Source of the DNA: Escherichia coli
Lineage (GTDB): Bacteria > Pseudomonadota > Gammaproteobacteria > Enterobacterales > Enterobacteriaceae
Direction: 5' to 3' (one strand)
NCBI RefSeq assembly: GCF_003334305.1
Contig: NZ_QOWS01000004.1
DNA: 64,000 nucleotides
Made by a program: the position numbers and the translations under genes. The notes beneath the pieces are model-generated. The model was given only the letters and a program-made list of their open reading frames with translations. It did not search any database and was not told where the DNA came from. Positions 1 to 64,000 of the stretch are shown piece after piece; within the stretch, counting starts at the first letter, position 1, and the number at the start of each line of letters is the position of its first letter.

Positions 1-657
1 GAGCAGACCATCACAGACCGGTTTATCCCCGCTGGCGCGGGGAACACGCAGACTATAACGAGGGTCGCACGCGGATCATCGGTTTATCCCCGCTGGCGCG
101 GGGAACACTACCAAACCGGAATCTTTCCATATAACGGCGGCGGTTTATCCCCGCTGGCGCGGGGAACACTTACTCGCCGGGGAATACGCCCCGCGCCACG
201 CCGGTTTATCCCCGCTGGCGCGGGGAACACCTTACTCATTCAGAACGCTGCATGAAATATGCCGGTTTATCCCCGCTGGCGCGGGGAACACACCCTCCAG
301 ATCTCGGGTGTCGGTAATGAAAACGGTTTATCCCCGCTGGCGCGGGGAACACGAGCGCGTGCCGTGCCTGGGTTCATATGATGGCGGTTTATCCCCGCTG
401 GCGCGGGGAACACGTGGTTGTTTAGGCGGGATTTGTTGCGTAAGTCGGTTTATCCCCGCTGGCGCGGGGAACACCCATTTCATCATGAACGGCGGAAATA
501 TCGTGGCGGTTTATCCCCGCTGGCGCGGGGAACACTCGTTTCAGTTCAGTTAGATTTATATCCAGCGCGGTTTATCCCCGCTGGCGCGGGGAACACGCTG
601 GCCGTCGTTTTTACTCAGTAACCGCCAACGGTTTATCCCCGCTGGCGCGGGGAACAC
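1..657 (-). CRISPR. Type I-E CRISPR array, truncated by the window edge; 11 repeats and 10 complete 32-nt spacers
   Basis: 29-nt repeat CGGTTTATCCCCGCTGGCGCGGGGAACAC (plus-strand reading) at 19,80,141,202,263,324,385,446,507,568,629 with a constant 61-nt period; leader and cas2 lie at the 3' side on plus, so the array is transcribed on the minus strand. Confidence 0.97.
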
Positions 658-753
658 ACTAAGCATACATAACTGTTTTTAAACAAATTTATTCCGCATC
701 AACAATCTACCAACTAAATTAAAACATTTCCTTATTTTTAAAGAACGGATAAC
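658..753 (-). promoter_or_regulatory. CRISPR leader (AT-rich) between the last repeat and the cas2 stop
   Basis: AT-rich 96 nt immediately after the leader-proximal repeat; contains ACAATCTACCAACT, a motif shared with the leader of the second array. Confidence 0.8.
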
Positions 754-1963
<1,210 letters not shown>

Positions 1964-1967
<4 letters not shown>

Positions 1968-2614
1968 GCCTCTGCTCCGGGTTTGATCAGCATCAGACCA
2001 CAGCCGAACGCCCGGCTTTTGCCATACCCCTGACTGAGACGTTGCAGAAATAACCCGGGATCGGTGACCGTAAGCATCCCCGTATAATCCACGCTACTGA
2101 ACTGGATCAGTTGCCGGGTGTTTTCCCGCCGGGGTTGTTGTTGTCGGTAGGCATCAACCGAGGTATCCAGTAGTGTAAAACCACTTCTTTCCCCCTGCGC
2201 TGCCAGCCAGTCCAGCGCCGCCTGTTGTTGATGCAACCAGATATCACGCCCTTCCGCCTGCCCCTTCACCTGCCGTTTCGCCTCCATCAGCAGATCGTGG
2301 CGCTTGCCCGCTTTACAGATTGTTGGATTCGCCCGCAGGTTGAAACAAAGAGATTGTCCGGTACGCAGCTCGGACACAAATGGTCGGCATTCGATGGTGA
2401 AAGTTTCACTTTCCGCCGGGCGTGCCTGCGAGAGGACAAAAAAGCGAAACGCGCCCTGGAGTTCTTCCCGACGATAAAGAAATTGCCTTTCTTTGCCGCC
2501 AGGGAAGAGATCCCACAGCCACTGATGCATCACATATTCACCGCGATCCACCAGATGCAGCAACTGCGCAGGCGAAAGCTGGCCGGTATGTAAGGTTATT
2601 CTTGAGAGGTACAT
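1964..2614 (-). CDS. casE: Cas6e (CasE/Cse3) pre-crRNA endoribonuclease
   Basis: Start chosen at internal ATG giving MYLSRITLHTG... (216 aa) with AAGGAGG Shine-Dalgarno just upstream; conserved FNLRANP and GCGLM motifs; the annotated ORF extension to 2752 overlaps cas5 and is rejected. Confidence 0.85.
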
Positions 2615-3342
2615 GGTTCCTCCTTGCTGAGCCACGGCCCCTGATTGACGGTGCGTTCCCCAAACAGCCACTGCTGACGATTTAAAGGAACATCCCGGCG
2701 GCGTAATATTTTGCTCGCGACCAGGCCGTCGTGTTTCCCTTCCCACCAGCATTCATCCTGAAGTTTTGGGAGTGAGACTTTCAGTTTATGGAAATGATCC
2801 TGATACTGTTGGTATGCATTACATAAGGCATCACACGCGTTGCCTTCGAGCAGTAACGGCGCAAGAGGTAATGCCAGCGGATGACTTTTTCGCCCCAGAT
2901 AAAGCGGAAAAACTGGATGGCGTAAACCGTCCTGCAACTGTTCGAGGCTGTAAGGCGCATCGGCTGTTGTTGCCACCGCCACCATCCACCAGGCATCGGT
3001 GTAGTAGTCGCGCCGGGAGATAATCGCGCTCAAAAGCTCAGGGTCGCTCAACTCTTCGCGACGGCTGAAATAACGTGCTTTACGCACCTCTTTTGGCATC
3101 TGGACCGTGTGATAATCCCGTGCCCAGCGCGGGTTACGGCTGGCGCAAACCACCAGTGAATAGTGGCGATTAAACGCGTTTAAGCGTTCGGTATCATCAC
3201 GCCGAATCCCTACCCCGGCAGCCAGTAGCCCCAGCAATGCTGAGCGCGAAGGAAGTTCATGGGTATGACGAACTTCACCTGGAGCATCGCCCCCCCAGGA
3301 CGCCATCGGCCCATGAAGCTGAAAAATCAGATATTGGCTCAT
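2596..3342 (-). CDS. casD: Cas5e (CasD) Cascade subunit
   Basis: 248-aa ORF MSQYLIFQLHGPMASWG...; position between cas7 and cas6e. Confidence 0.9.
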   Translation of the reverse strand: MSQYLIFQLHGPMASWGGDAPGEVRHTHELPSRSALLGLLAAGVGIRRDDTERLNAFNRHYSLVVCASRNPRWARDYHTVQMPKEVRKARYFSRREELSDPELLSAIISRRDYYTDAWWMVAVATTADAPYSLEQLQDGLRHPVFPLYLGRKSHPLALPLAPLLLEGNACDALCNAYQQYQDHFHKLKVSLPKLQDECWWEGKHDGLVASKILRRRDVPLNRQQWLFGERTVNQGPWLSKEEPCTSQE

Positions 3343-3352
3343 AAGCCGCCCC

Positions 3353-4408
3353 TTACGCGCAGATAAAGTCCAGCACGTCCTTCATGCTTCCCTGTTTGTT
3401 CATCACGTCAAAACTTGCGCATTCGGTCTTCTGTTCGTAGACCGTATTCATGTTTTCGCGAAGCGTTGTAATACGCTGCACCGCCACATCTAACTGACGT
3501 GTGCCATTAATGGGTTCATAGAAAGCCGCCGCCAGAGAGCGTGGTTGATCGGTGCCTTTTTCTGCCAGCGCCCAGGAGGCGTAGGCACGGCTGGCAAAGC
3601 TGTTCTGTTTGCCGGTTGGGGAGACTTTAAGTGCGGCTTCCGTAAAGGCACGTATGGTCTGATTAGCTAACGCTTCGTCACCGCCAAGGTTTTCGACCAG
3701 CAGATCTTTATCAATGCAGATATAGGTGTAGAACAGTGCAGAACCGAATCCGGTTTCACCAAGATGCCCGGCACCGGCATCTTCAGAAGCCTGGCGCAAA
3801 TCATCAACGGCGGTGAAAAAATCATCTTCGACAATCGTTTCACTGACACCAAATGCGTGCGCTACCTGGCAGGCGGCTTCAACATTAAACTCGGGTTTAT
3901 TCGCCAGCATACGACCAGACATGGCAATATCTACCGCCATACGGTCTTTGCGTAACAACGCGAGATCTTCCTCTTTTGGCGCGCGCTTTTCTTCTGCAAG
4001 CTGATGGGCCAGCGCTTTTACGGCGTCAAATTCTGCCGGGCTGATATGGACTAACTGTTCAGTTTCGGCGTTAGTGAGCGGATCTTTTGGTTTTTTGTCG
4101 TTTTTAGCTTTCCCAAGATAATCTGCAATTTTTGCCGCCCATTCGATGGCTTTTTTCTCTTCGATTCCTTTCTCAATCAGGATAGTTGCCGCCTCACGCG
4201 CAATACGCCCACTGCGAATACCAATATGGCCCGCCAGTGCCTGTTCAAAAAGTGCAGAAGTGCGCCACGCACGTTTCAGACTTTTCGAGGAAACGCGCAG
4301 ACGCGTTGCTCCACCCAGCACCACAGTTTTTGGCGCACCGGTATCATCACGGTTAAGGTTGGCAGCAGGGTAAGCGGTTAACAAATGAAGCTGAATAAAT
4401 GTTGTCAT
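3353..4408 (-). CDS. casC: Cas7e (CasC) Cascade backbone subunit
   Basis: 351-aa ORF MTTFIQLHLLTAYPAANLNRDDTG... matches the Cas7e N-terminal signature. Confidence 0.92.
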   Translation of the reverse strand: MTTFIQLHLLTAYPAANLNRDDTGAPKTVVLGGATRLRVSSKSLKRAWRTSALFEQALAGHIGIRSGRIAREAATILIEKGIEEKKAIEWAAKIADYLGKAKNDKKPKDPLTNAETEQLVHISPAEFDAVKALAHQLAEEKRAPKEEDLALLRKDRMAVDIAMSGRMLANKPEFNVEAACQVAHAFGVSETIVEDDFFTAVDDLRQASEDAGAGHLGETGFGSALFYTYICIDKDLLVENLGGDEALANQTIRAFTEAALKVSPTGKQNSFASRAYASWALAEKGTDQPRSLAAAFYEPINGTRQLDVAVQRITTLRENMNTVYEQKTECASFDVMNKQGSMKDVLDFICA

Positions 4409-4419
4409 GAGATAGTCCT

Positions 4420-4956
4420 TTATTGATTTTGTTCGTTATCGGCGTCGCCAGCCTGGTAATATTCCAGCGCCCAGCGGATACGGATAAATTCGGTTGGCCG
4501 CTGCTGGCGGCGGTGATGATTGAGCAGGTCGTCGCTCTCCTGGCACCAACGGAAGACCCCCTCTGCCAGAGAGTCAAGATTGACGGAACCGTTTAATAAT
4601 CTGACTGCGCGGCGTAACTGGCGCAGTAATTCATCCGGTGTTTTTACTGCCGACAGACGAGTAAAACGCCCCTTTGACATTACCGCCGCCAGCTGCGCGG
4701 CAAAAGGCTGCCGTTCATCAATAGCTTTAACATTGGCGCTAACTGCGGCTATCAGCGCCAGTGCGGTGATACGCCACTCAGGTTCATCCTGCCACTTTAT
4801 TTGTCTGTTCTTCAGAAACAGGCGAAATCCATCCGTCAGACAAACATCATTAACCGTCGTACTACGCCGCAGACTGGCACGTTCGCCACGTTTCTCCTGC
4901 AATTCCTCGTGCCATTTGCGCAGCGTGGCTTTGTGCTCCTCTTTTACAATACTCAT
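4420..4956 (-). CDS. casB: Cse2 (CasB) Cascade small subunit
   Basis: 178-aa ORF between cse1 and cas7; start overlaps cse1 stop. Confidence 0.85.
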   Translation of the reverse strand: MSIVKEEHKATLRKWHEELQEKRGERASLRRSTTVNDVCLTDGFRLFLKNRQIKWQDEPEWRITALALIAAVSANVKAIDERQPFAAQLAAVMSKGRFTRLSAVKTPDELLRQLRRAVRLLNGSVNLDSLAEGVFRWCQESDDLLNHHRRQQRPTEFIRIRWALEYYQAGDADNEQNQ

Positions 4957-6515
4957 TCAGCAGCCTCCTGCTTTTTCTCCCTGGCGGCTTTAGCACTTTG
5001 CTTCTCCGCCGATGTTGTGAAATATTTCTTGCGCGCGGTCATAACGCGTTTCAAATCAACAGGCTCATATGGATTGGTGAATACACGCTCGTCAAAATCC
5101 TGACGCGCGAATAACCAAATTTCCTTTTGCCATTTGCCGAGTAATTCGTCCGCATCCTGACCTTCTTCAATTTGGCGCACTAACCTCAGGAAGCGATGCT
5201 GAGTTTTGTTCCAGAAGTCGATATCCACAAAACTGAAATCACCCCGTGCACCTTTTGGATCGGAGAACCACGCTTCTTTCAATGCACTTCGTAACAGACT
5301 TAGAATCCGTGAAGCCGTTTGCGCAGCCAGACGCAGTTTCGGTATCTGGCCTTCTTTTTTCTTGAGCAGCAGCGGGAAATGGTGTTCGTACCAACAGCGC
5401 GCTTTCATGTTGTCGAAATCATAGCCAAATCCCCACAGGCCTACTTTTGCCTGTTTCAGACTGCTGGCATTAAAGAGTTTCACCACCAGCGCGGGAAGTT
5501 CCGTATTGTTTTCTGATTTACCCGTTTCGATAAGGCCTAACCAGTCGCGCCAGATTAAACCGCCCGGTTGTGGTTTGACCGAGTAAAACTCGCCCCCCTC
5601 TTTAAGTGGTATACGGTAAGGCGTTAAGGGATGCTGCCACATGGCATAATTCGCACCGTAATTTTTGGTCGTCATCAGGCTCAGGAGCGCGTCGCTCTGT
5701 TCACCGCAAATATCGCAGTTGCCGACTGTCGTGGTATTAAAATCAATACGAATACGGCGCGGCATTCCCCAGTAAGCCTGGAGTTTATTGACCTGATCAT
5801 GGGTTACCACCGCACCGGCCAGTTCGCTGGTTCGCGTCGGGCCAAGCCAGGGGAAAACCAGATCGTCAAATTTTTTGGGTAGCGGTAAGTCGGCTTCATC
5901 CTGCGGCATCACATTGGGCCACAGTTTGCGCCACAAGGGCGTTTGTTGATTGCCTTGATATTCCTGTAATTCAATCAGAGTGGTCATCGGCCCACCGCCG
6001 CGCAAACCGGTGCGATAGCCTTTGCCGCCTGATGGCGCATTTAACTGTAGGGAGAACAGAGCTAACGCGGAACAATGAGGGCATACGTGTTCAGTCACGC
6101 CACGCTTAATAAAGTGGTCTTTATTAAACTTCGTTGTTTGAGCGCCGGGAATCTCAGGCAGTAGCGAAGCGACCTGAACTTTATCTCCCTTGAGCGCCTC
6201 GAAATCCTGCATAAATGAAGGGGAATCTGCCCCAAACTGGAAAGCGTGTTCTAAGGACAGCAATGCTTCCCGTAGCTTTTCAGCCTCCAGTCCGTCTTCC
6301 CAGATATCATCCCAACGACCGTGATTTTTGGGCGCGAAGCTGGTTTGTAGTAGCCCCAGCAAAAACTGCCAGGCCGCACCCTGGAGATCTGCCCGCGGCG
6401 CAGCGATATCGACAACATTTTCATCAGCCAGATCGACTGGTGCCAGCTTGCCTGTCGTTCCGTCTTTAAAACGAACAGGCAACCACGGGGTTGTCAGAAG
6501 TGAAAACGAGTTCAT
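4953..6515 (-). CDS. casA: Cse1 (CasA) Cascade large subunit
   Basis: Start taken at ATG giving MNSFSLLTTPWLPVRF... (520 aa), preceded by GAGAGG; the longer ORF to 6584 lacks an RBS; length and order fit Cse1. Confidence 0.85.
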   Translation of the reverse strand: MNSFSLLTTPWLPVRFKDGTTGKLAPVDLADENVVDIAAPRADLQGAAWQFLLGLLQTSFAPKNHGRWDDIWEDGLEAEKLREALLSLEHAFQFGADSPSFMQDFEALKGDKVQVASLLPEIPGAQTTKFNKDHFIKRGVTEHVCPHCSALALFSLQLNAPSGGKGYRTGLRGGGPMTTLIELQEYQGNQQTPLWRKLWPNVMPQDEADLPLPKKFDDLVFPWLGPTRTSELAGAVVTHDQVNKLQAYWGMPRRIRIDFNTTTVGNCDICGEQSDALLSLMTTKNYGANYAMWQHPLTPYRIPLKEGGEFYSVKPQPGGLIWRDWLGLIETGKSENNTELPALVVKLFNASSLKQAKVGLWGFGYDFDNMKARCWYEHHFPLLLKKKEGQIPKLRLAAQTASRILSLLRSALKEAWFSDPKGARGDFSFVDIDFWNKTQHRFLRLVRQIEEGQDADELLGKWQKEIWLFARQDFDERVFTNPYEPVDLKRVMTARKKYFTTSAEKQSAKAAREKKQEAAE

Positions 6516-6612
6516 ACGCATCCTCTCGTAAAAAAGACCATCCCAGGTCGGTTGTCCATCTTTCCATCCTTTTCGGTGTATCAACTATTCAGAGAGTCCT
6601 GTCGCAGACATC

Positions 6613-9312
6613 TCAACCAACCTTGCCAATCAATCCTTCCGTAGCCGAATACCCGCAACTTTCGTCATCGTTGACTAAAATCACGTTTGCCATCTCCGGA
6701 TCTTGTCGCTGTTCAATGCACCACAGCCTGAACGCCTCTCCCTCCAGTAAAGAAAACTCATCCCGATGTTTTTTCCACCAGCTTCGGCGCACTCTGACAA
6801 CGCTCATTTCCCATGCGTGAGCACCGGTGGCATAAGGCTTCACCACACCGTCAATACAGGTAGCCAGCCACAGGGAAACAGACTCCTCAGCCAGACGTGT
6901 CGACAGTTTTTCCGGGAGGTAATCGTTGATATTGGCGGCATAGCCGGGCCTGAAGTTCAGCACAAACTTTTTAGCCATTGCGCGATCGCAGTAATATTTG
7001 CCCACTTGCTCCTGCTCGCTGCGGGCAAATCCTTCCGGCATTACCACGTCCTCACCGTAGACGGATTCAATAAGAAGCCGGGCTGCGTATGGCATCTGAA
7101 TAGCACCTTGCTCACGCAGCACACGCTGCGTCAGCCAGATTCGCCCATGATCGGGATAGACAAATGCACTGTTACGCATGGCACTGCCAAACCATTCGTC
7201 GCCAGGAGAGTCGTCCCAGACGGGAGCCAGAATCAGCAATTCAGGGGGGGAACGCTCGTCCTTTCCGTCACGCTTTAACTGACCATTAATATCGCGGATA
7301 TGCCGCTGTAATCGTCCTGCTCGCTGAATCAGCAAATCAACAGGGGCCAGGTCGGAGATCATTTCGTCCAGGTCAATATCCACGCTTTGCTCAATTACTT
7401 GTGTACAAACAATGACTTGCGACGCTCTCTGTAAACTACAATATTTACCAAAGCGTGCCAGTGTCTCCGTTTCAATTCGCTGGCGATCGCTAAAAGCAAA
7501 GCGGCTATGAAAAAGTGAAAGGCTGGAAGCAGGAATGACGCCGCGGGCAAGCAGCTGACGATGAACCTTAATAGCGTCATCGACAGAATTCCGGATCCAG
7601 GCGATGCATTTCCCCTGACTTACCGCCGATTCGATACGCGCAATACACTCTTGTTCACTATGAAGCCAACCCACGCTGACGCTACGCTCAACGTCTTTGC
7701 GCGTCGCTACCCGGTGTGAGTTCACATCGGATTTCGTGACATGCGTCAGCCAGGGGTAATCATCCTTTTCCAGGAACGGAGCTTCTTGCAGGCCCTCTGT
7801 ACCCCGCGCAAAGGCAGCGACGAGTTTGTCGCGCTGCTGTTGAGATAACGTGGCAGAAAGCAAAATAACGCTGTTTCCGCCACGCGCCTGCCGCTCGATC
7901 AACCCTTCAAGAATGCACGACATGTAAGCGTCACAGGCGTGGATCTCATCAGCCAGCAGGATTTTGTTACTCAGCCCCAGAAGCCGCAGATTATTATGTT
8001 TGAACGGCATCACCGCCATCATCGCCTGATCCAGCGTGCCGACGCCAATTTCAGCCAGCAACGCCTTCTTGTTACTGTCGGCAAACCAGGCCGCACATCC
8101 CTGACTGAACGTTTGTTCATCCGGTTCTTCTGACCCGACTAAATCACCAGACCAGAGTGATTCATTAAAGCGGTCCATTAATGTGCGGGCACTATGTGCC
8201 AGCACCAGGCTGGGGCGGGATTCTGGCGAATAGAAAGCAAGCCAGGTTTTGACCAGCCGATCGTACATGGCATTGGCCGTTGCCATTGTTGGCAGACCAA
8301 AAAACAGCCCCTGAGCTTTCCCCGCAGCTATCAACCTGTGCGCCAGGATAAGCGCCGCTTCTGTTTTACCTGCGCCAGTCACATCTTCCAGAATAAATAA
8401 CTGCGGTCCTTGCTGGCTGATATCCAGATCCAGCACCTTTTGCTGTAACGGTGTCGGATTCTCAATAAAAGGAAACAGCGTATTAATTCCGTTGAAAGGC
8501 GCGACTTTTGCTTTTAGAGGAAAGACGGTTAAGGCGTTTTGAGCCTGAATTAAAGTTTTCTGCCAGTAACCTTTAATATCCATTGGGTGTGCGACGCGTG
8601 GAAAAAATCGCGTTGACGAACCCGTCCAGTCTGCGAGCACGACGGTTGCAGAGATATACCAGGAAAGGTGTTTTATAAGTTCAATGCCCTCATCATCATC
8701 CCAGAATGCGGGGATCTCTATGAGCGGAAACAGTGGTTTGATTTCAAGGAGAAAATCTCGTGCTGCAGCTTTGTCTTCAGGCAGAAAATTATCCAATTCA
8801 TCCATACGATCAGGGGGCCGACCATGATGCCCTGTCGTCACGGGCATCCACATTTCTATCACTCGCCTAAGTTTGCGCGGAGAGAGCGAAGATGAAGGAA
8901 GTAACTCCTGACATTCACTTAAATAATGATTCCACAACCAGTAGCCCAGCGTTGAATGAGAGATTTTTTCGTAATTTTTTCTGGCACCTTCCTGAATCTT
9001 GAGTTCAGGGGGCAGGTAAAGTTGTTGAAAAGAGCGGGCAAATTTTCCAATATCGTGCCAGCACAGCAACCAGGCGAAAAATTGAGCCGCCTGTTCCTTG
9101 TCAGAAATCCCTAATTGACGAAAATAATCAGCCAGCCCGAAGCAATTTCTTTTAACCATTAAATAGCCCATCGCGGCTACATCCAGCGAATGCCAGCAAA
9201 GAAGGTGATAGTCGTCGCCCCCGTCTTTCTCGCCGCGTCGGGTTTTTCCCCAGAAATCAAAAAAAGTCACAATATTTTTATCCTTCAGTAAACTTAAAGG
9301 ATATTTACGCAT
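6613..9312 (-). CDS. cas3: Cas3 HD nuclease / SF2 helicase
   Basis: 899-aa ORF; HD-type N-terminus (LLCWHSLDVAAMGYL), helicase motifs (DVTGAGKTEAA, DEIHACD); heads the cas operon. Confidence 0.95.
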   Translation of the reverse strand: MRKYPLSLLKDKNIVTFFDFWGKTRRGEKDGGDDYHLLCWHSLDVAAMGYLMVKRNCFGLADYFRQLGISDKEQAAQFFAWLLCWHDIGKFARSFQQLYLPPELKIQEGARKNYEKISHSTLGYWLWNHYLSECQELLPSSSLSPRKLRRVIEMWMPVTTGHHGRPPDRMDELDNFLPEDKAAARDFLLEIKPLFPLIEIPAFWDDDEGIELIKHLSWYISATVVLADWTGSSTRFFPRVAHPMDIKGYWQKTLIQAQNALTVFPLKAKVAPFNGINTLFPFIENPTPLQQKVLDLDISQQGPQLFILEDVTGAGKTEAALILAHRLIAAGKAQGLFFGLPTMATANAMYDRLVKTWLAFYSPESRPSLVLAHSARTLMDRFNESLWSGDLVGSEEPDEQTFSQGCAAWFADSNKKALLAEIGVGTLDQAMMAVMPFKHNNLRLLGLSNKILLADEIHACDAYMSCILEGLIERQARGGNSVILLSATLSQQQRDKLVAAFARGTEGLQEAPFLEKDDYPWLTHVTKSDVNSHRVATRKDVERSVSVGWLHSEQECIARIESAVSQGKCIAWIRNSVDDAIKVHRQLLARGVIPASSLSLFHSRFAFSDRQRIETETLARFGKYCSLQRASQVIVCTQVIEQSVDIDLDEMISDLAPVDLLIQRAGRLQRHIRDINGQLKRDGKDERSPPELLILAPVWDDSPGDEWFGSAMRNSAFVYPDHGRIWLTQRVLREQGAIQMPYAARLLIESVYGEDVVMPEGFARSEQEQVGKYYCDRAMAKKFVLNFRPGYAANINDYLPEKLSTRLAEESVSLWLATCIDGVVKPYATGAHAWEMSVVRVRRSWWKKHRDEFSLLEGEAFRLWCIEQRQDPEMANVILVNDDESCGYSATEGLIGKVG

Positions 9313-9480
9313 ATATTAAAAATTATCTGTGATATATATCATTCAATAAAATATTTACATTATGAATAATCAAATAATTTTCATCCGTAATATATATGAA
9401 TAATAAACATAGGCATAATATTCACATAAACAATATAAATTAAAAAAGGGTGCAGGAGACCAAACCATCACAATTCAGTA
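9313..9480 (-). promoter_or_regulatory. Extremely AT-rich cas3 upstream region (probable cas3 promoter, H-NS-type target)
   Basis: About 130 nt of roughly 85% A+T (tatatattaaaaattatctgtgatatatatcattcaataaaat...) immediately 5' of the cas3 start codon. Confidence 0.5.
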
Positions 9481-9500
9481 CGCGGGGTTTTACCCCCGCG
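9481..9500 (-). other. Stem-loop 6 nt downstream of the hok-like stop codon (mRNA 3' structure)
   Basis: CGCGGGG-loop-CCCCGCG inverted repeat; no U-tract follows on the minus strand, so not a canonical intrinsic terminator. Confidence 0.35.
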
Positions 9501-9506
9501 TGGTGG

Positions 9507-9659
9507 CTACTTCTTCGATTCGTAAGCGAGAACTGCCTTAAACTCCATACCACGTTCTCTGATACTCAACTCACACAACGAGTCGCCTACCATCAGCGTG
9601 AATCCCAGTACTGTAAAACACAGCACTATGATTGCCACAAGGGCATATTTTGTCAGCAT
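9507..9659 (-). CDS. Hok/Gef-family type I toxin (50 aa)
   Basis: Hand translation of minus strand: [50 protein letters not shown]; hydrophobic N-terminal helix plus the Hok signature SLCE-x-E-x-A-x-AYES; GGGAGG SD 6 nt upstream; same position as sokX in K-12 as recalled; not in the supplied ORF track (under 60 aa). Confidence 0.8.
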
Positions 9660-9757
9660 GTCTTGCCTCCCTGCAAAGAAGAGACTAACATTCGAATTGT
9701 TTGGGTTCGAACGTAAGCCTCAGGTTGATAGAAATATCGCCTGGGGCTTTTGTCCAT
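9653..9757 (-). CDS. mok-like upstream ORF (34 aa), translationally coupled to hok
   Basis: ATG preceded by GAGG; [34 protein letters not shown]; its TGA stop overlaps hok codons 1-2 (ACATGCTGA), the arrangement typical of hok/mok loci. Confidence 0.45.
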
Positions 9758-9865
9758 CTGGAACCTCGCGAATGCTTAACGCCAGACAGCCTCAAGCACC
9801 CGACGCCATTCTATACCTGATAATTCTTCCAGCGGCGTTCACGTTTAAAATCAGGAATACTGCTC

Positions 9866-9906
9866 GCAAAATAAAAACGCCCCCATCATTTCTGACAGAG
9901 GCGTTT
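9866..9906 (-). terminator. Probable cysJIH operon terminator
   Basis: On minus strand AAACGCC-18 nt loop-GGCGTTT followed by TTATTTTG, 18 nt after the cysH stop. Confidence 0.45.
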
Positions 9907-9923
9907 AATTTATCCGGCAATAT

Positions 9924-10658
9924 TTACCCTTCGTGCAATCCACATTCCCTTTTTAAGCCAAAGAAACGTGTTTCTTCTTCCGACATGCCAGGTTCCCATT
10001 TACGGGTTGTATGGGTATCACCGACCGATAAATATCCTTCATCCCATAATGGGTGATATTTCAGGCCATGTTTTTGCAGGTACTGATAAATAGTTCGGTT
10101 ATCCCAGTCGATAATCGGCAGCACTTTAAATACGCCACGCTGAATTGCCAGCACCGGTAAATTGGCGCGACTGCCGGATTGTTCACGGCGCAGGCCAGCA
10201 AACCAGGTTTGCGCGTTAAGTTCTTTCAGAGCCCGGTTCATCGGTTCGACTTTGTTGATGTCATTGTACTTTTCAATGCCTTCAACGCCCTGTTCCCACA
10301 GTTTGCCGTAGCGTGCTTCCTGCCAGGCGGCGCTTTCGGTAGCGCGGTACACTTTCAGGTTGAGCTTGAGTTTGTCCGTTAACTCGTCAATAAAGCGGTA
10401 GGTTTCCGGGAACAGATAGCCGGTGTCGGTGAGGATCACCGGAATATCCGGGTGAATCTGATTCACCAGATGCAGGCTCACCGCCGCCTGAATGCCAAAG
10501 CTGGAAGAAAGTACATATTCACCGGGCAGATTATCCAGCGCCCAGGCAACGCGGCCTTCAGCGTCCAGTTTTTCCAGTTCGGCGTTAGTTTCTGCCAGCG
10601 CCAGAATGCGATCTACCTTCGGCAGTTCGTTCAGGGCGTTTAGATCGAGTTTGGACAT
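9924..10658 (-). CDS. cysH: Phosphoadenosine phosphosulfate (PAPS) reductase
   Basis: 244 aa from [19 protein letters not shown]...; the longer ORF to 10811 runs across the REP and is rejected. Confidence 0.95.
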
Positions 10659-10680
10659 AGATTCCTCACTGTTTGCCTTG

Positions 10681-10716
10681 CCTGATGCGACGCTCACGCG
10701 TCTTATCAGGCCTACA
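10681..10716. repeat. REP (repetitive extragenic palindromic) element
   Basis: GCCTGATGCGACGCTCACGCGTCTTATCAGGCCTAC, the classic E. coli REP consensus, between cysI and cysH. Confidence 0.85.
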
Positions 10717-10731
10717 AGACCGGGCTGATGG

Positions 10732-12444
10732 TTAATCCCACAAATCGCGCGCCGGATCGAGCACCGGGCGAATGATGCCCGCACGCACCGTAAAGTCGCC
10801 GAAGCCTTCACCCGCTTCGCGCTCTTTCGCCCAGCGCCCTATCAGTTCATCAAGCGACGCCAGGATTTCCGGCTCGGTGATGTTTTCTTTATACATCCGT
10901 GGGATACGTGTCCCAATGCGGTTGCCGCCAAGATGCAGGTTGTAGCGACCCGGCGCTTTACCCACCAGGCCCACTTCCGCCAGCATCGCGCGACCACAAC
11001 CGTTCGGGCAGCCTGTTACACGCATCACGATATGCTCATCGCTGACACCATGTTTCGCCATTAAATTATCGATGTTGTCGATAAAAGACGGCAGGAAACG
11101 CTCTGCTTCCGCCATCGCCAGCGGGCAAGTCGGGAACGAGACGCAGGCCATCGAGTTTTCACGCTGCGGCGTGACGGCATTCATTAACCCGCTCTCTTTG
11201 GCGATCTTCTCGATCTTCGCTTTCTCGCTTTCCGGTACACCGGCGATGATCAGATTCTGGTTCGCCGTAATGCGGAAATCGCCTTTGTGGATCTTCGCGA
11301 TCTCCAGCAGGCCGGTTTTCAGCGGACGCCCCGGATAATCAAGGATGCGACCATTTTCGATAAACAGCGTCAGGTGCCAGTTATCATCAATGCCCTTAAC
11401 CCAGCCAATACGATCGCCTCGTCCGGTGAACTCATATGGACGGATCGGTTCAAATTTGATCCCCGCGCGACGCTCCACTTCCGCTTTAAACGTCTCAACC
11501 CCCACGCGCTCCAGCGTGTATTTGGTTTTGGCATTTTTACGATCGGTTCGGTTACCCCAGTCACGCTGAGTTGTCACGACGGCTTCGGCCACCGCCAGCG
11601 TATGCTCCAGCGGCAGATAGCCAAACTCGCTCGCCGTGCGGGCGTAGGTTTTCTTGTTGCCGTGTTCGATAGAAAGCCCACCGCCCACCAGCAGGTTGAA
11701 GCCTACCAGCTTGCCGTTTTCGGCGATTGCCACGAAGTTCATGTCGTTGGCATGCAGATCGATATCGTTCTGCGGCGGGATCACTACCGTGGTTTTGAAC
11801 TTACGCGGCAGGTAGGTCTGACCAAGGATCGGTTCTTCATCAGTAGTGGCGACTTTTTCCTGGTCGAGCCAGATCTCCGCATACGCGCGGGTACGAGGCA
11901 ACAGATGCTCAGAAATCTTCTTCGCCCACTCGTACGCTTCCGCGTGCAGCTGCGACTCGTAAGGGTTCGAGGTGCAGAGTACGTTACGGTTCATGTCGTT
12001 AGCTGTCGCCAGCGCATCAAGACCGACCGAGTGCAGCATCTGGTGCACCGGTTTGACGTTCTTTTTCAGAATGCCGTGGAACTGAAACGTCTGGCGGTTG
12101 GTCAGGCGAATGCTGCCATAGATGGTGTTTTCACCGGCAAATTTATCGATCGCTTGCCACTGTTTGGTGGTGATCACGCCACCCGGCAGACGACAGCGCA
12201 ACAGCATCGCATGGCGCGGCTCCAGCTTCTGTTCAGCACGTTCGGCGCGGATGTCGCGGTCATCCTGCTGATACATGCCGTGGAAGCGGATCAGCAGGAA
12301 GTTATCGCCCTTAAAGCCGCCGGTCAGACCGTCGTTTAAATCTTCCGCAATGGTGCCGCGCAGGTAGTTGCTTTCAAGCTTCATGCGCTCGGCGTCTGTC
12401 AGTTTACCTTCGACCACTAAAGGCCCTGGATGTTTTTCGCTCAT
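10732..12444 (-). CDS. cysI: Sulfite reductase hemoprotein beta subunit
   Basis: 570-aa ORF; siroheme/4Fe-4S cysteine cluster region CPNGCGR and TGCPNGC. Confidence 0.95.
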
Positions 12445-14243
12445 TAGTAGACATCTCGCTGATAACGGCGCTCTACGCGCAGCTCACTTAAAAATTCATC
12501 CGCCGCTTCGGTGTCCATGCCACCAAATTCGGCAATCACTTCCAGAAGTGCCTGCTCAACGTCTTTCGCCATGCGATTAGCGTCACCGCAGACATAAATA
12601 TGGGCACCGTCATTGATCCAGCGCCACAGCTCCGCGCCCTGTTCGCGCAGTTTGTCTTGTACGTAAACTTTTTCTTTTTGGTCGCGCGACCAGGCGAGAT
12701 CGATCCGCGTCAGCACACCCTCTTTGACGTAGCGCTGCCACTCCACCTGGTAGAGGAAATCTTCCGTAAAGTGCGGGTTGCCAAAGAACAGCCAGTTTTT
12801 ACCCGGTGCTTCGTCGGCAGCACGTTGCTGCATAAAGGCGCGGAACGGCGCGATGCCGGTGCCTGGGCCAATCATAATCACCGGGGTTTCCGGGTTAGCG
12901 GGCAGGCGGAAGTTATCGTTATGTTCGATAAATACGCGGAGTTCGCCCTCTTCTTCCACGCGGTCCGCGAGGAAGCTGGAGGCACCACCGGCACGGGCGC
13001 GGCCTTCCACGTCGTAACGCACCACACCAACGGTGACGTGTACTTCGTTCTCGACTTCCGCCTGCGAGGAGGCGATGGAATACAGACGCGGCGTCAGCGG
13101 GCGCAGCAGATTAATTAGCGCTTCGGCATCAAGCTGTGCCGGGGAGAAACGCACCATGTCAACAATCGGCGTCGTCGCGGCGTAATGCTGTAACTTCGCT
13201 TTATCGCCCACCAGCGGCAGCAGTGTTTCACTGCGGGTAAGCGTGGCGTAATTCTCAACAATGTTGGCGGTGTTGACGGTCAGTTCGAAGTGCCACTGTA
13301 GCGCTTCGTTCAGAGGCAACGTTTTGCCCTCGACGGTGACAGGTTCATCGCCTGTCAGCCACAGCAGTTCGACAAGTTCTTTCACCAGTGCCGGATCGTT
13401 CTGATACCAGACGCCCAGCGCGTCACCCGGCTGGTAACGCAGGCCCGAGTCACCTAAGTCAATTTCGATATGGCGAACGTCTTTTTCAGAGTTACGCCCG
13501 GTAATTTTCTGGTTAACAGAGAGGCTAGCCACCAGTGGCGCGTCTTTGCTGTACGGGCTGGTGTGGATTTCATTTACCGCGCCAGTAGCGACGGATTGCG
13601 AAGGTGCCGCGACAGGCGCACGCGATTTAAGCGCATCAACCACGCGGGCGCGCCACTCGCTGGCAGCAGCCTGGTATTCAACATCGGCATCGACACGGTC
13701 GAGCAGGCGTTCACCGCCCAGTTCCGCCAGCTTGCTGTCGAAATCTTTCCCGGACTGGCAGAAAAATTCATAAGAGCTATCGCCGAGGCTAAACACGGCA
13801 AACGCGGTGTTTTCCAGCTTTGGCGCTTTTTTGGAGAACAGGAACTTATGCAGCGCGACGGCTTCTTCCGGCGGTTCCCCTTCCCCTTGCGTTGACGTCA
13901 CCACGATAAGCAGTTTTTCGCTGGCGATTTGTTTGAATTTATAGTCGCCCGCGTTCACCAGCTTAACGTTCAGTTTTGCCGTCAATAAATCATCGCGTAA
14001 TGCTTCAGCAACCCGGCGCGCATTGCCGGTTTGCGAAGCAGAGATAATAGTTATACCCGGCATTTCTGCGGCTGGCGCTGGCGTCGCTGCAAGCGCAGCA
14101 GGCTGCTGATTGAGCACGCCCCAGAAATAGCCAGAAACCCAGGCAAGCTGGGTGGGAGTTAAATCGGTCGTGGCCGCCTGAAGGCGTGCCAGTTGCTCCG
14201 GGTTCAACGGAAGCAACGCGGAAGGTGGGACCTGTGTCGTCAT
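12444..14243 (-). CDS. cysJ: Sulfite reductase flavoprotein alpha subunit
   Basis: 599-aa ORF with flavodoxin-like N-terminal and FAD/NADPH C-terminal domains; directly upstream of cysI. Confidence 0.95.
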
Positions 14244-14558
14244 GCGTCGTTATGTTCCAGTAAGCAAAGCTGTTTCTGCGCCCTGTCAGCGCCCATAAAA
14301 CAGAAGAGAAGGTAAGGTTAACGGGGCAAATGGTGTGGATTAAAGACGGGATAGCGATAACTAATAACCAAATCGACTAACCTGTTTTAGCAATAGTCTT
14401 TAACAACAAAATAGATTAACCAACCCAATGAAAAACAAATGAATTTAGCCAATCATTAAGATAAATCAGCGATTTTGCGCAACAAAGTCGTTTTAGATAA
14501 TGCGAAAAAACAGCCTTTCCGGTACTCTACGGCGGTTTTATCGTCCTGTAGAGAAATT
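14244..14558. promoter_or_regulatory. Divergent cysJIH / queD promoter region (CysB-dependent cysJ promoter expected here)
   Basis: 315-nt AT-rich intergenic region between divergent cysJ and queD; individual sites not resolved by eye. Confidence 0.5.
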
Positions 14559-14924
14559 ATGATGTCCACCACGTTATTTAAAGATTTCACCTTCGAAGCC
14601 GCTCACCGCTTACCACACGTCCCGGAAGGGCATAAATGTGGTCGCCTGCACGGGCATTCCTTTATGGTGCGACTGGAAATTACCGGGGAAGTCGATCCGC
14701 ATACGGGCTGGATTATCGATTTCGCTGAACTAAAAGCGGCGTTTAAACCAACCTACGAGCGCCTCGATCACCATTATCTCAATGATATTCCAGGTCTGGA
14801 AAACCCAACCAGCGAGGTTTTAGCAAAATGGATTTGGGATCAGGTTAAACCCGTTGTGCCGCTGTTAAGTGCGGTGATGGTAAAAGAAACCTGTACCGCA
14901 GGTTGTATCTATCGCGGCGAATGA
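14559..14924 (+). CDS. queD: 6-carboxy-5,6,7,8-tetrahydropterin synthase (queuosine biosynthesis)
   Basis: 121 aa from [35 protein letters not shown]... Confidence 0.93.
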
Positions 14925-15001
14925 TAAGAGTGTGTCGGCGGTCAATTTCCCTTAAGTAACGCTATGTTAGGGTGTTGTGTTCTGGATATCTGGGGCATGA
15001 C

Positions 15002-16273
15002 ATGGAAGACGACTGCGACATTATTATTATTGGTGCCGGTATTGCAGGCACCGCTTGCGCGTTACGCTGCGCACGAGCGGGTTTATCCGTTTTGTTACTG
15101 GAACGCGCTGAAATCCCCGGCAGCAAAAATCTTTCCGGCGGGCGGTTATATACCCATGCACTCGCGGAACTCCTCCCGCAATTTCATCTGACCGCGCCTC
15201 TTGAACGACGCATCACTCACGAAAGCCTTTCCCTGTTAACGCCCGATGGCGTAACGACGTTTTCCAGCTTACAGCCCGGCGGTGAATCCTGGAGTGTATT
15301 ACGTGCACGGTTCGATCCGTGGCTGGTTGCCGAAGCCGAAAAAGAAGGTGTCGAATGCATCCCCGGAGCGACGGTGGATGCACTGTATGAAGAAAACGGC
15401 AGGGTGTGTGGTGTCATTTGTGGTGACGATATTCTCCGCGCCCGTTATGTGGTGCTGGCAGAAGGTGCCAACAGCGTCCTGGCTGAACGTCACGGATTAG
15501 TGACTCGTCCTGCTGGCGAAGCGATGGCGTTGGGGATCAAAGAAGTGCTGTCGCTGGAAACATCCGCTATTGAAGAACGTTTTCATCTGGAGAATAACGA
15601 AGGCGCAGCGTTGCTGTTCAGCGGCAGGATCTGTGATGACTTACCCGGCGGCGCATTTCTTTATACTAATCAACAAACGCTCTCGTTAGGGATTGTTTGC
15701 CCGCTCTCTTCCCTTACGCAAAGTCGTGTTCCGGCAAGCGAGCTGCTGACTCGCTTTAAAGCGCATCCGGCAGTGCGCCCGCTTATCAAAAACACGGAAT
15801 CACTGGAGTATGGTGCGCATCTGGTGCCAGAAGGTGGCTTGCACAGTATGCCGGTGCAATACGCCGGTAACGGCTGGCTGCTGGTGGGCGATGCGTTGCG
15901 CAGTTGCGTCAATACCGGAATTTCCGTGCGCGGCATGGATATGGCGCTGACTGGCGCGCAGGCGGCGGCACAAACGCTGATAAGCGCCTGCCAGCACCGC
16001 GAGCCGCAAAATCTGTTTGCGCTTTATCATCACAACGTAGAGCGCAGCCTGCTATGGGATGTTCTACAACGTTATCAGCATGTTCCGGCGCTTTTGCAAC
16101 GCCCTGGCTGGTATCGGGCGTGGCCTGCGTTAATGCAGGATATTTCCCGCGATTTATGGGATCAGGGTGATAAACCTGTTCCACCGCTGCGCCAGTTATT
16201 CTGGCGTCATTTACGTCGTCATGGCCTGTGGCATCTGGCGGGCGATGTTATCAGGAGTCTGCGATGTCTGTAG
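15002..16273 (+). CDS. ygcN: FAD-dependent oxidoreductase, FixC / ETF-quinone oxidoreductase-like
   Basis: Start at MEDDCDIIIIGAGIAGTACAL (Rossmann GxGxxG at N-terminus), 423 aa; alternative start at 14972. Confidence 0.85.
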   Translation: MEDDCDIIIIGAGIAGTACALRCARAGLSVLLLERAEIPGSKNLSGGRLYTHALAELLPQFHLTAPLERRITHESLSLLTPDGVTTFSSLQPGGESWSVLRARFDPWLVAEAEKEGVECIPGATVDALYEENGRVCGVICGDDILRARYVVLAEGANSVLAERHGLVTRPAGEAMALGIKEVLSLETSAIEERFHLENNEGAALLFSGRICDDLPGGAFLYTNQQTLSLGIVCPLSSLTQSRVPASELLTRFKAHPAVRPLIKNTESLEYGAHLVPEGGLHSMPVQYAGNGWLLVGDALRSCVNTGISVRGMDMALTGAQAAAQTLISACQHREPQNLFALYHHNVERSLLWDVLQRYQHVPALLQRPGWYRAWPALMQDISRDLWDQGDKPVPPLRQLFWRHLRRHGLWHLAGDVIRSLRCL

Positions 16274-16524
16274 CCCATAATCTCTGGCGCGTTGCTGATG
16301 CGCCGCACATTGTTCCGGCTGACTCCGTTGAGCGTCAGATGGTACAACGGTTGATTAACGCCTGTCCGGCAGGTCTTTTTTCGCTCACACCGGAAGGTGA
16401 CTTACGCGTTGATTATCACGGCTGCCTGGAGTGTGGCACCTGCCGTTTGCTGTGCGACGAATCCACACTACAACAGTGGCGCTATCCGCCTTCCGGATTC
16501 GGCATCACCTACCGCTTTGGATAA
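16264..16524 (+). CDS. ygcO: Ferredoxin-like protein (FixX-like)
   Basis: 86 aa MSVAHNLWRV... with cysteine motif CLECGTCRLLC; overlaps ygcN stop. Confidence 0.85.
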   Translation: MSVAHNLWRVADAPHIVPADSVERQMVQRLINACPAGLFSLTPEGDLRVDYHGCLECGTCRLLCDESTLQQWRYPPSGFGITYRFG

Positions 16525-16540
16525 ATAATAAGGATAATTT

Positions 16541-17116
16541 ATGCCCCTCTTACACCTGCTCCGCCAGAATCCGGTGATTGCTGCCGTTAAAGATAATGCC
16601 AGCCTGCAACTGGCAATCGACTCTGAATGCCAGTTTATTTCCGTGTTGTACGGCAATATCTGCACCATCAGTAATATCGTTAAAAAGATTAAGAACGCCG
16701 GGAAATATGCTTTTATTCATGTTGATTTGCTGGAAGGCGCGTCAAATAAAGAAGTCGTGATTCAGTTTTTGAAACTGGTGACCGAGGCGGACGGCATTAT
16801 CAGTACCAAAGCCTCAATGTTGAAAGCGGCAAGAGCGGAAGGTTTTTTCTGTATTCATCGCCTGTTTATTGTTGATTCAATTTCGTTTCACAACATTGAT
16901 AAGCAAGTTGCGCAATCGAATCCGGATTGTATTGAGATCCTGCCAGGCTGTATGCCCAAAGTGCTGGGCTGGGTGACAGAGAAAATCCGCCAACCGCTGA
17001 TTGCCGGTGGGCTGGTGTGCGATGAAGAAGATGCGCGTAATGCGATTAACGCGGGTGTCGTGGCGCTTTCCACCACGAATACCGGGGTCTGGACGTTAGC
17101 GAAAAAATTACTTTGA
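16541..17116 (+). CDS. ygcP: GlpP-family (glycerol-3-phosphate-responsive antiterminator-like) regulator
   Basis: 191-aa ORF MPLLHLLRQNPVIAAVKDNASLQ...; family assignment recalled from K-12 annotation, not re-derived by alignment. Confidence 0.75.
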   Translation: MPLLHLLRQNPVIAAVKDNASLQLAIDSECQFISVLYGNICTISNIVKKIKNAGKYAFIHVDLLEGASNKEVVIQFLKLVTEADGIISTKASMLKAARAEGFFCIHRLFIVDSISFHNIDKQVAQSNPDCIEILPGCMPKVLGWVTEKIRQPLIAGGLVCDEEDARNAINAGVVALSTTNTGVWTLAKKLL

Positions 17117-17152
17117 CGGGATAATCGTAACCAATTGAATTTGGTTTGATTT

Positions 17153-17222
17153 GTAGGCCGCACGCCACATCCGACATTCAGCGCCTGATGCGACGCTTGA
17201 CGCGTCTTATCAGGCCTACAAG
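17153..17222. repeat. REP element pair between convergent ygcP and ygcQ
   Basis: GTAGGCCGCACGCC...GCCTGATGCGACGCTTGACGCGTCTTATCAGGCCTAC. Confidence 0.8.
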
Positions 17223-17263
17223 TCCCCAGGCCAGAACCGTAGGCAGGATCATCCGGCAACACG

Positions 17264-18124
17264 TTATTGGCAATCTGCGTGAATGTTTGTCACCAGTGCC
17301 TCCAGCACCACTTTCCAGTCATCAACCACGCCAACATCTGCCTGTGAAAATACCGCAGCGCTGGCGTCATGATTAATCGCCACCACAAACTTGCTATTGC
17401 GTACGCCCGCCATTAACGCTGCTGCGCCAGAAGCGCCAACAACAATACACACCTCAGGTGCCAGCAGATGTCCGGAAATACCAATCACTTTTTCAGCATC
17501 AACGCCACCGTTCATCACTCGCGCCCGACTGTAGCCCACTTCGGCTCCCAGCTTTTCTGCCAGCATAGCGATTTCCTGGTTATCTGCCTCTCCGCCCTGC
17601 CCCACCACCAGCACCCGTCTGGCCTCAGCTAATGGGTCGCGAGTAACATTTTTCAGATCCTCTGTGCTAACCAGCCAGTCGGGAAGCGCACCCGGGACAA
17701 TGTTCAGTTGTTGCATTCCAGAGGGCAACGTGGCGTTTTTCGCTGCTCCCGCCTGACGCGCCAGGGAAAGGCATAGCGGGCGTTTTTCTGTTTGCAGCGT
17801 CGCCGTTAGCGCATTTCCCCAGTGGGATTTGCGCACGCTTACGGTTGGAATATCTAACGAAGTCACCTGGCAGATGCTTGCACCATGTAAACGCCAGGCC
17901 AGCCGGGTCGACAGTTCATCGCCAAACGTTCCCGGCGGAAAGAGAACAACGTCCGCAGGCGTTCGCTGCCACTGTTCCACCAACGCATCCAGCACCTGTT
18001 CCGCCACTACAGGCTGAGGTTCAATCTGCCAGTGCGCCAGGGTACAACCGCTGAAATCCTGCGCCGCCAGCCAGCTTGCTATTGCGGCATTCTCCTGATT
18101 TATTGTCACAATTGCGATATTCAT
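17264..18124 (-). CDS. ygcQ: Electron transfer flavoprotein alpha subunit-like (FixB-like)
   Basis: 286 aa from MNIAIVTINQ...; start overlaps ygcR stop (ATGA). Confidence 0.85.
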   Translation of the reverse strand: MNIAIVTINQENAAIASWLAAQDFSGCTLAHWQIEPQPVVAEQVLDALVEQWQRTPADVVLFPPGTFGDELSTRLAWRLHGASICQVTSLDIPTVSVRKSHWGNALTATLQTEKRPLCLSLARQAGAAKNATLPSGMQQLNIVPGALPDWLVSTEDLKNVTRDPLAEARRVLVVGQGGEADNQEIAMLAEKLGAEVGYSRARVMNGGVDAEKVIGISGHLLAPEVCIVVGASGAAALMAGVRNSKFVVAINHDASAAVFSQADVGVVDDWKVVLEALVTNIHADCQ

Positions 18125-18900
18125 GGCTGCATCCTTTGGCGTAAATAGTCCTGCCATAGCTTTTGAGCTTTTTCTGCTACCGTTTGCCCATCAATCAGCG
18201 TCGCTCCGCGTCGTTGCTCTGCTCTTGCCAGTTGCAGACACTGCATCGCTGGCATTTCGGCAGCAACAGTTTTACGGATAATTTCTGCTTTCCCCGCAGC
18301 CATTCGCTGGCGCATTCCCGGTACTGGCAAGGCCACTTCACCGCACTGACGCACGGCAATCACCGCAGGCAAGCGAACCCGGCAACAACGCAAACCATGT
18401 TCAGTACGCTGTTCGAGGGTGATAAACAGCGCGTCGAGAGTGAAACGCTCCACCTGGGTGAAGCAGGGCCAGCCCAGCATTTCCGCCAGCAAAAATGGCG
18501 TTTGCCCATTCTGCCCTTCGCTGCTTTGGCAGCCGGTAATTATCAGATCCAGCGGATTCTGATGCTGCCATTCGGCAATATGGCGAGCGACAAATTCCGG
18601 CGCAAAGCGCAGATCTGCCGCCGTCTCCAGCAATACAGCTTCCTCAAACCCAAGAGCCATGAGATAGCGCAGCCAGTGCAATGCCCGTTCATCCCCCATG
18701 CTCAACGCGGTTAAAGACATCGGCGTACCGTTTTTTCTCTGCGCCAACAGCAGCGCGGCAGCGGCCTGTTCATCAGCACCGAGTAAACTTCGCAGTAGCG
18801 AAATATCCGGTCCGCTTTTACCCTGAGCCGCCGCCTGCCACTCTTTTTCCGCCAGCATTCCGGCATCCGGTTCGGCTTTAAACGCTAACAGAATGTTCAT
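18121..18900 (-). CDS. ygcR: Electron transfer flavoprotein beta subunit-like (FixA-like)
   Basis: 259 aa from MNILLAFKAEPDAGML...; the ORF offers ATG two codons upstream as well. Confidence 0.85.
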   Translation of the reverse strand: MNILLAFKAEPDAGMLAEKEWQAAAQGKSGPDISLLRSLLGADEQAAAALLLAQRKNGTPMSLTALSMGDERALHWLRYLMALGFEEAVLLETAADLRFAPEFVARHIAEWQHQNPLDLIITGCQSSEGQNGQTPFLLAEMLGWPCFTQVERFTLDALFITLEQRTEHGLRCCRVRLPAVIAVRQCGEVALPVPGMRQRMAAGKAEIIRKTVAAEMPAMQCLQLARAEQRRGATLIDGQTVAEKAQKLWQDYLRQRMQP

Positions 18901-20215
18901 TCGCACCTCCTACATTTCCCGCCGCCACCAGCGGGAGGGCTTTAGTTTCTGGTGCCCATAGCCAGGTCACAACAAAACCAACCAACAACACTGTCGCCAG
19001 GAGCAATAAGGTGACTTGCATTCCCCACTGCGCCAGCACCCACGGCAGCAGGCCAGTACTTACCGCCGCGCCAAGTCGACTCATGGCGGTGGCAAAACCG
19101 ACGCCCAGCGAGCGAATGTCAGTAGGAAAACTTTCCGCAGGCAAAATGCCCACCAGATTACTGACTGCCGAAATGGTGGTGCTGAAGAGAACAAAAAGCA
19201 GCAGCGTTAATGAACTGCCGGAAGGCAAACAGGCCATGACTACCAGCGTTGCCGCCAGCAGCAAAAAACTTCCCAGCAAAAATTTGCGATGTGCCAGCAG
19301 GTGCGTCAGAACTAATCCCAGCAGCGCGCCCACAATTAACAACGCATTAAGCATCAGGCTGGCAGTCAGCGCATCTTCCAGACCAATAGTCTGGGCGATA
19401 GTTGGCAGCCAGGTATAAATCACAAACCATGGGATTACGAGGCAGACAAAGAAGACGCTGTTAAACGCCGTTCGCCGCCAGTAACGCGAAGAGAACAAGG
19501 TTTTGATGTGTTTATGGGTCGCCGTTACCACTTCATCGCCCAGTAAAACATGGGGACCAAAATAGCGATGCACGATAGCGTGAGCTTCTGCAAAACGCCC
19601 CTGGCGCAGTAGCCAGCGTGGTGATTCTGGCGTTCCCCAGCGTAATAACGTAATCAACAACGCGGGCAGAGCTGCCGATGCCAGTAGCCAGCGCCAGGCC
19701 TCCGGGTTTTCGGAAATAAAGTGATGTCCGGCAATACTTGCCAGCACATAGCCTACGGTCCACACCACGCTGAATGCGCCCAGCAAAATACCGCGATGGC
19801 GGCGCGGGGAAAATTCAGCCAGCAAGGTGTGACCTACTGAATAATCGCCTCCCAGACCAATGCCAATCAAAATGCGCAGTCCAATAAGATGCTCTGGCGT
19901 GGTGGCAAAAAATTGTAAAAACGAAGCAAGCGTAATCAGCAAAAAGCTGAAGGTGAAGATTTTTTGCCGACCAATATGGTCGGAGATCCACCCAAGAACC
20001 AGGCTGCCAAGGAACAAACCAAGGAGCGCCGAGCCGCCGATCATTCCCGCCATAAACGGCGTCAGTTGCATGGCGGGCGTAAGCTGAATAATGGCGTAAC
20101 CAATGACGCCGAGAACATAACCGTCGGTCAGGTGTGCGCCGAAAGTGAGCGCAGCAATGCGGCAGTGAAAACGGTTAAGCGGTAAATCATCCATTCGCAC
20201 CGGTGAAGTGTTCAT
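18878..20215 (-). CDS. ygcS: MFS transporter
   Basis: 445 aa from MNTSPVRMDD...; multiple hydrophobic spans; start choice by length, the ORF extends to 20287. Confidence 0.8.
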   Translation of the reverse strand: MNTSPVRMDDLPLNRFHCRIAALTFGAHLTDGYVLGVIGYAIIQLTPAMQLTPFMAGMIGGSALLGLFLGSLVLGWISDHIGRQKIFTFSFLLITLASFLQFFATTPEHLIGLRILIGIGLGGDYSVGHTLLAEFSPRRHRGILLGAFSVVWTVGYVLASIAGHHFISENPEAWRWLLASAALPALLITLLRWGTPESPRWLLRQGRFAEAHAIVHRYFGPHVLLGDEVVTATHKHIKTLFSSRYWRRTAFNSVFFVCLVIPWFVIYTWLPTIAQTIGLEDALTASLMLNALLIVGALLGLVLTHLLAHRKFLLGSFLLLAATLVVMACLPSGSSLTLLLFVLFSTTISAVSNLVGILPAESFPTDIRSLGVGFATAMSRLGAAVSTGLLPWVLAQWGMQVTLLLLATVLLVGFVVTWLWAPETKALPLVAAGNVGGANEHSVSV

Positions 20216-20308
20216 CTTTACCCCTTCATTGTCCGGTAATAAGAACGGCTTCTCGCCTGAGAAGCCGAAAAGGCAACGCCCCGTCATCGCGGAACGCTGC
20301 CTGACACA

Positions 20309-21763
20309 TTATTTTTCAATCGGATAGATAGTACCCGTATTCATAATGCCATTAGGATCGAACTGCTTTTTCAGCCCTTCCAGCAACGCCCACGCGCTGC
20401 CGTGTTCCAGTTTGCTCCAGTGAACGCGATGTTTACCGATACCGTGGTGGTGCACCATCGAACCGCCGAGGCGAATGGTTTCTTCACAGATGATCTTGTT
20501 GAGCGGATTGTGGTACTTGTCGATTTCCTCTTCCGGCTTACAGTCAACGACGTTGTAATCGTAGACGAAGTACATGTTGGTGCCGTTCTGATAGCTATGA
20601 GAGGAATGACCGCCCAGCATGGTGATGTCGTCGGCGTGCGGGAACTCAGTACGAATACGGTTAATAACGCTTTCGTAGATTTCGTGGATGCAGCTCCAGC
20701 AGCCGGACACTTCAGTGGTAAAGCCCATGTTGCCGGTTTTGAGGATCTGCACACGTTCGGCAGCCACTTTATCCGGTCCCCAGTTCAGGTTGTTAAACCA
20801 GGTTTCGATCAGCTTGCTGTCCACGCGCTGGCATTGCGGGTAGCGGGCAACGATTTCCGCAATCCCTTCGCCCGTCGCCTTCGCAATGCGAGGGTTACCT
20901 TCAGCCATAAAGATCAGCACGCATTTTCCGTCTGCAAAATGGGTGAAGTGTTGGGTGCCATCTTCAGCGTCATACAAACGAGCGATCGACGGACGATACC
21001 CTTCCACCATGACTTCACGCAGGATGTTGAAGCCGGTTTTCATGTCTTCCAGGATATAGCCGTAGAAGAGGTTGTTTTCCGGGGTGAATTTAAAGATTTT
21101 CACTGTTACTTCAGTGATATAGCAAAGTGCACCTTCGTTACCGATGATGATGTGGCGAATGTCCGGGCCAGCCGCGCGGCGTGGCACGTTTTTAATGCGT
21201 GTGACGGTGCCATCAGCCAATACTGCTTCCAGACCAACGACCATATCTTCGATTGCGCCGTAGAGTGTGGAGAACTGCCCGATACTGCGGGTTGCTACCA
21301 GGCCGCCCATCTGAGCCAGCGGCTTTGACTGCGGAGAATGCCCCGTGGTGTAACCTTTTTCACGCAACGCATTTTCCAGCACCTCCAGCGGAACGCCACA
21401 TTGCGCCGTCGCCTGCATATTCTCAATATCAATATTAATGATTTGATTCATGGCGGAGCCGTCGAGCACCACCGAGTTTTCCACAACGGTTTCCAGCCCA
21501 CCTTCAGTGGCGGAAGCGCCGGTACGCGGCACACCGTTAATTTTGTGCGCATTCATAAAATTCAGCACACGGGAGACTTGTTCTGTGGAACCGAGTTTTA
21601 CGACCGCTGCCGGAATCGGCAAAGTATAAATACCATGAATATCCGGAAATTTACGAAAACGGTCAATACTGTTCTTCTTTAATACTGTTTCATCGGTAAT
21701 TACGCGATCTGCACCAACAATTTCCTTTAGCTGGTCGACAATCGCTGCGCGAGATAAAGACAT
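20309..21763 (-). CDS. ygcU: FAD-linked oxidase (alkyl-DHAP synthase / D-lactate dehydrogenase-like)
   Basis: 484-aa ORF with FAD-binding PCMH-type region. Confidence 0.85.
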   Translation of the reverse strand: MSLSRAAIVDQLKEIVGADRVITDETVLKKNSIDRFRKFPDIHGIYTLPIPAAVVKLGSTEQVSRVLNFMNAHKINGVPRTGASATEGGLETVVENSVVLDGSAMNQIINIDIENMQATAQCGVPLEVLENALREKGYTTGHSPQSKPLAQMGGLVATRSIGQFSTLYGAIEDMVVGLEAVLADGTVTRIKNVPRRAAGPDIRHIIIGNEGALCYITEVTVKIFKFTPENNLFYGYILEDMKTGFNILREVMVEGYRPSIARLYDAEDGTQHFTHFADGKCVLIFMAEGNPRIAKATGEGIAEIVARYPQCQRVDSKLIETWFNNLNWGPDKVAAERVQILKTGNMGFTTEVSGCWSCIHEIYESVINRIRTEFPHADDITMLGGHSSHSYQNGTNMYFVYDYNVVDCKPEEEIDKYHNPLNKIICEETIRLGGSMVHHHGIGKHRVHWSKLEHGSAWALLEGLKKQFDPNGIMNTGTIYPIEK

Positions 21764-21832
21764 AGTAATTCCTTCCTGATAATAAAAATGGAATAATCAT
21801 TAATAAGAGAAAACAGAAACCACCGTTATGGA

Positions 21833-22618
21833 TTAGCGCACTAAATAACCACCATCGACCACTAATAAATGCCCATTGACATAATTTGAAGCCGGACTTG
21901 CGAGGAATACAGCTGCGCCCATTAAATCCTGAGTATCGCCCCAACGGTTTGCCGGAATATGATCAAGAACGCGCTGATTGGTTTCTGGATTACTGCGTGT
22001 CGCCAGCGTAATATCTGTTGCATAATAGCCAGGGGCGATACCATTTACCTGAATATTATATTGACCTAGCTCATCACAATAAGCTTTGGTGAACCCGGCA
22101 AGAGCATGTTTAGTGGCAGAATATGCAGGTGACCATTGTCCACCTAAGTAAGAGAACAATGAACAGATATTAATAATTTTGCCGCTTTTCTGCGGGATCA
22201 TAATTTTTGCAGCTTCATAGCTTAACTCGAATGCGGCGGTCAGGTTCACATCAATCATCGGATCCCAGTCGGCACGACCGAAGTCCAGCACCTTATTCAG
22301 CTTACAAATACCGGCATTGTTTACCAGAATATCAACTGTACCGAAACGCTCACAGCAAGCAGCGATAATCTTCTGCGGCGCGCCTTCTGCGGTGATATCC
22401 ACCTGCATGAAGTCCACCTCAACACCCTGTTTTTCAATCATTTCCTTTGTTTCGCCGTTATCTTTGACGAAACTAGGAATAAAGATATTTGCGCCAGCTT
22501 TGGCCAACGCCATGGCAAATGCCTGGCCTAAACCGCTATTCCCACCGGTAACAATTGCGGTTTTACCTTTCAGTGAGAAAAAATCCATTGAGAACGCATT
22601 GAGAGATTCGATTGACAT
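21833..22618 (-). CDS. ygcW: Short-chain dehydrogenase/reductase (KduD / gluconate-5-dehydrogenase-like)
   Basis: 261 aa from MSIESLNAFSMDFFSLKGKTAIVTGGNSGLGQAF (TGxxxGxG), later NNAG and YxxxK elements. Confidence 0.88.
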   Translation of the reverse strand: MSIESLNAFSMDFFSLKGKTAIVTGGNSGLGQAFAMALAKAGANIFIPSFVKDNGETKEMIEKQGVEVDFMQVDITAEGAPQKIIAACCERFGTVDILVNNAGICKLNKVLDFGRADWDPMIDVNLTAAFELSYEAAKIMIPQKSGKIINICSLFSYLGGQWSPAYSATKHALAGFTKAYCDELGQYNIQVNGIAPGYYATDITLATRSNPETNQRVLDHIPANRWGDTQDLMGAAVFLASPASNYVNGHLLVVDGGYLVR

Positions 22619-22642
22619 AGTTAGCTCCAATTTCCGTAAGGC

Positions 22643-22690
22643 AAAAAAAAAGAAAGGTAACTTCCCCCGCGAGAGGGAAGTTACCTTTCT
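22643..22690 (-). terminator. Intrinsic-terminator-type hairpin in the ygcW 5' leader (candidate attenuator)
   Basis: Minus-strand RNA: AGAAAGGUAACUUCCC-UCUCGCGG-GGGAAGUUACCUUUCU followed by U8; perfect 16-bp stem; U-tract ends 24 nt before the ygcW ATG. Confidence 0.65.
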
Positions 22691-22742
22691 CATTATCTCT
22701 GGTAACTGGAGATAATTTTTAGCATAACGGCATAACTGCTAA

Positions 22743-22758
22743 TGTGATCGTAATCACA
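22743..22758. promoter_or_regulatory. CRP-binding site (perfect TGTGA-N6-TCACA)
   Basis: TGTGATCGTAATCACA in the ygcW/yqcE divergent intergenic region; overlapping TGTGA repeats follow at 22760 and about 22792-22808. Confidence 0.65.
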
Positions 22759-22864
22759 GTGTGATATTCGTATTGTCAAATAGTTTTAAAAAGCAGAAGC
22801 GTGATTACTCTCACACAACACCTCTGCTTTCCATGTTATTTCTTATTGCAATTACTAGAGACCT

Positions 22865-22912
22865 GAGAAAAGTAATCCACCTGAAAGGGCGGCTTACTTT
22901 TCTCTTTTTTTT
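22865..22912 (+). terminator. Intrinsic-terminator-type hairpin in the yqcE 5' leader (candidate attenuator)
   Basis: GAGAAAAGTAA-18 nt loop-TTACTTTTCTC followed by T8; T-tract ends 24 nt before the yqcE ATG; 5' arm resembles that of the ygcW leader hairpin. Confidence 0.6.
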
Positions 22913-22936
22913 GTCTATTACAAATGGGAATACGAT

Positions 22937-24214
22937 ATGCAACACAACTCATATCGCCGTTGGATAACCCTCGCGATAATTAGTTTTAGCGGCGGCGTTA
23001 GTTTCGACCTGGCTTATTTACGTTATATTTATCAAATTCCCATGGCGAAATTTATGGGATTCAGCAATACCGAGATAGGTTTAATAATGAGTACCTTTGG
23101 TATTGCGGCTATTATTCTTTATGCCCCCAGCGGCGTTATTGCCGATAAATTTTCACACCGCAAAATGATTACTTCCGCGATGATCATTACCGGATTACTG
23201 GGTCTGTTAATGGCAACGTATCCACCGCTGTGGGTAATGCTCTGTATTCAGGTCGCCTTTGCGATAACGACGATTTTAATGCTGTGGTCGGTGTCGATTA
23301 AAGCCGCCTCGTTGCTGGGCGATCATAGTGAGCAAGGGAAAATTATGGGCTGGATGGAAGGGCTGCGCGGCGTCGGTGTAATGTCGCTGGCGGTGTTTAC
23401 CATGTGGGTCTTTTCTCGCTTTGCACCGGATGACAGCGCCAGCCTGAAAACAGTCATTATCATCTACAGTGTGGTTTACATCTTGTTGGGGATTCTGTGC
23501 TGGTTTTTTGTTAGCGATAACAACAACCTGCGCAGTGCCAATAACGAAGAAAAACAGTCATTCCAGCTTAGCGACATCCTTGCCGTTTTGCGTATCAGCA
23601 CCACCTGGTATTGCAGCATGGTGATTTTTGGTGTCTTCACAATCTACGCCATTCTGAGTTACTCCACCAACTATCTGACCGAAATGTACGGCATGTCGCT
23701 GGTGGCAGCGAGCTACATGGGGATTGTGATCAACAAAATCTTCCGCGCGCTGTGCGGCCCACTTGGCGGCATTATCACCACCTACAGTAAAGTGAAATCC
23801 CCTACCCGCGTGATCCAAATCCTTTCCGTACTCGGCCTGCTGGCGTTAACTGCCCTGCTCGTCACGAACTCTAACCCGCAATCGGTCGCGATGGGGATTG
23901 GCCTGATTTTACTGCTGGGATTCACCTGTTACGCCTCACGCGGGCTGTACTGGGCCTGCCCTGGCGAAGCGAGAACACCGTCTTACATTATGGGCACCAC
24001 GGTAGGTATTTGTTCGGTGATTGGATTCCTGCCGGATGTCTTCGTTTACCCGATTATCGGCCACTGGCAAGACACCCTGCCCGCAGCAGAAGCCTACCGC
24101 AATATGTGGCTGATGGGAATGGCGGCGCTTGCCATGGTGATTGTCTTTACCTTTTTGCTGTTCCAAAAAATTCGTACTGCTGATAGCGCCCCCGCAATGG
24201 CTAGCAGCAAGTAA
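22937..24214 (+). CDS. yqcE: MFS transporter
   Basis: 425-aa ORF, multi-pass hydrophobic. Confidence 0.88.
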   Translation: MQHNSYRRWITLAIISFSGGVSFDLAYLRYIYQIPMAKFMGFSNTEIGLIMSTFGIAAIILYAPSGVIADKFSHRKMITSAMIITGLLGLLMATYPPLWVMLCIQVAFAITTILMLWSVSIKAASLLGDHSEQGKIMGWMEGLRGVGVMSLAVFTMWVFSRFAPDDSASLKTVIIIYSVVYILLGILCWFFVSDNNNLRSANNEEKQSFQLSDILAVLRISTTWYCSMVIFGVFTIYAILSYSTNYLTEMYGMSLVAASYMGIVINKIFRALCGPLGGIITTYSKVKSPTRVIQILSVLGLLALTALLVTNSNPQSVAMGIGLILLLGFTCYASRGLYWACPGEARTPSYIMGTTVGICSVIGFLPDVFVYPIIGHWQDTLPAAEAYRNMWLMGMAALAMVIVFTFLLFQKIRTADSAPAMASSK

Positions 24215-24240
24215 GCCAGGAAAATTACAGGAGAAAAATC

Positions 24241-25719
24241 ATGTCGAAAAAATACATCATAGGGATTGATGGCGGAAGTCAGAGCACAAAAGTGGTGATG
24301 TACGATCTGGAAGGTAACGTGGTTTGCGAAGGCAAAGGCTTATTACAGCCGATGCACACGCCAGATGCCGATACTGCAGAACATCCTGACGACGATTTAT
24401 GGGCATCATTATGTTTTGCAGGTCACGATTTGATGAGCCAGTTTGCCGGGAATAAAGAAGATATTGTTGGCATCGGCCTGGGCTCCATCCGTTGCTGCCG
24501 TGCGTTATTGAAAGCCGACGGCACGCCAGCTGCGCCGTTGATTAGCTGGCAGGATGCACGCGTTACACGCCCTTACGAACATACGAATCCTGACGTGGCG
24601 TATGTCACCTCTTTTTCGGGTTATCTGACGCATCGCTTAACCGGCGAGTTTAAAGACAATATCGCCAACTATTTTGGTCAGTGGCCGGTGGATTATAAGA
24701 GCTGGGCATGGAGCGAAGATGCTGCGGTAATGGATAAGTTTAATATCCCCCGTCATATGCTGTTTGATGTGCAAATGCCTGGCACCGTCCTCGGACATAT
24801 CACACCACAAGCCGCACTGGCGACACATTTCCCGGCAGGACTGCCGGTTGTTTGTACCACCAGTGATAAACCGGTAGAAGCTCTGGGGGCCGGATTACTG
24901 GATGATGAAACTGCGGTAATTTCTCTTGGCACTTACATCGCATTGATGATGAACGGCAAAGCACTGCCGAAAGATCCGGTGGCGTACTGGCCGATTATGT
25001 CTTCTATTCCGCAAACATTGCTGTATGAAGGTTACGGTATTCGCAAAGGTATGTGGACGGTGAGCTGGCTGCGTGACATGTTAGGCGAGTCGTTAATTCA
25101 GGATGCCAGGGCGCAGGATCTTTCACCGGAAGATTTACTCAACAAGAAAGCCTCTAGTGTGCCACCTGGCTGTCATGGGCTGATGACGGTGCTGGACTGG
25201 CTGACCAATCCGTGGGAACCGTACAAACGCGGGATTATGATCGGCTTTGATTCCAGCATGGATTACGCATGGATATATCGTTCGATATTGGAAAGTGTGG
25301 CGCTAACGCTGAAGAACAATTACGACAATATGTGTAATGAAATGAATCACTTTGCGAAGCATGTGATCATTACTGGCGGCGGTTCGAACAGCGATCTGTT
25401 TATGCAAATTTTTGCCGACGTGTTCAACCTTCCGGCACGCCGTAACGCCATTAACGGTTGTGCAAGTCTGGGAGCAGCGATTAATACAGCGGTAGGTCTG
25501 GGGCTATACCCGGATTACGCAACGGCTGTTGATAAGATGGTTCGCGTGAAAGATATCTTTATACCGATTGAGAGCAATGCCAAACGCTACGACGCGATGA
25601 ATAAAGGCATTTTCAAAGACCTAACCAAACATACTGATGTGATCCTGAAAAAATCGTATGAAGTGATGCATGGGGAATTGGGGAATGTGGATTCGATCCA
25701 GAGCTGGTCGAATGCGTAA
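24241..25719 (+). CDS. ygcE: FGGY-family carbohydrate kinase
   Basis: 492-aa ORF MSKKYIIGIDGGSQSTKVVMYDLEGN... (sugar-kinase N-terminal motif), ...ITGGGSNSDLFMQIFADV. Confidence 0.88.
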   Translation: MSKKYIIGIDGGSQSTKVVMYDLEGNVVCEGKGLLQPMHTPDADTAEHPDDDLWASLCFAGHDLMSQFAGNKEDIVGIGLGSIRCCRALLKADGTPAAPLISWQDARVTRPYEHTNPDVAYVTSFSGYLTHRLTGEFKDNIANYFGQWPVDYKSWAWSEDAAVMDKFNIPRHMLFDVQMPGTVLGHITPQAALATHFPAGLPVVCTTSDKPVEALGAGLLDDETAVISLGTYIALMMNGKALPKDPVAYWPIMSSIPQTLLYEGYGIRKGMWTVSWLRDMLGESLIQDARAQDLSPEDLLNKKASSVPPGCHGLMTVLDWLTNPWEPYKRGIMIGFDSSMDYAWIYRSILESVALTLKNNYDNMCNEMNHFAKHVIITGGGSNSDLFMQIFADVFNLPARRNAINGCASLGAAINTAVGLGLYPDYATAVDKMVRVKDIFIPIESNAKRYDAMNKGIFKDLTKHTDVILKKSYEVMHGELGNVDSIQSWSNA

Positions 25720-25727
25720 GTGAGGAA

Positions 25728-25751
25728 GGCCGGGCGGGAAACTGCCCGGCC
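25728..25751 (+). terminator. GC-rich hairpin directly after the ygcE stop (possible terminator, no T-tract)
   Basis: GGCCGGGC-GGGAAACT-GCCCGGCC. Confidence 0.35.
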
Positions 25752-25765
25752 TGAACATACCTGAA

Positions 25766-25903
25766 TGGTTATCCCCGCTGACGCGGGGAACATAAGTTCG
25801 ACAACTTAAAAAATGATAACAAGTCCGGTTTATCCCCGCTGATGCAGGGAACATAATAAAAACTTTAACTAGTTCGGTTTATCCCTGTTTTTACAAGGAA
25901 TAT
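25766..25903 (-). CRISPR. Degenerate CRISPR remnant (three decayed I-E repeats)
   Basis: TGGTTATCCCCGCTGACGCGGGGAACAT, CGGTTTATCCCCGCTGATGCAGGGAACAT, CGGTTTATCCCTGTTTTTACAAGGAATAT; first interval 32 nt, second 20 nt. Confidence 0.8.
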
Positions 25904-26357
25904 TAACTACACTCGATGTCTTTAGAATAAAAGACAATACGAATCGCACTTTATCAATTTTCACTTAAAGTATGAACTGGATATCTTTATTCATAAGAAC
26001 TATTCATCAACAGCGTATAGAGGCGGTTATGTAAAACCACTCATTAGCCTCAAAACAAAGACAAACTTCCAGATTTATTACTTAACCAATGAATAACAAG
26101 CTTAAAAAATATACTGTTATTCTAAAGAAAAAATTAACAGGCATTAATTCAATATTAAAAAAATAATAGATTAAAATTTCTTAACGATTTAAGAATCATA
26201 CAAATAACACTTTGATTAAATTTAATTTTTTGTATCGATAATTGTGAACCTCTCTGGCATGGAGAACTATTTTGAACATGAGGTGTTACGTGGATATGTT
26301 GCTTATTACAAGTACTGCTAATATAAAAACTTGAGAAAGAGATAACGGGTTATATGG

Positions 26358-26935
26358 TGGTTTATCCCCGCTGGCGCGGGGAGCTCAACATCGGAAACGG
26401 CTTCGCGGCGGCGGCGTCCGGTTTATCCCCGCTGGCGCGGGGAGCTCTACGTGAAGAATATTTGCAACACCCGCAAGAACGGTTTATCCCCGCTGGCGCG
26501 GGGAGCTCGGCATAGCCAGGCTGATCCGGCGACGGCCTTACGGTTTATCCCCGCTGGCGCGGGGAACACTGTTCGGCGGGGCGGTAGTACCACTGTTTTT
26601 TCGGTTTATCCCCGCTGGCGCGGGGAACACATCAACATGCAGCGCGAACGGCTGCCCCTCGCCGGTTTATCCCCGCTGGCGCGGGGAACACTCTTATTCA
26701 GTCCCCTTTTCCATCTGCTGTGGCGGTTTATCCCCGCTGGCGCGGGGAACACGTAAATTGCGACGTCCTGCGCCAGTAATTCAACGGTTTATCCCCGCTG
26801 GCGCGGGGAACACGATGCGGCAGCGGCGGCGGGAAGTTATCGCGGCGGTTTATCCCCGCTGGCGCGGGGAACACCTTTCAATATAGTCAGAAAAGTCTTT
26901 TGGCAACGGTTTATCCCCGCTGGCGCGGGGAACAC
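26358..26935 (-). CRISPR. Type I-E CRISPR array 2: 10 repeats, 9 spacers of 32 nt
   Basis: Repeats at 26358,26419,26480,26541,26602,26663,26724,26785,26846,26907; the three leader-distal repeats end GAGCTC rather than GAACAC; leader at the 3' side on plus, so minus-strand transcription. Confidence 0.97.
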
Positions 26936-27130
26936 TCTAAACATAACCTATTATTAATTAATGATTTTTTAAGCCAGTCACAATCTACCAACTTTATAGT
27001 ATCACACAAACAACACATCCATTATGTTAAAGAGCACTTAATCCATTGATTAAAAAGGTAAATATTTAAAATAACTCTATACAAACTAAAATCTACCAAA
27101 CTTTACCGCAATAATTTTCACTCCAGCGAA
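26936..27130 (-). promoter_or_regulatory. Leader of CRISPR array 2
   Basis: AT-rich; shares CTAA-CATA and ACAATCTACCAACT motifs with the array-1 leader; a second AAATCTACCAAACT copy near 27090. Confidence 0.75.
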
Positions 27131-27274
27131 AAATTAATGCCACAGAATTTGTAGAGAATGCTAATGATTAGCCCTGGATGGGTAAAATGGAGGAGTTTTC
27201 AGAGGCGACAAACAATATAAATGAGTAGAAGTCTTTACAGGTTCCACCCATTTATAACGCTTATAAATGTTTAA

Positions 27275-27946
27275 TCAGGCAATATTTAGATATTTATGTG
27301 TTTGCATCGACAAACGCCAATTACGCGCAATGCAGGTTTCAATGCACAAACGTGTGGCATCATCCTTTTGGCTAATCGGCTGCAGTGCAATGACTCGCGG
27401 TTTATCATCGGTCAGCGTTGCCAGTAGTTCATCCAGTGCTTCAATATCACGTACGCGCCCCACTGGATGCTTGATTTCGTTGGCTCGCTCCAGTGCCTGT
27501 GACAACACGTCATAGCCGCCGCGCATGTTCAGCTTTGGCGATACGGTAACCCAGGTATTCGGTGTGCAGCGTACTTCATGAGTTCCACTGGTTTCGATCT
27601 GGCAGCTAAAACCGTTCTTTTCGAGCAGGTCAGTCAGTGGCAGCAAATCATGAATGCAAGGCTCACCACCCGTAATCACCACATGCCGCGCGGTATATCC
27701 CTGCCGACCAATGACAGCCAGCAAATCTTCACTGCTCGCCGCCCCCCACTTATCACTCTCTTTGGTCTTCGCCAGAATGCTGAAAAGGGAGACTTCCCGA
27801 TCCTCAAGCTTTTCCCAGGTGTGTTTGGTGTCGCACCAGGCACAGCCAACCGGGCATCCCTGTAAACGAATAAAAATGGCGGGGACGCCGGTAAAGTAAC
27901 CCTCACCTTGCAGGGTCTGGAACATCTCGTTAATCGGGTACTGCAT
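27275..27946 (-). CDS. queE: 7-carboxy-7-deazaguanine synthase (radical SAM)
   Basis: 223-aa ORF MQYPINEMFQTLQGEGYFTGVPAIFIRLQGCPVGCAWCDTKHTW (CxxxCxxC radical SAM motif). Confidence 0.95.
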   Translation of the reverse strand: MQYPINEMFQTLQGEGYFTGVPAIFIRLQGCPVGCAWCDTKHTWEKLEDREVSLFSILAKTKESDKWGAASSEDLLAVIGRQGYTARHVVITGGEPCIHDLLPLTDLLEKNGFSCQIETSGTHEVRCTPNTWVTVSPKLNMRGGYDVLSQALERANEIKHPVGRVRDIEALDELLATLTDDKPRVIALQPISQKDDATRLCIETCIARNWRLSMQTHKYLNIA

Positions 27947-28238
27947 AGCATTCTCTGTGAAGTGGATAATTGTTAATTATTGCAGATCCTGCCACAACAA
28001 TCATGTCTTATTAACATTCTGTTACAGGCAGATTTAAAGAAAAATGCGAAACATATCGTTAATAATTAAAGGGAGTAACGTATTATGTCAGAAGAAAATA
28101 AAGAAAATGGATTTAATCATGTCAAAACATTCACCAAAATTATATTTATTTTTTCTGTGTTAGTTTTTAATGATAACGAATCTAAAATTACCGATGCCGC
28201 CGTCAATTTATTTATCCAGATTTAATGAGAAATTTATA

Positions 28239-29111
28239 ATGCGCTATTTCATACTAATGTTCACTTTCGTGTGTTCCTTTGTTGCAGCCCAACCAACTAT
28301 TGTCCCACAATTACAGCAACAAGTTACGGATCTTACGAGTAGCTTAAACTCACAAGAAAAGAAAGAACTGACGCACAAGTTAGAATCTATTTTCAATAAT
28401 ACCCAAGTGCAAATTGCTGTATTAATTGTTCCCACAACCAAAGACGAGACAATTGAACAATATGCTACAAGAGTTTTTGACAATTGGCGTTTAGGAGATG
28501 CCAAACGTAATGATGGGATACTGATCATTGTTGCCTGGTCAGATCGTACTGTCCGCATCCAGGTAGGTTATGGGCTGGAAGAAAAGGTAACCGATGCTCT
28601 GGCTGGAGATATCATCCGTAGCAACATGATACCCGCATTTAAACAACAAAAATTTGCTCAGGGATTAGAGCTAGCTATAAACGCTTTGAATAACCAACTC
28701 ACTTCACAACACCAATATCCGACTAATCCTTCAGAAAGTGAATCAGCGTCTTCCAGTGATCATTATTACTTTGCTATTTTTTGGGTATTTGCAGTGATGT
28801 TCTTCCCTTTCTGGTTTTTTCATCAAGGCAGTAATTTTTGTCGCGCATGTAAAAGTGGAGTCTATATTTCAGCAATCTATCTTTTAGATTTATTCCTGTT
28901 CTCCGATAAAATTTTTTCCATTGCTGTATTTTCCTTCTTTTTTACTTTCACCATATTTATGGTCTTTACCTGTTTATGTGTACTTCAGAAAAGAGCATCA
29001 GGTAAAAGTTATCATTCAGACAACAGCGGTTCCGGTGGAGGCTCAAGTGGCGGCGGATTTAGCGGCGGTGGCGGTTCTTCTGGAGGTGGCGGCGCATCCG
29101 GCCGCTGGTAA
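28239..29111 (+). CDS. ygcG: TPM-domain membrane protein with Gly/Ser-rich C-terminal tail
   Basis: 290 aa from [17 protein letters not shown] (signal-like); C-terminus [28 protein letters not shown]. Confidence 0.8.
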
Positions 29112-29120
29112 CTCAACCAT

Positions 29121-29152
29121 AAAAAATGCCAGCCCGGAGGCTGGCATTTTTA
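29121..29152. terminator. Bidirectional intrinsic terminator between convergent ygcG and eno
   Basis: AAAAAATGCCAGCC-CGGA-GGCTGGCATTTTTAAA: stem flanked by an A-run and a T-run. Confidence 0.8.
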
Positions 29153-29170
29153 AATCAGATAAAGTCAGTC

Positions 29171-30484
<1,314 letters not shown>

Positions 30485-30556
30485 TCACTAGTTAAACTGA
30501 AACTCCAGACAAACAACGCGTACCCAGGGTACGCGTTGCCGTTCTAACTTTTTTAC

Positions 30557-32209
<1,653 letters not shown>

Positions 32210-32421
32210 TTAGGTTGAAAAGACGATGGAATAACCAGGACGGGAAAGCAGTATACCCGAACATGACCTGTGCCACAAACTTTCATTATCCCTCCTCTTC
32301 GCCAGCGCACTATTGAAATCAGGAGTGAGAAAATAGCCCCTTTGGGGTAAATGTTTTTGACGCAAATCAAGCGCTTGTCATTTAAAAAATGACACAAATG
32401 GCGCTTGACCGCGTAATTCCC

Positions 32422-33213
32422 TTAGAGATCAATTTCCTGCCGTTTTACCTGTTGCCAGACTTCTTCCATTGTTTCGAGGTCAACACCTGTCATTTCCAGT
32501 CCACGCGCGGCAACAATACGCTCCACTTCGCGAAAACGACGCTCAAATTTTTCGTTCGCTTTTTGCAATGCGATTTCCGCTTTTGTCCCTAAATGACGAG
32601 CCAGATTGACCGTGGCAAACAGCAGGTCCCCCATTTCCTCCTCCAGTTTAGCCTGGTCGACAACAGCCTGCCGCGCTTCGTACATCACCTCGTCGATCTC
32701 TTCGTAGACTTTATCGACTACCGGACCAAGCGTCGTCCAATCGAAGCCAACGTTGGCGCAACGTTTCTGGATTTTTTGCGCACGCATTAAAGCCGGTAAA
32801 CTACGAGGAATATCGTCCAGCGCCGAATGCTGCGCTTTCTGCGCGCGCTCTTCGGTTTTGATTTGCTCCCAACGGGCAAGCACTTCACTACTGTTTTCGG
32901 CAGAACTGTCAGCAAAAACATGCGGATGGCGACGCTCTAATTTATCGCTAATCGCAGCGCAAATATCATTAAAGTCAAAGCGCCCTTCTTCCTGAGCCAT
33001 TTGCGCGTAAAACACCACCTGGAACAGCAGATCGCCGAGTTCACCGCGCAGATCGTCAAAATCTTCACGGGCGATGGCGTCCAGCACTTCGTAGGTTTCT
33101 TCAAGGGTGTAAGGCGCAATGGTGGCAAATGTCTGCTCTTTATCCCACGGGCAGCCGTTTTCCGGATCGCGCAGGCGCTGCATAATAGTGAGCAAACGGT
33201 CGATTTGATTCAT
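32422..33213 (-). CDS. mazG: Nucleoside triphosphate pyrophosphohydrolase MazG
   Basis: 263-aa ORF MNQIDRLLTIMQRLRDPENGCPWDKEQTF... Confidence 0.95.
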   Translation of the reverse strand: MNQIDRLLTIMQRLRDPENGCPWDKEQTFATIAPYTLEETYEVLDAIAREDFDDLRGELGDLLFQVVFYAQMAQEEGRFDFNDICAAISDKLERRHPHVFADSSAENSSEVLARWEQIKTEERAQKAQHSALDDIPRSLPALMRAQKIQKRCANVGFDWTTLGPVVDKVYEEIDEVMYEARQAVVDQAKLEEEMGDLLFATVNLARHLGTKAEIALQKANEKFERRFREVERIVAARGLEMTGVDLETMEEVWQQVKRQEIDL

Positions 33214-33283
33214 TAGAATGTCCTGAAAATTGCGGGTCTGTCAGGTGGAAACCTGTGACCAGAATAGAAGTGAGTTAGTAACA

Positions 33284-33619
33284 CTACCCAATCAGTACGT
33301 TAATTTTGGCTTTAATGAGTTGTAATTCCTCTGGGACAACCGTTCCTTTCTTCGTTGCTCCTCTTGCCCGCCAGGCGATACTTTTTACCTGATCAGCTAA
33401 CGCTACGCCATCACGTTCCTGACCGGATAAAACAACTTCGAACGGATATCCTTTTGATTGCGTTGTACAAGGAACACACAGACACATACCTGTTTTGTTG
33501 TTGTACATGAAAGGACTCAGGACAACAGCTGGACGATGTCCAGCTTGCTCGCTACCTTTTGTCGGGTCAAAATCAACACAAATCAGATCGCCCATATCGG
33601 GTACGTATCGGCTTACCAT
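33284..33619 (-). CDS. mazF: MazF mRNA interferase toxin
   Basis: 111-aa [56 protein letters not shown]... Confidence 0.97.
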   Translation of the reverse strand: MVSRYVPDMGDLICVDFDPTKGSEQAGHRPAVVLSPFMYNNKTGMCLCVPCTTQSKGYPFEVVLSGQERDGVALADQVKSIAWRARGATKKGTVVPEELQLIKAKINVLIG

Positions 33620-33867
33620 TACCAGACTTCCTTATCTTTCGGCTCTCCCCAGTCGATATTCTCGTGGAGGTTTTCCGGCGTGATGTCGTTGACCAGTTCA
33701 GCAAGCGTAAATACGGGCTCTTTACGCACTGGCTCAATAATTAATTTGCCATCCACCAGGTCAATCTTCACTTCATCATCAATATTCAGATTGAGCGCCT
33801 GCATTAACGTAGCCGGGATCCGCACCGCCGGTGAATTTCCCCAACGCTTTACGCTACTGTGGATCAT
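33619..33867 (-). CDS. mazE: MazE antitoxin
   Basis: 82-aa [40 protein letters not shown]...; stop overlaps mazF start. Confidence 0.97.
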
Positions 33868-33944
33868 AACCCTTTCCTCAAACCGCTATCATATGTAGAT
33901 ACAGTATATATCAATCTACATTGTAGATACGAGCAAATTTCTGC
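33868..33944 (-). promoter_or_regulatory. mazEF promoter/operator region with repeated palindromic GTAGATAC / ATCTACAT elements
   Basis: atatgtagatacagtatatatcaatctacattgtagatac between the relA stop and the mazE start. Confidence 0.6.
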
Positions 33945-36179
33945 CTAACTCCCGTGCAACCGACGCGCGTCGATAACATCCGGCACCTGGTTGAGTTTAC
34001 CCAGCACGCGGCCCAGCACCTGCAGGTTGTAAATCTCAATGGTCATGTCGATGGTTGCCAGTTGCTGTTTGGTGTCGCTACGGCTGGCAACACCAAGCAC
34101 GTTCACCTTCTCGTTGGCGAGAATGGTCGTGATATCACGTAACAACCCACTACGATCATTAGCCACCACGCGGACCACCAGCGAATATCCGGCGGAGTAG
34201 CTCTCACCCCATACCGCGTCAACAATGCGTTCTGGCGCATGGGAGCGCAGTTCCGCCAGTTGTTCGCAATCGGCGCGGTGTACTGAAATACCGCGCCCCT
34301 GGGTAATGAAGCCGACAATCTCATCTCCAGGAATCGGCTGGCAGCAGCGCGCGATGTGGTGCATCAGGTTGCCAACACCTTCGACCACCACGCGACCGTT
34401 ATCTTTACTGCGGTTTTGCGGCGTGTAGCTTTTTTGCTGAAGTTGCTTCAGCGCGGCGGCGTCCTGCTCTTCGGCACTCGGCTTATTAAATTGCGATTGC
34501 AGGAAGTTCACCATCTGATTGAGACGGATATCCCCGCCACCAATCGCCGCCAGCAACTCGTCGACATCATTAAAGTTGTAACGCGGCAGCAGATGTTTTT
34601 CTGCTTCTTTCAGGCTGATCCCCAGATGTTCCAGCTCGTCGTCAAGGATTTGCCGCCCAGCCAGAATGTTTTTGTCACGGTCCTGTTTACGGAACCAGGC
34701 GTGAATTTTCGAACGCCCACGGCTGGTTGTGACGTAACCGAGGTTTGGGTTTAACCAGTCACGGCTGGGGTTCGGCTGTTTCTGGGTGATAATTTCAATC
34801 TGGTCGCCCATCTGCAGCTGGTAGGTGAACGGCACAATGCGCCCGCCAATTTTTGCCCCGATGCAGCGGTGTCCGACATCACTGTGGATGTGGTAAGCGA
34901 AGTCCAGCGGCGTTGATCCCGCAGGCAAATCAACGACATCACCTTTCGGCGTAAAGACATACACCCGGTCGTCAAAGACCTGGCTGCGTACTTCGTCGAG
35001 CATTTCGCCGGAATCAGCCATCTCTTCCTGCCACGCAATCAGTTTACGCAGCCAGGCAATCCGGTCTTCATGTCCCGAACGTGCGCCGCCAGCTGCCGCG
35101 CCCTCTTTATATTTCCAGTGCGCAGCAACACCCAACTCTGCATCTTCATGCATCTGTTTGGTGCGGATTTGGATCTCAACGGTTTTGCCACCTGGCCCCA
35201 GAACCACGGTATGAATAGACTGATAACCGTTTGGTTTCGGGTTAGCGACATAATCGTCAAACTCATCCGGCAGGTGGCGATAGTGAGTGTGCACTATCCC
35301 CAGTGCGGCATAACAATCCTGTAAACGCTCGGCGACAATACGTACCGCACGCACATCAAACAGCTCATCGAAGGCGAGGTTCTTTTTCTGCATTTTGCGC
35401 CAGATGCTGTAGATGTGTTTCGGTCGACCATACACTTCAGCTTTAACGCCTTCAGCTTTCATCTCAGCGCGCAGATGGCCGACAAACTCTTCGATATAGT
35501 GTTCGCGGTCGAGACGGCGTTCATGCAGCAGTTTTGCGATGCGTTTGTATTCGGTCGGGTGGAGATAACGGAAGCAGTAATCTTCCAGCTCCCATTTCAG
35601 TTGCCCAATCCCAAGACGGTTCGCCAACGGCGCGTAGATATTGGTGCACTCTTTTGCCGCCAGTACGCGTTCATCTTCCGGCGCATCTTTTACTTCGCGC
35701 AGATGAGCAATACGCTCCGCCAGTTTGATGACCACGCAGCGAAAATCATCGACCATCGCCAATAACATCCGGCGAACGTTATCGACCTGTTCGGAGGAAA
35801 CAGAATCAGTGTGCGTCGCTTTCAGCTGGCGGATCGCCGCCATATCACGCACGCCGTGAATAAGGTTAACAACCGACTTACCGACGCTCTCACGCAGCAC
35901 ATCTTCGCTAACTACGTTGGCATCAGCCAGAGGGAACAGCAGCGCCGCCCGCAGCGTGTCAATGTCCATACTTAATGTCGAGAGGATCTCCACCATCTCA
36001 ACACCACGCCACAATAACAGACTGGCATCCGGATGCCCCTGCGTCTGTTGCAGACAATACGCCCAGGTTTCGGCTAAGCACTCACACGACTTCTGGCTGG
36101 TAATACCCAGACTTGCGATCCATTTTTCCGGATCAAATTCACCAGCCTTATTGATATGTGCACTTCTTACCGCAACCAT
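33945..36179 (-). CDS. relA: GTP pyrophosphokinase ((p)ppGpp synthetase I)
   Basis: 744-aa ORF MVAVRSAHINKAGEFDPEKWIASLGI... Confidence 0.98.
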   Translation of the reverse strand: MVAVRSAHINKAGEFDPEKWIASLGITSQKSCECLAETWAYCLQQTQGHPDASLLLWRGVEMVEILSTLSMDIDTLRAALLFPLADANVVSEDVLRESVGKSVVNLIHGVRDMAAIRQLKATHTDSVSSEQVDNVRRMLLAMVDDFRCVVIKLAERIAHLREVKDAPEDERVLAAKECTNIYAPLANRLGIGQLKWELEDYCFRYLHPTEYKRIAKLLHERRLDREHYIEEFVGHLRAEMKAEGVKAEVYGRPKHIYSIWRKMQKKNLAFDELFDVRAVRIVAERLQDCYAALGIVHTHYRHLPDEFDDYVANPKPNGYQSIHTVVLGPGGKTVEIQIRTKQMHEDAELGVAAHWKYKEGAAAGGARSGHEDRIAWLRKLIAWQEEMADSGEMLDEVRSQVFDDRVYVFTPKGDVVDLPAGSTPLDFAYHIHSDVGHRCIGAKIGGRIVPFTYQLQMGDQIEIITQKQPNPSRDWLNPNLGYVTTSRGRSKIHAWFRKQDRDKNILAGRQILDDELEHLGISLKEAEKHLLPRYNFNDVDELLAAIGGGDIRLNQMVNFLQSQFNKPSAEEQDAAALKQLQQKSYTPQNRSKDNGRVVVEGVGNLMHHIARCCQPIPGDEIVGFITQGRGISVHRADCEQLAELRSHAPERIVDAVWGESYSAGYSLVVRVVANDRSGLLRDITTILANEKVNVLGVASRSDTKQQLATIDMTIEIYNLQVLGRVLGKLNQVPDVIDARRLHGS

Positions 36180-36226
36180 CGTCCTCTCCTTTAGGGACCA
36201 GACCTGCCGAAATCGGCAAATCGTAA

Positions 36227-37528
36227 CTATTTAACGCGCGAGAAAAGTACCATCGATTCCAGATGTCCCGTGTGTGGGAACATATCCAGCATCGCCAGTC
36301 GCGCAATGGTATATCCTGCTTTTAATAACGCTTCGCTATCCCGAGCCAGCGTTGCAGGATTACAGGATACATAAACTATACGAATAGGTTCCAGTTTTAT
36401 AATTTGCTGTATAACACCTGCGGCACCTGCTCGCGCGGGGTCCAGCAACACTTTATCGAAGCCGTTTTTCGCCCACGGCTGCTTTGTGACATCTTCTTCA
36501 AGATTTTCATGATAAAACGTCACATTCTGTAAACCATTAAGACGCGCATTCTGCTGGCCTTTTTCCACCAGCGCCGGAACACCTTCTACACCCACCACAC
36601 TGGCAGCTTGTGTCGCCAATGGCAGTGTAAAGTTGCCCATACCGCAGAACAGATCCAGTACGCGATCTTCAGGTTGCACATCCAGCCATTCCAACGCACG
36701 CGCTACCATTTTTTGGTTCACACCCGCATTGACCTGAATAAAATCGCGCGGGCTAAAAGTTAAGCGCAACCCGTTTGAGTCATACCAGGGCATCTCACCA
36801 GAGACGGTTTCGAGTATCTCACTATCGGGGGCGAGATACAGATCCAGGCCTTCAGAATGCGAAAAGCGTTCCAGTTTTTCGCGATCAGCCGAACTTAGCG
36901 GTGCGGTATGGCGCAAAATCATCAGCGTGCCGCTGGTTGCCTGTACCAGTTCAACATGACCAAGATGGCGTATAGCTTGTAAGCTGCCCAGGCATGCCCT
37001 GACTTTGGGCAGCAATGCTTCAAGTTGGGGCACTAAAATGGGGCATTGTTTAACGTCGACAATGTCACTGGAGCCCGCTTTGCGAAAGCCCATCTGAAGT
37101 TGCTGTGTTTTCGGTAAGTAGTTCAAACTTAAACGCGCGCGACGGCGATAGCCCCAGGGAACATCGGCGATCACTTCAGAGACTTCGTGTTTCATTAATC
37201 GGGCGAGTGCCGCACTTTTGCTTCGCTGCTGTAAATCCACGCTGGCGTGTTGTTGCTGACAGCCGCCGCATACGCCAAAATGAGGACAGCGTGGCGTTTC
37301 GCGTTCCGGGCTATCGCTTAACCGGCGCACGACTTTAGCGCGGGCGTACTGTTTTTTATCTTCAGTAACAGTAACTTCCGCGTTTTCCTGTGGCAGTAAT
37401 CCAGGAATAAATAACGCTTTGCCGTTATGTCGCGCCACGCCCTGACCAAAAGAGTCGAGGTCGTTGACTGAAACGGTTATGATCTGACGCGTCGTCGTGC
37501 GTCGTTTTGCAGAGTAGAATTGCGCCAT
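36227..37528 (-). CDS. rlmD: 23S rRNA (uracil1939-C5)-methyltransferase
   Basis: 433-aa ORF with TRAM domain and 4-Cys cluster ([13 protein letters not shown]) plus SAM-MTase C-terminus. Confidence 0.93.
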
Positions 37529-37584
37529 TGGCGAGACTTTCTCAATTTAACAGTGTGACCTTAATTGTCCCATAACGGAACTCC

Positions 37585-40341
37585 ATGACCAACTACAGCC
37601 TGCGCGCACGCATGATGATTCTGATCCTGGCACCGACCGTCCTTATTGGTTTATTGCTGAGTATCTTTTTCGTCGTGCATCGCTATAACGACTTGCAGCG
37701 TCAACTGGAAGATGCCGGTGCCAGCATTATTGAGCCGCTTGCAGTTTCTACTGAATATGGCATGAGCCTGCAAAATCGCGAATCTATCGGTCAGTTAATA
37801 AGCGTACTGCATCGTCGCCATTCCGATATTGTTCGCGCGATTTCGGTTTATGATGAAAATAACCGACTCTTTGTCACCTCCAATTTTCATCTTGATCCCT
37901 CATCAATGCAGCTCGGCAGCAACGTGCCGTTTCCTCGCCAGCTCACTGTCACTCGTGACGGCGATATTATGATCCTCCGCACGCCGATTATTTCTGAGAG
38001 TTACTCCCCCGACGAATCGCCCAGTAGCGATGCCAAAAATAGTCAAAATATGTTGGGATATATTGCGCTTGAGCTGGATCTTAAATCGGTTCGCTTGCAG
38101 CAATATAAAGAGATCTTTATTTCCAGCGTGATGATGCTGTTTTGTATCGGTATTGCGCTTATTTTTGGCTGGCGCTTAATGCGCGATGTAACCGGTCCGA
38201 TTCGCAACATGGTGAATACCGTCGACCGCATCCGTCGCGGGCAACTCGACAGCCGGGTGGAAGGATTTATGCTCGGCGAGCTGGATATGCTGAAAAACGG
38301 TATCAACTCGATGGCAATGTCGCTGGCTGCTTATCACGAAGAGATGCAGCACAATATCGACCAGGCGACGTCCGATCTGCGTGAAACGCTGGAGCAGATG
38401 GAAATTCAGAACGTTGAGTTAGATCTGGCGAAAAAGCGCGCCCAGGAAGCGGCGCGTATTAAATCCGAGTTTCTGGCAAATATGTCACACGAGCTGCGTA
38501 CACCACTGAATGGTGTTATTGGCTTTACCCGCCTGACGCTGAAAACAGAATTAACACCAACGCAGCGCGATCACCTGAATACGATTGAACGTTCGGCAAA
38601 TAATTTGCTGGCAATTATTAATGATGTTCTCGACTTCTCGAAACTGGAAGCAGGTAAGCTGATTCTGGAAAGTATTCCATTCCCACTACGCAGCACGCTG
38701 GATGAAGTCGTTACTCTGCTGGCACATTCTTCTCACGATAAAGGGTTGGAACTGACGCTCAATATTAAAAGCGACGTGCCTGATAACGTGATCGGCGACC
38801 CACTGCGATTACAGCAAATCATCACTAACCTGGTGGGGAATGCAATTAAATTCACCGAGAATGGCAACATTGATATTCTGGTAGAAAAACGTGCGCTGAG
38901 TAATACCAAAGTGCAGATTGAAGTGCAGATTCGGGATACCGGCATTGGTATTCCTGAACGCGATCAATCGCGCTTATTCCAGGCCTTCCGACAGGCTGAT
39001 GCCAGTATTTCCCGCCGTCATGGTGGCACCGGTCTGGGGCTGGTGATTACACAAAAACTGGTTAATGAAATGGGCGGCGATATTTCGTTCCATAGCCAGC
39101 CGAATCGCGGTTCAACTTTCTGGTTCCACATTAATCTCGATCTGAACCCGAACATTATTATCGAAGGGCCATCCACCCAGTGCCTCGCCGGTAAGCGCCT
39201 GGCCTATGTCGAACCAAACTCCGCAGCAGCGCAATGCACGCTGGATATTTTAAGTGAAACGCCGCTGGAAGTGGTTTATAGCCCAACGTTCTCCGCGCTG
39301 CCTCCCGCGCATTACGACATGATGTTGTTAGGCATCGCGGTGACCTTCCGCGAGCCGCTAACAATGCAACATGAGCGATTAGCGAAAGCGGTATCGATGA
39401 CCGATTTCCTGATGCTGGCACTTCCTTGCCATGCACAAGTCAATGCAGAAAAACTCAAGCAAGATGGTATCGGCGCGTGTCTGCTGAAACCATTAACACC
39501 TACGCGCCTGTTGCCTGCCCTGACGGAATTTTGTCATCACAAACAAAACACGCTTTTGCCTGTAACCGATGAAAGCAAGCTGGCAATGACAGTCATGGCA
39601 GTTGATGACAACCCCGCTAACCTGAAACTTATCGGCGCATTGCTGGAAGATATGGTGCAACATGTGGAACTTTGCGATAGCGGGCATCAGGCGGTTGAAC
39701 GGGCGAAACAGATGCCGTTCGATTTGATCTTAATGGATATTCAAATGCCTGACATGGATGGCATTCGGGCCTGCGAGCTCATCCACCAGCTCCCCCATCA
39801 GCAACAAACGCCGGTTATCGCGGTAACGGCGCATGCAATGGCCGGGCAAAAAGAGAAGCTGCTTGGCGCAGGGATGAGCGATTATCTGGCGAAACCGATT
39901 GAAGAAGAGCGATTGCATAATTTGTTGTTGCGCTACAAGCCTGGCAGCGGTATTTCCTCTCGCGTCGTGACGCCCGAAGTCAACGAAATTGTGGTGAACC
40001 CGAATGCGACCCTCGACTGGCAACTGGCACTACGCCAGGCAGCAGGAAAAACCGATTTAGCGCGCGATATGCTGCAAATGTTACTCGATTTCCTGCCTGA
40101 AGTTCGCAACAAAGTTGAGGAACAGCTGGTTGGAGAAAACCCGGAAGGCCTGGTTGATTTGATTCATAAACTGCATGGCAGTTGCGGCTATAGCGGTGTG
40201 CCGCGTATGAAGAATCTCTGCCAACTGATCGAACAACAGCTACGTAGCGGTACTAAAGAAGAAGATTTGGAGCCGGAGCTGCTGGAACTGTTGGACGAGA
40301 TGGATAATGTAGCGCGCGAAGCCAGCAAAATTCTCGGGTAA
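37585..40341 (+). CDS. barA: Hybrid sensor histidine kinase BarA
   Basis: 918-aa ORF; HAMP, HisKA (SHELRTPLN), HATPase, receiver and HPt domains. Confidence 0.97.
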
Positions 40342-40403
40342 CGGACGTCTTGTCGAGTAGCAATCGGCTTTTTATGACGCTGGTTTCAGATTGGTGACAA
40401 AGT

Positions 40404-40455
40404 GCCTGTGTTTATGCCGGATGCGGCGTTAACGCCTTATCCGGCCTACAAAACC
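40404..40455. repeat. REP element downstream of barA
   Basis: GCCTGTGTTTATGCCGGATGCGGCGTTAACGCCTTATCCGGCCTACAAAACC. Confidence 0.8.
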
Positions 40456-40536
40456 AATTAAATTCAATGAATTAAAAAATGATGTAGACCTGATACATAG
40501 CACAACAGGCTATTTTGCGTTTAGCATCAGTCTCAA

Positions 40537-40567
40537 GCCGGCTCCAGATAGAGCCGGTTTTGGTTTT
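40537..40567 (+). terminator. Intrinsic terminator (plus-strand orientation), barA/gudD convergent gap
   Basis: GCCGGCTC-CAGATA-GAGCCGG followed by TTTTGGTTTT. Confidence 0.55.
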
Positions 40568-40572
40568 CTGTC

Positions 40573-41913
40573 TTAACGCACCATGCACGGGCGCTTGTTA
40601 TCGAACGTCCAGCCAGGAATCAGATACTGCATTCCCATCGCATCGTCACGCGCGCCAAGCCCGTGTTTCTGATACAGCTCATGGGCTTTCATCACTTGAT
40701 CCATATCGATTTCTACACCCAGCCCCGGTTTTTCCGGCACCTGAACCAGACCGCCTTTGATCTCAAACGGTTCTTTGGTCAGGCGCTGATTACCTTCCTG
40801 CCAGATCCAGTGCGTATCAATAGCAGTAATTTTACCCGGTGCAGCGGCGGCAACATGGGTAAACATCGCCAGGGAAATATCGAAGTGGTTGTTTGAGTGT
40901 GAACCCCAGGTCAGGCCAAATTCATGGCACATTTGCGCCACACGTACCGAACCTTGCATCGTCCAGAAATGCGGATCCGCCAGCGGGATATCAACGGATT
41001 GCAGGGAGAGCGTATGGCCCATCTGCCGCCAGTCGGTGGCGATCATATTGGTTGCGGTCGGCAGGCCAGTTGCGCGACGGAACTCTGCCATCACTTCACG
41101 CCCGGAGAAACCTTGCTCCGCACCACACGGATCTTCTGCATAAGCCAGCGACCCTTTCAGGTATTTACCAATTTTAATCGCTTCGTTCAGCGACCAGGCA
41201 CCGTTAGGATCGAGCGTAATACGCGCCTGCGGGAAGCGTTGCGCCAGTGCCACAATAGACTCGGCCTCTTCTTCCCCGGCCAGTACACCGCCTTTCAGTT
41301 TGAAATCGTTGAAGCCATATTTTTCATACGCCGCTTCCGCCAGGCGCACCACCGCATCCGGCGTCATCGCTTCTTCATGACGCAGGCGATACCAGTCGCA
41401 TGAGTCATCCGACTGGCTTTGATACGGCAGCGGTGTGGCTTTGCGATCACCGACGAAGAACAGATAACCGAGCATTTCGACTTCGCTACGCTGTTGACCA
41501 TCGCCCAGCAGGGATGCCACGTTTACCCCCAGATGCTGCCCCAGCAGATCCAGCATTGCCGCTTCTATCCCGGTAACTACATGAATAGTGGTACGCAAAT
41601 CAAATGTCTGCAAACCGCGCCCACCAGCATCACGATCGGCAAAAGTATTACGCACCAGCGTCAGAACGTTTTTGTATTCACCCAGCGTTTTACCTACCAC
41701 CAGCGGAATCGCATCTTCCAGCGTTTTACGGATTTTCTCGCCGCCGGGAATTTCCCCTACGCCAGTGTGACCAGAATTATCTTTGATAATCACAATATTA
41801 CGCGTAAAGAACGGTGCGTGTGCACCACTCAGATTCATCAGCATACTGTCATGACCCGCCACCGGGATGACCTGCATTTCAGTAACAACAGGCGTCGTAA
41901 ATTGAGAACTCAT
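40573..41913 (-). CDS. gudD: Glucarate dehydratase
   Basis: 446 aa from [32 protein letters not shown]...; enolase superfamily. Confidence 0.93.
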
Positions 41914-41933
41914 ATTTATGTCCTTTTTCAGAA

Positions 41934-43274
41934 TCAATGACGGCCGAAAACGGGACGTTTACGGTCAAAGGTCCAGCCGGGGATCAGGTACTGCATCGGA
42001 CCTGCGTCGTTACGCGCACCGACAGGCAGACGTTTATAGGCCTCATGTGCCTTTTGTACCTGTTCCCAGTCCAGTTCCACGCCCAGACCGGGCGCATCAG
42101 GAACGGCAATTTTTCCGTTTTTAATCTCCAGCGGATTTTTGGTCAGGCGACAATCGCCCTCCTGCCAAATCCAGTGGGTATCGATAGCGGTAGGATTACC
42201 CGGTGCCGCCGCGCCCACATGGGTAAACATCGCCAGAGAGATATCGAAATGGTTATTAGAATGGCAGCCCCAGGTCAGCCCCCAGTCGTCGCAAAGCTGC
42301 GCCACACGGACTGCACCGGAAAGCGTCCAGAAGTGCGGATCGGCAAGTGGAATATCTACCGCATTGAGCATCACCGCATGACCCATTTCGCGCCAGTTGG
42401 TGGCGATCATGTTAGTCGCGACGGGCAAGCCGGTCGCCCGCCGAAACTCCGCCATCACTTCACGACCGGAGAAACCCTGTTCTGCGCCGCATGGATCTTC
42501 GGCATAGGTAAGAACATCATTCAGCCCTTTGCATAGAGAAATGGCTTCATCAAGTAGCCAGGCACCGTTGGGATCAACGGTAATCCGCGCATCAGGGAAG
42601 CGTTTCTTCAATGCCCGAACAGTGTCGATTTCTTGCTCGCCAGGTAACACCCCGCCCTTAAGTTTGAAATCTTTAAAGCCATAGCGATCCTGTGAGGCTT
42701 CCGCCAGACGCACAACGGCTTCGCTGTTCATCGCTTTCTGATGGCGCAACTGATACCACTCATGGTTGCCCGGCGTATTTTCCAGATAAGGAAGATCGGT
42801 TTTGGTCCGATCACCGATATAAAACAGATAACCGAGGACGGTAATAGTCTCGCGTTGCTTGCCTGGCCCCAACAGTTCGCAGACCGGAACATTCAGCGCC
42901 TTACCTAGCAGGTCAAGCAAGGCGGCTTCCAGCGCCGCCACGGCATTAACGCGCAATTCAAAAGTCCAGGCACCTTTGCCGAAGGTATCAAAATCGGCTG
43001 CCTGATTACCTTTATGCACCTGCTGAACCACTTTATTCAGGCGCGCAACTTCCTGGCCCAGAACCATCGGAATAGCATCGACCAGTGTTTGATAAATCAC
43101 CTCTCCGCCCGGCGCTTCACCAATGCCGGTATGCCCGGCGTTATCGGTGAGTACCACAATATTGCGGGTGAAATATGCGTTATGTGCCCCACCAATATTA
43201 AGCAACATGCTATCGTGCCCGGCGACCGGAATGACTTTCATATCAGTAATAACAGGACTGGATTGTGTCGTCAT
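41934..43274 (-). CDS. gudX: Glucarate dehydratase-related protein
   Basis: 446-aa paralog of gudD directly upstream ([31 protein letters not shown]...). Confidence 0.93.
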
Positions 43275-43275
43275 C

Positions 43276-44628
43276 TTATTGCCCCGCGACAGGTTTCAGC
43301 TCGATACGCTTGATATCGCCCACCAGCACCAGGTAGCTCAGTACCGCGATTAAGGCATGAACACCAACATAAATCAGCGCCCCATTAAAGGAGCCAGTCG
43401 TGCCAACGATATAACCAATTGCGATTGGCGTGACGATGCCAGAAATGTTACCGAACATGTTGAACAGGCCACCGGAAAGACCGCTGATCTCTTTTGGCGC
43501 GGTATCTGCCATTACTGCCCAACCCAGCGCCCCGATGCCCTTACCGAAGAAGGCCAGCGCCATAAAGCCGATGATCATCCACTCAACGTTGACGTAGTTG
43601 CAGAACACCATCACCATCGACAGCAACATGCCCATTACGATCGGTGTTTTACGCGCAATGTTCAGCGATCCCGTGCGGCGCATCAGCCAGTCGGAAATAA
43701 TCCCACCCAGCACACCGCCGATAAAACCGCAAACCGCCGGAACGGAAGCCACAAAGCCCGCTTTCAGAATCGACATCCCACGCGCCTGCACCAGATAAAC
43801 CGGAAACCAGGTAATGAAAAAGTAAGTCAGGGCGTTGATACAGTACTGACCGATATAAACGCCGATCATCATCCGTGACCCGAGCAGTTGTTTGATCTGC
43901 CCCCACTTCACGCTGAACGGCACTTTAACTTTGGTGTTTTGCTGATCCATATTGATCAGCGCGCCACCCGCGGCGATGTACTCCAGCTCTTTCTGATTTA
44001 CCCCCGGATGTTGATTTGGCTCGTGGATGACTTTCAACCAGATAAAGCTGATGACAATCCCCAGACCGCCCATAAAGAAGAAGACGTGTGACCAGCCCAC
44101 TTCATGCGTCAGCCAGCCCATAATCGGCGCGAAGATCACCGTTGCGAAGTATTGAGCGGAGTTAAAAATCGACACCGCCGTTCCCCTTTCCTGCGCCGGA
44201 AACCAGGCCGCAACAATGCGACTGTTGCCGGGGAAAGATGGCGCTTCAGCAAGCCCGACCAGGAAGCGCAGAGTAAACAGGGCAACGATAATGCCGAATC
44301 CACTAAAGATATCGACGAAGCCTTGCAGCAAGGTAAACATCGACCAGATAAAGATCGACCAGAAGTAGACGCGTTTTGAACCAAAACGATCCAGCAACCA
44401 ACCACCAGGGATCTGCCCGATAACATAAGCCCATGAGAAGGCAGAGAACACATAGCCCATTCCCACGGGATCAAGGCCGATATCTTTGGCCATTTCCGAA
44501 CCGGCAATAGAAAGCGTAGCGCGGTCGCCGTAGTTGAAGGATGTGACGATAAACAACATCACCACTATCCAGTAACGAGCATTCGTGCGTTTTTCCACAC
44601 TGCTCGCAGCCTGACTTAAAGAACTCAT
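43276..44628 (-). CDS. gudP: MFS glucarate/galactarate transporter
   Basis: 450-aa multi-pass ORF heading the gudPXD operon. Confidence 0.93.
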
Positions 44629-45062
44629 TGTTGCACTCCTGAAAATTCGCGTTAGCCACGCTCACTCTGGACTGCGACATAGCCAGGAAATCAGAGGTGA
44701 CGTAGGGTGTTTTTTGCCGTTTTTATAGGTCGTTCGCCGAATACGGCGCGTGTTTATATCTGGCAATAGCAGTATAAAAAGCGCGCCATAGCGGCTCACC
44801 GTGCAACAACACAACATTAATGCGTTCAATGAGGCCCGATTTTGGCATTAGCCCTGGACGGTGGAATCCACTTCACGGAAATGAAAACAAGAACAAGAAA
44901 GGAAGGGTTAAAACGAAGAAATAAAGAAGAGTATGAAATGGATCGCTTGACTCCAGGCAAACGCCAGTAAAAATCCGCGCTATGAAGCAGTTTTTACTGG
45001 CATTTGCCTGAAAATATTCGATTCAGCACCGCTAAAACGACATTTACCGCTCGCTGAACATA

Positions 45063-45512
45063 TCAGGACAACAGCGTGCCCCACTGTTCGACCCACGGAT
45101 TTGATTCCGTTTCCGGTTCCGGGTTCTCACTGGCGTCAATCAACAGCATTTCGCCAACCCGCTGAGCGCTCTGTTCCTGCAACAAGGCATCGAACTGTTT
45201 GCCGCCATTGCAGAAATTTACATAACTGCTGTCACCGAGCGCAATCACGCCATAACGCAGATTCGGCTGGAAGCCCAGACTATCTTTGATTCCCTGAAAG
45301 AGCGGCACAATGCTATCAGGAAGGTCGCCCTGCCCGGTCGTGGACGTAACCACCAGAACATACTTATCCTGATAGGGCAGCCAGTCGCTTAATTCAGGAT
45401 CTTCAAATACCGTTGCTTTGTGGCCCTGTGCGGTCAGAATTGCTTCTGCTTCTTCCGCCACTAACAGCGAATTTCCGTACATGGTGCCGACAAAAATACC
45501 AATTTCCGCCAT
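45063..45512 (-). CDS. yqcA: Flavodoxin-like protein
   Basis: 149-aa [29 protein letters not shown]... Confidence 0.88.
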
Positions 45513-45529
45513 ACCGTTTTCTCCCTGGA

Positions 45530-46312
45530 TTAGGAACTTATCTCTCCATCCTGACCCGATGGCGCACTGAACTCAACCCTTTCATTTTCAGGAAGCAGAC
45601 CGCGCCAGCCAAATTGTGATAACGCCTGCATCCAGGTGTCGTCCAGGCCCGCGTGAATAGTCAGCGGCTCGCCAGTAAAAGGATGCGTCAATGACAACTG
45701 ACTGGCATGTAGCATTAACCGCTGGAGGCCAAAATGCTCAGCACCGCTGCGATTCTGGCGTAAATCGCCATGTTTGCTATCGCCAATAATCGGATGACGC
45801 AAATGGGCAAGATGTCGGCGAAGCTGATGTTTGCGTCCGGTTTTCGGCTCCAGTTCCACCAGGCCGTAGCGCGTGGTCGGGTAACGTCCGGTCGCTACCG
45901 GCATTTCTACGGTCGCCAGACCGCGATAATGCGTCACTGCTGGCTGCGAGCCTTTATCTTCGCGGGCAAATTTATCAGCGATTTTGTCCAGTTCTTCCAC
46001 CAGTGGATAATCCAGAACTGCTTCTTCCATCAACCAGCCGCGCACAATCGCATGGTAACGTTTCTGGATTTGGTGCTGTTCAAACTGTTGTGCCAGCAGC
46101 CGTCCGGCCTCGCTGGATAATCCCATCAACAACACACCAGAAGTGGGTCGGTCCAGACGATGAGCGGTAAAAACGTGCTGGCCAATCTGATCACGCACGG
46201 TTTGCATGACCACTACTTTCTCGTCGCGATCCAGCCAGCTGCGGTGAACCAGCCAGCCGGAGGGTTTATTTACCGCAACCAGCCATTCATCCTGATAGAG
46301 TATTTCCAGCAT
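45530..46312 (-). CDS. truC: tRNA pseudouridine(65) synthase
   Basis: 260-aa [28 protein letters not shown]... with RluA-family HRLDRPTSG motif. Confidence 0.93.
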
Positions 46313-46641
46313 TAGCTCGCATCATCCGCAAAAAGAGCATCCAGTTTTTCCAGCTCAGCCAGAATAAGCGCGCGTTGCGGATGGTCCGTCGCCAGCGCCA
46401 TTTCATAATAGGGTGCAACGGCAAAAGCGCCCGGTAACGGCTGTTTGTTATCTAACAAATCGTGCATTCGCGGGATCAGCACCCACTGCAACCACTCCAG
46501 TGGTTCCATGGTGTCCATAAAGAACGGTTGGGTACTATTAAATTGATGCGGCTGGGGTTCATCGTTTCGCCAGTGCTGATGTTCACGCAGTAACGCTTCA
46601 AGCGCCTGCAACTGGAGACGAACGCGGTCATGAGTGGTCAT
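46312..46641 (-). CDS. yqcC: DUF446-type small protein
   Basis: 109-aa ORF; overlaps the truC start. Confidence 0.85.
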   Translation of the reverse strand: MTTHDRVRLQLQALEALLREHQHWRNDEPQPHQFNSTQPFFMDTMEPLEWLQWVLIPRMHDLLDNKQPLPGAFAVAPYYEMALATDHPQRALILAELEKLDALFADDAS

Positions 46642-46685
46642 AAAGCAACCTCAATAAGAAAAACTGCCGCGAAGGATAGCAGGAA

Positions 46686-47052
46686 TAAAAAAAGGGAGCA
46701 CTGTATTCACAGCGCTCCCGGTTCGTTTCGCAGCATTCCAGCTACTTTTGTTGCTCCCTGCTCATCCTTGACAACTTTTCCTCTGGCCTTGCGGCCAATC
46801 GTTCATCCTGAACTATTGCTTCCTGCTCACACCACCCCGATGTGATACTTCATCCTGAAGTGTCCCTGGCCTTCCTGACCCACCGAATCATCCTGACCGG
46901 TTCTCATTCTCCATCCTGGAGGTGTCCTTTAACGCGTCCTGCGTCATCCTCTTCGCTTCATCCAGAAGCCTTTCCCTGAAACACCATCCTGGTGTGTCCT
47001 GCAGAAGTGTCATCATCCTGATGTTCACTTCGTTGTCTGACTCCCTGTCGAC
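46686..47052 (-). ncRNA. csrB: CsrB small RNA (CsrA-sequestering)
   Basis: Minus strand begins GTCGACAGGGAGTCAGACAACGAAG and carries many CAGGAUG/AGGAUG GGA motifs (plus-strand catcctg repeats); ends with hairpin GGGAGCGCTGTGAATACAGTGCTCCC + U8 at 46686-46725. Confidence 0.95.
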
Positions 47053-47225
47053 GAAGATAGAATCGTCTTTTTCGCGAAGTCTTACAAGGCGCTTACAGAC
47101 AATGCCTTAAGGAAAATTTCATATGAAAGTTAAGAATTAACAATCAACATTTTGATTTTAAATGAAAATAACGATTCTTATCTTTTTAAGTATTCGCTTA
47201 TTTCCTGGCGATCTCCTACAGAGTC

Positions 47226-47243
47226 TGTAAGAGATCTCTCACA
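47226..47243. promoter_or_regulatory. UvrY (SirA) binding box upstream of csrB
   Basis: Reverse complement reads TGTGAGAGATCTCTTACA, an 18-bp near-palindrome about 175 bp upstream of the csrB 5' end. Confidence 0.75.
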
Positions 47244-47262
47244 ACCAGATGGGGTATTTGGA

Positions 47263-47808
47263 TTACAGAAGAGGCTTAAGTTGATTAAGGAATTCCGCAA
47301 GATTTGAGGCTAAATGCGTCCGTTTACGTGTTCCCAGCGTCTCTTTGCACACTTCACCGGAGAGATTACACACCGAGATGACCTCTAACTCTTCTTCCAG
47401 CGTCGCGATAAATAGCGTGGGCGGCAGTTTTAGCCTTTTCTGAGTCACCAGATGACCAATCAGATTTTCCTGCACCCGACGGAAGTCGTCTTCACTCCAG
47501 GTTTGCAGCAATGTCAGTTTGATATCGCCAAACTGCGCGTGCATATCCCCGGCAAACTGAGTCGTATAAAAGGTATGAATTGTGGGTTGTATCACAATAT
47601 CAAAAGCGCGTTCAACCGCGTTTACATTTTGTTCCCCGGTAAACGGCTGGGGTTGCCAGTATACGGCATCTTCGGTAGTTGAAATAATGCACGGTGAAGG
47701 AACACCGTACAGTTCCTCACTTAACGGCCAGCTTTTATGCTCTTCATGCCACGCATCGCAGTAGCGTGCAGTAAAATCTTTCAGGGCTTGTGCGGTCAAA
47801 TCGTCCAC
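47263..47808 (-). CDS. syd: SecY-interacting protein Syd
   Basis: 181-aa [45 protein letters not shown]... Confidence 0.93.
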
Positions 47809-47875
47809 TAATTTCTCTCTTCACTTAAACCAGATACACTTGTCGTTTAGTTTATCTGGTTTATGACGGTGAAAC

Positions 47876-48724
47876 ATGTCTTCTTATGCAAACCATCAGG
47901 CACTTGCGGGCCTGACTCTTGGAAAATCAACCGATTACCGGGATACCTATGACGCCAGCCTACTGCAAGGCGTTCCACGCAGCCTGAATCGCGACCCGCT
48001 GGGTCTGAAAGCGGATAACCTGCCTTTTCACGGTACGGATATCTGGACGCTGTATGAACTTTCCTGGCTGAATGCGAAAGGTTTGCCGCAGGTCGCTGTC
48101 GGTCATGTTGAACTTGATTACACCAGCGTAAATCTGATTGAGTCGAAGAGTTTTAAGCTCTATCTCAACAGTTTTAACCAGACGCGTTTTAATAACTGGG
48201 ATGAGGTGCGCCAGACGCTGGAGCGCGACTTAAGCACTTGCGCCCAGGGTAAGGTTAGCGTGGCGTTATATCGTCTTGATGAACTGGAAGGCCAGCCGAT
48301 AGGTCATTTCAATGGCACCTGCATTGATGACCAGGATATCACTATCGATAACTATGAATTCACTACTGACTATCTGGAGAATGCCACCAGCGGTGAAAAA
48401 GTAGTGGAAGAGACGCTTGTCAGCCACCTGCTGAAATCAAACTGCCTGATCACCCATCAACCAGATTGGGGTTCGATCCAAATTCAGTATCGTGGACGCC
48501 AAATTGACAGAGAAAAACTGCTGCGTTACCTGGTCTCATTCCGTCATCACAACGAGTTCCACGAACAGTGCGTGGAACGCATCTTTAATGACCTGTTACG
48601 CTTCTGCCAGCCAGAGAAATTAAGCGTTTACGCACGTTATACCCGTCGTGGCGGTCTGGACATTAACCCGTGGCGCAGTAATAGCGATTTTGTCCCATCG
48701 ACCACAAGACTGGTTCGGCAATAA
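47876..48724 (+). CDS. queF: NADPH-dependent 7-cyano-7-deazaguanine reductase
   Basis: 282-aa [38 protein letters not shown]... Confidence 0.95.
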
Positions 48725-48835
48725 ATTTTTTCTCAATTTTGCGTGCTGGATTCACGCAGAAGGTTGTGAAAGGTCATCAGGCAGGGCTATTGTAATCAAA
48801 GGGAATGACGATATTCGTCCCATAAGGAGTTTTTC

Positions 48836-50200
48836 TTGATTACACATATTAGCCCGCTTGGCTCCATGGATATGTTGTCGCAGCTGGAAGTGGATATGCT
48901 TAAACGCACCGCCAGCAGCGACCTCTATCAACTGTTTCGCAACTGTTCACTTGCCGTACTGAACTCCGGTAGTTTGACCGATAACAGCAAAGAATTGCTG
49001 TCTCGTTTTGAAAATTTCGATATTAACGTCCTGCGCCGTGAACGCGGCGTAAAGCTGGAACTGATTAATCCCCCGGAAGAGGCTTTTGTCGATGGGCGAA
49101 TTATTCGCGCTTTGCAGGCCAACTTGTTCGCGGTCCTGCGTGACATTCTCTTCGTTTACGGGCAAATCCATAACACCGTTCGTTTTCCCAACCTGAATCT
49201 CGACAACTCCGTCCACATCACTAACCTGGTCTTTTCCATCTTGCGTAACGCTCGCGCGCTGCATGTGGGTGAAGCGCCAAATATGGTGGTCTGCTGGGGC
49301 GGTCACTCAATTAACGAAAACGAGTATTTGTATGCCCGTCGCGTCGGAAACCAGCTGGGCCTGCGTGAGCTGAATATCTGCACCGGCTGTGGTCCGGGAG
49401 CGATGGAAGCGCCGATGAAAGGTGCTGCGGTCGGACACGCGCAGCAGCGTTACAAAGACAGTCGTTTTATTGGTATGACAGAGCCGTCGATTATCGCCGC
49501 TGAACCGCCTAACCCGCTGGTCAACGAATTGATCATCATGCCAGATATCGAAAAACGTCTGGAAGCGTTTGTCCGTATCGCTCACGGTATCATTATCTTC
49601 CCTGGCGGTGTGGGTACGGCAGAAGAGTTGCTGTATTTGCTGGGAATTTTAATGAACCCGGCCAACAAAGATCAGGTTTTACCATTGATCCTCACCGGCC
49701 CGAAAGAGAGCGCCGACTACTTCCGCGTACTGGACGAGTTTGTCGTGCATACGCTGGGTGAAAACGCGCGCCGCCATTACCGCATCATCATTGATGACGC
49801 CGCTGAAGTCGCTCGTCAGATGAAAAAATCGATGCCGCTGGTGAAAGAAAATCGCCGCGACACAGGCGATGCCTACAGCTTTAACTGGTCAATGCGCATT
49901 GCGCCAGATTTGCAAATGCCGTTTGAGCCGTCTCACGAGAATATGGCTAATCTGAAGCTTTACCCGGATCAACCCGTTGAAGTGCTAGCTGCCGACCTGC
50001 GCCGTGCGTTCTCCGGTATTGTGGCGGGTAACGTAAAAGAAGTCGGTATTCGCGCCATTGAAGAGTTTGGTCCTTACAAAATCAACGGCGATAAAGAGAT
50101 TATGCGTCGTATGGACGACCTGCTACAGGGTTTTGTTGCCCAGCATCGTATGAAGTTGCCAGGCTCAGCCTACATCCCTTGCTACGAAATCTGCACGTAA
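48836..50200 (+). CDS. ppnN: Nucleotide 5'-monophosphate nucleosidase (LOG family)
   Basis: 454-aa ORF, formerly ygdH in K-12. Confidence 0.9.
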
Positions 50201-50757
50201 TCTCCCCCTCCCCCGGTGACGTTTGTTGCCGGGTTTTCTCGTTTTTGGTCACTTACTCATCAACTCATTTCATTTGTTATATGAATGTTTCTTACCACCC
50301 TCACGCGACAAATATCATCACAGTTAATATGTCATACAATTTATGTTGCAACGCAAACGTTTCCCTATTTTCATAAACCGTATTTTATCGCTATGAAAAA
50401 GAAATTATCGCCATGATTAACTAAAAGTATTGATTTTTTCAGTTCAACCTACATATATTGCGCGCCCCGGAAGAAGTCAGATGTCGTTTAATGGGCAAAT
50501 ATTGCCCTTAAATTCTCTTTTACTTTTGATTTACAGAGTAAAGCGTTGGGATAATCTATCTTCCAAGTAGATTATTGTATTTGAGATCAAGATCACTGAT
50601 AGATACATAACTTGTGTGTATCTTTCCGCCCTCAAATTATTACGGCGGTAAATGATTAAGCCATCGCCGATAGACAGATTTCATTTTTACGGTCAGGCAC
50701 CTTCCCGGGCTGAACTGGCTAAAAGCTGAATTATTTGCATTCCTCCAGGAGAAATAG

Positions 50758-52047
50758 ATGGAAACGACTCAAACCAGCACGATTGCGTCGAAAGACTCTC
50801 GTAGTGCCTGGCGCAAGACAGACACCATGTGGATGCTGGGCCTTTACGGCACGGCAATCGGCGCGGGCGTGCTGTTCCTGCCAATCAACGCCGGTGTTGG
50901 CGGTATGATCCCGCTGATCATCATGGCTATCCTTGCGTTCCCGATGACATTTTTTGCACACCGCGGCCTGACTCGCTTCGTACTGTCTGGTAAAAACCCG
51001 GGCGAAGACATCACCGAGGTTGTAGAAGAACACTTTGGTATTGGCGCAGGTAAACTGATTACCCTGCTCTATTTCTTCGCTATCTACCCGATCCTGCTGG
51101 TTTATAGCGTAGCAATCACCAATACAGTTGAAAGCTTCATGTCTCACCAGCTGGGTATGACACCACCGCCGCGTGCGATTCTGTCGCTGATCCTGATCGT
51201 GGGTATGATGACCATCGTTCGCTTCGGTGAGCAGATGATCGTTAAAGCGATGAGTATTCTGGTATTCCCGTTTGTTGGCGTACTGATGCTGCTGGCTCTG
51301 TACCTGATCCCGCAGTGGAACGGCGCAGCACTGGAAACGCTGTCTCTGGACACTGCATCTGCAACCGGGAACGGTTTGTGGATGACCCTGTGGCTGGCAA
51401 TTCCGGTAATGGTGTTCTCGTTCAACCACTCTCCGATCATCTCTTCTTTCGCCGTTGCGAAGCGTGAAGAGTACGGCGATATGGCAGAACAGAAATGCTC
51501 GAAGATCCTTGCATTCGCACACATCATGATGGTGCTGACCGTAATGTTCTTCGTCTTCAGCTGCGTACTGAGCCTGACTCCGGCAGACCTGGCTGCGGCT
51601 AAAGAGCAGAACATCTCGATTCTGTCTTACCTGGCTAACCACTTTAACGCACCGGTTATCGCGTGGATGGCTCCGATTATCGCGATTATCGCTATCACCA
51701 AATCCTTCCTCGGCCACTACCTGGGCGCACGTGAAGGCTTCAACGGTATGGTGATTAAATCTCTGCGTGGTAAAGGTAAGTCTATCGAAATCAACAAGCT
51801 GAACCGTATCACTGCGCTGTTCATGCTGGTAACGACCTGGATTGTTGCCACCCTGAACCCGAGCATCCTGGGTATGATTGAAACCCTGGGCGGCCCAATC
51901 ATCGCGATGATCCTGTTCCTGATGCCGATGTACGCAATTCAGAAAGTACCGGCAATGCGTAAGTACAGCGGTCACATCAGCAACGTATTCGTTGTCGTGA
52001 TGGGTCTGATTGCAATCTCCGCAATCTTCTACTCTCTGTTCAGCTAA
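50758..52047 (+). CDS. sdaC: Serine:H+ symporter
   Basis: 429-aa multi-pass ORF directly upstream of sdaB; long upstream leader region 50201-50757. Confidence 0.95.
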
Positions 52048-52104
52048 GTCCTTTCGCGCCGCTTTCGGGCGGCGCTTCCTCCGTTTTAACGCGATGTATT
52101 TCCT

Positions 52105-53472
52105 ATGATTAGCGTATTCGATATTTTCAAAATCGGCATTGGCCCTTCCAGTTCTCATACCGTTGGACCAATGAAAGCGGGTAAACAATTTACCGACGAT
52201 CTGATTGCCCGTAACCTGCTTAAAGACGTGACCCGCGTGGTGGTTGACGTGTACGGCTCGCTCTCTCTGACCGGTAAAGGCCACCACACTGATATCGCCA
52301 TTATTATGGGCCTGGCGGGTAACCTGCCGGATACCGTGGATATCGATTCCATCCCCGGTTTTATTCAGGATGTGAATACTCATGGTCGCCTGATGCTGGC
52401 AAACGGTCAGCATGAAGTGGAGTTCCCGGTTGATCAGTGCATGAACTTCCATGCCGACAACCTTTCTCTGCATGAAAACGGTATGCGCATTACCGCACTG
52501 GCGGGCGATAAAGTCATTTACAGCCAGACTTACTACTCTATCGGCGGTGGCTTTATCGTTGATGAAGAACATTTTGGCCAGCAGGATAGCGCACCGGTTG
52601 AAGTTCCTTATCCGTACAGTTCAGCAGCCGATCTGCAAAAACATTGTCAGGAAACCGGGCTGTCACTCTCTGGCCTGATGATGAAAAACGAGCTGGCGCT
52701 GCACAGCAAAGAAGAGCTGGAACAGCACCTGGCGAACGTCTGGGAAGTCATGCGCGGCGGTATTGAGCGCGGTATTTCTACCGAAGGCGTGTTGCCTGGC
52801 AAACTGCGCGTACCACGCCGTGCTGCGGCACTACGCCGGATGCTGGTCAGCCAGGATAAAACCACCACTGACCCGATGGCGGTTGTTGACTGGATCAACA
52901 TGTTTGCACTGGCAGTGAACGAAGAGAACGCCGCTGGCGGTCGCGTGGTGACTGCGCCGACTAACGGTGCGTGCGGGATTATCCCGGCTGTGCTGGCGTA
53001 CTACGATAAGTTTATCCGCGAAGTGAACGCTAACTCACTGGCTCGTTACCTGCTGGTAGCCAGTGCCATTGGTTCTCTTTATAAGATGAACGCGTCAATT
53101 TCTGGTGCTGAAGTCGGCTGCCAGGGTGAAGTTGGTGTGGCGTGCTCAATGGCGGCGGCTGGTCTGGCAGAACTGTTAGGTGCAAGCCCGGCGCAGGTGT
53201 GCATCGCGGCGGAAATCGCCATGGAGCACAACCTCGGTCTGACGTGTGACCCGGTCGCCGGACAGGTCCAGGTGCCATGCATCGAGCGTAACGCCATTGC
53301 GGCAGTAAAAGCGGTGAACGCCGCACGTATGGCGCTACGCCGTACCAGCGAGCCGCGCGTCTGCCTCGATAAAGTTATCGAAACCATGTACGAAACAGGT
53401 AAAGATATGAACGCCAAGTACCGCGAAACCTCTCGCGGCGGCCTGGCAATGAAGATCGTTGCCTGCGATTAA
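52105..53472 (+). CDS. sdaB: L-serine dehydratase 2 (Fe-S)
   Basis: 455-aa ORF MISVFDIFKIGIGPSSSHTVGPMKAG... Confidence 0.95.
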   Translation: MISVFDIFKIGIGPSSSHTVGPMKAGKQFTDDLIARNLLKDVTRVVVDVYGSLSLTGKGHHTDIAIIMGLAGNLPDTVDIDSIPGFIQDVNTHGRLMLANGQHEVEFPVDQCMNFHADNLSLHENGMRITALAGDKVIYSQTYYSIGGGFIVDEEHFGQQDSAPVEVPYPYSSAADLQKHCQETGLSLSGLMMKNELALHSKEELEQHLANVWEVMRGGIERGISTEGVLPGKLRVPRRAAALRRMLVSQDKTTTDPMAVVDWINMFALAVNEENAAGGRVVTAPTNGACGIIPAVLAYYDKFIREVNANSLARYLLVASAIGSLYKMNASISGAEVGCQGEVGVACSMAAAGLAELLGASPAQVCIAAEIAMEHNLGLTCDPVAGQVQVPCIERNAIAAVKAVNAARMALRRTSEPRVCLDKVIETMYETGKDMNAKYRETSRGGLAMKIVACD

Positions 53473-54339
<867 letters not shown>

Positions 54340-54345
54340 CGGCGA

Positions 54346-54375
54346 GCCGGATACGCCGCAAACGTCGTATCCGGC
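54346..54375. terminator. Inverted-repeat hairpin between convergent xni and fucO (probable bidirectional terminator/REP-like)
   Basis: GCCGGATACG-10 nt-CGTATCCGGC. Confidence 0.45.
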
Positions 54376-54393
54376 ATTATCACATCAGCGCAT

Positions 54394-55545
54394 TTACCAG
54401 GCGGTATGGTAAAGCTCTACAATATCCTCAAGCGTTGCTTCACGCGGGTTGCCACCGGTACAAACATCATCCAGTGCCGCCTGCGCCAGTGCCGGAATGT
54501 CTTCCTTGCGTACACCAACATCACGCAAATGTGGCGGAATACCGACATCACGGTTGAGAGCAAACACCGCTTCAACAGCGGCATTACGCGCCTCTTCCAG
54601 GCTCATACCTTCCACTTTCACGCCCATAACGCGCGCGATATCGCGGTACTTCTCACCGGTAAAGTCAGCGTTATAGCGCATGACATGCGGTAACAGGATG
54701 GCGTTCGCAACACCGTGTGGAGTGTTGTAAAACGCGCCCAGTGGATGCGCCATACCATGCACCAACCCTAACCCAACATTCGAGAAGCCCATACCCGCAA
54801 CATACTGCCCGAGCGCCATTTCTTCTCCGGCATCCTTATCACCAGCAACCGATCCTCGCAGCGCCCCAGCAATGATTTCAATCGCTTTAATGTGCAGTGC
54901 ATCGGTTAGTGCCCACGCGCCACGGGTAATATACCCCTCAATAGCATGAGTGAGCGCATCGACACCCGTCGCGGCTTTCAGCGCTGGAGGCATACCATCC
55001 ATCATGTCAGCGTCAATAAACGCCACCTGCGGGATATCATGCGGATCAACGCAAACAAACTTGCGCCGTTTCTCTTCGTCAGTGATCACGTAGTTAATGG
55101 TCACTTCTGCCGCAGTACCTGCTGTGGTAGGAATTGCCAGAATCGGTACACTGGGTTTATTGGTCGGGGAAAGCCCTTCCAGGCTACGCACATCGGCAAA
55201 CTCCGGGTTGTTGCTGATAATGCCAATCGCTTTACAGGTATCCTGTGGAGAACCACCACCAATAGCGATCAGGTAATCCGCGCCGCTATTCTGGAATACA
55301 CCGAGCCCTTCTTTGACGACAGTAATTGTTGGGTTGGGCACTACGCCGTCGTAAATCGCCCATGCCAGCCCTGCAGCATCCATCTTATCGGTCACTTTCG
55401 CCACCACGCCGCATTGCACCAGCGTTTTATCGGTGACGATCAGCGCCTTCTGATAACCACGGCGTTTCACCTCATCGGTTAAAGCCCCAACAGCACCCCG
55501 ACCAAACCATGCCGTTTCGTTCAGAATCATTCTGTTAGCCATCAT
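54394..55545 (-). CDS. fucO: L-1,2-propanediol oxidoreductase (lactaldehyde reductase)
   Basis: ORF MMANRMILNETAWFGRGAVGALTDEV...; the true start may be the second ATG (55542). Confidence 0.96.
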   Translation of the reverse strand: MMANRMILNETAWFGRGAVGALTDEVKRRGYQKALIVTDKTLVQCGVVAKVTDKMDAAGLAWAIYDGVVPNPTITVVKEGLGVFQNSGADYLIAIGGGSPQDTCKAIGIISNNPEFADVRSLEGLSPTNKPSVPILAIPTTAGTAAEVTINYVITDEEKRRKFVCVDPHDIPQVAFIDADMMDGMPPALKAATGVDALTHAIEGYITRGAWALTDALHIKAIEIIAGALRGSVAGDKDAGEEMALGQYVAGMGFSNVGLGLVHGMAHPLGAFYNTPHGVANAILLPHVMRYNADFTGEKYRDIARVMGVKVEGMSLEEARNAAVEAVFALNRDVGIPPHLRDVGVRKEDIPALAQAALDDVCTGGNPREATLEDIVELYHTAW

Positions 55546-55569
55546 CCTTCTCCTTGTTGCTTTACGAAA

Positions 55570-56217
55570 TTACTCTTCAATCCGTAACCCATAGGTTTTG
55601 AATTTCTCCAGCACTACGGCAATCTCTTCATCGCTCAGCACTGGCACCGGGTCCGTAATCGCCAGGGTCGTCAGGTAAAGTTGCGCCAGCACTTCAACTT
55701 CATGCGCCAGCCATAACGCTTTTTCCAGATTCACCTCACAAGCGATAAGCCCATGATGTTGTAACAAAGTTGCCTTACGATTTTTGAGAGCCAGCGCAAC
55801 ATGTTCAGAAAGTTCGCGTGTTCCAAAGGTCGCATAAGGCGCGCAAGGAATAGAATTACCACCTGCCGCCGCAATCATGTAGTGAATAGCGGGGATCGGT
55901 CGGTTAAGAATGGAAACTGCTGTGCAATGAACGGCATGATTGTGAACAACCGCGTTGGCATCCGGTCTGCTTTGATAGGCCGCCATATGGAAACGCCATT
56001 CGCTTGAGGGGAGCTTTCCTTCCTCATGTTTACCGTTGCCATCAATAAAGACAATATGCGACTCCGTCAGTTTTTCATATGGAATGCCTGTAGGCGTAAT
56101 CAGCATCCCATCCTGATAACGTACACTGACGTTCCCCGCTGTCCCCTGGTTCAGTCCCAGGCGGGTCATTTCCAGGCAAGTGTCAATAATCTGACGAGCA
56201 AGTTTATTTCGTTCCAT
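55570..56217 (-). CDS. fucA: L-fuculose-phosphate aldolase
   Basis: 215-aa ORF MERNKLARQIIDTCLEMTRLGLNQGTAGNVSVRY... Confidence 0.96.
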   Translation of the reverse strand: MERNKLARQIIDTCLEMTRLGLNQGTAGNVSVRYQDGMLITPTGIPYEKLTESHIVFIDGNGKHEEGKLPSSEWRFHMAAYQSRPDANAVVHNHAVHCTAVSILNRPIPAIHYMIAAAGGNSIPCAPYATFGTRELSEHVALALKNRKATLLQHHGLIACEVNLEKALWLAHEVEVLAQLYLTTLAITDPVPVLSDEEIAVVLEKFKTYGLRIEE

Positions 56218-56763
56218 TAGCTACCTCTCTCTGATTCAAAACAGGGCAATAATGTTGTTCCTTTCACACTATTGAATTAGCCGTTTAATTACCCACCATC
56301 TTCTTCCTGATTAACAAGAAAGAAATTCACAAGCTTATATTTTGTGACCTGGTTCAACTAATCACAGTAAATAACTGCAAGTTCTCTTTTTATAACCCCA
56401 TTAAAAATGACCGCTCTTAAAAATATTTATCAAAACGGTCATTTTTCTATTCACCCAAGCCAGGAATGCCCGTTTTCGGCATAAACAATTAATACGGTCA
56501 TCTGGTTTGTGTTTTTTATGATTTATTTTCTGAAACGGGCATGAAATTTCGATTATTAAAGTGATGGTAGTCACATAAAGTCACCTTCCAGCTAATAAGT
56601 GTGACCGCCGTCATATTACAGAGCGTTTTTTATTTGAAAATGAATCCATGAGTTCATTTCAGACAGGCAAATATTCACTGATATGAAGCCCGAACTCGCT
56701 GGTTTTGCACTTTTGAAAACATAACCGATTACGTGCTTAAGCTTCTGAACCTAAGAGGATGCT
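56218..56763. promoter_or_regulatory. Divergent fucAO / fucPIKUR control region
   Basis: 546-nt AT-rich intergenic region between divergent fucA and fucP; CRP/FucR sites expected but not individually resolved by eye. Confidence 0.6.
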
Positions 56764-58080
56764 ATGGGAAACACATCAATACAAACGCAGAGTTACCGTG
56801 CGGTAGATAAAGATGCAGGGCAAAGCAGAAGTTACATTATTCCATTCGCGCTGCTGTGCTCACTGTTTTTTCTTTGGGCGGTAGCCAATAACCTTAACGA
56901 CATTTTATTACCTCAATTCCAGCAGGCTTTTACGCTGACAAATTTCCAGGCTGGCCTGATCCAATCGGCCTTTTACTTTGGTTATTTCATTATCCCAATC
57001 CCTGCTGGGATATTGATGAAAAAACTCAGCTATAAAGCAGGGATTATTACCGGATTATTTTTATATGCCTTGGGCGCTGCATTATTCTGGCCCGCTGCAG
57101 AAATAATGAACTACACCTTATTTTTAGTTGGCCTATTTATTATTGCAGCCGGATTAGGTTGTCTGGAAACTGCCGCAAACCCTTTTGTTACGGTATTAGG
57201 GCCAGAAAGCAGTGGTCACTTCCGCTTAAATCTTGCGCAAACATTTAACTCGTTTGGCGCAATTATCGCGGTTGTCTTTGGGCAAAGTCTTATTTTGTCT
57301 AACGTGCCACATCAATCGCAAGACGTTCTCGATAAAATGTCTCCAGAGCAATTGAGTGCGTATAAACACAGCCTGGTATTATCGGTACAGACACCTTATA
57401 TGATCATCGTGGCTATCGTGTTACTGGTCGCCCTGCTGATCATGCTGACGAAATTCCCGGCATTGCAGAGTGATAATCACAGTGACGCCAAACAAGGATC
57501 GTTCTCCGCATCGCTTTCTCGTCTGGCGCGTATTCGTCACTGGCGCTGGGCGGTATTAGCGCAATTCTGCTATGTCGGCGCACAAACGGCCTGCTGGAGC
57601 TATTTGATTCGCTACGCTGTAGAAGAAATTCCAGGTATGACTGCCGGCTTTGCCGCTAACTATTTAACCGGAACCATGGTGTGCTTCTTTATTGGTCGTT
57701 TCACCGGTACCTGGCTCATCAGTCGCTTCGCACCACACAAAGTCCTGGCCGCCTACGCATTAATCGCTATGGCACTGTGCCTGATCTCAGCCTTCGCTGG
57801 CGGTCATGTGGGCTTAATAGCCCTGACTTTATGCAGCGCCTTTATGTCGATTCAGTACCCAACAATCTTCTCGCTGGGCATTAAGAATCTCGGCCAGGAC
57901 ACCAAATACGGTTCGTCCTTCATCGTTATGACCATTATTGGCGGCGGTATTGTCACTCCGGTCATGGGTTTTGTCAGTGACGCGGCGGGCAACATCCCCA
58001 CTGCTGAACTGATCCCCGCACTCTGCTTCGCGGTCATCTTTATCTTTGCCCGTTTCCGTTCTCAAACGGCAACTAACTGA
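56764..58080 (+). CDS. fucP: L-fucose:H+ symporter
   Basis: 438-aa multi-pass ORF MGNTSIQTQSYRAVDKDAGQSRSYIIPFALLC... Confidence 0.96.
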   Translation: MGNTSIQTQSYRAVDKDAGQSRSYIIPFALLCSLFFLWAVANNLNDILLPQFQQAFTLTNFQAGLIQSAFYFGYFIIPIPAGILMKKLSYKAGIITGLFLYALGAALFWPAAEIMNYTLFLVGLFIIAAGLGCLETAANPFVTVLGPESSGHFRLNLAQTFNSFGAIIAVVFGQSLILSNVPHQSQDVLDKMSPEQLSAYKHSLVLSVQTPYMIIVAIVLLVALLIMLTKFPALQSDNHSDAKQGSFSASLSRLARIRHWRWAVLAQFCYVGAQTACWSYLIRYAVEEIPGMTAGFAANYLTGTMVCFFIGRFTGTWLISRFAPHKVLAAYALIAMALCLISAFAGGHVGLIALTLCSAFMSIQYPTIFSLGIKNLGQDTKYGSSFIVMTIIGGGIVTPVMGFVSDAAGNIPTAELIPALCFAVIFIFARFRSQTATN

Positions 58081-58112
58081 ACATATTTTCCGAATAAAGT
58101 GAGGAATCTGTA

Positions 58113-59888
58113 ATGAAAAAAATCAGCTTACCGAAAATTGGTATCCGCCCGGTTATTGACGGTCGTCGCATGGGTGTTCGTGAGTCGCTTGAAGAACAAA
58201 CAATGAATATGGCGAAAGCTACGGCCGCACTGCTGACCGAGAAACTGCGCCATGCCTGCGGAGCTGCCGTCGAGTGTGTCATTTCCGATACCTGTATCGC
58301 GGGTATGGCTGAAGCCGCTGCTTGCGAAGAAAAATTCAGCAGCCAGAATGTAGGCCTCACCATTACGGTAACGCCTTGCTGGTGCTATGGCAGTGAAACC
58401 ATCGACATGGATCCAACCCGCCCGAAAGCCATTTGGGGCTTTAACGGCACTGAACGTCCCGGCGCTGTTTACCTGGCAGCGGCTCTGGCAGCTCACAGCC
58501 AGAAAGGCATCCCGGCATTCTCCATTTACGGTCATGACGTTCAGGATGCCGATGACACATCGATTCCTGCCGATGTTGAAGAAAAACTGCTGCGCTTTGC
58601 CCGCGCCGGTTTGGCCGTCGCCAGCATGAAAGGTAAAAGCTATCTGTCGCTGGGCGGCGTTTCGATGGGTATCGCCGGTTCCATCGTTGATCACAACTTC
58701 TTTGAATCCTGGCTGGGAATGAAAGTCCAGGCGGTGGATATGACCGAACTGCGTCGCCGTATCGATCAGAAGATTTACGACGAAGCCGAACTGGAAATGG
58801 CACTGGCCTGGGCTGATAAAAACTTCCGCTATGGCGAAGATGAAAATAACAAACAGTATCAACGCAATGCCGAGCAAAGCCGCGCAGTTCTGCGCGAAAG
58901 TTTACTGATGGCGATGTGTATCCGCGACATGATGCAAGGCAACAGCAAACTGGCCGATATTGGTCGCGTGGAAGAATCACTTGGCTACAACGCCATCGCT
59001 GCGGGCTTCCAGGGGCAACGTCACTGGACCGATCAATATCCCAATGGTGACACCGCCGAAGCGATCCTCAACAGTTCATTTGACTGGAATGGCGTGCGCG
59101 AACCCTTTGTCGTGGCGACCGAAAACGACAGTCTTAACGGCGTGGCAATGCTAATGGGTCACCAGCTCACCGGCACCGCTCAGGTATTTGCCGATGTGCG
59201 TACCTACTGGTCACCAGAAGCAATTGAGCGTGTAACGGGGCATAAACTCGATGGACTGGCAGAACACGGCATCATCCATTTGATCAACTCAGGTTCTGCT
59301 GCGCTGGACGGTTCCTGTAAACAACGCGACAGCGAAGGTAACCCGACGATGAAGCCGCACTGGGAAATCTCTCAGCAAGAGGCTGACGCTTGCCTCGCCG
59401 CTACCGAATGGTGCCCGGCGATCCACGAATACTTCCGTGGCGGCGGTTACTCTTCCCGCTTCCTTACCGAAGGCGGCGTCCCGTTCACCATGACTCGTGT
59501 CAACATCATCAAAGGCCTGGGACCGGTACTGCAAATCGCGGAAGGCTGGAGCGTGGAATTGCCGAAGGATGTGCATGACATCCTCAACAAACGCACCAAC
59601 TCAACCTGGCCAACCACCTGGTTTGCACCGCGCCTCACCGGTAAAGGGCCGTTTACGGATGTGTATTCGGTAATGGCGAACTGGGGCGCTAACCACGGGG
59701 TTCTGACCATCGGCCACGTTGGCGCAGACTTTATCACTCTCGCCTCCATGCTGCGTATCCCGGTATGTATGCACAACGTTGAAGAGACCAAAGTATATCG
59801 TCCTTCTGCCTGGGCCGCGCACGGCATGGATATTGAAGGTCAGGATTACCGCGCTTGCCAGAACTACGGCCCGTTGTACAAGCGTTAA
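58113..59888 (+). CDS. fucI: L-fucose isomerase
   Basis: 591-aa [33 protein letters not shown]... Confidence 0.97.
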
Positions 59889-59996
59889 TACATTACTCCC
59901 TGATGTGATGCCCGGTCGCTCCGGCTACCGGGCCTGAACAAGCAAGAGTGGTTAGCCGGATAAGCAATGTTATCCGGCTATATTGCAGGAGCGATT

Positions 59997-61415
59997 ATGA
60001 AACAAGAAGTTATCCTGGTACTCGACTGTGGCGCGACCAATGTCAGGGCCATCGCGGTTAATCGGCAGGGAAAAATTGTTGCCCGCGCCTCAACGCCTAA
60101 TGCCAGCGATATCGCGATGGAAAACAACACCTGGCACCAGTGGTCTTTAGACGCCATTTTGCAACGCTTTGCTGATTGCTGTCGGCAAATCAATAGTGAA
60201 CTGACTGAATGCCACATCCGCGGTATCGCCGTCACCACCTTTGGTGTGGATGGCGCTCTGGTAGATAAGCAAGGCAATCTGCTCTATCCGATCATTAGCT
60301 GGAAATGTCCGCGAACAGCAGCGGTTATGGACAATATTGAACAGTTGATCTCCGCACAGCGGTTGCAGGCTATTTCTGGCGTCGGAGCCTTTAGTTTCAA
60401 TACGTTATATAAGTTGGTGTGGTTGAAAGAAAATCATCCACAACTGCTGGAACGCGCGCACGCCTGGCTCTTTATTTCGTCGCTGATTAACCACCGTTTA
60501 ACCGGCGAATTCACTACTGATATCACGATGGCCGGAACCAGCCAGATGCTGGATATCCAGCAACGCGATTTCAGTCCGCAAATTTTACAAGCCACCGGTA
60601 TTCCACGCCGACTCTTCCCTCGTCTGGTGGAAGCGGGTGAACAGATTGGTACGCTACAGAACAGCGCCGCAGCAATGCTCGGCTTACCCGTTGGCATACC
60701 GGTGATTTCCGCAGGTCACGATACCCAGTTCGCCCTTTTTGGCGCTGGTGCCGACCAAAATGAACCCGTGCTCTCTTCCGGTACATGGGAAATTTTAATG
60801 GTCCGTAGCGCCCAGGTTGATACTTCGCTGTTAAGTCAGTACGCCGGTTCCACCTGCGAACTGGATAGCCAGGCAGGGTTGTATAACCCAGGTATGCAAT
60901 GGCTGGCATCCGGCGTGCTGGAATGGGTGAGAAAACTGTTCTGGACGGCTGAAACACCCTGGCAAATGTTGATTGAAGAAGCTCGTCTGATCGCGCCTGG
61001 CGCGGATGGCGTAAAAATGCAGTGTGATTTATTGTCGTGTCAGAACGCTGGCTGGCAAGGAGTGACGCTTAATACCACGCGGGGGCATTTCTATCGCGCG
61101 GCGCTGGAAGGGTTAACTGCGCAATTACAGCGCAATCTACAGATGCTGGAAAAAATCGGGCACTTTAAGGCCTCTGAATTATTGTTAGTCGGTGGAGGAA
61201 GTCGCAACACATTGTGGAATCAGATTAAAGCCAATATGCTTGATATTCCGGTAAAAGTTCTCGACGACGCCGAAACGACCGTCGCAGGAGCTGCGCTGTT
61301 CGGTTGGTATGGCGTAGGGGAGTTTAACAGCCCGGAAGAAGCCCGCGCACAGATTCATTATCAGTACCGTTATTTCTACCCGCAAACTGAACCTGAATTT
61401 ATAGAGGAAGTGTGA
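59997..61415 (+). CDS. fucK: L-fuculokinase
   Basis: Start at [21 protein letters not shown] (GGAG SD 5 nt upstream), 472 aa; the ORF extends upstream to 59967. Confidence 0.93.
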
Positions 61416-61416
61416 A

Positions 61417-61839
61417 ATGCTGAAAACAATTTCGCCGTTAATTTCTCCCGAACTATTGAAAGTGCTGGCAGAGATGGGACATGGAGATGAAATTATTTTT
61501 TCCGATGCTCACTTTCCCGCCCATTCGATGGGACCGCAGGTGATCCGCGCTGATGGCCTGTTGGTGAGCGACTTGCTCCAGGCGATTATCCCGTTATTTG
61601 AGCTGGACAGTTATGCCCCGCCGCTGGTGATGATGGCAGCGGTAGAAGGTGACACTCTCGATCCTGAAGTAGAACGACGTTACCGTAATGCGCTTTCACT
61701 ACAAGCCCCGTGTCCTGACATCATCCGCATCAATCGTTTTGCGTTTTATGAACGGGCGCAAAAAGCCTTTGCGATCGTTATCACAGGCGAACGAGCGAAG
61801 TACGGGAATATTCTTTTAAAAAAAGGGGTAACACCGTAA
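61417..61839 (+). CDS. fucU: L-fucose mutarotase
   Basis: 140-aa [37 protein letters not shown]... Confidence 0.95.
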
Positions 61840-61896
61840 TCTCATACCGGTACGCCCGCATGACGCGGGCGGTTATCGAATGATGGGGTGAAAAAT

Positions 61897-62628
61897 ATGA
61901 AAGCGGCACGCCAGCAAGCGATAGTCGACCTGCTGCTGAACCATACCAGCCTGACCACGGAAGCTCTCTCTGAACAGCTAAAGGTCAGTAAAGAAACCAT
62001 TCGTCGTGATCTCAATGAATTACAGACGCAGGGTAAAATTCTGCGCAATCATGGACGCGCTAAATATATCCACCGTCAAAATCAAGACAGTGGCGATCCC
62101 TTTCACATCCGGCTGAAAAGCCATTATGCGCATAAAGCAGATATCGCGCGCGAGGCGCTCGCGTGGATTGAAGAAGGGATGGTGATAGCCTTAGACGCCA
62201 GTTCAACTTGCTGGTATCTGGCACGCCAGTTGCCTGACATCAACATTCAGGTCTTCACCAATAGCCATCCGATTTGCCATGAACTCGGTAAACGCGAACG
62301 CATTCAACTGATCAGTTCCGGCGGCACACTTGAGCGCAAATATGGCTGTTACGTCAATCCCTCGCTGATTTCCCAACTTAAATCGCTGGAAATCGATCTG
62401 TTTATTTTTTCTTGTGAAGGGATCGATAGCAGCGGCGCACTGTGGGACTCCAATGCCATCAACGCTGATTACAAATCGATGCTATTAAAACGTGCCGCGC
62501 AATCGTTGTTATTGATTGATAAAAGTAAATTTAATCGTTCAGGGGAAGCCCGCATCGGGCATCTGGATGAGGTAACGCACATTATTTCTGATGAGCGCCA
62601 GGTTGCAACTTCTTTGGTAACAGCCTGA
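61897..62628 (+). CDS. fucR: DeoR-family activator of the fuc regulon
   Basis: 243 aa from MKAARQQAIVDLLLNHTSLTTEALSEQLKVSKETIRRDL (HTH). Confidence 0.93.
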   Translation: MKAARQQAIVDLLLNHTSLTTEALSEQLKVSKETIRRDLNELQTQGKILRNHGRAKYIHRQNQDSGDPFHIRLKSHYAHKADIAREALAWIEEGMVIALDASSTCWYLARQLPDINIQVFTNSHPICHELGKRERIQLISSGGTLERKYGCYVNPSLISQLKSLEIDLFIFSCEGIDSSGALWDSNAINADYKSMLLKRAAQSLLLIDKSKFNRSGEARIGHLDEVTHIISDERQVATSLVTA

Positions 62629-62671
62629 CGGAAAGGGTAGCAGGCCGGAGACGACGCCCCGGCCTTGCCTG

Positions 62672-63772
62672 TTATCGCTCGTCGCGACGACCACCCACCG
62701 CAGCCCAGATGCGGCGGACGTGCACCGTCACTTCTTCGCGATCGTGATACAACTGCCGCGCCTGAATCTGAGCATTTATGCCATGTTCATCAAGCTGTGC
62801 CTGAATATACGCCAGATTGTGTGACACTTCTTCGTAGCGTTTTTTCATCGGCAGTTTGAGGTTGAAAATGGTTTCACGACACCAGCCATTAACCAGCCAC
62901 TGCGCCATCAATGCCGCAACTTTCGCCGGTTTTTCAACCATATCGCATACCATCCAGGAGATATTGCTGCGCGTCGGACGGAATTTGAAACCATCTTCCC
63001 GCAGCCACGTCACCTGTCCGGTATCCATCAGACTTTGCGCCATCGGGCCGTTGTCGACGGAATAAACCCACATGTTGCGCTTCACCAGTTGGTAGGTCCA
63101 GCCGCCAGGGCAAGCGCCTAAATCCACCGCCCACATCCCGTTCGCCAGGCGTTCATCCCACTCATCCGCAGGAATAAACACATGAAATGCCTCTTCCAGT
63201 TTGAGCGTGGAACGACTCGGCGCATCTGCCGGAAATTTCAGGCGCGGAATGCCCATATAGAACGGCGAATTATTGTTGCTGTATGAGTAACCGGTATAGC
63301 AGCAGCCTGGTGCAATAAAGAATACATGCACAACCGGACGCTTCGGCGTTTCATAGTTCGCCAGCACCCCAGCATCGCGCAAGGCAGCGCGTAGCGGAAC
63401 AGTGAATTTACGGCAGAATTTCAGCAACTCTTTGCTTTCGTTGGTATCGGCAACTTCAACACGCAGTTCACCGCCCTTCTCTACTACGCCCTGTAACATG
63501 CCGACAATGGGGGTAATACGATCTTCTGGCGGCAAATGCTGCAGGAGCTCCCCCACCACAAACCACTGGCGGGCAAAAATTAATGAACTGAACGGCAGCT
63601 CACGGATTAACTTATCGCCATCATCAGGTTGATAACATTCATAAATGACATAACCCGCATTCTCTTTCACGCGGGCAAAACCGAAAATTTCCCGCTGGCC
63701 GGCTTTATCGGTAATTTCTGCGGCGCACTCTTTTTCAAAGCCCGGACGGCACAGCAATACAACCTTATTCAT
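62672..63772 (-). CDS. rlmM: 23S rRNA 2'-O-ribose C2498 methyltransferase
   Basis: 366-aa [29 protein letters not shown]... Confidence 0.93.
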
Positions 63773-64000
63773 GACTTACGCCCTTGCGCTTTAAACGGAT
63801 AGCACCAACTAACATTAACGCCCAGCCCGCGAGGAAGCTCACGCCGCCAACCGGAGTGACAAACGCCCACAAACGCAGATGGGACAGTGCCAGGCAATAA
63901 AGGCTGCCGCTGAACAGCACCGTGCCTAACGCGAGGAAAACGCTACTCCAGTAAAACCAGATACTGATGCGACGCTGCATTGCCACCGCCAGACCTAAGA
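63765..64000 (-). CDS. ygdD: DUF423 inner-membrane protein (C-terminal part; 5' end beyond the window)
   Basis: Hydrophobic ORF ...[36 protein letters not shown]...; reading frame stays open to the window edge. Confidence 0.8.

Follow-up and report, generated by a model that had tools for sequence, protein, structure and literature searches.

Directly downstream of relA, the Escherichia coli contig analysed here carries a toxin–antitoxin gene pair, which raises the question of whether this is simply the familiar mazEF module with its operator or whether the toxin that it encodes departs from the one known from K-12. The answer has two parts. The locus is almost certainly the chromosomal type II toxin–antitoxin module mazEF (chpA) of E. 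coli, in its usual site between relA and mazG. Its mazF is an allele that encodes cysteine in place of a conserved tryptophan, and we infer that the product would still be a folded, functional toxin that MazE can neutralize, possibly somewhat destabilized or weakened. Below, the window denotes the whole stretch of DNA that was analysed, 64,000 nucleotides in length.

Identity and setting of the locus

Reading of both strands showed that relA, mazE, mazF and mazG are co-oriented and that all four lie on the minus strand. relA (GTP pyrophosphokinase, 744 aa; 33945–36179) was recognized from its ORF and from the relA annotation of identical RefSeq loci, mazE (antitoxin, 82 aa; 33619–33867) from its ORF, PDB identity and profiles, mazF (toxin, 111 aa; 33284–33619) from its ORF and profiles, and mazG (nucleoside triphosphate pyrophosphohydrolase, 263 aa; 32422–33213) from its ORF and a match to NF007113 (370 bits, cut-off 208). 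The relA stop codon lies 77 nt from the mazE start, and mazF is separated from mazG by 70 nt. The stop codon of mazE and the start codon of mazF overlap by 1 nt in TAATG (from TGG TAA TGG), with 33619 as the common base. The first-pass annotation had claimed both this overlap and a position just downstream of relA, and we confirmed the two points; the span that it gave for the module, 33284–33944, coincides with mazF, mazE and the gap that precedes them, but the strand, which is minus, had been omitted. With the antitoxin gene first and the toxin gene directly 3′ to it on the same strand and translationally coupled, the pair has the organization of a type II operon.

The identification as mazEF between relA and mazG was upheld by PDB identity, Pfam, the NCBIfam equivalogs, RefSeq annotation and the operator match. 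MazE is identical over its full length (82/82, 100%) to PDB 1MVF_D and 1UB4_C, and it matched PF04014 (MazE_antitoxin, 4.6e-14) as well as the NCBIfam equivalog NF007312 (196.2 bits, cut-off 113). PF04014 and the PDB identity assign to the protein encoded at 33619–33867 (minus strand) an AbrB/SpoVT-type N-terminal domain that binds DNA and a disordered, MazF-binding C-terminal tail. MazF matched PF02452 (PemK_toxin, 4.6e-22) over residues 10–109 and the NCBIfam equivalog NF007386, 'endoribonuclease MazF', over residues 1–111 of 111 (219.5 bits, cut-off 120), and by family it is predicted to be an ACA-specific endoribonuclease of the PemK/MazF fold; toxins of this family cut single-stranded RNA without needing the ribosome and stop growth when induced. 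The locus is a known system that had been correctly identified, and its mazF allele, with W14C and A95V, already has a RefSeq accession (WP_000254731.1). Since mazEF is among the most studied toxin–antitoxin modules, a copy at its usual site and with its usual operator has little discovery value.

The mazEF locus of E. coli K-12 (chpAI/chpAK, b2783/b2782) occupies the same position in the order relA–mazE–mazF–mazG and has the same 1-nt overlap. The chromosomal paralogue chpBIK of E. coli (ChpS/ChpB) shares the PemK/MazF toxin fold and the AbrB-type antitoxin, but the NCBIfam cross-matches obtained here were far below the respective cut-offs (ChpB, 54.2 bits against 129; ChpS, 34.6 bits against 101), indicating that the locus is mazEF and not chpB, which is located elsewhere on the E. 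coli chromosome. Distant similarity was also found to kis–kid (R1) and pemI–pemK (R100), which have a homologous toxin fold (match to Kid, 1M1F, E = 4e-09) and likewise a two-gene type II organization; these are plasmid-borne and act as post-segregational plasmid stabilizers, whereas the locus studied here is chromosomal.

The 731-nt segment 33214–33944 is annotated in RefSeq as mazF/mazE in 4611 of 5426 complete E. coli genomes, and all 4614 E. coli matches to it were chromosomal, with a median of one copy per genome. No match was found in 815 of the 5426 genomes, and about 195 more gave a partial match only. The surrounding 20 kb (28000–48000) was found in all 5426 and, since the flanks are thus always present and the segment is missing from 815 genomes, mazEF acts as an accessory segment inserted between relA and mazG. 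About 10 RefSeq genomes among the matches listed were 100.0% identical to the 20 kb around the locus, and four of these, strains A7, 41, TUM12355 and FCI51, reached the full bit score over that length.

Cysteine at position 14 of MazF

The first-pass annotation had asked for no further test unless sequence variants were found, and its assumption that there were none did not hold. Ungapped comparison with MG1655 showed zero differences in mazE, with MazE identical to that of K-12, two amino acid substitutions in MazF (W14C and A95V), one synonymous change in mazF and one SNP in the promoter region. MazF is accordingly 109/111 identical to the K-12/PDB protein, the aligned 3NFC, 5CK9 and 1UB4 sequences differing from it only by W14C and A95V. 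Codon 14 (33578–33580, minus strand) reads TGT instead of the K-12 TGG through an SNP at 33578, and codon 95 (33335–33337, minus strand) reads GTC instead of GCC through an SNP at 33336. The synonymous change, ACA to ACG at T93 (33341), removes one of the nine ACA triplets of the mazF mRNA. Three further base changes relative to K-12, at 33215, 33216 and 33218, fall within the 5 nt before the mazG start, which read ATTCTAATG here and AATTCAATG in K-12.

Within the relA–mazG block, non-synonymous differences from K-12 are confined to mazF. relA carries 46 synonymous and 0 non-synonymous changes and mazG 10 and 0, which makes 56 and 0 for the two genes together, and mazF carries 1 synonymous and 2 non-synonymous changes. 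If chance alone placed the non-synonymous changes among the 59 changed codons, the probability of finding both in mazF would be 3/1711, suggesting that mazF is the least constrained gene of the block. Such a pattern would fit a toxin under relaxed constraint.

With K-12 MazF as the query, 1.84 billion representative proteins were searched exhaustively, and 130 full-length homologues, with 38–64% identity to this query over the matched stretch, were aligned. Position 14, which lies in a hydrophobic run (residues 12–15), was occupied by Trp in 103 of the 130 sequences (79%), by Tyr and Lys in 5 each, by Met and Leu in 3 each and by Phe in 2, and Ser, Arg, Glu, His and Val also occurred; Cys was found there in none of the 130. 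By conservation, position 14 ranked 27th among the 111 residues, and position 95, which is freely variable, ranked 89th. Judged from this alignment, W14C is a non-conservative change at a conserved position, by which MazF has lost the conserved large hydrophobic residue, and A95V is probably neutral, its column being variable. Trp14 is a conserved feature and not a defining one, so that the Cys14 protein stays in the MazF family. Nonetheless, because Trp is present in 79% of the 130 homologues and Cys in none of them, full activity of the toxin cannot be assumed. Residues Glu24, Arg29 and Thr52, which we take to be catalytic or substrate-binding positions, are unchanged from K-12, and their columns are 93–97% conserved among the 130 homologues. 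A full-text literature search, the scope of which did not take in Zorzini 2016 (JBC) and Vaiphei 2010 (AEM), returned no published role for MazF Trp14; 'W14' in the sole MazF paper that matched was strain W1485, and the SaMazF paper was silent on residue 14.

Among 4419 complete E. coli genomes with a match, the 80-mer around codon 14 was exact in 28 (0.6%) and at least one base off in the others. By exact protein look-up, the W14/A95 (K-12), W14/V95 and C14/V95 forms of MazF were each present on at least 1000 contigs and the C14/A95 form on only 39, indicating that C14 arose on the already common V95 background. Sequencing error as the source of W14C was rejected, the exact allele being carried by 26–28 complete genomes that are independent of one another, as well as by at least 1000 contigs.

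Five W14C carriers (H15, D6, RM10809-3 O22:H8, SW070917 and JNE082640) were compared with the window. In all five, mazF, mazE and the relA–mazE gap were identical to those of the window, and mazG differed by at most 1 SNP. Relative to the window, relA carried 13–16 SNPs in three of them, rlmD 22 SNPs in one, and gudD and gudX 25–30 SNPs in another; the gene content near ygcG and in the ygc region varied from carrier to carrier, and the hosts of W14C carriers ranged from frog to human. The presence of 13–16 SNPs in relA as against none in mazF, mazE and the gap, and at most 1 in mazG, suggests a recombination breakpoint near the relA–mazE junction. A single recent clone was ruled out as the source of these carriers by the SNPs in relA (13–16) and in gudD and gudX (25–30), which accompany an identical mazF, mazE and gap. 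In the carriers examined, the frame of the W14C mazF was intact and no second disabling mutation was found in it. The occurrence of an intact allele in several flanking haplotypes indicates that it is tolerated and persists, from which full activity does not follow.

The alternative that best survives these results is that of a decaying or weakened pair, in which W14C makes MazF unstable or poorly active and the locus operates mainly as an autoregulated MazE repressor whose toxin has been disarmed. The replacement of a large by a small residue within the run 12–15 would suit such a loss, as would the standing of W14 in the alignment (27th of 111 in conservation, 103 of the 130 homologues having Trp there and none Cys), but Tyr, Phe, Leu or Met is tolerated at this position in other homologues, residues 24, 29 and 52 are unchanged, and E. 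coli MazF devoid of Trp reportedly retained activity. Likewise, the rarity of the allele (28 of 4419 genomes) and the confinement of the non-synonymous changes of the block to mazF could be taken as signs of decay; set against them are a reading frame that is intact and identical in all the carriers examined, across their different flanking haplotypes, and the lack among these carriers of a second disabling mutation. On balance, we regard decay of the pair as unlikely, though still worth reckoning with.

A more elaborate proposal, which we put forward tentatively and consider rather improbable, is that W14C marks a maintained allele of a weakened or altered toxin that has been spread by recombination to several E. 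coli backgrounds, the same base also shifting initiation of the antisense RNA aMEF. On such a reading, the stability of MazF, its affinity for MazE or its RNA binding may be affected and, if it were true, the W14C lineage would run mazEF at a set-point other than that of K-12. The reading that we prefer is still that MazF (C14, V95) would be a folded and functional toxin under the control of MazE. For MazF as a model and a tool, the result means that a natural allele with Cys for the conserved Trp exists in about 0.6% of the locus-carrying complete genomes. This allele would provide a ready-made test of how much toxin activity is kept by selection in a chromosomal toxin–antitoxin module.

The antisense RNA aMEF

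The K-12 RefSeq annotation contains ameF (b4844), a feature of 400 nt at 2911051–2911450, and when carried over the ungapped alignment it predicts aMEF at 33579–33978 on the plus strand of the window. The 75-bp promoter fragment of aMEF is placed by positional homology to K-12 at 33504–33578, also on the plus strand. The predicted RNA is identical to that of K-12 except for one base (33942), and the promoter fragment likewise shows one difference (33578). The latter is the W14C base, which is therefore position −1 relative to the annotated aMEF start and the last base of the promoter fragment. We treat this apparent overlap as a coincidence. A 146-aa ORF antisense to mazEF (33458–33898, plus strand) overlaps the aMEF region; it is probably a mere mechanical ORF opposite coding sequence.

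Van Gundy et al. (2022) found weak, non-canonical promoter activity in the 75 bp upstream of the aMEF start (PMC8749433). Silent mutations of this promoter lowered mazEF expression and abolished the monocistronic mazE transcript, and RNase III was dispensable for regulation by aMEF (PMC8749433). The change at 33578 might accordingly have been selected at the level of RNA and not of protein, acting through aMEF initiation to shift the ratio of mazE to mazEF expression. The position of the SNP invites this reading, since the 5′ end of aMEF in the K-12 annotation corresponds to 33579 and the SNP is the final base of the 75-bp fragment with demonstrated promoter activity, and knock-down of the aMEF promoter alters mazE and mazEF transcripts and protein levels (PMC8749433). 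However, this promoter is weak, non-canonical and poorly conserved (PMC8749433), changes at −1 usually have modest effects on initiation, and a single SNP that meets a single landmark carries no statistical weight. Selection through aMEF is thus very unlikely in our view, and we continue to read W14C as a change in a toxin that would still be functional. The W14C allele would nevertheless serve as a test of whether one base can act on the toxin and, at the same time, on the start of the antisense RNA that regulates it.

The relA–mazE gap and other loci of the window

The gap between relA and mazE (33868–33944, minus strand) contains the mazEF promoter/operator region and is identical to that of K-12 except at 33942. 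According to Zorzini et al. (2015), the operator comprises three sites for MazE dimers in the order c-a-b, and binding of MazE to the 'cab' DNA was measured by ITC (PMC4333400). An exact match to this 50-nt oligonucleotide, which is equally identical in K-12, is present at 33884–33933 (minus strand). Site 'a', as quoted in the same study (PMC4333400), was read directly as TTGATATATACTGT on the minus strand at 33901–33914, and its centre is an ATATAT palindrome at 33906–33911.

A repeat search of 33860–33950 recovered a 9-nt direct repeat of TGTAGATAC (33894–33902 and 33922–33930) and an 8-nt inverted repeat, ATGTAGAT/ATCTACAT (33893–33900 and 33914–33921), with the ATATAT palindrome between the repeat arms. 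It also recovered a second inverted repeat of 7 nt, ATCTACA/TGTAGAT (33914–33920 and 33922–33928). The element 33914–33921 would be able to pair on either side, because it takes part in both inverted repeats. When the 77-nt gap was shuffled 5000 times, direct repeats of 9 nt or longer arose 44 times and inverted repeats of 8 nt or longer 190 times, and the two arose together once. The direct and inverted repeats claimed in the first-pass annotation were thus found independently and in combination are far beyond chance, and its description of a repeat-rich operator is borne out by the exact match to DNA bound by MazE. By its sequence, this operator is the 'alternating palindrome' of mazEF that was published by Marianovsky et al. 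(2001), as summarized in PMC4803016, the binding of MazE itself being taken from the literature.

That the repeats are no operator but a chance palindrome, the relA terminator or the remnant of a mobile element is barely conceivable, for although the inverted repeats could fold as hairpins in relA read-through RNA and no separate minus-strand terminator for relA is predicted within the gap, the gap exactly matches DNA with measured MazE binding (PMC4333400), the stems are A+T-rich and lack a T-run after them, the repeat pattern arose in 1 of 5000 shuffles, and the gap is single-copy, with a median of one place per genome. All of these candidates are effectively ruled out by the published binding to an identical sequence.

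Promoters P2 and P3, 13 nt apart, and a Fis site have been placed in the mazEF gap (PMC4803016). A consensus promoter scan gave weak matches only, with 3 found against 3.9 expected in shuffled sequence, so the promoter positions given here follow the literature and not the scan. A sigma-70-like TAGGCA-16-TACAAT at 33947–33920 (minus strand) is a consensus match only. The SNP at 33942, a C to A change relative to K-12 on the coding strand, lies 2–3 nt past the relA stop codon and converts TAGGCC to TAGGCA in the −35-like hexamer; from this position we infer only that it might affect the promoter or the Fis site.

P2 and P3 are repressed by MazE, and more strongly by the MazE–MazF complex, and Fis activates them (PMC4803016). 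In the window, P2 and P3 in the gap would drive mazE and mazF and possibly mazG too, co-transcription of mazG with mazEF being disputed. Dimers of MazE would occupy the operator through their AbrB-type N-terminal domains and repress transcription, more tightly with MazF attached, and Fis would activate mazEF from an upstream site. In the complex, the C-terminal tail of MazE would wrap the MazF dimer and block its RNA-binding groove. Being degraded by ClpAP/Lon, MazE is labile and would be lost when synthesis falls. The MazF thereby set free would cut single-stranded RNA at ACA, including its own mRNA, so that translation would stop. The aMEF antisense promoter inside mazF would add to this scheme by raising the output of MazE and MazF. 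Whether mazEF acts physiologically in cell death, in reversible stasis or in phage defence is debated in the literature.

The first-pass annotation had further described two toxin–antitoxin loci, one of hok type and mazEF, as flanking the CRISPR-Cas and ygc regions. A putative hok/sok-type locus is indeed present, between the putative cas3 (6613–9312) and cysH. It comprises, both on the minus strand, a match to sok RNA at 9644–9801 (Rfam RF01794, 113 bits; gathering score, 59) and, overlapping this match, a Hok-like ORF of 50 aa at 9507–9659, which scored 57.7 against a cut-off of 89 for HokA and 41 against 73 for the Hok subfamily and may be a divergent or inactive chromosomal copy of hok. 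The cys and ygc genes and a second CRISPR array do lie between this locus and mazEF, but the putative cas operon and the first CRISPR array lie beyond the hok locus, so the statement is only partly accurate.

The first CRISPR array runs from 19 to about 700 with a periodicity of 61 nt and at least 10 units, and it adjoins a minus-strand run of large ORFs (1047–9312), the last of which encodes 899 aa (6613–9312). The array and this run have the appearance of a type I-E cas operon of E. coli, cas3 included. The second array, an orphan, lies in the ygcE–queE interval. Its ten regular repeats span 26349–26940, and the first three of them end in GAGCTC and not in GAACAC; two degenerate repeats, at 25756 and 25817, lie 0.5 kb upstream of it. 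The interval is longer by 244 nt, or four 61-nt units, than that of strain H15. Tandem Repeats Finder reported no arrays in the window, and both CRISPR arrays were recovered by a separate repeat search, the program having missed them because their spacers differ from one another.

Gene content in this part of the chromosome differs in some W14C carriers. In two of them (loci L004 and L006, 3983–5902), a LemA-family gene, a truncated TPM-domain gene and a hypothetical gene take the place of the yqcG/ygcG segment found here between queE and eno. The gene immediately after queD in JNE082640 is a truncated FGGY-family kinase gene, apparently a remnant of ygcE, and the ygc region of this strain seems to be largely missing. 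On the other side of mazEF, the window contains the small RNA CsrB in full length on the minus strand at 46684–47043 (Rfam RF00018, 380 bits).

Follow-up and report, generated by a model that had tools for sequence, protein, structure and literature searches.

The minus strand of the window (the whole stretch of 64,000 nucleotides of Escherichia coli DNA that was analysed) carries the csrB small RNA gene at 46684..47052, 369 nt long, with its 5′ end a G at 47052 and its 3′ end in the U-tail at 46684. Two genes on the same strand flank it, both present in the ORF list and annotated in K-12 and RefSeq: upstream, syd, which encodes a SecY-interacting protein (47263..47808) and ends, with its stop codon, 19 nt short of the UvrY box described below; and downstream, yqcC (46312..46641), which starts 42 nt beyond the csrB 3′ end. 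The gene order syd-csrB-yqcC-truC is that of K-12, and the window csrB is identical at 369/369 positions to b4408, the ncRNA annotated as csrB in E. coli K-12 MG1655, sharing with it the same GGA sites, hairpin array, terminator, and neighbours, as well as an identical region from box to +1. Over the 3 kb compared with K-12 there are 15 differences, 0 of them in csrB or the syd-csrB intergenic region; those nearest to the locus are one SNP in a silent region of syd (47416) and others in truC and queF. The original prediction had described a 367-nt minus-strand RNA gene from 46686 that matches E. coli csrB. Gene, strand, and match are all borne out, the last base for base and by a full-length Rfam match; the length is 369 rather than 367 nt, the annotated 3′ end lying 2 nt deeper in the U-tail than 46686, a trivial difference.

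The wider neighborhood is likewise that of K-12: window positions 9657-64000 are collinear with K-12 2887311-2941471 at 98-99% identity. Within this stretch lies barA, the sensor kinase gene (37585..40341, plus strand), a 918-aa ORF collinear with K-12 barA (b2786) and located ~6.3 kb from csrB. We also note that barA and relA (33945..36179, minus strand, 744 aa) are both upstream inputs to csrB transcription, and that the two lie ~6.3-13 kb from csrB, as in K-12. Elsewhere in the collinear stretch, the two megablast segments against K-12 overlap at window 26724-26752, mapping to K-12 2904196-2904407, a sign that the DNA between ygcE and queE differs by a small indel or a repeat.

Upstream of csrB lies the distal UvrY/SirA box TGTGAGAGATCTCTTACA, an 18-bp near-perfect inverted repeat matched exactly at 47226..47243 on the minus strand; on the csrB strand (47243..47226) it occupies -191..-174 relative to 47052. 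The box agrees with the UvrY/SirA (GacA-type) consensus TGTAAGNNNNNNCTTACA, and it is the sole site within 3 mismatches in the 64 kb, where shuffles give 0.02. It had been predicted to be intact, and it is, in sequence and in position as published; it had also been predicted to lie about 175 bp upstream, which holds for its near edge at -174, whereas its centre lies at -183/-182. Zere et al. 2015 (PMC4682653) describe the same 18-nt inverted repeat in E. coli csrB, with the same centre, as protected by UvrY-P in DNase I footprints and as the strongest UvrY ChIP-exo target, in a BarA-dependent manner; set against that csrB site and the Salmonella SirA site, the window box has the same 18 bases and the same centre, with no difference. 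A second, partial UvrY half-site, TGTAGGAGA, can be read at 47212..47220 on the minus strand, 5 bp downstream of the box, and PMC4682653 also describes a partially conserved TGTAGGAGA 5 bp 3′ of the box. When nine genera were aligned from box to +1 for promoter-region conservation, the TGT..GA.AT.G of this second half-site proved invariant in all 9, though it had been no selection criterion. UvrY-P would be expected to bind the window box as it binds in the published experiments on the identical K-12 sequence, from which this step is taken.

How unusual is an intact box? The csrB region is present in 5,426/5,426 complete E. coli genomes, the promoter region once per genome, and of the 5,426, 4,417 have the same 39-mer around the box as the window, 1,007 have it with one base changed, and 2 with more changes; in 3/3 sampled genomes with one mismatch, the change falls outside the 18-bp box. 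Almost every E. coli genome therefore has an intact box, and finding one in the window is unremarkable.

A few genomes depart from this pattern. In 22 of the 5,426, the csrB region is not covered to 80% or more by any single match, and 1 of the 5,426 csrB-region matches falls on a plasmid-labelled record, a replicon that is probably mislabelled. In the swine isolate E. coli 1919D62 (L002, NZ_CP046009.1), csrB is interrupted after nt ~94 by an IS3-family element (3392-4970, with a transposase CDS at 3465-4642). In E. coli A1.S1.18 (L123, ~470-486), one base of the UvrY box is substituted and 1 bp is lost, so that it reads TGTGAGATAT-TCTTACA. We rejected this damaged box as a lineage variant, it being found in 1 assembly among 5,426; the same assembly also has a shortened terminator T-run, and a sequencing error is therefore as likely as a real box mutation.

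An intact csrB and box need not by themselves mean a working circuit: uvrY, csrA, or csrD could be mutated or missing in this strain, leaving csrB silent or without targets. All three genes are outside the window, and natural loss of csrB does occur, as the IS3-family element in 1919D62 attests; but barA in the window has its full length of 918 aa, many wild-type isolates have the identical locus, and BarA-UvrY and CsrA belong to the core functions of E. coli, so that we give a broken circuit only a very slight chance.

Beyond E. coli, other Gammaproteobacteria have the exact 18-mer box at 120 loci or more. An Rfam CsrB match accompanies the box in 27 of the 36 exact-box loci that were scanned among the matches listed; and, among those listed matches for which both flanks were available (103 exact-box loci), at least 12 GGA within 370 nt are found downstream of the box in 70/103 and upstream in 8. 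The spacing is conserved as well: in Enterobacterales (Citrobacter, Enterobacter, Klebsiella, Pluralibacter, Kosakonia, Serratia, Pantoea, Erwinia, Dickeya, Brenneria, Edwardsiella, Rouxiella, and E. albertii), the distance from the near edge of the box to the first base of the CsrB match is 164-202 nt, and in most it is ~183, as in the window. The exact E. coli box adjoins CsrB-family genes in Vibrio and Photobacterium too. In several species the exact box string is on the strand opposite csrB, which fits a near-palindrome that binds a dimer. The roughly one-third of loci that are GGA-poor downstream of the box were considered as a separate site class, and rejected as such; Rfam puts csrB on the other side in most of them.

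Some of these loci have features of their own. The Photobacterium indicum locus (L080, 2618-4512) and two others (L069 and L020) contain 2-3 tandem, adjoining CsrB-family copies, and in L080 the exact E. coli-type box sits between the copies. In 7 of the 36 scanned exact-box loci (L007, L031, L055, L061, L062, L074, and L076), whose sources are Vibrio, Hahellaceae, Kangiellaceae, and Pseudomonadales MAGs, no Rfam CsrB match was found anywhere in the locus. Shewanella gelidimarina (L029) and L091 likewise have no Rfam match, yet each has 27 GGA in the 370 nt that follow the box. Such loci may hold Csr RNAs that have diverged, may be targets of UvrY/GacA of another kind, or may have the box by chance.

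The arrangement in which a distal palindrome for a response regulator drives a sponge RNA made of GGA hairpins is shared with csrC, rsmY/rsmZ, and Vibrio csrB1-3, where it takes the form of GacA/VarA upstream activating sequences; these are, however, different RNAs from csrB, shorter, with fewer GGA sites, and located elsewhere in the genome. According to PMC4682653, the csrC inverted repeat is less symmetric than that of csrB, and IHF is not needed there.

The comparison across genera also bears on whether the 18-bp palindrome is a regulatory site of csrB at all, rather than a hairpin or terminator at the 3′ end of the syd mRNA, or a chance palindrome. It does come directly after syd and on the same strand, and in a transcript it could fold into a 7-bp stem around a GATC loop. 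Nevertheless, i) no T-run follows the palindrome, nor is it among the terminators called by the scan; ii) the chance expectation is 0.02 per window; iii) the identical sequence has been footprinted with UvrY-P in vitro and crosslinked in vivo, as reported in PMC4682653; and iv) the exact box adjoins CsrB across genera, in either orientation to the gene, which fits a DNA site for a dimer and not an RNA hairpin of a neighboring gene. We rejected a syd terminator as the identity of the box on the missing T-run, the negative scan, and the contradicting published footprint, and regard either a syd hairpin or a chance palindrome as extremely improbable.

Taking the box as the distal UvrY site of csrB, a pattern search finds an IHF-consensus site between it and the promoter (WATCAANNNNTTR on both strands, AATCAAAATGTTGATT; 47142..47157, or about -105..-90). 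Its position agrees with that of the putative IHF site which PMC4682653 places between two UvrY crosslink regions; the same paper gives csrB expression as ~10-fold dependent on IHF. The CAA....TT core of the site is invariant across 9 genera. IHF would be predicted to bind here by analogy with the published experiments on the identical K-12 sequence. Within E. coli the site is polymorphic: 1,384 of the 5,426 genomes, O157:H7 included, have AAAAACAACATGTTGCTTG, which (as compared in E. coli 319, NZ_CP018241.1) disrupts the WATCAA core on both strands and retains CAA....TT. The allele found in the window is that of K-12.

With the annotated 5′ end and the conservation across genera as guides, we infer a core promoter at 47059..47087 on the minus strand, with a putative -35 hexamer TTGTAA (47087..47082), a 17-nt spacer, and a putative -10 hexamer GATTCT (47064..47059). 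Conservation extends to TTGTAAGAC at -35 and GATTCTAT at -10 across 8-9 genera, and to GTCGACAGGGAGTC at the csrB start in the nine-genus alignment. A strict consensus scan found no sigma-70 promoter upstream of csrB; the hexamers match the sigma-70 consensus weakly, which is what one expects of an activator-dependent promoter, and the negative scan fits such a promoter but does not confirm one.

Two copies of TGTAAG, which resembles half of the box, can be read near the promoter (47081..47097, minus strand), at -45..-40 (47097..47092) and at -34..-29 (47086..47081). The copy at -34..-29 overlaps the -35 hexamer and is conserved across genera, the half-site TTGTAAGAC that overlaps the -35 (-35..-27) being conserved in 8/9; the copy at -45..-40 is conserved in Escherichia and Citrobacter only. 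Both fall within -56..+25, which is given in PMC4682653 as the promoter-proximal UvrY ChIP-exo crosslink region, a region that the in vitro footprint did not reproduce and at which, by the same account, the full inverted repeat is not preserved; the passages of the paper that were consulted make no mention of TGTAAG half-sites in csrB. Any role for a TGTAAG half-site near -35 is one that we infer. It is conceivable, though rather unlikely, that the half-sites are the true promoter-proximal contact of UvrY, with the dimer on the distal box delivered to them by the IHF bend; contact of UvrY with TGTAAG would then explain the in vivo crosslink at -56..+25. If true, such a contact would refine a known mechanism, and would define no new system.

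Turning to the RNA itself, the 369 nt of csrB contain 22 GGA, 14 AGGA, 8 AGGATG, and 6 CAGGATG. Dinucleotide shuffles of csrB give 0.10 +/- 0.31 CAGGATG (max 2) and 4.8 +/- 2.0 AGGA (max 12), and 14 AGGA per 369 nt is the maximum for the window over both strands of the 64 kb, where the mean is ~1. The RNA had been described as dense in CAGGAUG-type CsrA sites, and so it is, with 6 CAGGATG against 0.1 in shuffles and 22 GGA in total. An array of 11 short hairpins spans 46730..47023 on the minus strand, with a GGA in each loop, mostly as CAGGAUG or AGGAU, and further GGA in the single-stranded linkers between the hairpins. A count of GGA motifs in hairpin loops had been proposed as a check, and when the hairpins are parsed from the Rfam consensus, all 11 of the 11 non-terminator consensus hairpins are positive, with loop GGA at csrB nt 35, 64, 90, 114, 137, 160, 178, 198, 230, 286, and 314. 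All 54/54 Rfam consensus pairs are standard pairs in the window csrB. The minimum free energy of csrB is -120.7 kcal/mol (z = -3.85; 0/100 shuffles fold as well), and this independent fold has 9 GGA at hairpin apices and 7 others in unpaired stretches. The GGA in hairpin loops and linkers are, judging from motif and fold, the predicted CsrA binding sites. Work by Liu et al. in 1997 is said to have found that CsrB binds and sequesters CsrA. CsrA binding and sequestration have been published for the identical K-12 CsrB RNA by Vakulskas et al. 2016 (PMC5027483), who describe a 369-nt CsrB with GGA sites numbered 1-22, site 22 being within the terminator stem; the window csrB has the same GGA count (22) and numbering.

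The whole-window Rfam scan, proposed at the outset as a check and as the possible refutation, gave a CsrB (RF00018) match at 46684..47043 on the minus strand with 380.4 bits and E = 1.2e-110, far over the gathering score of 71 and spanning the full model (positions 1-356/356). Clan competition in Rfam retains the single best match per clan, and CsrC shares the clan of CsrB. The window ORF list and the K-12 and RefSeq annotations have no annotated ORF over csrB, in line with the earlier remark that the gene is absent from the ORF track; RefSeq PGAP records leave csrB unlabelled, the features beneath the match being syd and yqcC alone, or none. The idea that the GGA-rich stretch is another Csr/Rsm clan member, such as CsrC, or a small-protein gene has in its favor the shared Rfam clan and mechanical ORFs of 45-71 aa that overlap csrB, but CsrB is the best match in the clan at 380 bits, the sequence is identical to b4408, and neither the K-12 nor the RefSeq annotation includes any of these ORFs, and we rejected both identities as having a vanishingly small probability.

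The csrB gene ends in an intrinsic terminator (46684..46719, minus strand) that reads GGGAGCGCTG-TGAATA-CAGTGCTCCC and then TTTTTTTATT, and that is found both by the terminator scan and as helix 12 of the Rfam consensus. The terminator scan gives a stem at 46719..46694 of 11 bp, 7 of them G-C, with a 4-nt loop, followed by T7 (TTTTTTTATT), in keeping with the canonical terminator of the original prediction; GGA site 22 (nt 335) is inside this stem. Immediately upstream, a 3′ turnover-control segment can be placed at 46720..46757 on the minus strand by mapping positions from PMC5027483 onto the identical sequence. GGA site 20 is at 46757..46755 (nt 296) and site 21 at 46739..46737 (nt 314), and the RNase E cleavage positions A327 (46726) and A331 (46722) are both A in the window csrB, in an unstructured stretch after GGA sites 20/21 and immediately upstream of the terminator. 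CsrA on GGA sites 20 and 21 has been found to shield CsrB from RNase E (PMC5027483). Sequestration of CsrA and the decay pathway would be expected to operate on the window RNA, both being steps that come from experiments published for the same sequence in K-12.

Several other loci in the window deserve a brief description. A CRISPR array of ~10 repeats with a 61-nt period lies at 19-669, and a complete type I-E cas operon within 1-9312 on the minus strand (cas2 754-1047, cas1 1047-1967, cas6e, cas5, cas7, cse2, cse1, and cas3 6613-9312). Megablast found no similarity between window 1-9312 and the cas region that K-12 has at this place in the chromosome, and the strain therefore has the other I-E cas allele. 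An Rfam sok match of 113 bits (9644-9801, minus strand) overlaps the start of an intact Hok-like ORF of 50 aa (9507-9659, minus strand), whereas between cas3 and cysH K-12 has only a 59-nt sokX remnant annotated. Scans of the window for tandem repeats and tRNAs found nothing relevant.

We conclude that the window locus is, with near certainty, the chromosomal E. coli csrB, with activation by UvrY from a distal site, sequestration of CsrA, and turnover by RNase E. The sequence has no feature that speaks against this reading. The sequence identity, structure, motif content, box, position, synteny, and conservation of the locus are established here. If the published work on K-12 carries over, the system would operate as follows: i) BarA would phosphorylate UvrY, and a UvrY-P dimer would bind the 18-bp inverted repeat at -183/-182; ii) IHF would bind its consensus at about -100 and bend the DNA, so that the distant activator could act at the promoter; iii) csrB would be transcribed from a weak, activator-dependent sigma-70 promoter; iv) the 369-nt CsrB would go untranslated and display 22 GGA, of which short hairpins present 11 in their loops, and would sequester CsrA dimers on its GGA sites, as in published work on the identical K-12 sequence; and v) decay would begin with an RNase E cut in the unstructured stretch immediately 5′ of the terminator, with CsrA at sites 20/21 guarding the cleavage stretch and CsrD overriding that protection.

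The observation is thus confirmed and its first interpretation supported; the corrections, to the length of the gene and to the reference point for the box distance, are trivial. We wish to stress that the csrB locus and its published upstream UvrY site are already known, and that nothing here is new. The original prediction had called the locus expected rather than novel, and csrB and its UvrY box are indeed identical to the published K-12 sequence; there is no new biology in it because sequence, regulation, and mechanism have already been worked out experimentally on the identical sequence. CsrB is nonetheless a major global regulator, and is therefore needed in any annotation of the window.

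Follow-up and report, generated by a model that had tools for sequence, protein, structure and literature searches.

A 108 nt spacer separates fucI from fucK in Escherichia coli and contains two hairpins, both extragenic and both inside the fucPIKUR operon, between the end of the fucI stop codon (59888) and the fucK start (59997). All coordinates refer to the window, which is the whole 64,000 nt stretch of DNA that was analyzed. The identities of fucI and fucK are backed by the way RefSeq annotates E. coli loci with identical or near-identical sequence. In particular, positions 59700-60200 match several E. coli genomes at 100% identity, and this segment occurs in 5425 of 5426 complete genomes, where it is annotated as fucI and fucK. 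The window does not derive from strain K-12; it is collinear with K-12 from 52.5 kb onward, with 87 mismatches, and because its first 50 kb are not collinear, K-12 gene names are applied only to 52.5-64 kb. The features of the region, and the evidence behind each, are the following.

59886-59888, + strand: fucI stop codon TAA (sequence; ORF 58113-59888; RefSeq annotation)
59889-59909, + strand: 21 nt segment, mostly unpaired, from the stop codon to hairpin 1 (alignment, pair probabilities, motif scan)
59910-59939, + strand: hairpin 1 with its tail, a putative relic of a left REP of the GCCCGGT class (alignment, folding, CM R2)
59934-59952, + strand: A-rich linker between the hairpins, homologous to the linker of a REP doublet (alignment; mean unpaired probability of 0.4)
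59951-59980, + strand: hairpin 2, a relic of a right REP of the Y class (folding, CM R1, match to the REP-tail consensus)
59981-59999, + strand: AU-rich fucK initiation region, with the Shine-Dalgarno sequence AGGAG at 59987-59991 and the ATG at 59997-59999 (sequence, annotation, motif scan)

Hairpin 1 is formed by GCCCGG (59910-59915) and CCGGGC (59928-59933), separated by 12 nt. Its stem pairs 59910-59916 with 59927-59933, and inner pairs between 59918-59919 and 59924-59925 close the loop UCCG (59920-59923); a repeat finder describes the same element as 10 nt arms with 90% complementarity and a 4 nt loop, made up of 7 bp, one C/T mismatch and 2 bp. The hairpin is 24 nt long, with a folding free energy of -17.4 kcal/mol and a pair probability of about 0.67 in a 400 nt context. 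Hairpin 2 has the arms TAGCCGGATAA (59953-59963) and TTATCCGGCTA (59970-59980) around the loop GCAATG (59964-59969), which the repeat finder returns as an 11 bp stem with 100% complementarity and a 6 nt loop. It is 28 nt long (-16.7 kcal/mol; pair probability of about 1.0 in the same context), and ends 6 nt before the fucK Shine-Dalgarno sequence. A sequence-only reading of this DNA had pointed to GCCCGG-N12-CCGGGC and to a perfect 11 bp inverted repeat ending 16 nt before the fucK ATG; the sequence matches that description base for base, and the distance is confirmed. The structure prediction it had proposed as a check likewise returned two strong stems of about -17 kcal/mol each. Specifically, the MFE of positions 59880-60010 is -46.4 kcal/mol, compared with -33.1 +/- 3.6 kcal/mol for 200 dinucleotide shuffles (z = -3.74), none of which folded as well. 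Perfect hairpins with stems of at least 11 bp and loops of 3-10 nt occur at four loci in the 64 kb window, versus 0.13 per shuffled window.

The two hairpins of the E. coli spacer are predicted to fold as separate stem-loops. A conformational switch through alternative pairing of 59920-59927 with 59953-59960 was considered and rejected, as its probability is about zero and its fold is 13 kcal/mol worse. Outside the stems, 59892-59898 can pair weakly with 59946-59952 to form an outer helix with a probability of about 0.3. A motif scan located two RNase E-like sites, ACAUU at 59890 in the segment between the stop codon and hairpin 1, and AUAUU at 59980-59984 between hairpin 2 and the fucK Shine-Dalgarno sequence. 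Separately, the loop of hairpin 2 contains an ATG (59967) in frame with fucK, which is why the list of open reading frames begins the fucK frame at 59967; fucK is annotated from a different start, and Escherichia albertii has ATA in place of this ATG. The sequence-only reading had missed this loop ATG, as well as the REP derivation of the hairpins.

REP derivation is the main explanation for the existence of both hairpins. FucI relatives were collected from one genome per species, giving 80 loci, and the fucI-fucK spacers of Citrobacter (seven loci), Klebsiella spallanzanii, Salmonella enterica subsp. arizonae and a record titled Serratia marcescens contain a canonical REP doublet, with the layout GCCCGGTGGCGC..TTACCGGGCCTAC, a linker, and then GTAGGCCGGATAAG..CCATCCGGC. 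For example, one such doublet consists of TTGCCCGGTGGCGCAAGCTTACCGGGCCTAC, a 13 nt linker and GTAGGCCGGATAAGCGCAGCGCCATCCGGC, with the fucK ATG 18-19 nt further on. When aligned with MAFFT, the E. coli spacer matches the orthologous doublets column for column: hairpin 1 corresponds to the left REP, hairpin 2 to the right REP, and the ribosome-binding sites coincide. The arrangement is that of a BIME, with the left REP on the + strand and the right REP inverted; the linker measures 13-30 nt in the orthologues and 19 nt in E. coli.

The window was also searched with profiles of the two REP classes. CM R1, representing the right REP class, was built from nine non-Escherichia copies and one canonical E. 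coli REP, so that nine of its ten training sequences are orthologues of the fuc site; it detects hairpin 2 at 59951-59978 on the + strand with a score of 24.0 bits (E = 1.7e-3 over the whole 64 kb window). Only its own training copy and two canonical REPs from a different subclass (10680-10715 and 17183-17219, both about 27 bits) rank above hairpin 2, and the remaining hits score 15.9 bits or less. Moreover, the REP-tail pattern TTATCMGGCCTAC, searched with up to two mismatches, matches only REPs and the hairpin 2 site. Hairpin 2 is therefore identified as a REP family member by the profile. CM R2, representing the left REP class and including two independent E. coli copies, gives hairpin 1 a score of 13.8 bits, with an E-value of 0.48 across the window and 8e-4 if the spacer alone is searched; within the window, hairpin 1 is hit on the correct strand and ranks fourth, behind three canonical REPs. 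Hairpin 1 aligns to GCCCGGTGGCGCAAGCTTACCGGGCCTAC of the orthologous spacers and keeps 22 of 29 consensus positions, as counted by hand on the alignment, and its probable status as a REP relic rests mainly on this positional homology, which is clear.

REPs are recognized as extragenic sequences that are transcribed with their flanking genes, form a palindromic stem-loop, measure 14-40 nt in E. coli, follow a family consensus and occur in many copies (PMC12306157). Both hairpins are palindromic stem-loops with lengths in this range. The Y class, the parent of hairpin 2, has multiple copies in each E. coli genome (median of 13 places under stringent matching), and the GCCCGGT class, the parent of hairpin 1, is rare in E. 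coli, with 1-5 copies. The hairpin 2 sequence itself is single-copy in E. coli, with a median of one place per genome when matches of about 20 nt are required. Further, the phnD-phnE and hpaF-hpaH spacers of E. coli each contain a REP of the GCCCGGT class and, after it, an inverted REP of the Y type whose end lies 18-19 nt ahead of the next ATG; by this comparison, the fuc spacer is a worn version of a doublet type seen repeatedly within catabolic operons. An Rfam 15 search of positions 59000-61000, with E-values up to 10, returned no match. The K-12 annotation (NC_000913.3) shows no REP at the fuc site, which is uninformative, as that record carries no repeat features across 60 kb despite the canonical REPs there. 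The fuc element is thus a new, or at least undescribed, member of the REP doublets, and otherwise an ordinary one. As part of the best explanation, we propose that the doublet has occupied the fucI-fucK spacer since before the split of Escherichia, Citrobacter, Klebsiella and Salmonella.

Escherichia has lost the features that would allow this doublet to move. In hairpin 2, the guide GTAG is replaced by GTTAG (59951-59955), and in the tail of hairpin 1, CTAC is replaced by CTgaAC (59934-59939). The apical GCGC/GCGC part of hairpin 2 has also been replaced, and the AA/C bulge that is present in all nine non-Escherichia orthologues has become A-T pairs, making the stem perfect. Crystallographic work on TnpA-REP found GTAG to be essential for REP binding and cleavage, and correcting the stem mismatch abolished binding (PMC3479197). 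With the guide lost in both halves and the bulge lost from the hairpin 2 stem, the E. coli hairpins should be immobile relics, not active REPINs; having neither the GTAG guide nor the stem bulge that TnpA-REP requires, they are not expected to be its substrates. The folding differs as well, since in the intact orthologous doublets the two halves pair together into one long hairpin. Finally, the alignment shows about 12 extra nt after the fucI stop codon in Escherichia versus Citrobacter and Klebsiella, so that the distance from the stop codon to the left REP is 21 nt in Escherichia versus 9-13 nt in eight of the nine non-Escherichia orthologues.

A worn and immobile doublet could simply be a neutral relic, a leftover piece of selfish DNA that has stopped transposing and plays no part in fuc expression, in which case its conservation would reflect a short divergence time and generally constrained intergenic DNA. 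The disappearance of the GTAG/CTAC guide from both halves agrees with this account, as does the distance of hairpin 1 from its consensus, at 13.8 bits. Further, an IS2 insertion in the hairpin 1 loop is tolerated in one clinical isolate, and the literature searched contains no study of the fucI-fucK spacer and assigns it no role. Substitution rates point the other way. Compared to E. albertii, 2 of the 108 spacer sites differ, both in the hairpin 2 loop, versus 13.5-15.2% of third codon positions in fucI and fucK (binomial P = 1e-5); compared to the divergent lineage L003, 7 of the 108 sites differ, versus 20% of third codon positions (binomial P = 8e-5). The spacer therefore evolves at 0.13-0.33 of the third-codon-position rate, or 3-7 times more slowly, and is about as conserved as the average coding sequence, not more. 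In the same comparisons, part of the fucA-fucP intergenic region has accumulated 13-22 changes per 100 nt; this nearby non-coding DNA diverges freely, so that low mutation input is not the cause of the spacer's conservation. The stems have also stayed strong after the consensus decayed, and the hairpin 2 stem, which became perfect, is invariant in both E. albertii and L003, with only the loop varying. Within the species, the spacer is found at 95% identity or higher in 5423 of the 5425 matching E. coli genomes, and six variant genomes carry the changes 59894 T>G, 59927 A>G, 59936 G>A and 59996 T>C relative to the window. Overall, these rates indicate that the spacer is under purifying selection.

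Hairpins also recur at this junction where REPs are lacking. Another 14 gammaproteobacterial fucI-fucK spacers, 45-100 nt in length and taken from outside the genera with the REP doublet (Mangrovibacter, Buttiauxella, Pluralibacter, Photorhabdus, Yersinia, Edwardsiella, a member of the Pasteurellaceae, Psychromonas and others), each contain a stable GC-rich hairpin of unrelated sequence, most of them without a T-run. Across 26 gammaproteobacterial fucI-fucK spacers, the median folding z-score is -3.4, and 85% have a z-score of -2 or lower; for coding controls of the same length from the same loci the median is -0.1, and 8% reach -2 or lower (Mann-Whitney P = 3e-14), where 12 of the 26 spacers share the REP doublet and the loci are consequently not phylogenetically independent. 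The constraint on the spacer, together with a hairpin at every gammaproteobacterial fucI-fucK junction examined, argues for a function. That distant relatives without REPs still have a hairpin at the same junction speaks against a neutral relic as well, and we consider that account rather unlikely, though it carries some weight.

The reading that we favor, with a little more than even confidence, is that this worn REP pair, immobile yet constrained and transcribed in fucPIKUR, acts as a set of mRNA-stabilizing intercistronic stem-loops. In mRNA, the stem-loops formed by REPs are documented both to block ribonucleolytic decay and to act as attenuators (PMC12306157). By analogy with other intercistronic REPs, the fuc hairpins would be transcribed within the fucPIKUR mRNA as two independent stem-loops, and 3'-to-5' exonucleases that start from endonucleolytic cuts further downstream would be stopped at the stems. 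As a result, the fucK-fucU-fucR segment of the message would be lost sooner than the fucP-fucI segment. Hairpin 2 may additionally shield the fucK ribosome-binding site from upstream pairing or, alternatively, cap the 5' end of a processed fucK message. The structures, the REP ancestry, the lost mobility features, the constraint and the recurrence of hairpins were computed here, and from these we infer the steps that concern mRNA decay and the FucI/FucK ratio.

The sequence-only reading had suggested elements of mRNA processing or stability, or partial terminators, giving differential expression of fucI and fucK. Its stability version fits the REP derivation, the constraint on the spacer and the recurrent hairpins, and its terminator version lacks a U-tract. 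In particular, scans of 59500-60300 for sigma-70 promoters and intrinsic terminators found zero terminator-like sites and no promoter-like site, and the stems are trailed by CUGAACAA and UAUAUUGC, which are not U-tracts; a classical terminator was rejected on these grounds, and an internal fucK promoter because the scan showed no promoter-like site. The same results weigh on a transcriptional attenuator, where RNA polymerase would pause at the hairpins or terminate there in part, whether or not Rho is involved, and fucK, fucU and fucR would be reached by fewer transcripts. REP and BIME hairpins are reported as transcriptional attenuators (PMC12306157). The locus offers two GC-rich stems of about -17 kcal/mol each within 108 nt of untranslated RNA, and in one relative, L013, the hairpin is followed by a T-rich run. 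The free C-rich segment, however, is only about 21 nt long, which is too short for a typical Rho loading (rut) site. Moreover, the gene for the regulon's activator, fucR, is located further downstream and its expression has to continue. Among the 3' ends listed in the Term-seq tables of Adams et al., from uninduced cells, some lie inside fucP and fucR and none is given for fucI or fucK, which counts against the stabilizing reading as well. Attenuation at this junction is accordingly quite improbable.

A further alternative to mRNA stabilization places the effect on fucK translation. Here, hairpin 2 would make fucK initiation independent of fucI termination and determine how accessible the ribosome-binding site is or, after a cut at AUAUU, define the 5' end of the fucK message. 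The geometry of the junction agrees with such control: the end of the right REP (...CCGGC) lies 17-19 nt before the fucK ATG in 11 of 12 orthologues, the phnD-phnE and hpaF-hpaH doublets, which are independent of it, show a distance of 18-19 nt, and in L003 there are 0 changes in the 58 nt that run from the linker through hairpin 2 and the ribosome-binding site to the ATG (P = 2e-6). The RNase E-like AUAUU at 59980-59984 counts for this reading as well. The fixed spacing, however, may only mean that REPs settle as near to the ribosome-binding site as selection allows, and the Shine-Dalgarno sequence has a predicted unpaired probability of only about 0.5 either way. We regard translation control as unlikely to be the main role of hairpin 2; it is compatible with mRNA stabilization and does not exclude it.

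Spot 42 sRNA is reported to repress fucI and fucK (PMC12612679). A Spot 42 target at the fucK leader was considered and rejected, as a duplex scan by single-stranded region was unremarkable, with 9-37% of windows scoring as well.

Selection could also act on the DNA itself, through a protein that binds the 11 bp palindrome, either a regulator (FucR or CRP, for instance) or one of the proteins described as binding BIMEs (IHF, gyrase, Pol I). Hairpin 2 is a perfect inverted repeat with 6 bp spacing, REPs in DNA have been linked to chromosome organization and DNA topology (PMC12306157), and the right REP is conserved between genera in its primary sequence. A covariation test on the right REP showed no true compensatory covariation; its lower stems are nearly invariant across genera, so that conservation could act on DNA rather than RNA. 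The palindrome, however, is already explained by REP ancestry. The IHF consensus WATCAANNNNTTR does not occur in the spacer (the best match has three mismatches), and there is no promoter-like site nearby in the scan for a regulator to act on. Further, the sole stem substitutions seen, 59927 A>G in the E. coli population and 59933 C>T in L003, both fall in hairpin 1 and convert Watson-Crick pairs to G.U pairs, which keeps pairing in RNA and not in DNA; in so small a sample, this fit to RNA-level pairing is only suggestive. Distant relatives likewise keep a hairpin at the junction and not its sequence. A DNA-level site is, on this evidence, very improbable.

If the stabilizing function is correct, the fuc spacer would be one more selfish repeat kept as a post-transcriptional tuning element in a catabolic operon. 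A tentative extension of it, to which we assign a low probability, is that the doublet was domesticated: after mobility was lost, selection would have kept two stem-loops, with hairpin 2 perfected, around an A-rich linker, fixing the ratio of FucP and FucI to FucK, FucU and FucR, as a naturally arisen equivalent of synthetic tunable intergenic regions, and the unrelated hairpins in other gammaproteobacteria would be the same solution. Such a ratio could, for example, limit the build-up of fuculose-1-phosphate. The locus also provides an unusually clean series, from an intact doublet in Citrobacter and Klebsiella, through a decayed but constrained one in Escherichia, to unrelated hairpins in distant relatives, that can be used to ask what selection acts on in intercistronic REPs. 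For engineering of the fuc operon, including 2'-fucosyllactose strains and propanediol work, replacement of fucI or fucK should take into account that the spacer carries a conserved RNA with predicted structure.

Several known systems resemble the fuc spacer in part. Work on intercistronic REPs as mRNA stabilizers is said to be that of Newbury, Stern and Higgins. Like the REPs of malE-malF and hisJ-hisQ, the fuc stem-loops are REP-derived, separate two cistrons in an operon for a sugar or nutrient, have no U-tract, and should be co-transcribed and protect the upstream message; unlike them, the fuc copies are degenerate, lack GTAG/CTAC and have had their apical parts replaced. The malE-malF and hisJ-hisQ examples go back to Higgins et al. 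1982, as cited in PMC3479197 (its reference 16). The fuc element also shares the composition of the BIME and REPIN doublets mobilized by RAYT (TnpA-REP) (PMC3479197, PMC3116915, PMC3337134), with two inverse REPs and a short linker, and its Citrobacter and Klebsiella orthologues are intact. In E. coli, unlike in these doublets, the two halves fold apart (cross-pairing is 13 kcal/mol worse), the GTAG and the stem bulge are gone, the left half belongs to the GCCCGGT class and not to Y or Z, and the linker has no IHF motif, which is a feature of BIME-1.

The phnD-phnE and hpaF-hpaH doublets agree with the fuc spacer in composition, in orientation to transcription and in the distance from the right REP to the ATG (18-19 nt in those two); in contrast, their consensus is complete, CTAC and GTAG included, and they begin 7-10 nt past the stop codon of the upstream gene, whereas the fuc doublet is decayed and starts at 21 nt. 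A REP that lies no more than 15 nt from a stop codon reportedly makes terminating ribosomes stall (Liang, Rudd and Deutscher 2015, as summarized in PMC12306157). The left REP of eight of the nine non-Escherichia orthologues, at 9-13 nt, falls in that class; the roughly 12 extra nt in Escherichia put hairpin 1 at 21 nt, outside the 15 nt limit, and ribosome stalling there is therefore unlikely. Compared to Rho-independent terminators, the fuc hairpins likewise place a GC-rich stem-loop at the end of a gene, and differ in having no U-tract after either stem. Finally, synthetic tunable intergenic regions, reportedly introduced by Pfleger et al. in 2006, are said to set the relative expression of two genes through two hairpins that flank an RNase E site. 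The fuc spacer similarly presents two stable hairpins around a single-stranded A-rich linker between cistrons; unlike the synthetic regions, it is natural and transposon-derived, and its linker contains no RN|WUU-type motif, the only ones in the spacer being at 59890 and 59980.

The fucP leader contains a potential target for Spot 42, the sRNA reported to repress fucI and fucK (PMC12612679). In particular, an 11-bp contiguous match, ACCGATTACGTG, to the single-stranded region III of Spot 42 lies in the fucP 5′ UTR (window 56712-56736), 28 nt before the ATG that starts fucP; with a binding energy of -18.3 kcal/mol, it is the best region III site of the whole fuc operon. The surrounding 100 nt carry only one difference compared to E. 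albertii, and likewise only one compared to the divergent lineage L003. This match may be the real Spot 42 site behind the reported repression of the fuc genes. In the published Term-seq work on uninduced cultures by Adams et al. (2021), the tabulated 3′ ends include sites inside fucP and fucR (window 57443 and about 62056, corresponding to K-12 2934914 and 2939527), and none of those listed falls in fucI or fucK.

In L003, the loop of hairpin 1 in the fucI-fucK spacer is UUCG closed by C-G, versus UCCG in the window (at the position equivalent to 59921); UUCG closed by C-G is the classic extra-stable tetraloop. In one clinical isolate, 13KWH46 (NZ_CP019250.1), the loop (window 59918-59923) is interrupted by an IS3-family element (134-1500 of the extracted locus), IS2 as judged by its ends, which is flanked by a 5 bp target duplication (CTCCG) and extends the distance from fucI to fucK to about 1.3 kb.

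The loop of hairpin 2 contains an ATG (59967-59969) in the fucK reading frame; initiation there would yield an ORF of 482 aa, compared to 472 aa from the annotated start at 59997. Because the equivalent codon in E. albertii is ATA, translation probably does not begin at this ATG.

The window also contains other REPs, REP-like palindromes and perfect hairpins, as follows:

10680-10715: canonical Z-type REP, GCCTGATGCGACGC...TTATCAGGCCTAC
17183: canonical Z-type REP, GCCTGATGCGACGC...TTATCAGGCCTAC
40416: canonical Y-type REP
17153-75, 17239-57 and 40484-40510: degenerate REP partner copies near canonical REPs
54346-54375: REP-like palindrome, GCCGGATACGCCGCAAACGTCGTATCCGGC, in the spacer separating ygdG (xni) from fucO, which converge at their 3′ ends
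22651-22690: perfect hairpin with a 16-bp stem, AGAAAGGTAACTTCCC...GGGAAGTTACCTTTCT, preceded by an A-run
29122-29151: perfect hairpin with a 13-bp stem between A5 and T5
30514-30538: perfect hairpin with an 11-bp stem and a 3-nt loop

The palindrome at 54346-54375 lacks the GTAG/CTAC guide tetranucleotide and scores only about 12 bits on both strands with the REP covariance model. The hairpin at 29122-29151 looks like a bidirectional terminator. Across about 62 kb of the copy of the K-12 RefSeq record NC_000913.3 used for comparison, no repeat_region features (REP or CRISPR) are annotated; as this stretch is without any such features, an absence of REPs is not readable from its annotation. 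The window itself comes from a strain other than K-12, and the two become collinear only from about 52.5 kb onward.

Intact doublets occur in the intercistronic spacers of two other E. coli catabolic operons, each combining a GCCCGGT-class REP with an inverted Y-class REP:

phnD-phnE spacer: intact doublet (locus L091, 1496-1583)
hpaF-hpaH spacer: intact doublet (locus L092, 1493-1602)

Both spacers are filled by their doublets, with the left REP starting 7-10 nt after the upstream stop codon and the right REP ending 18-19 nt before the downstream ATG, the latter spacing being equal to that found in the fuc operon.
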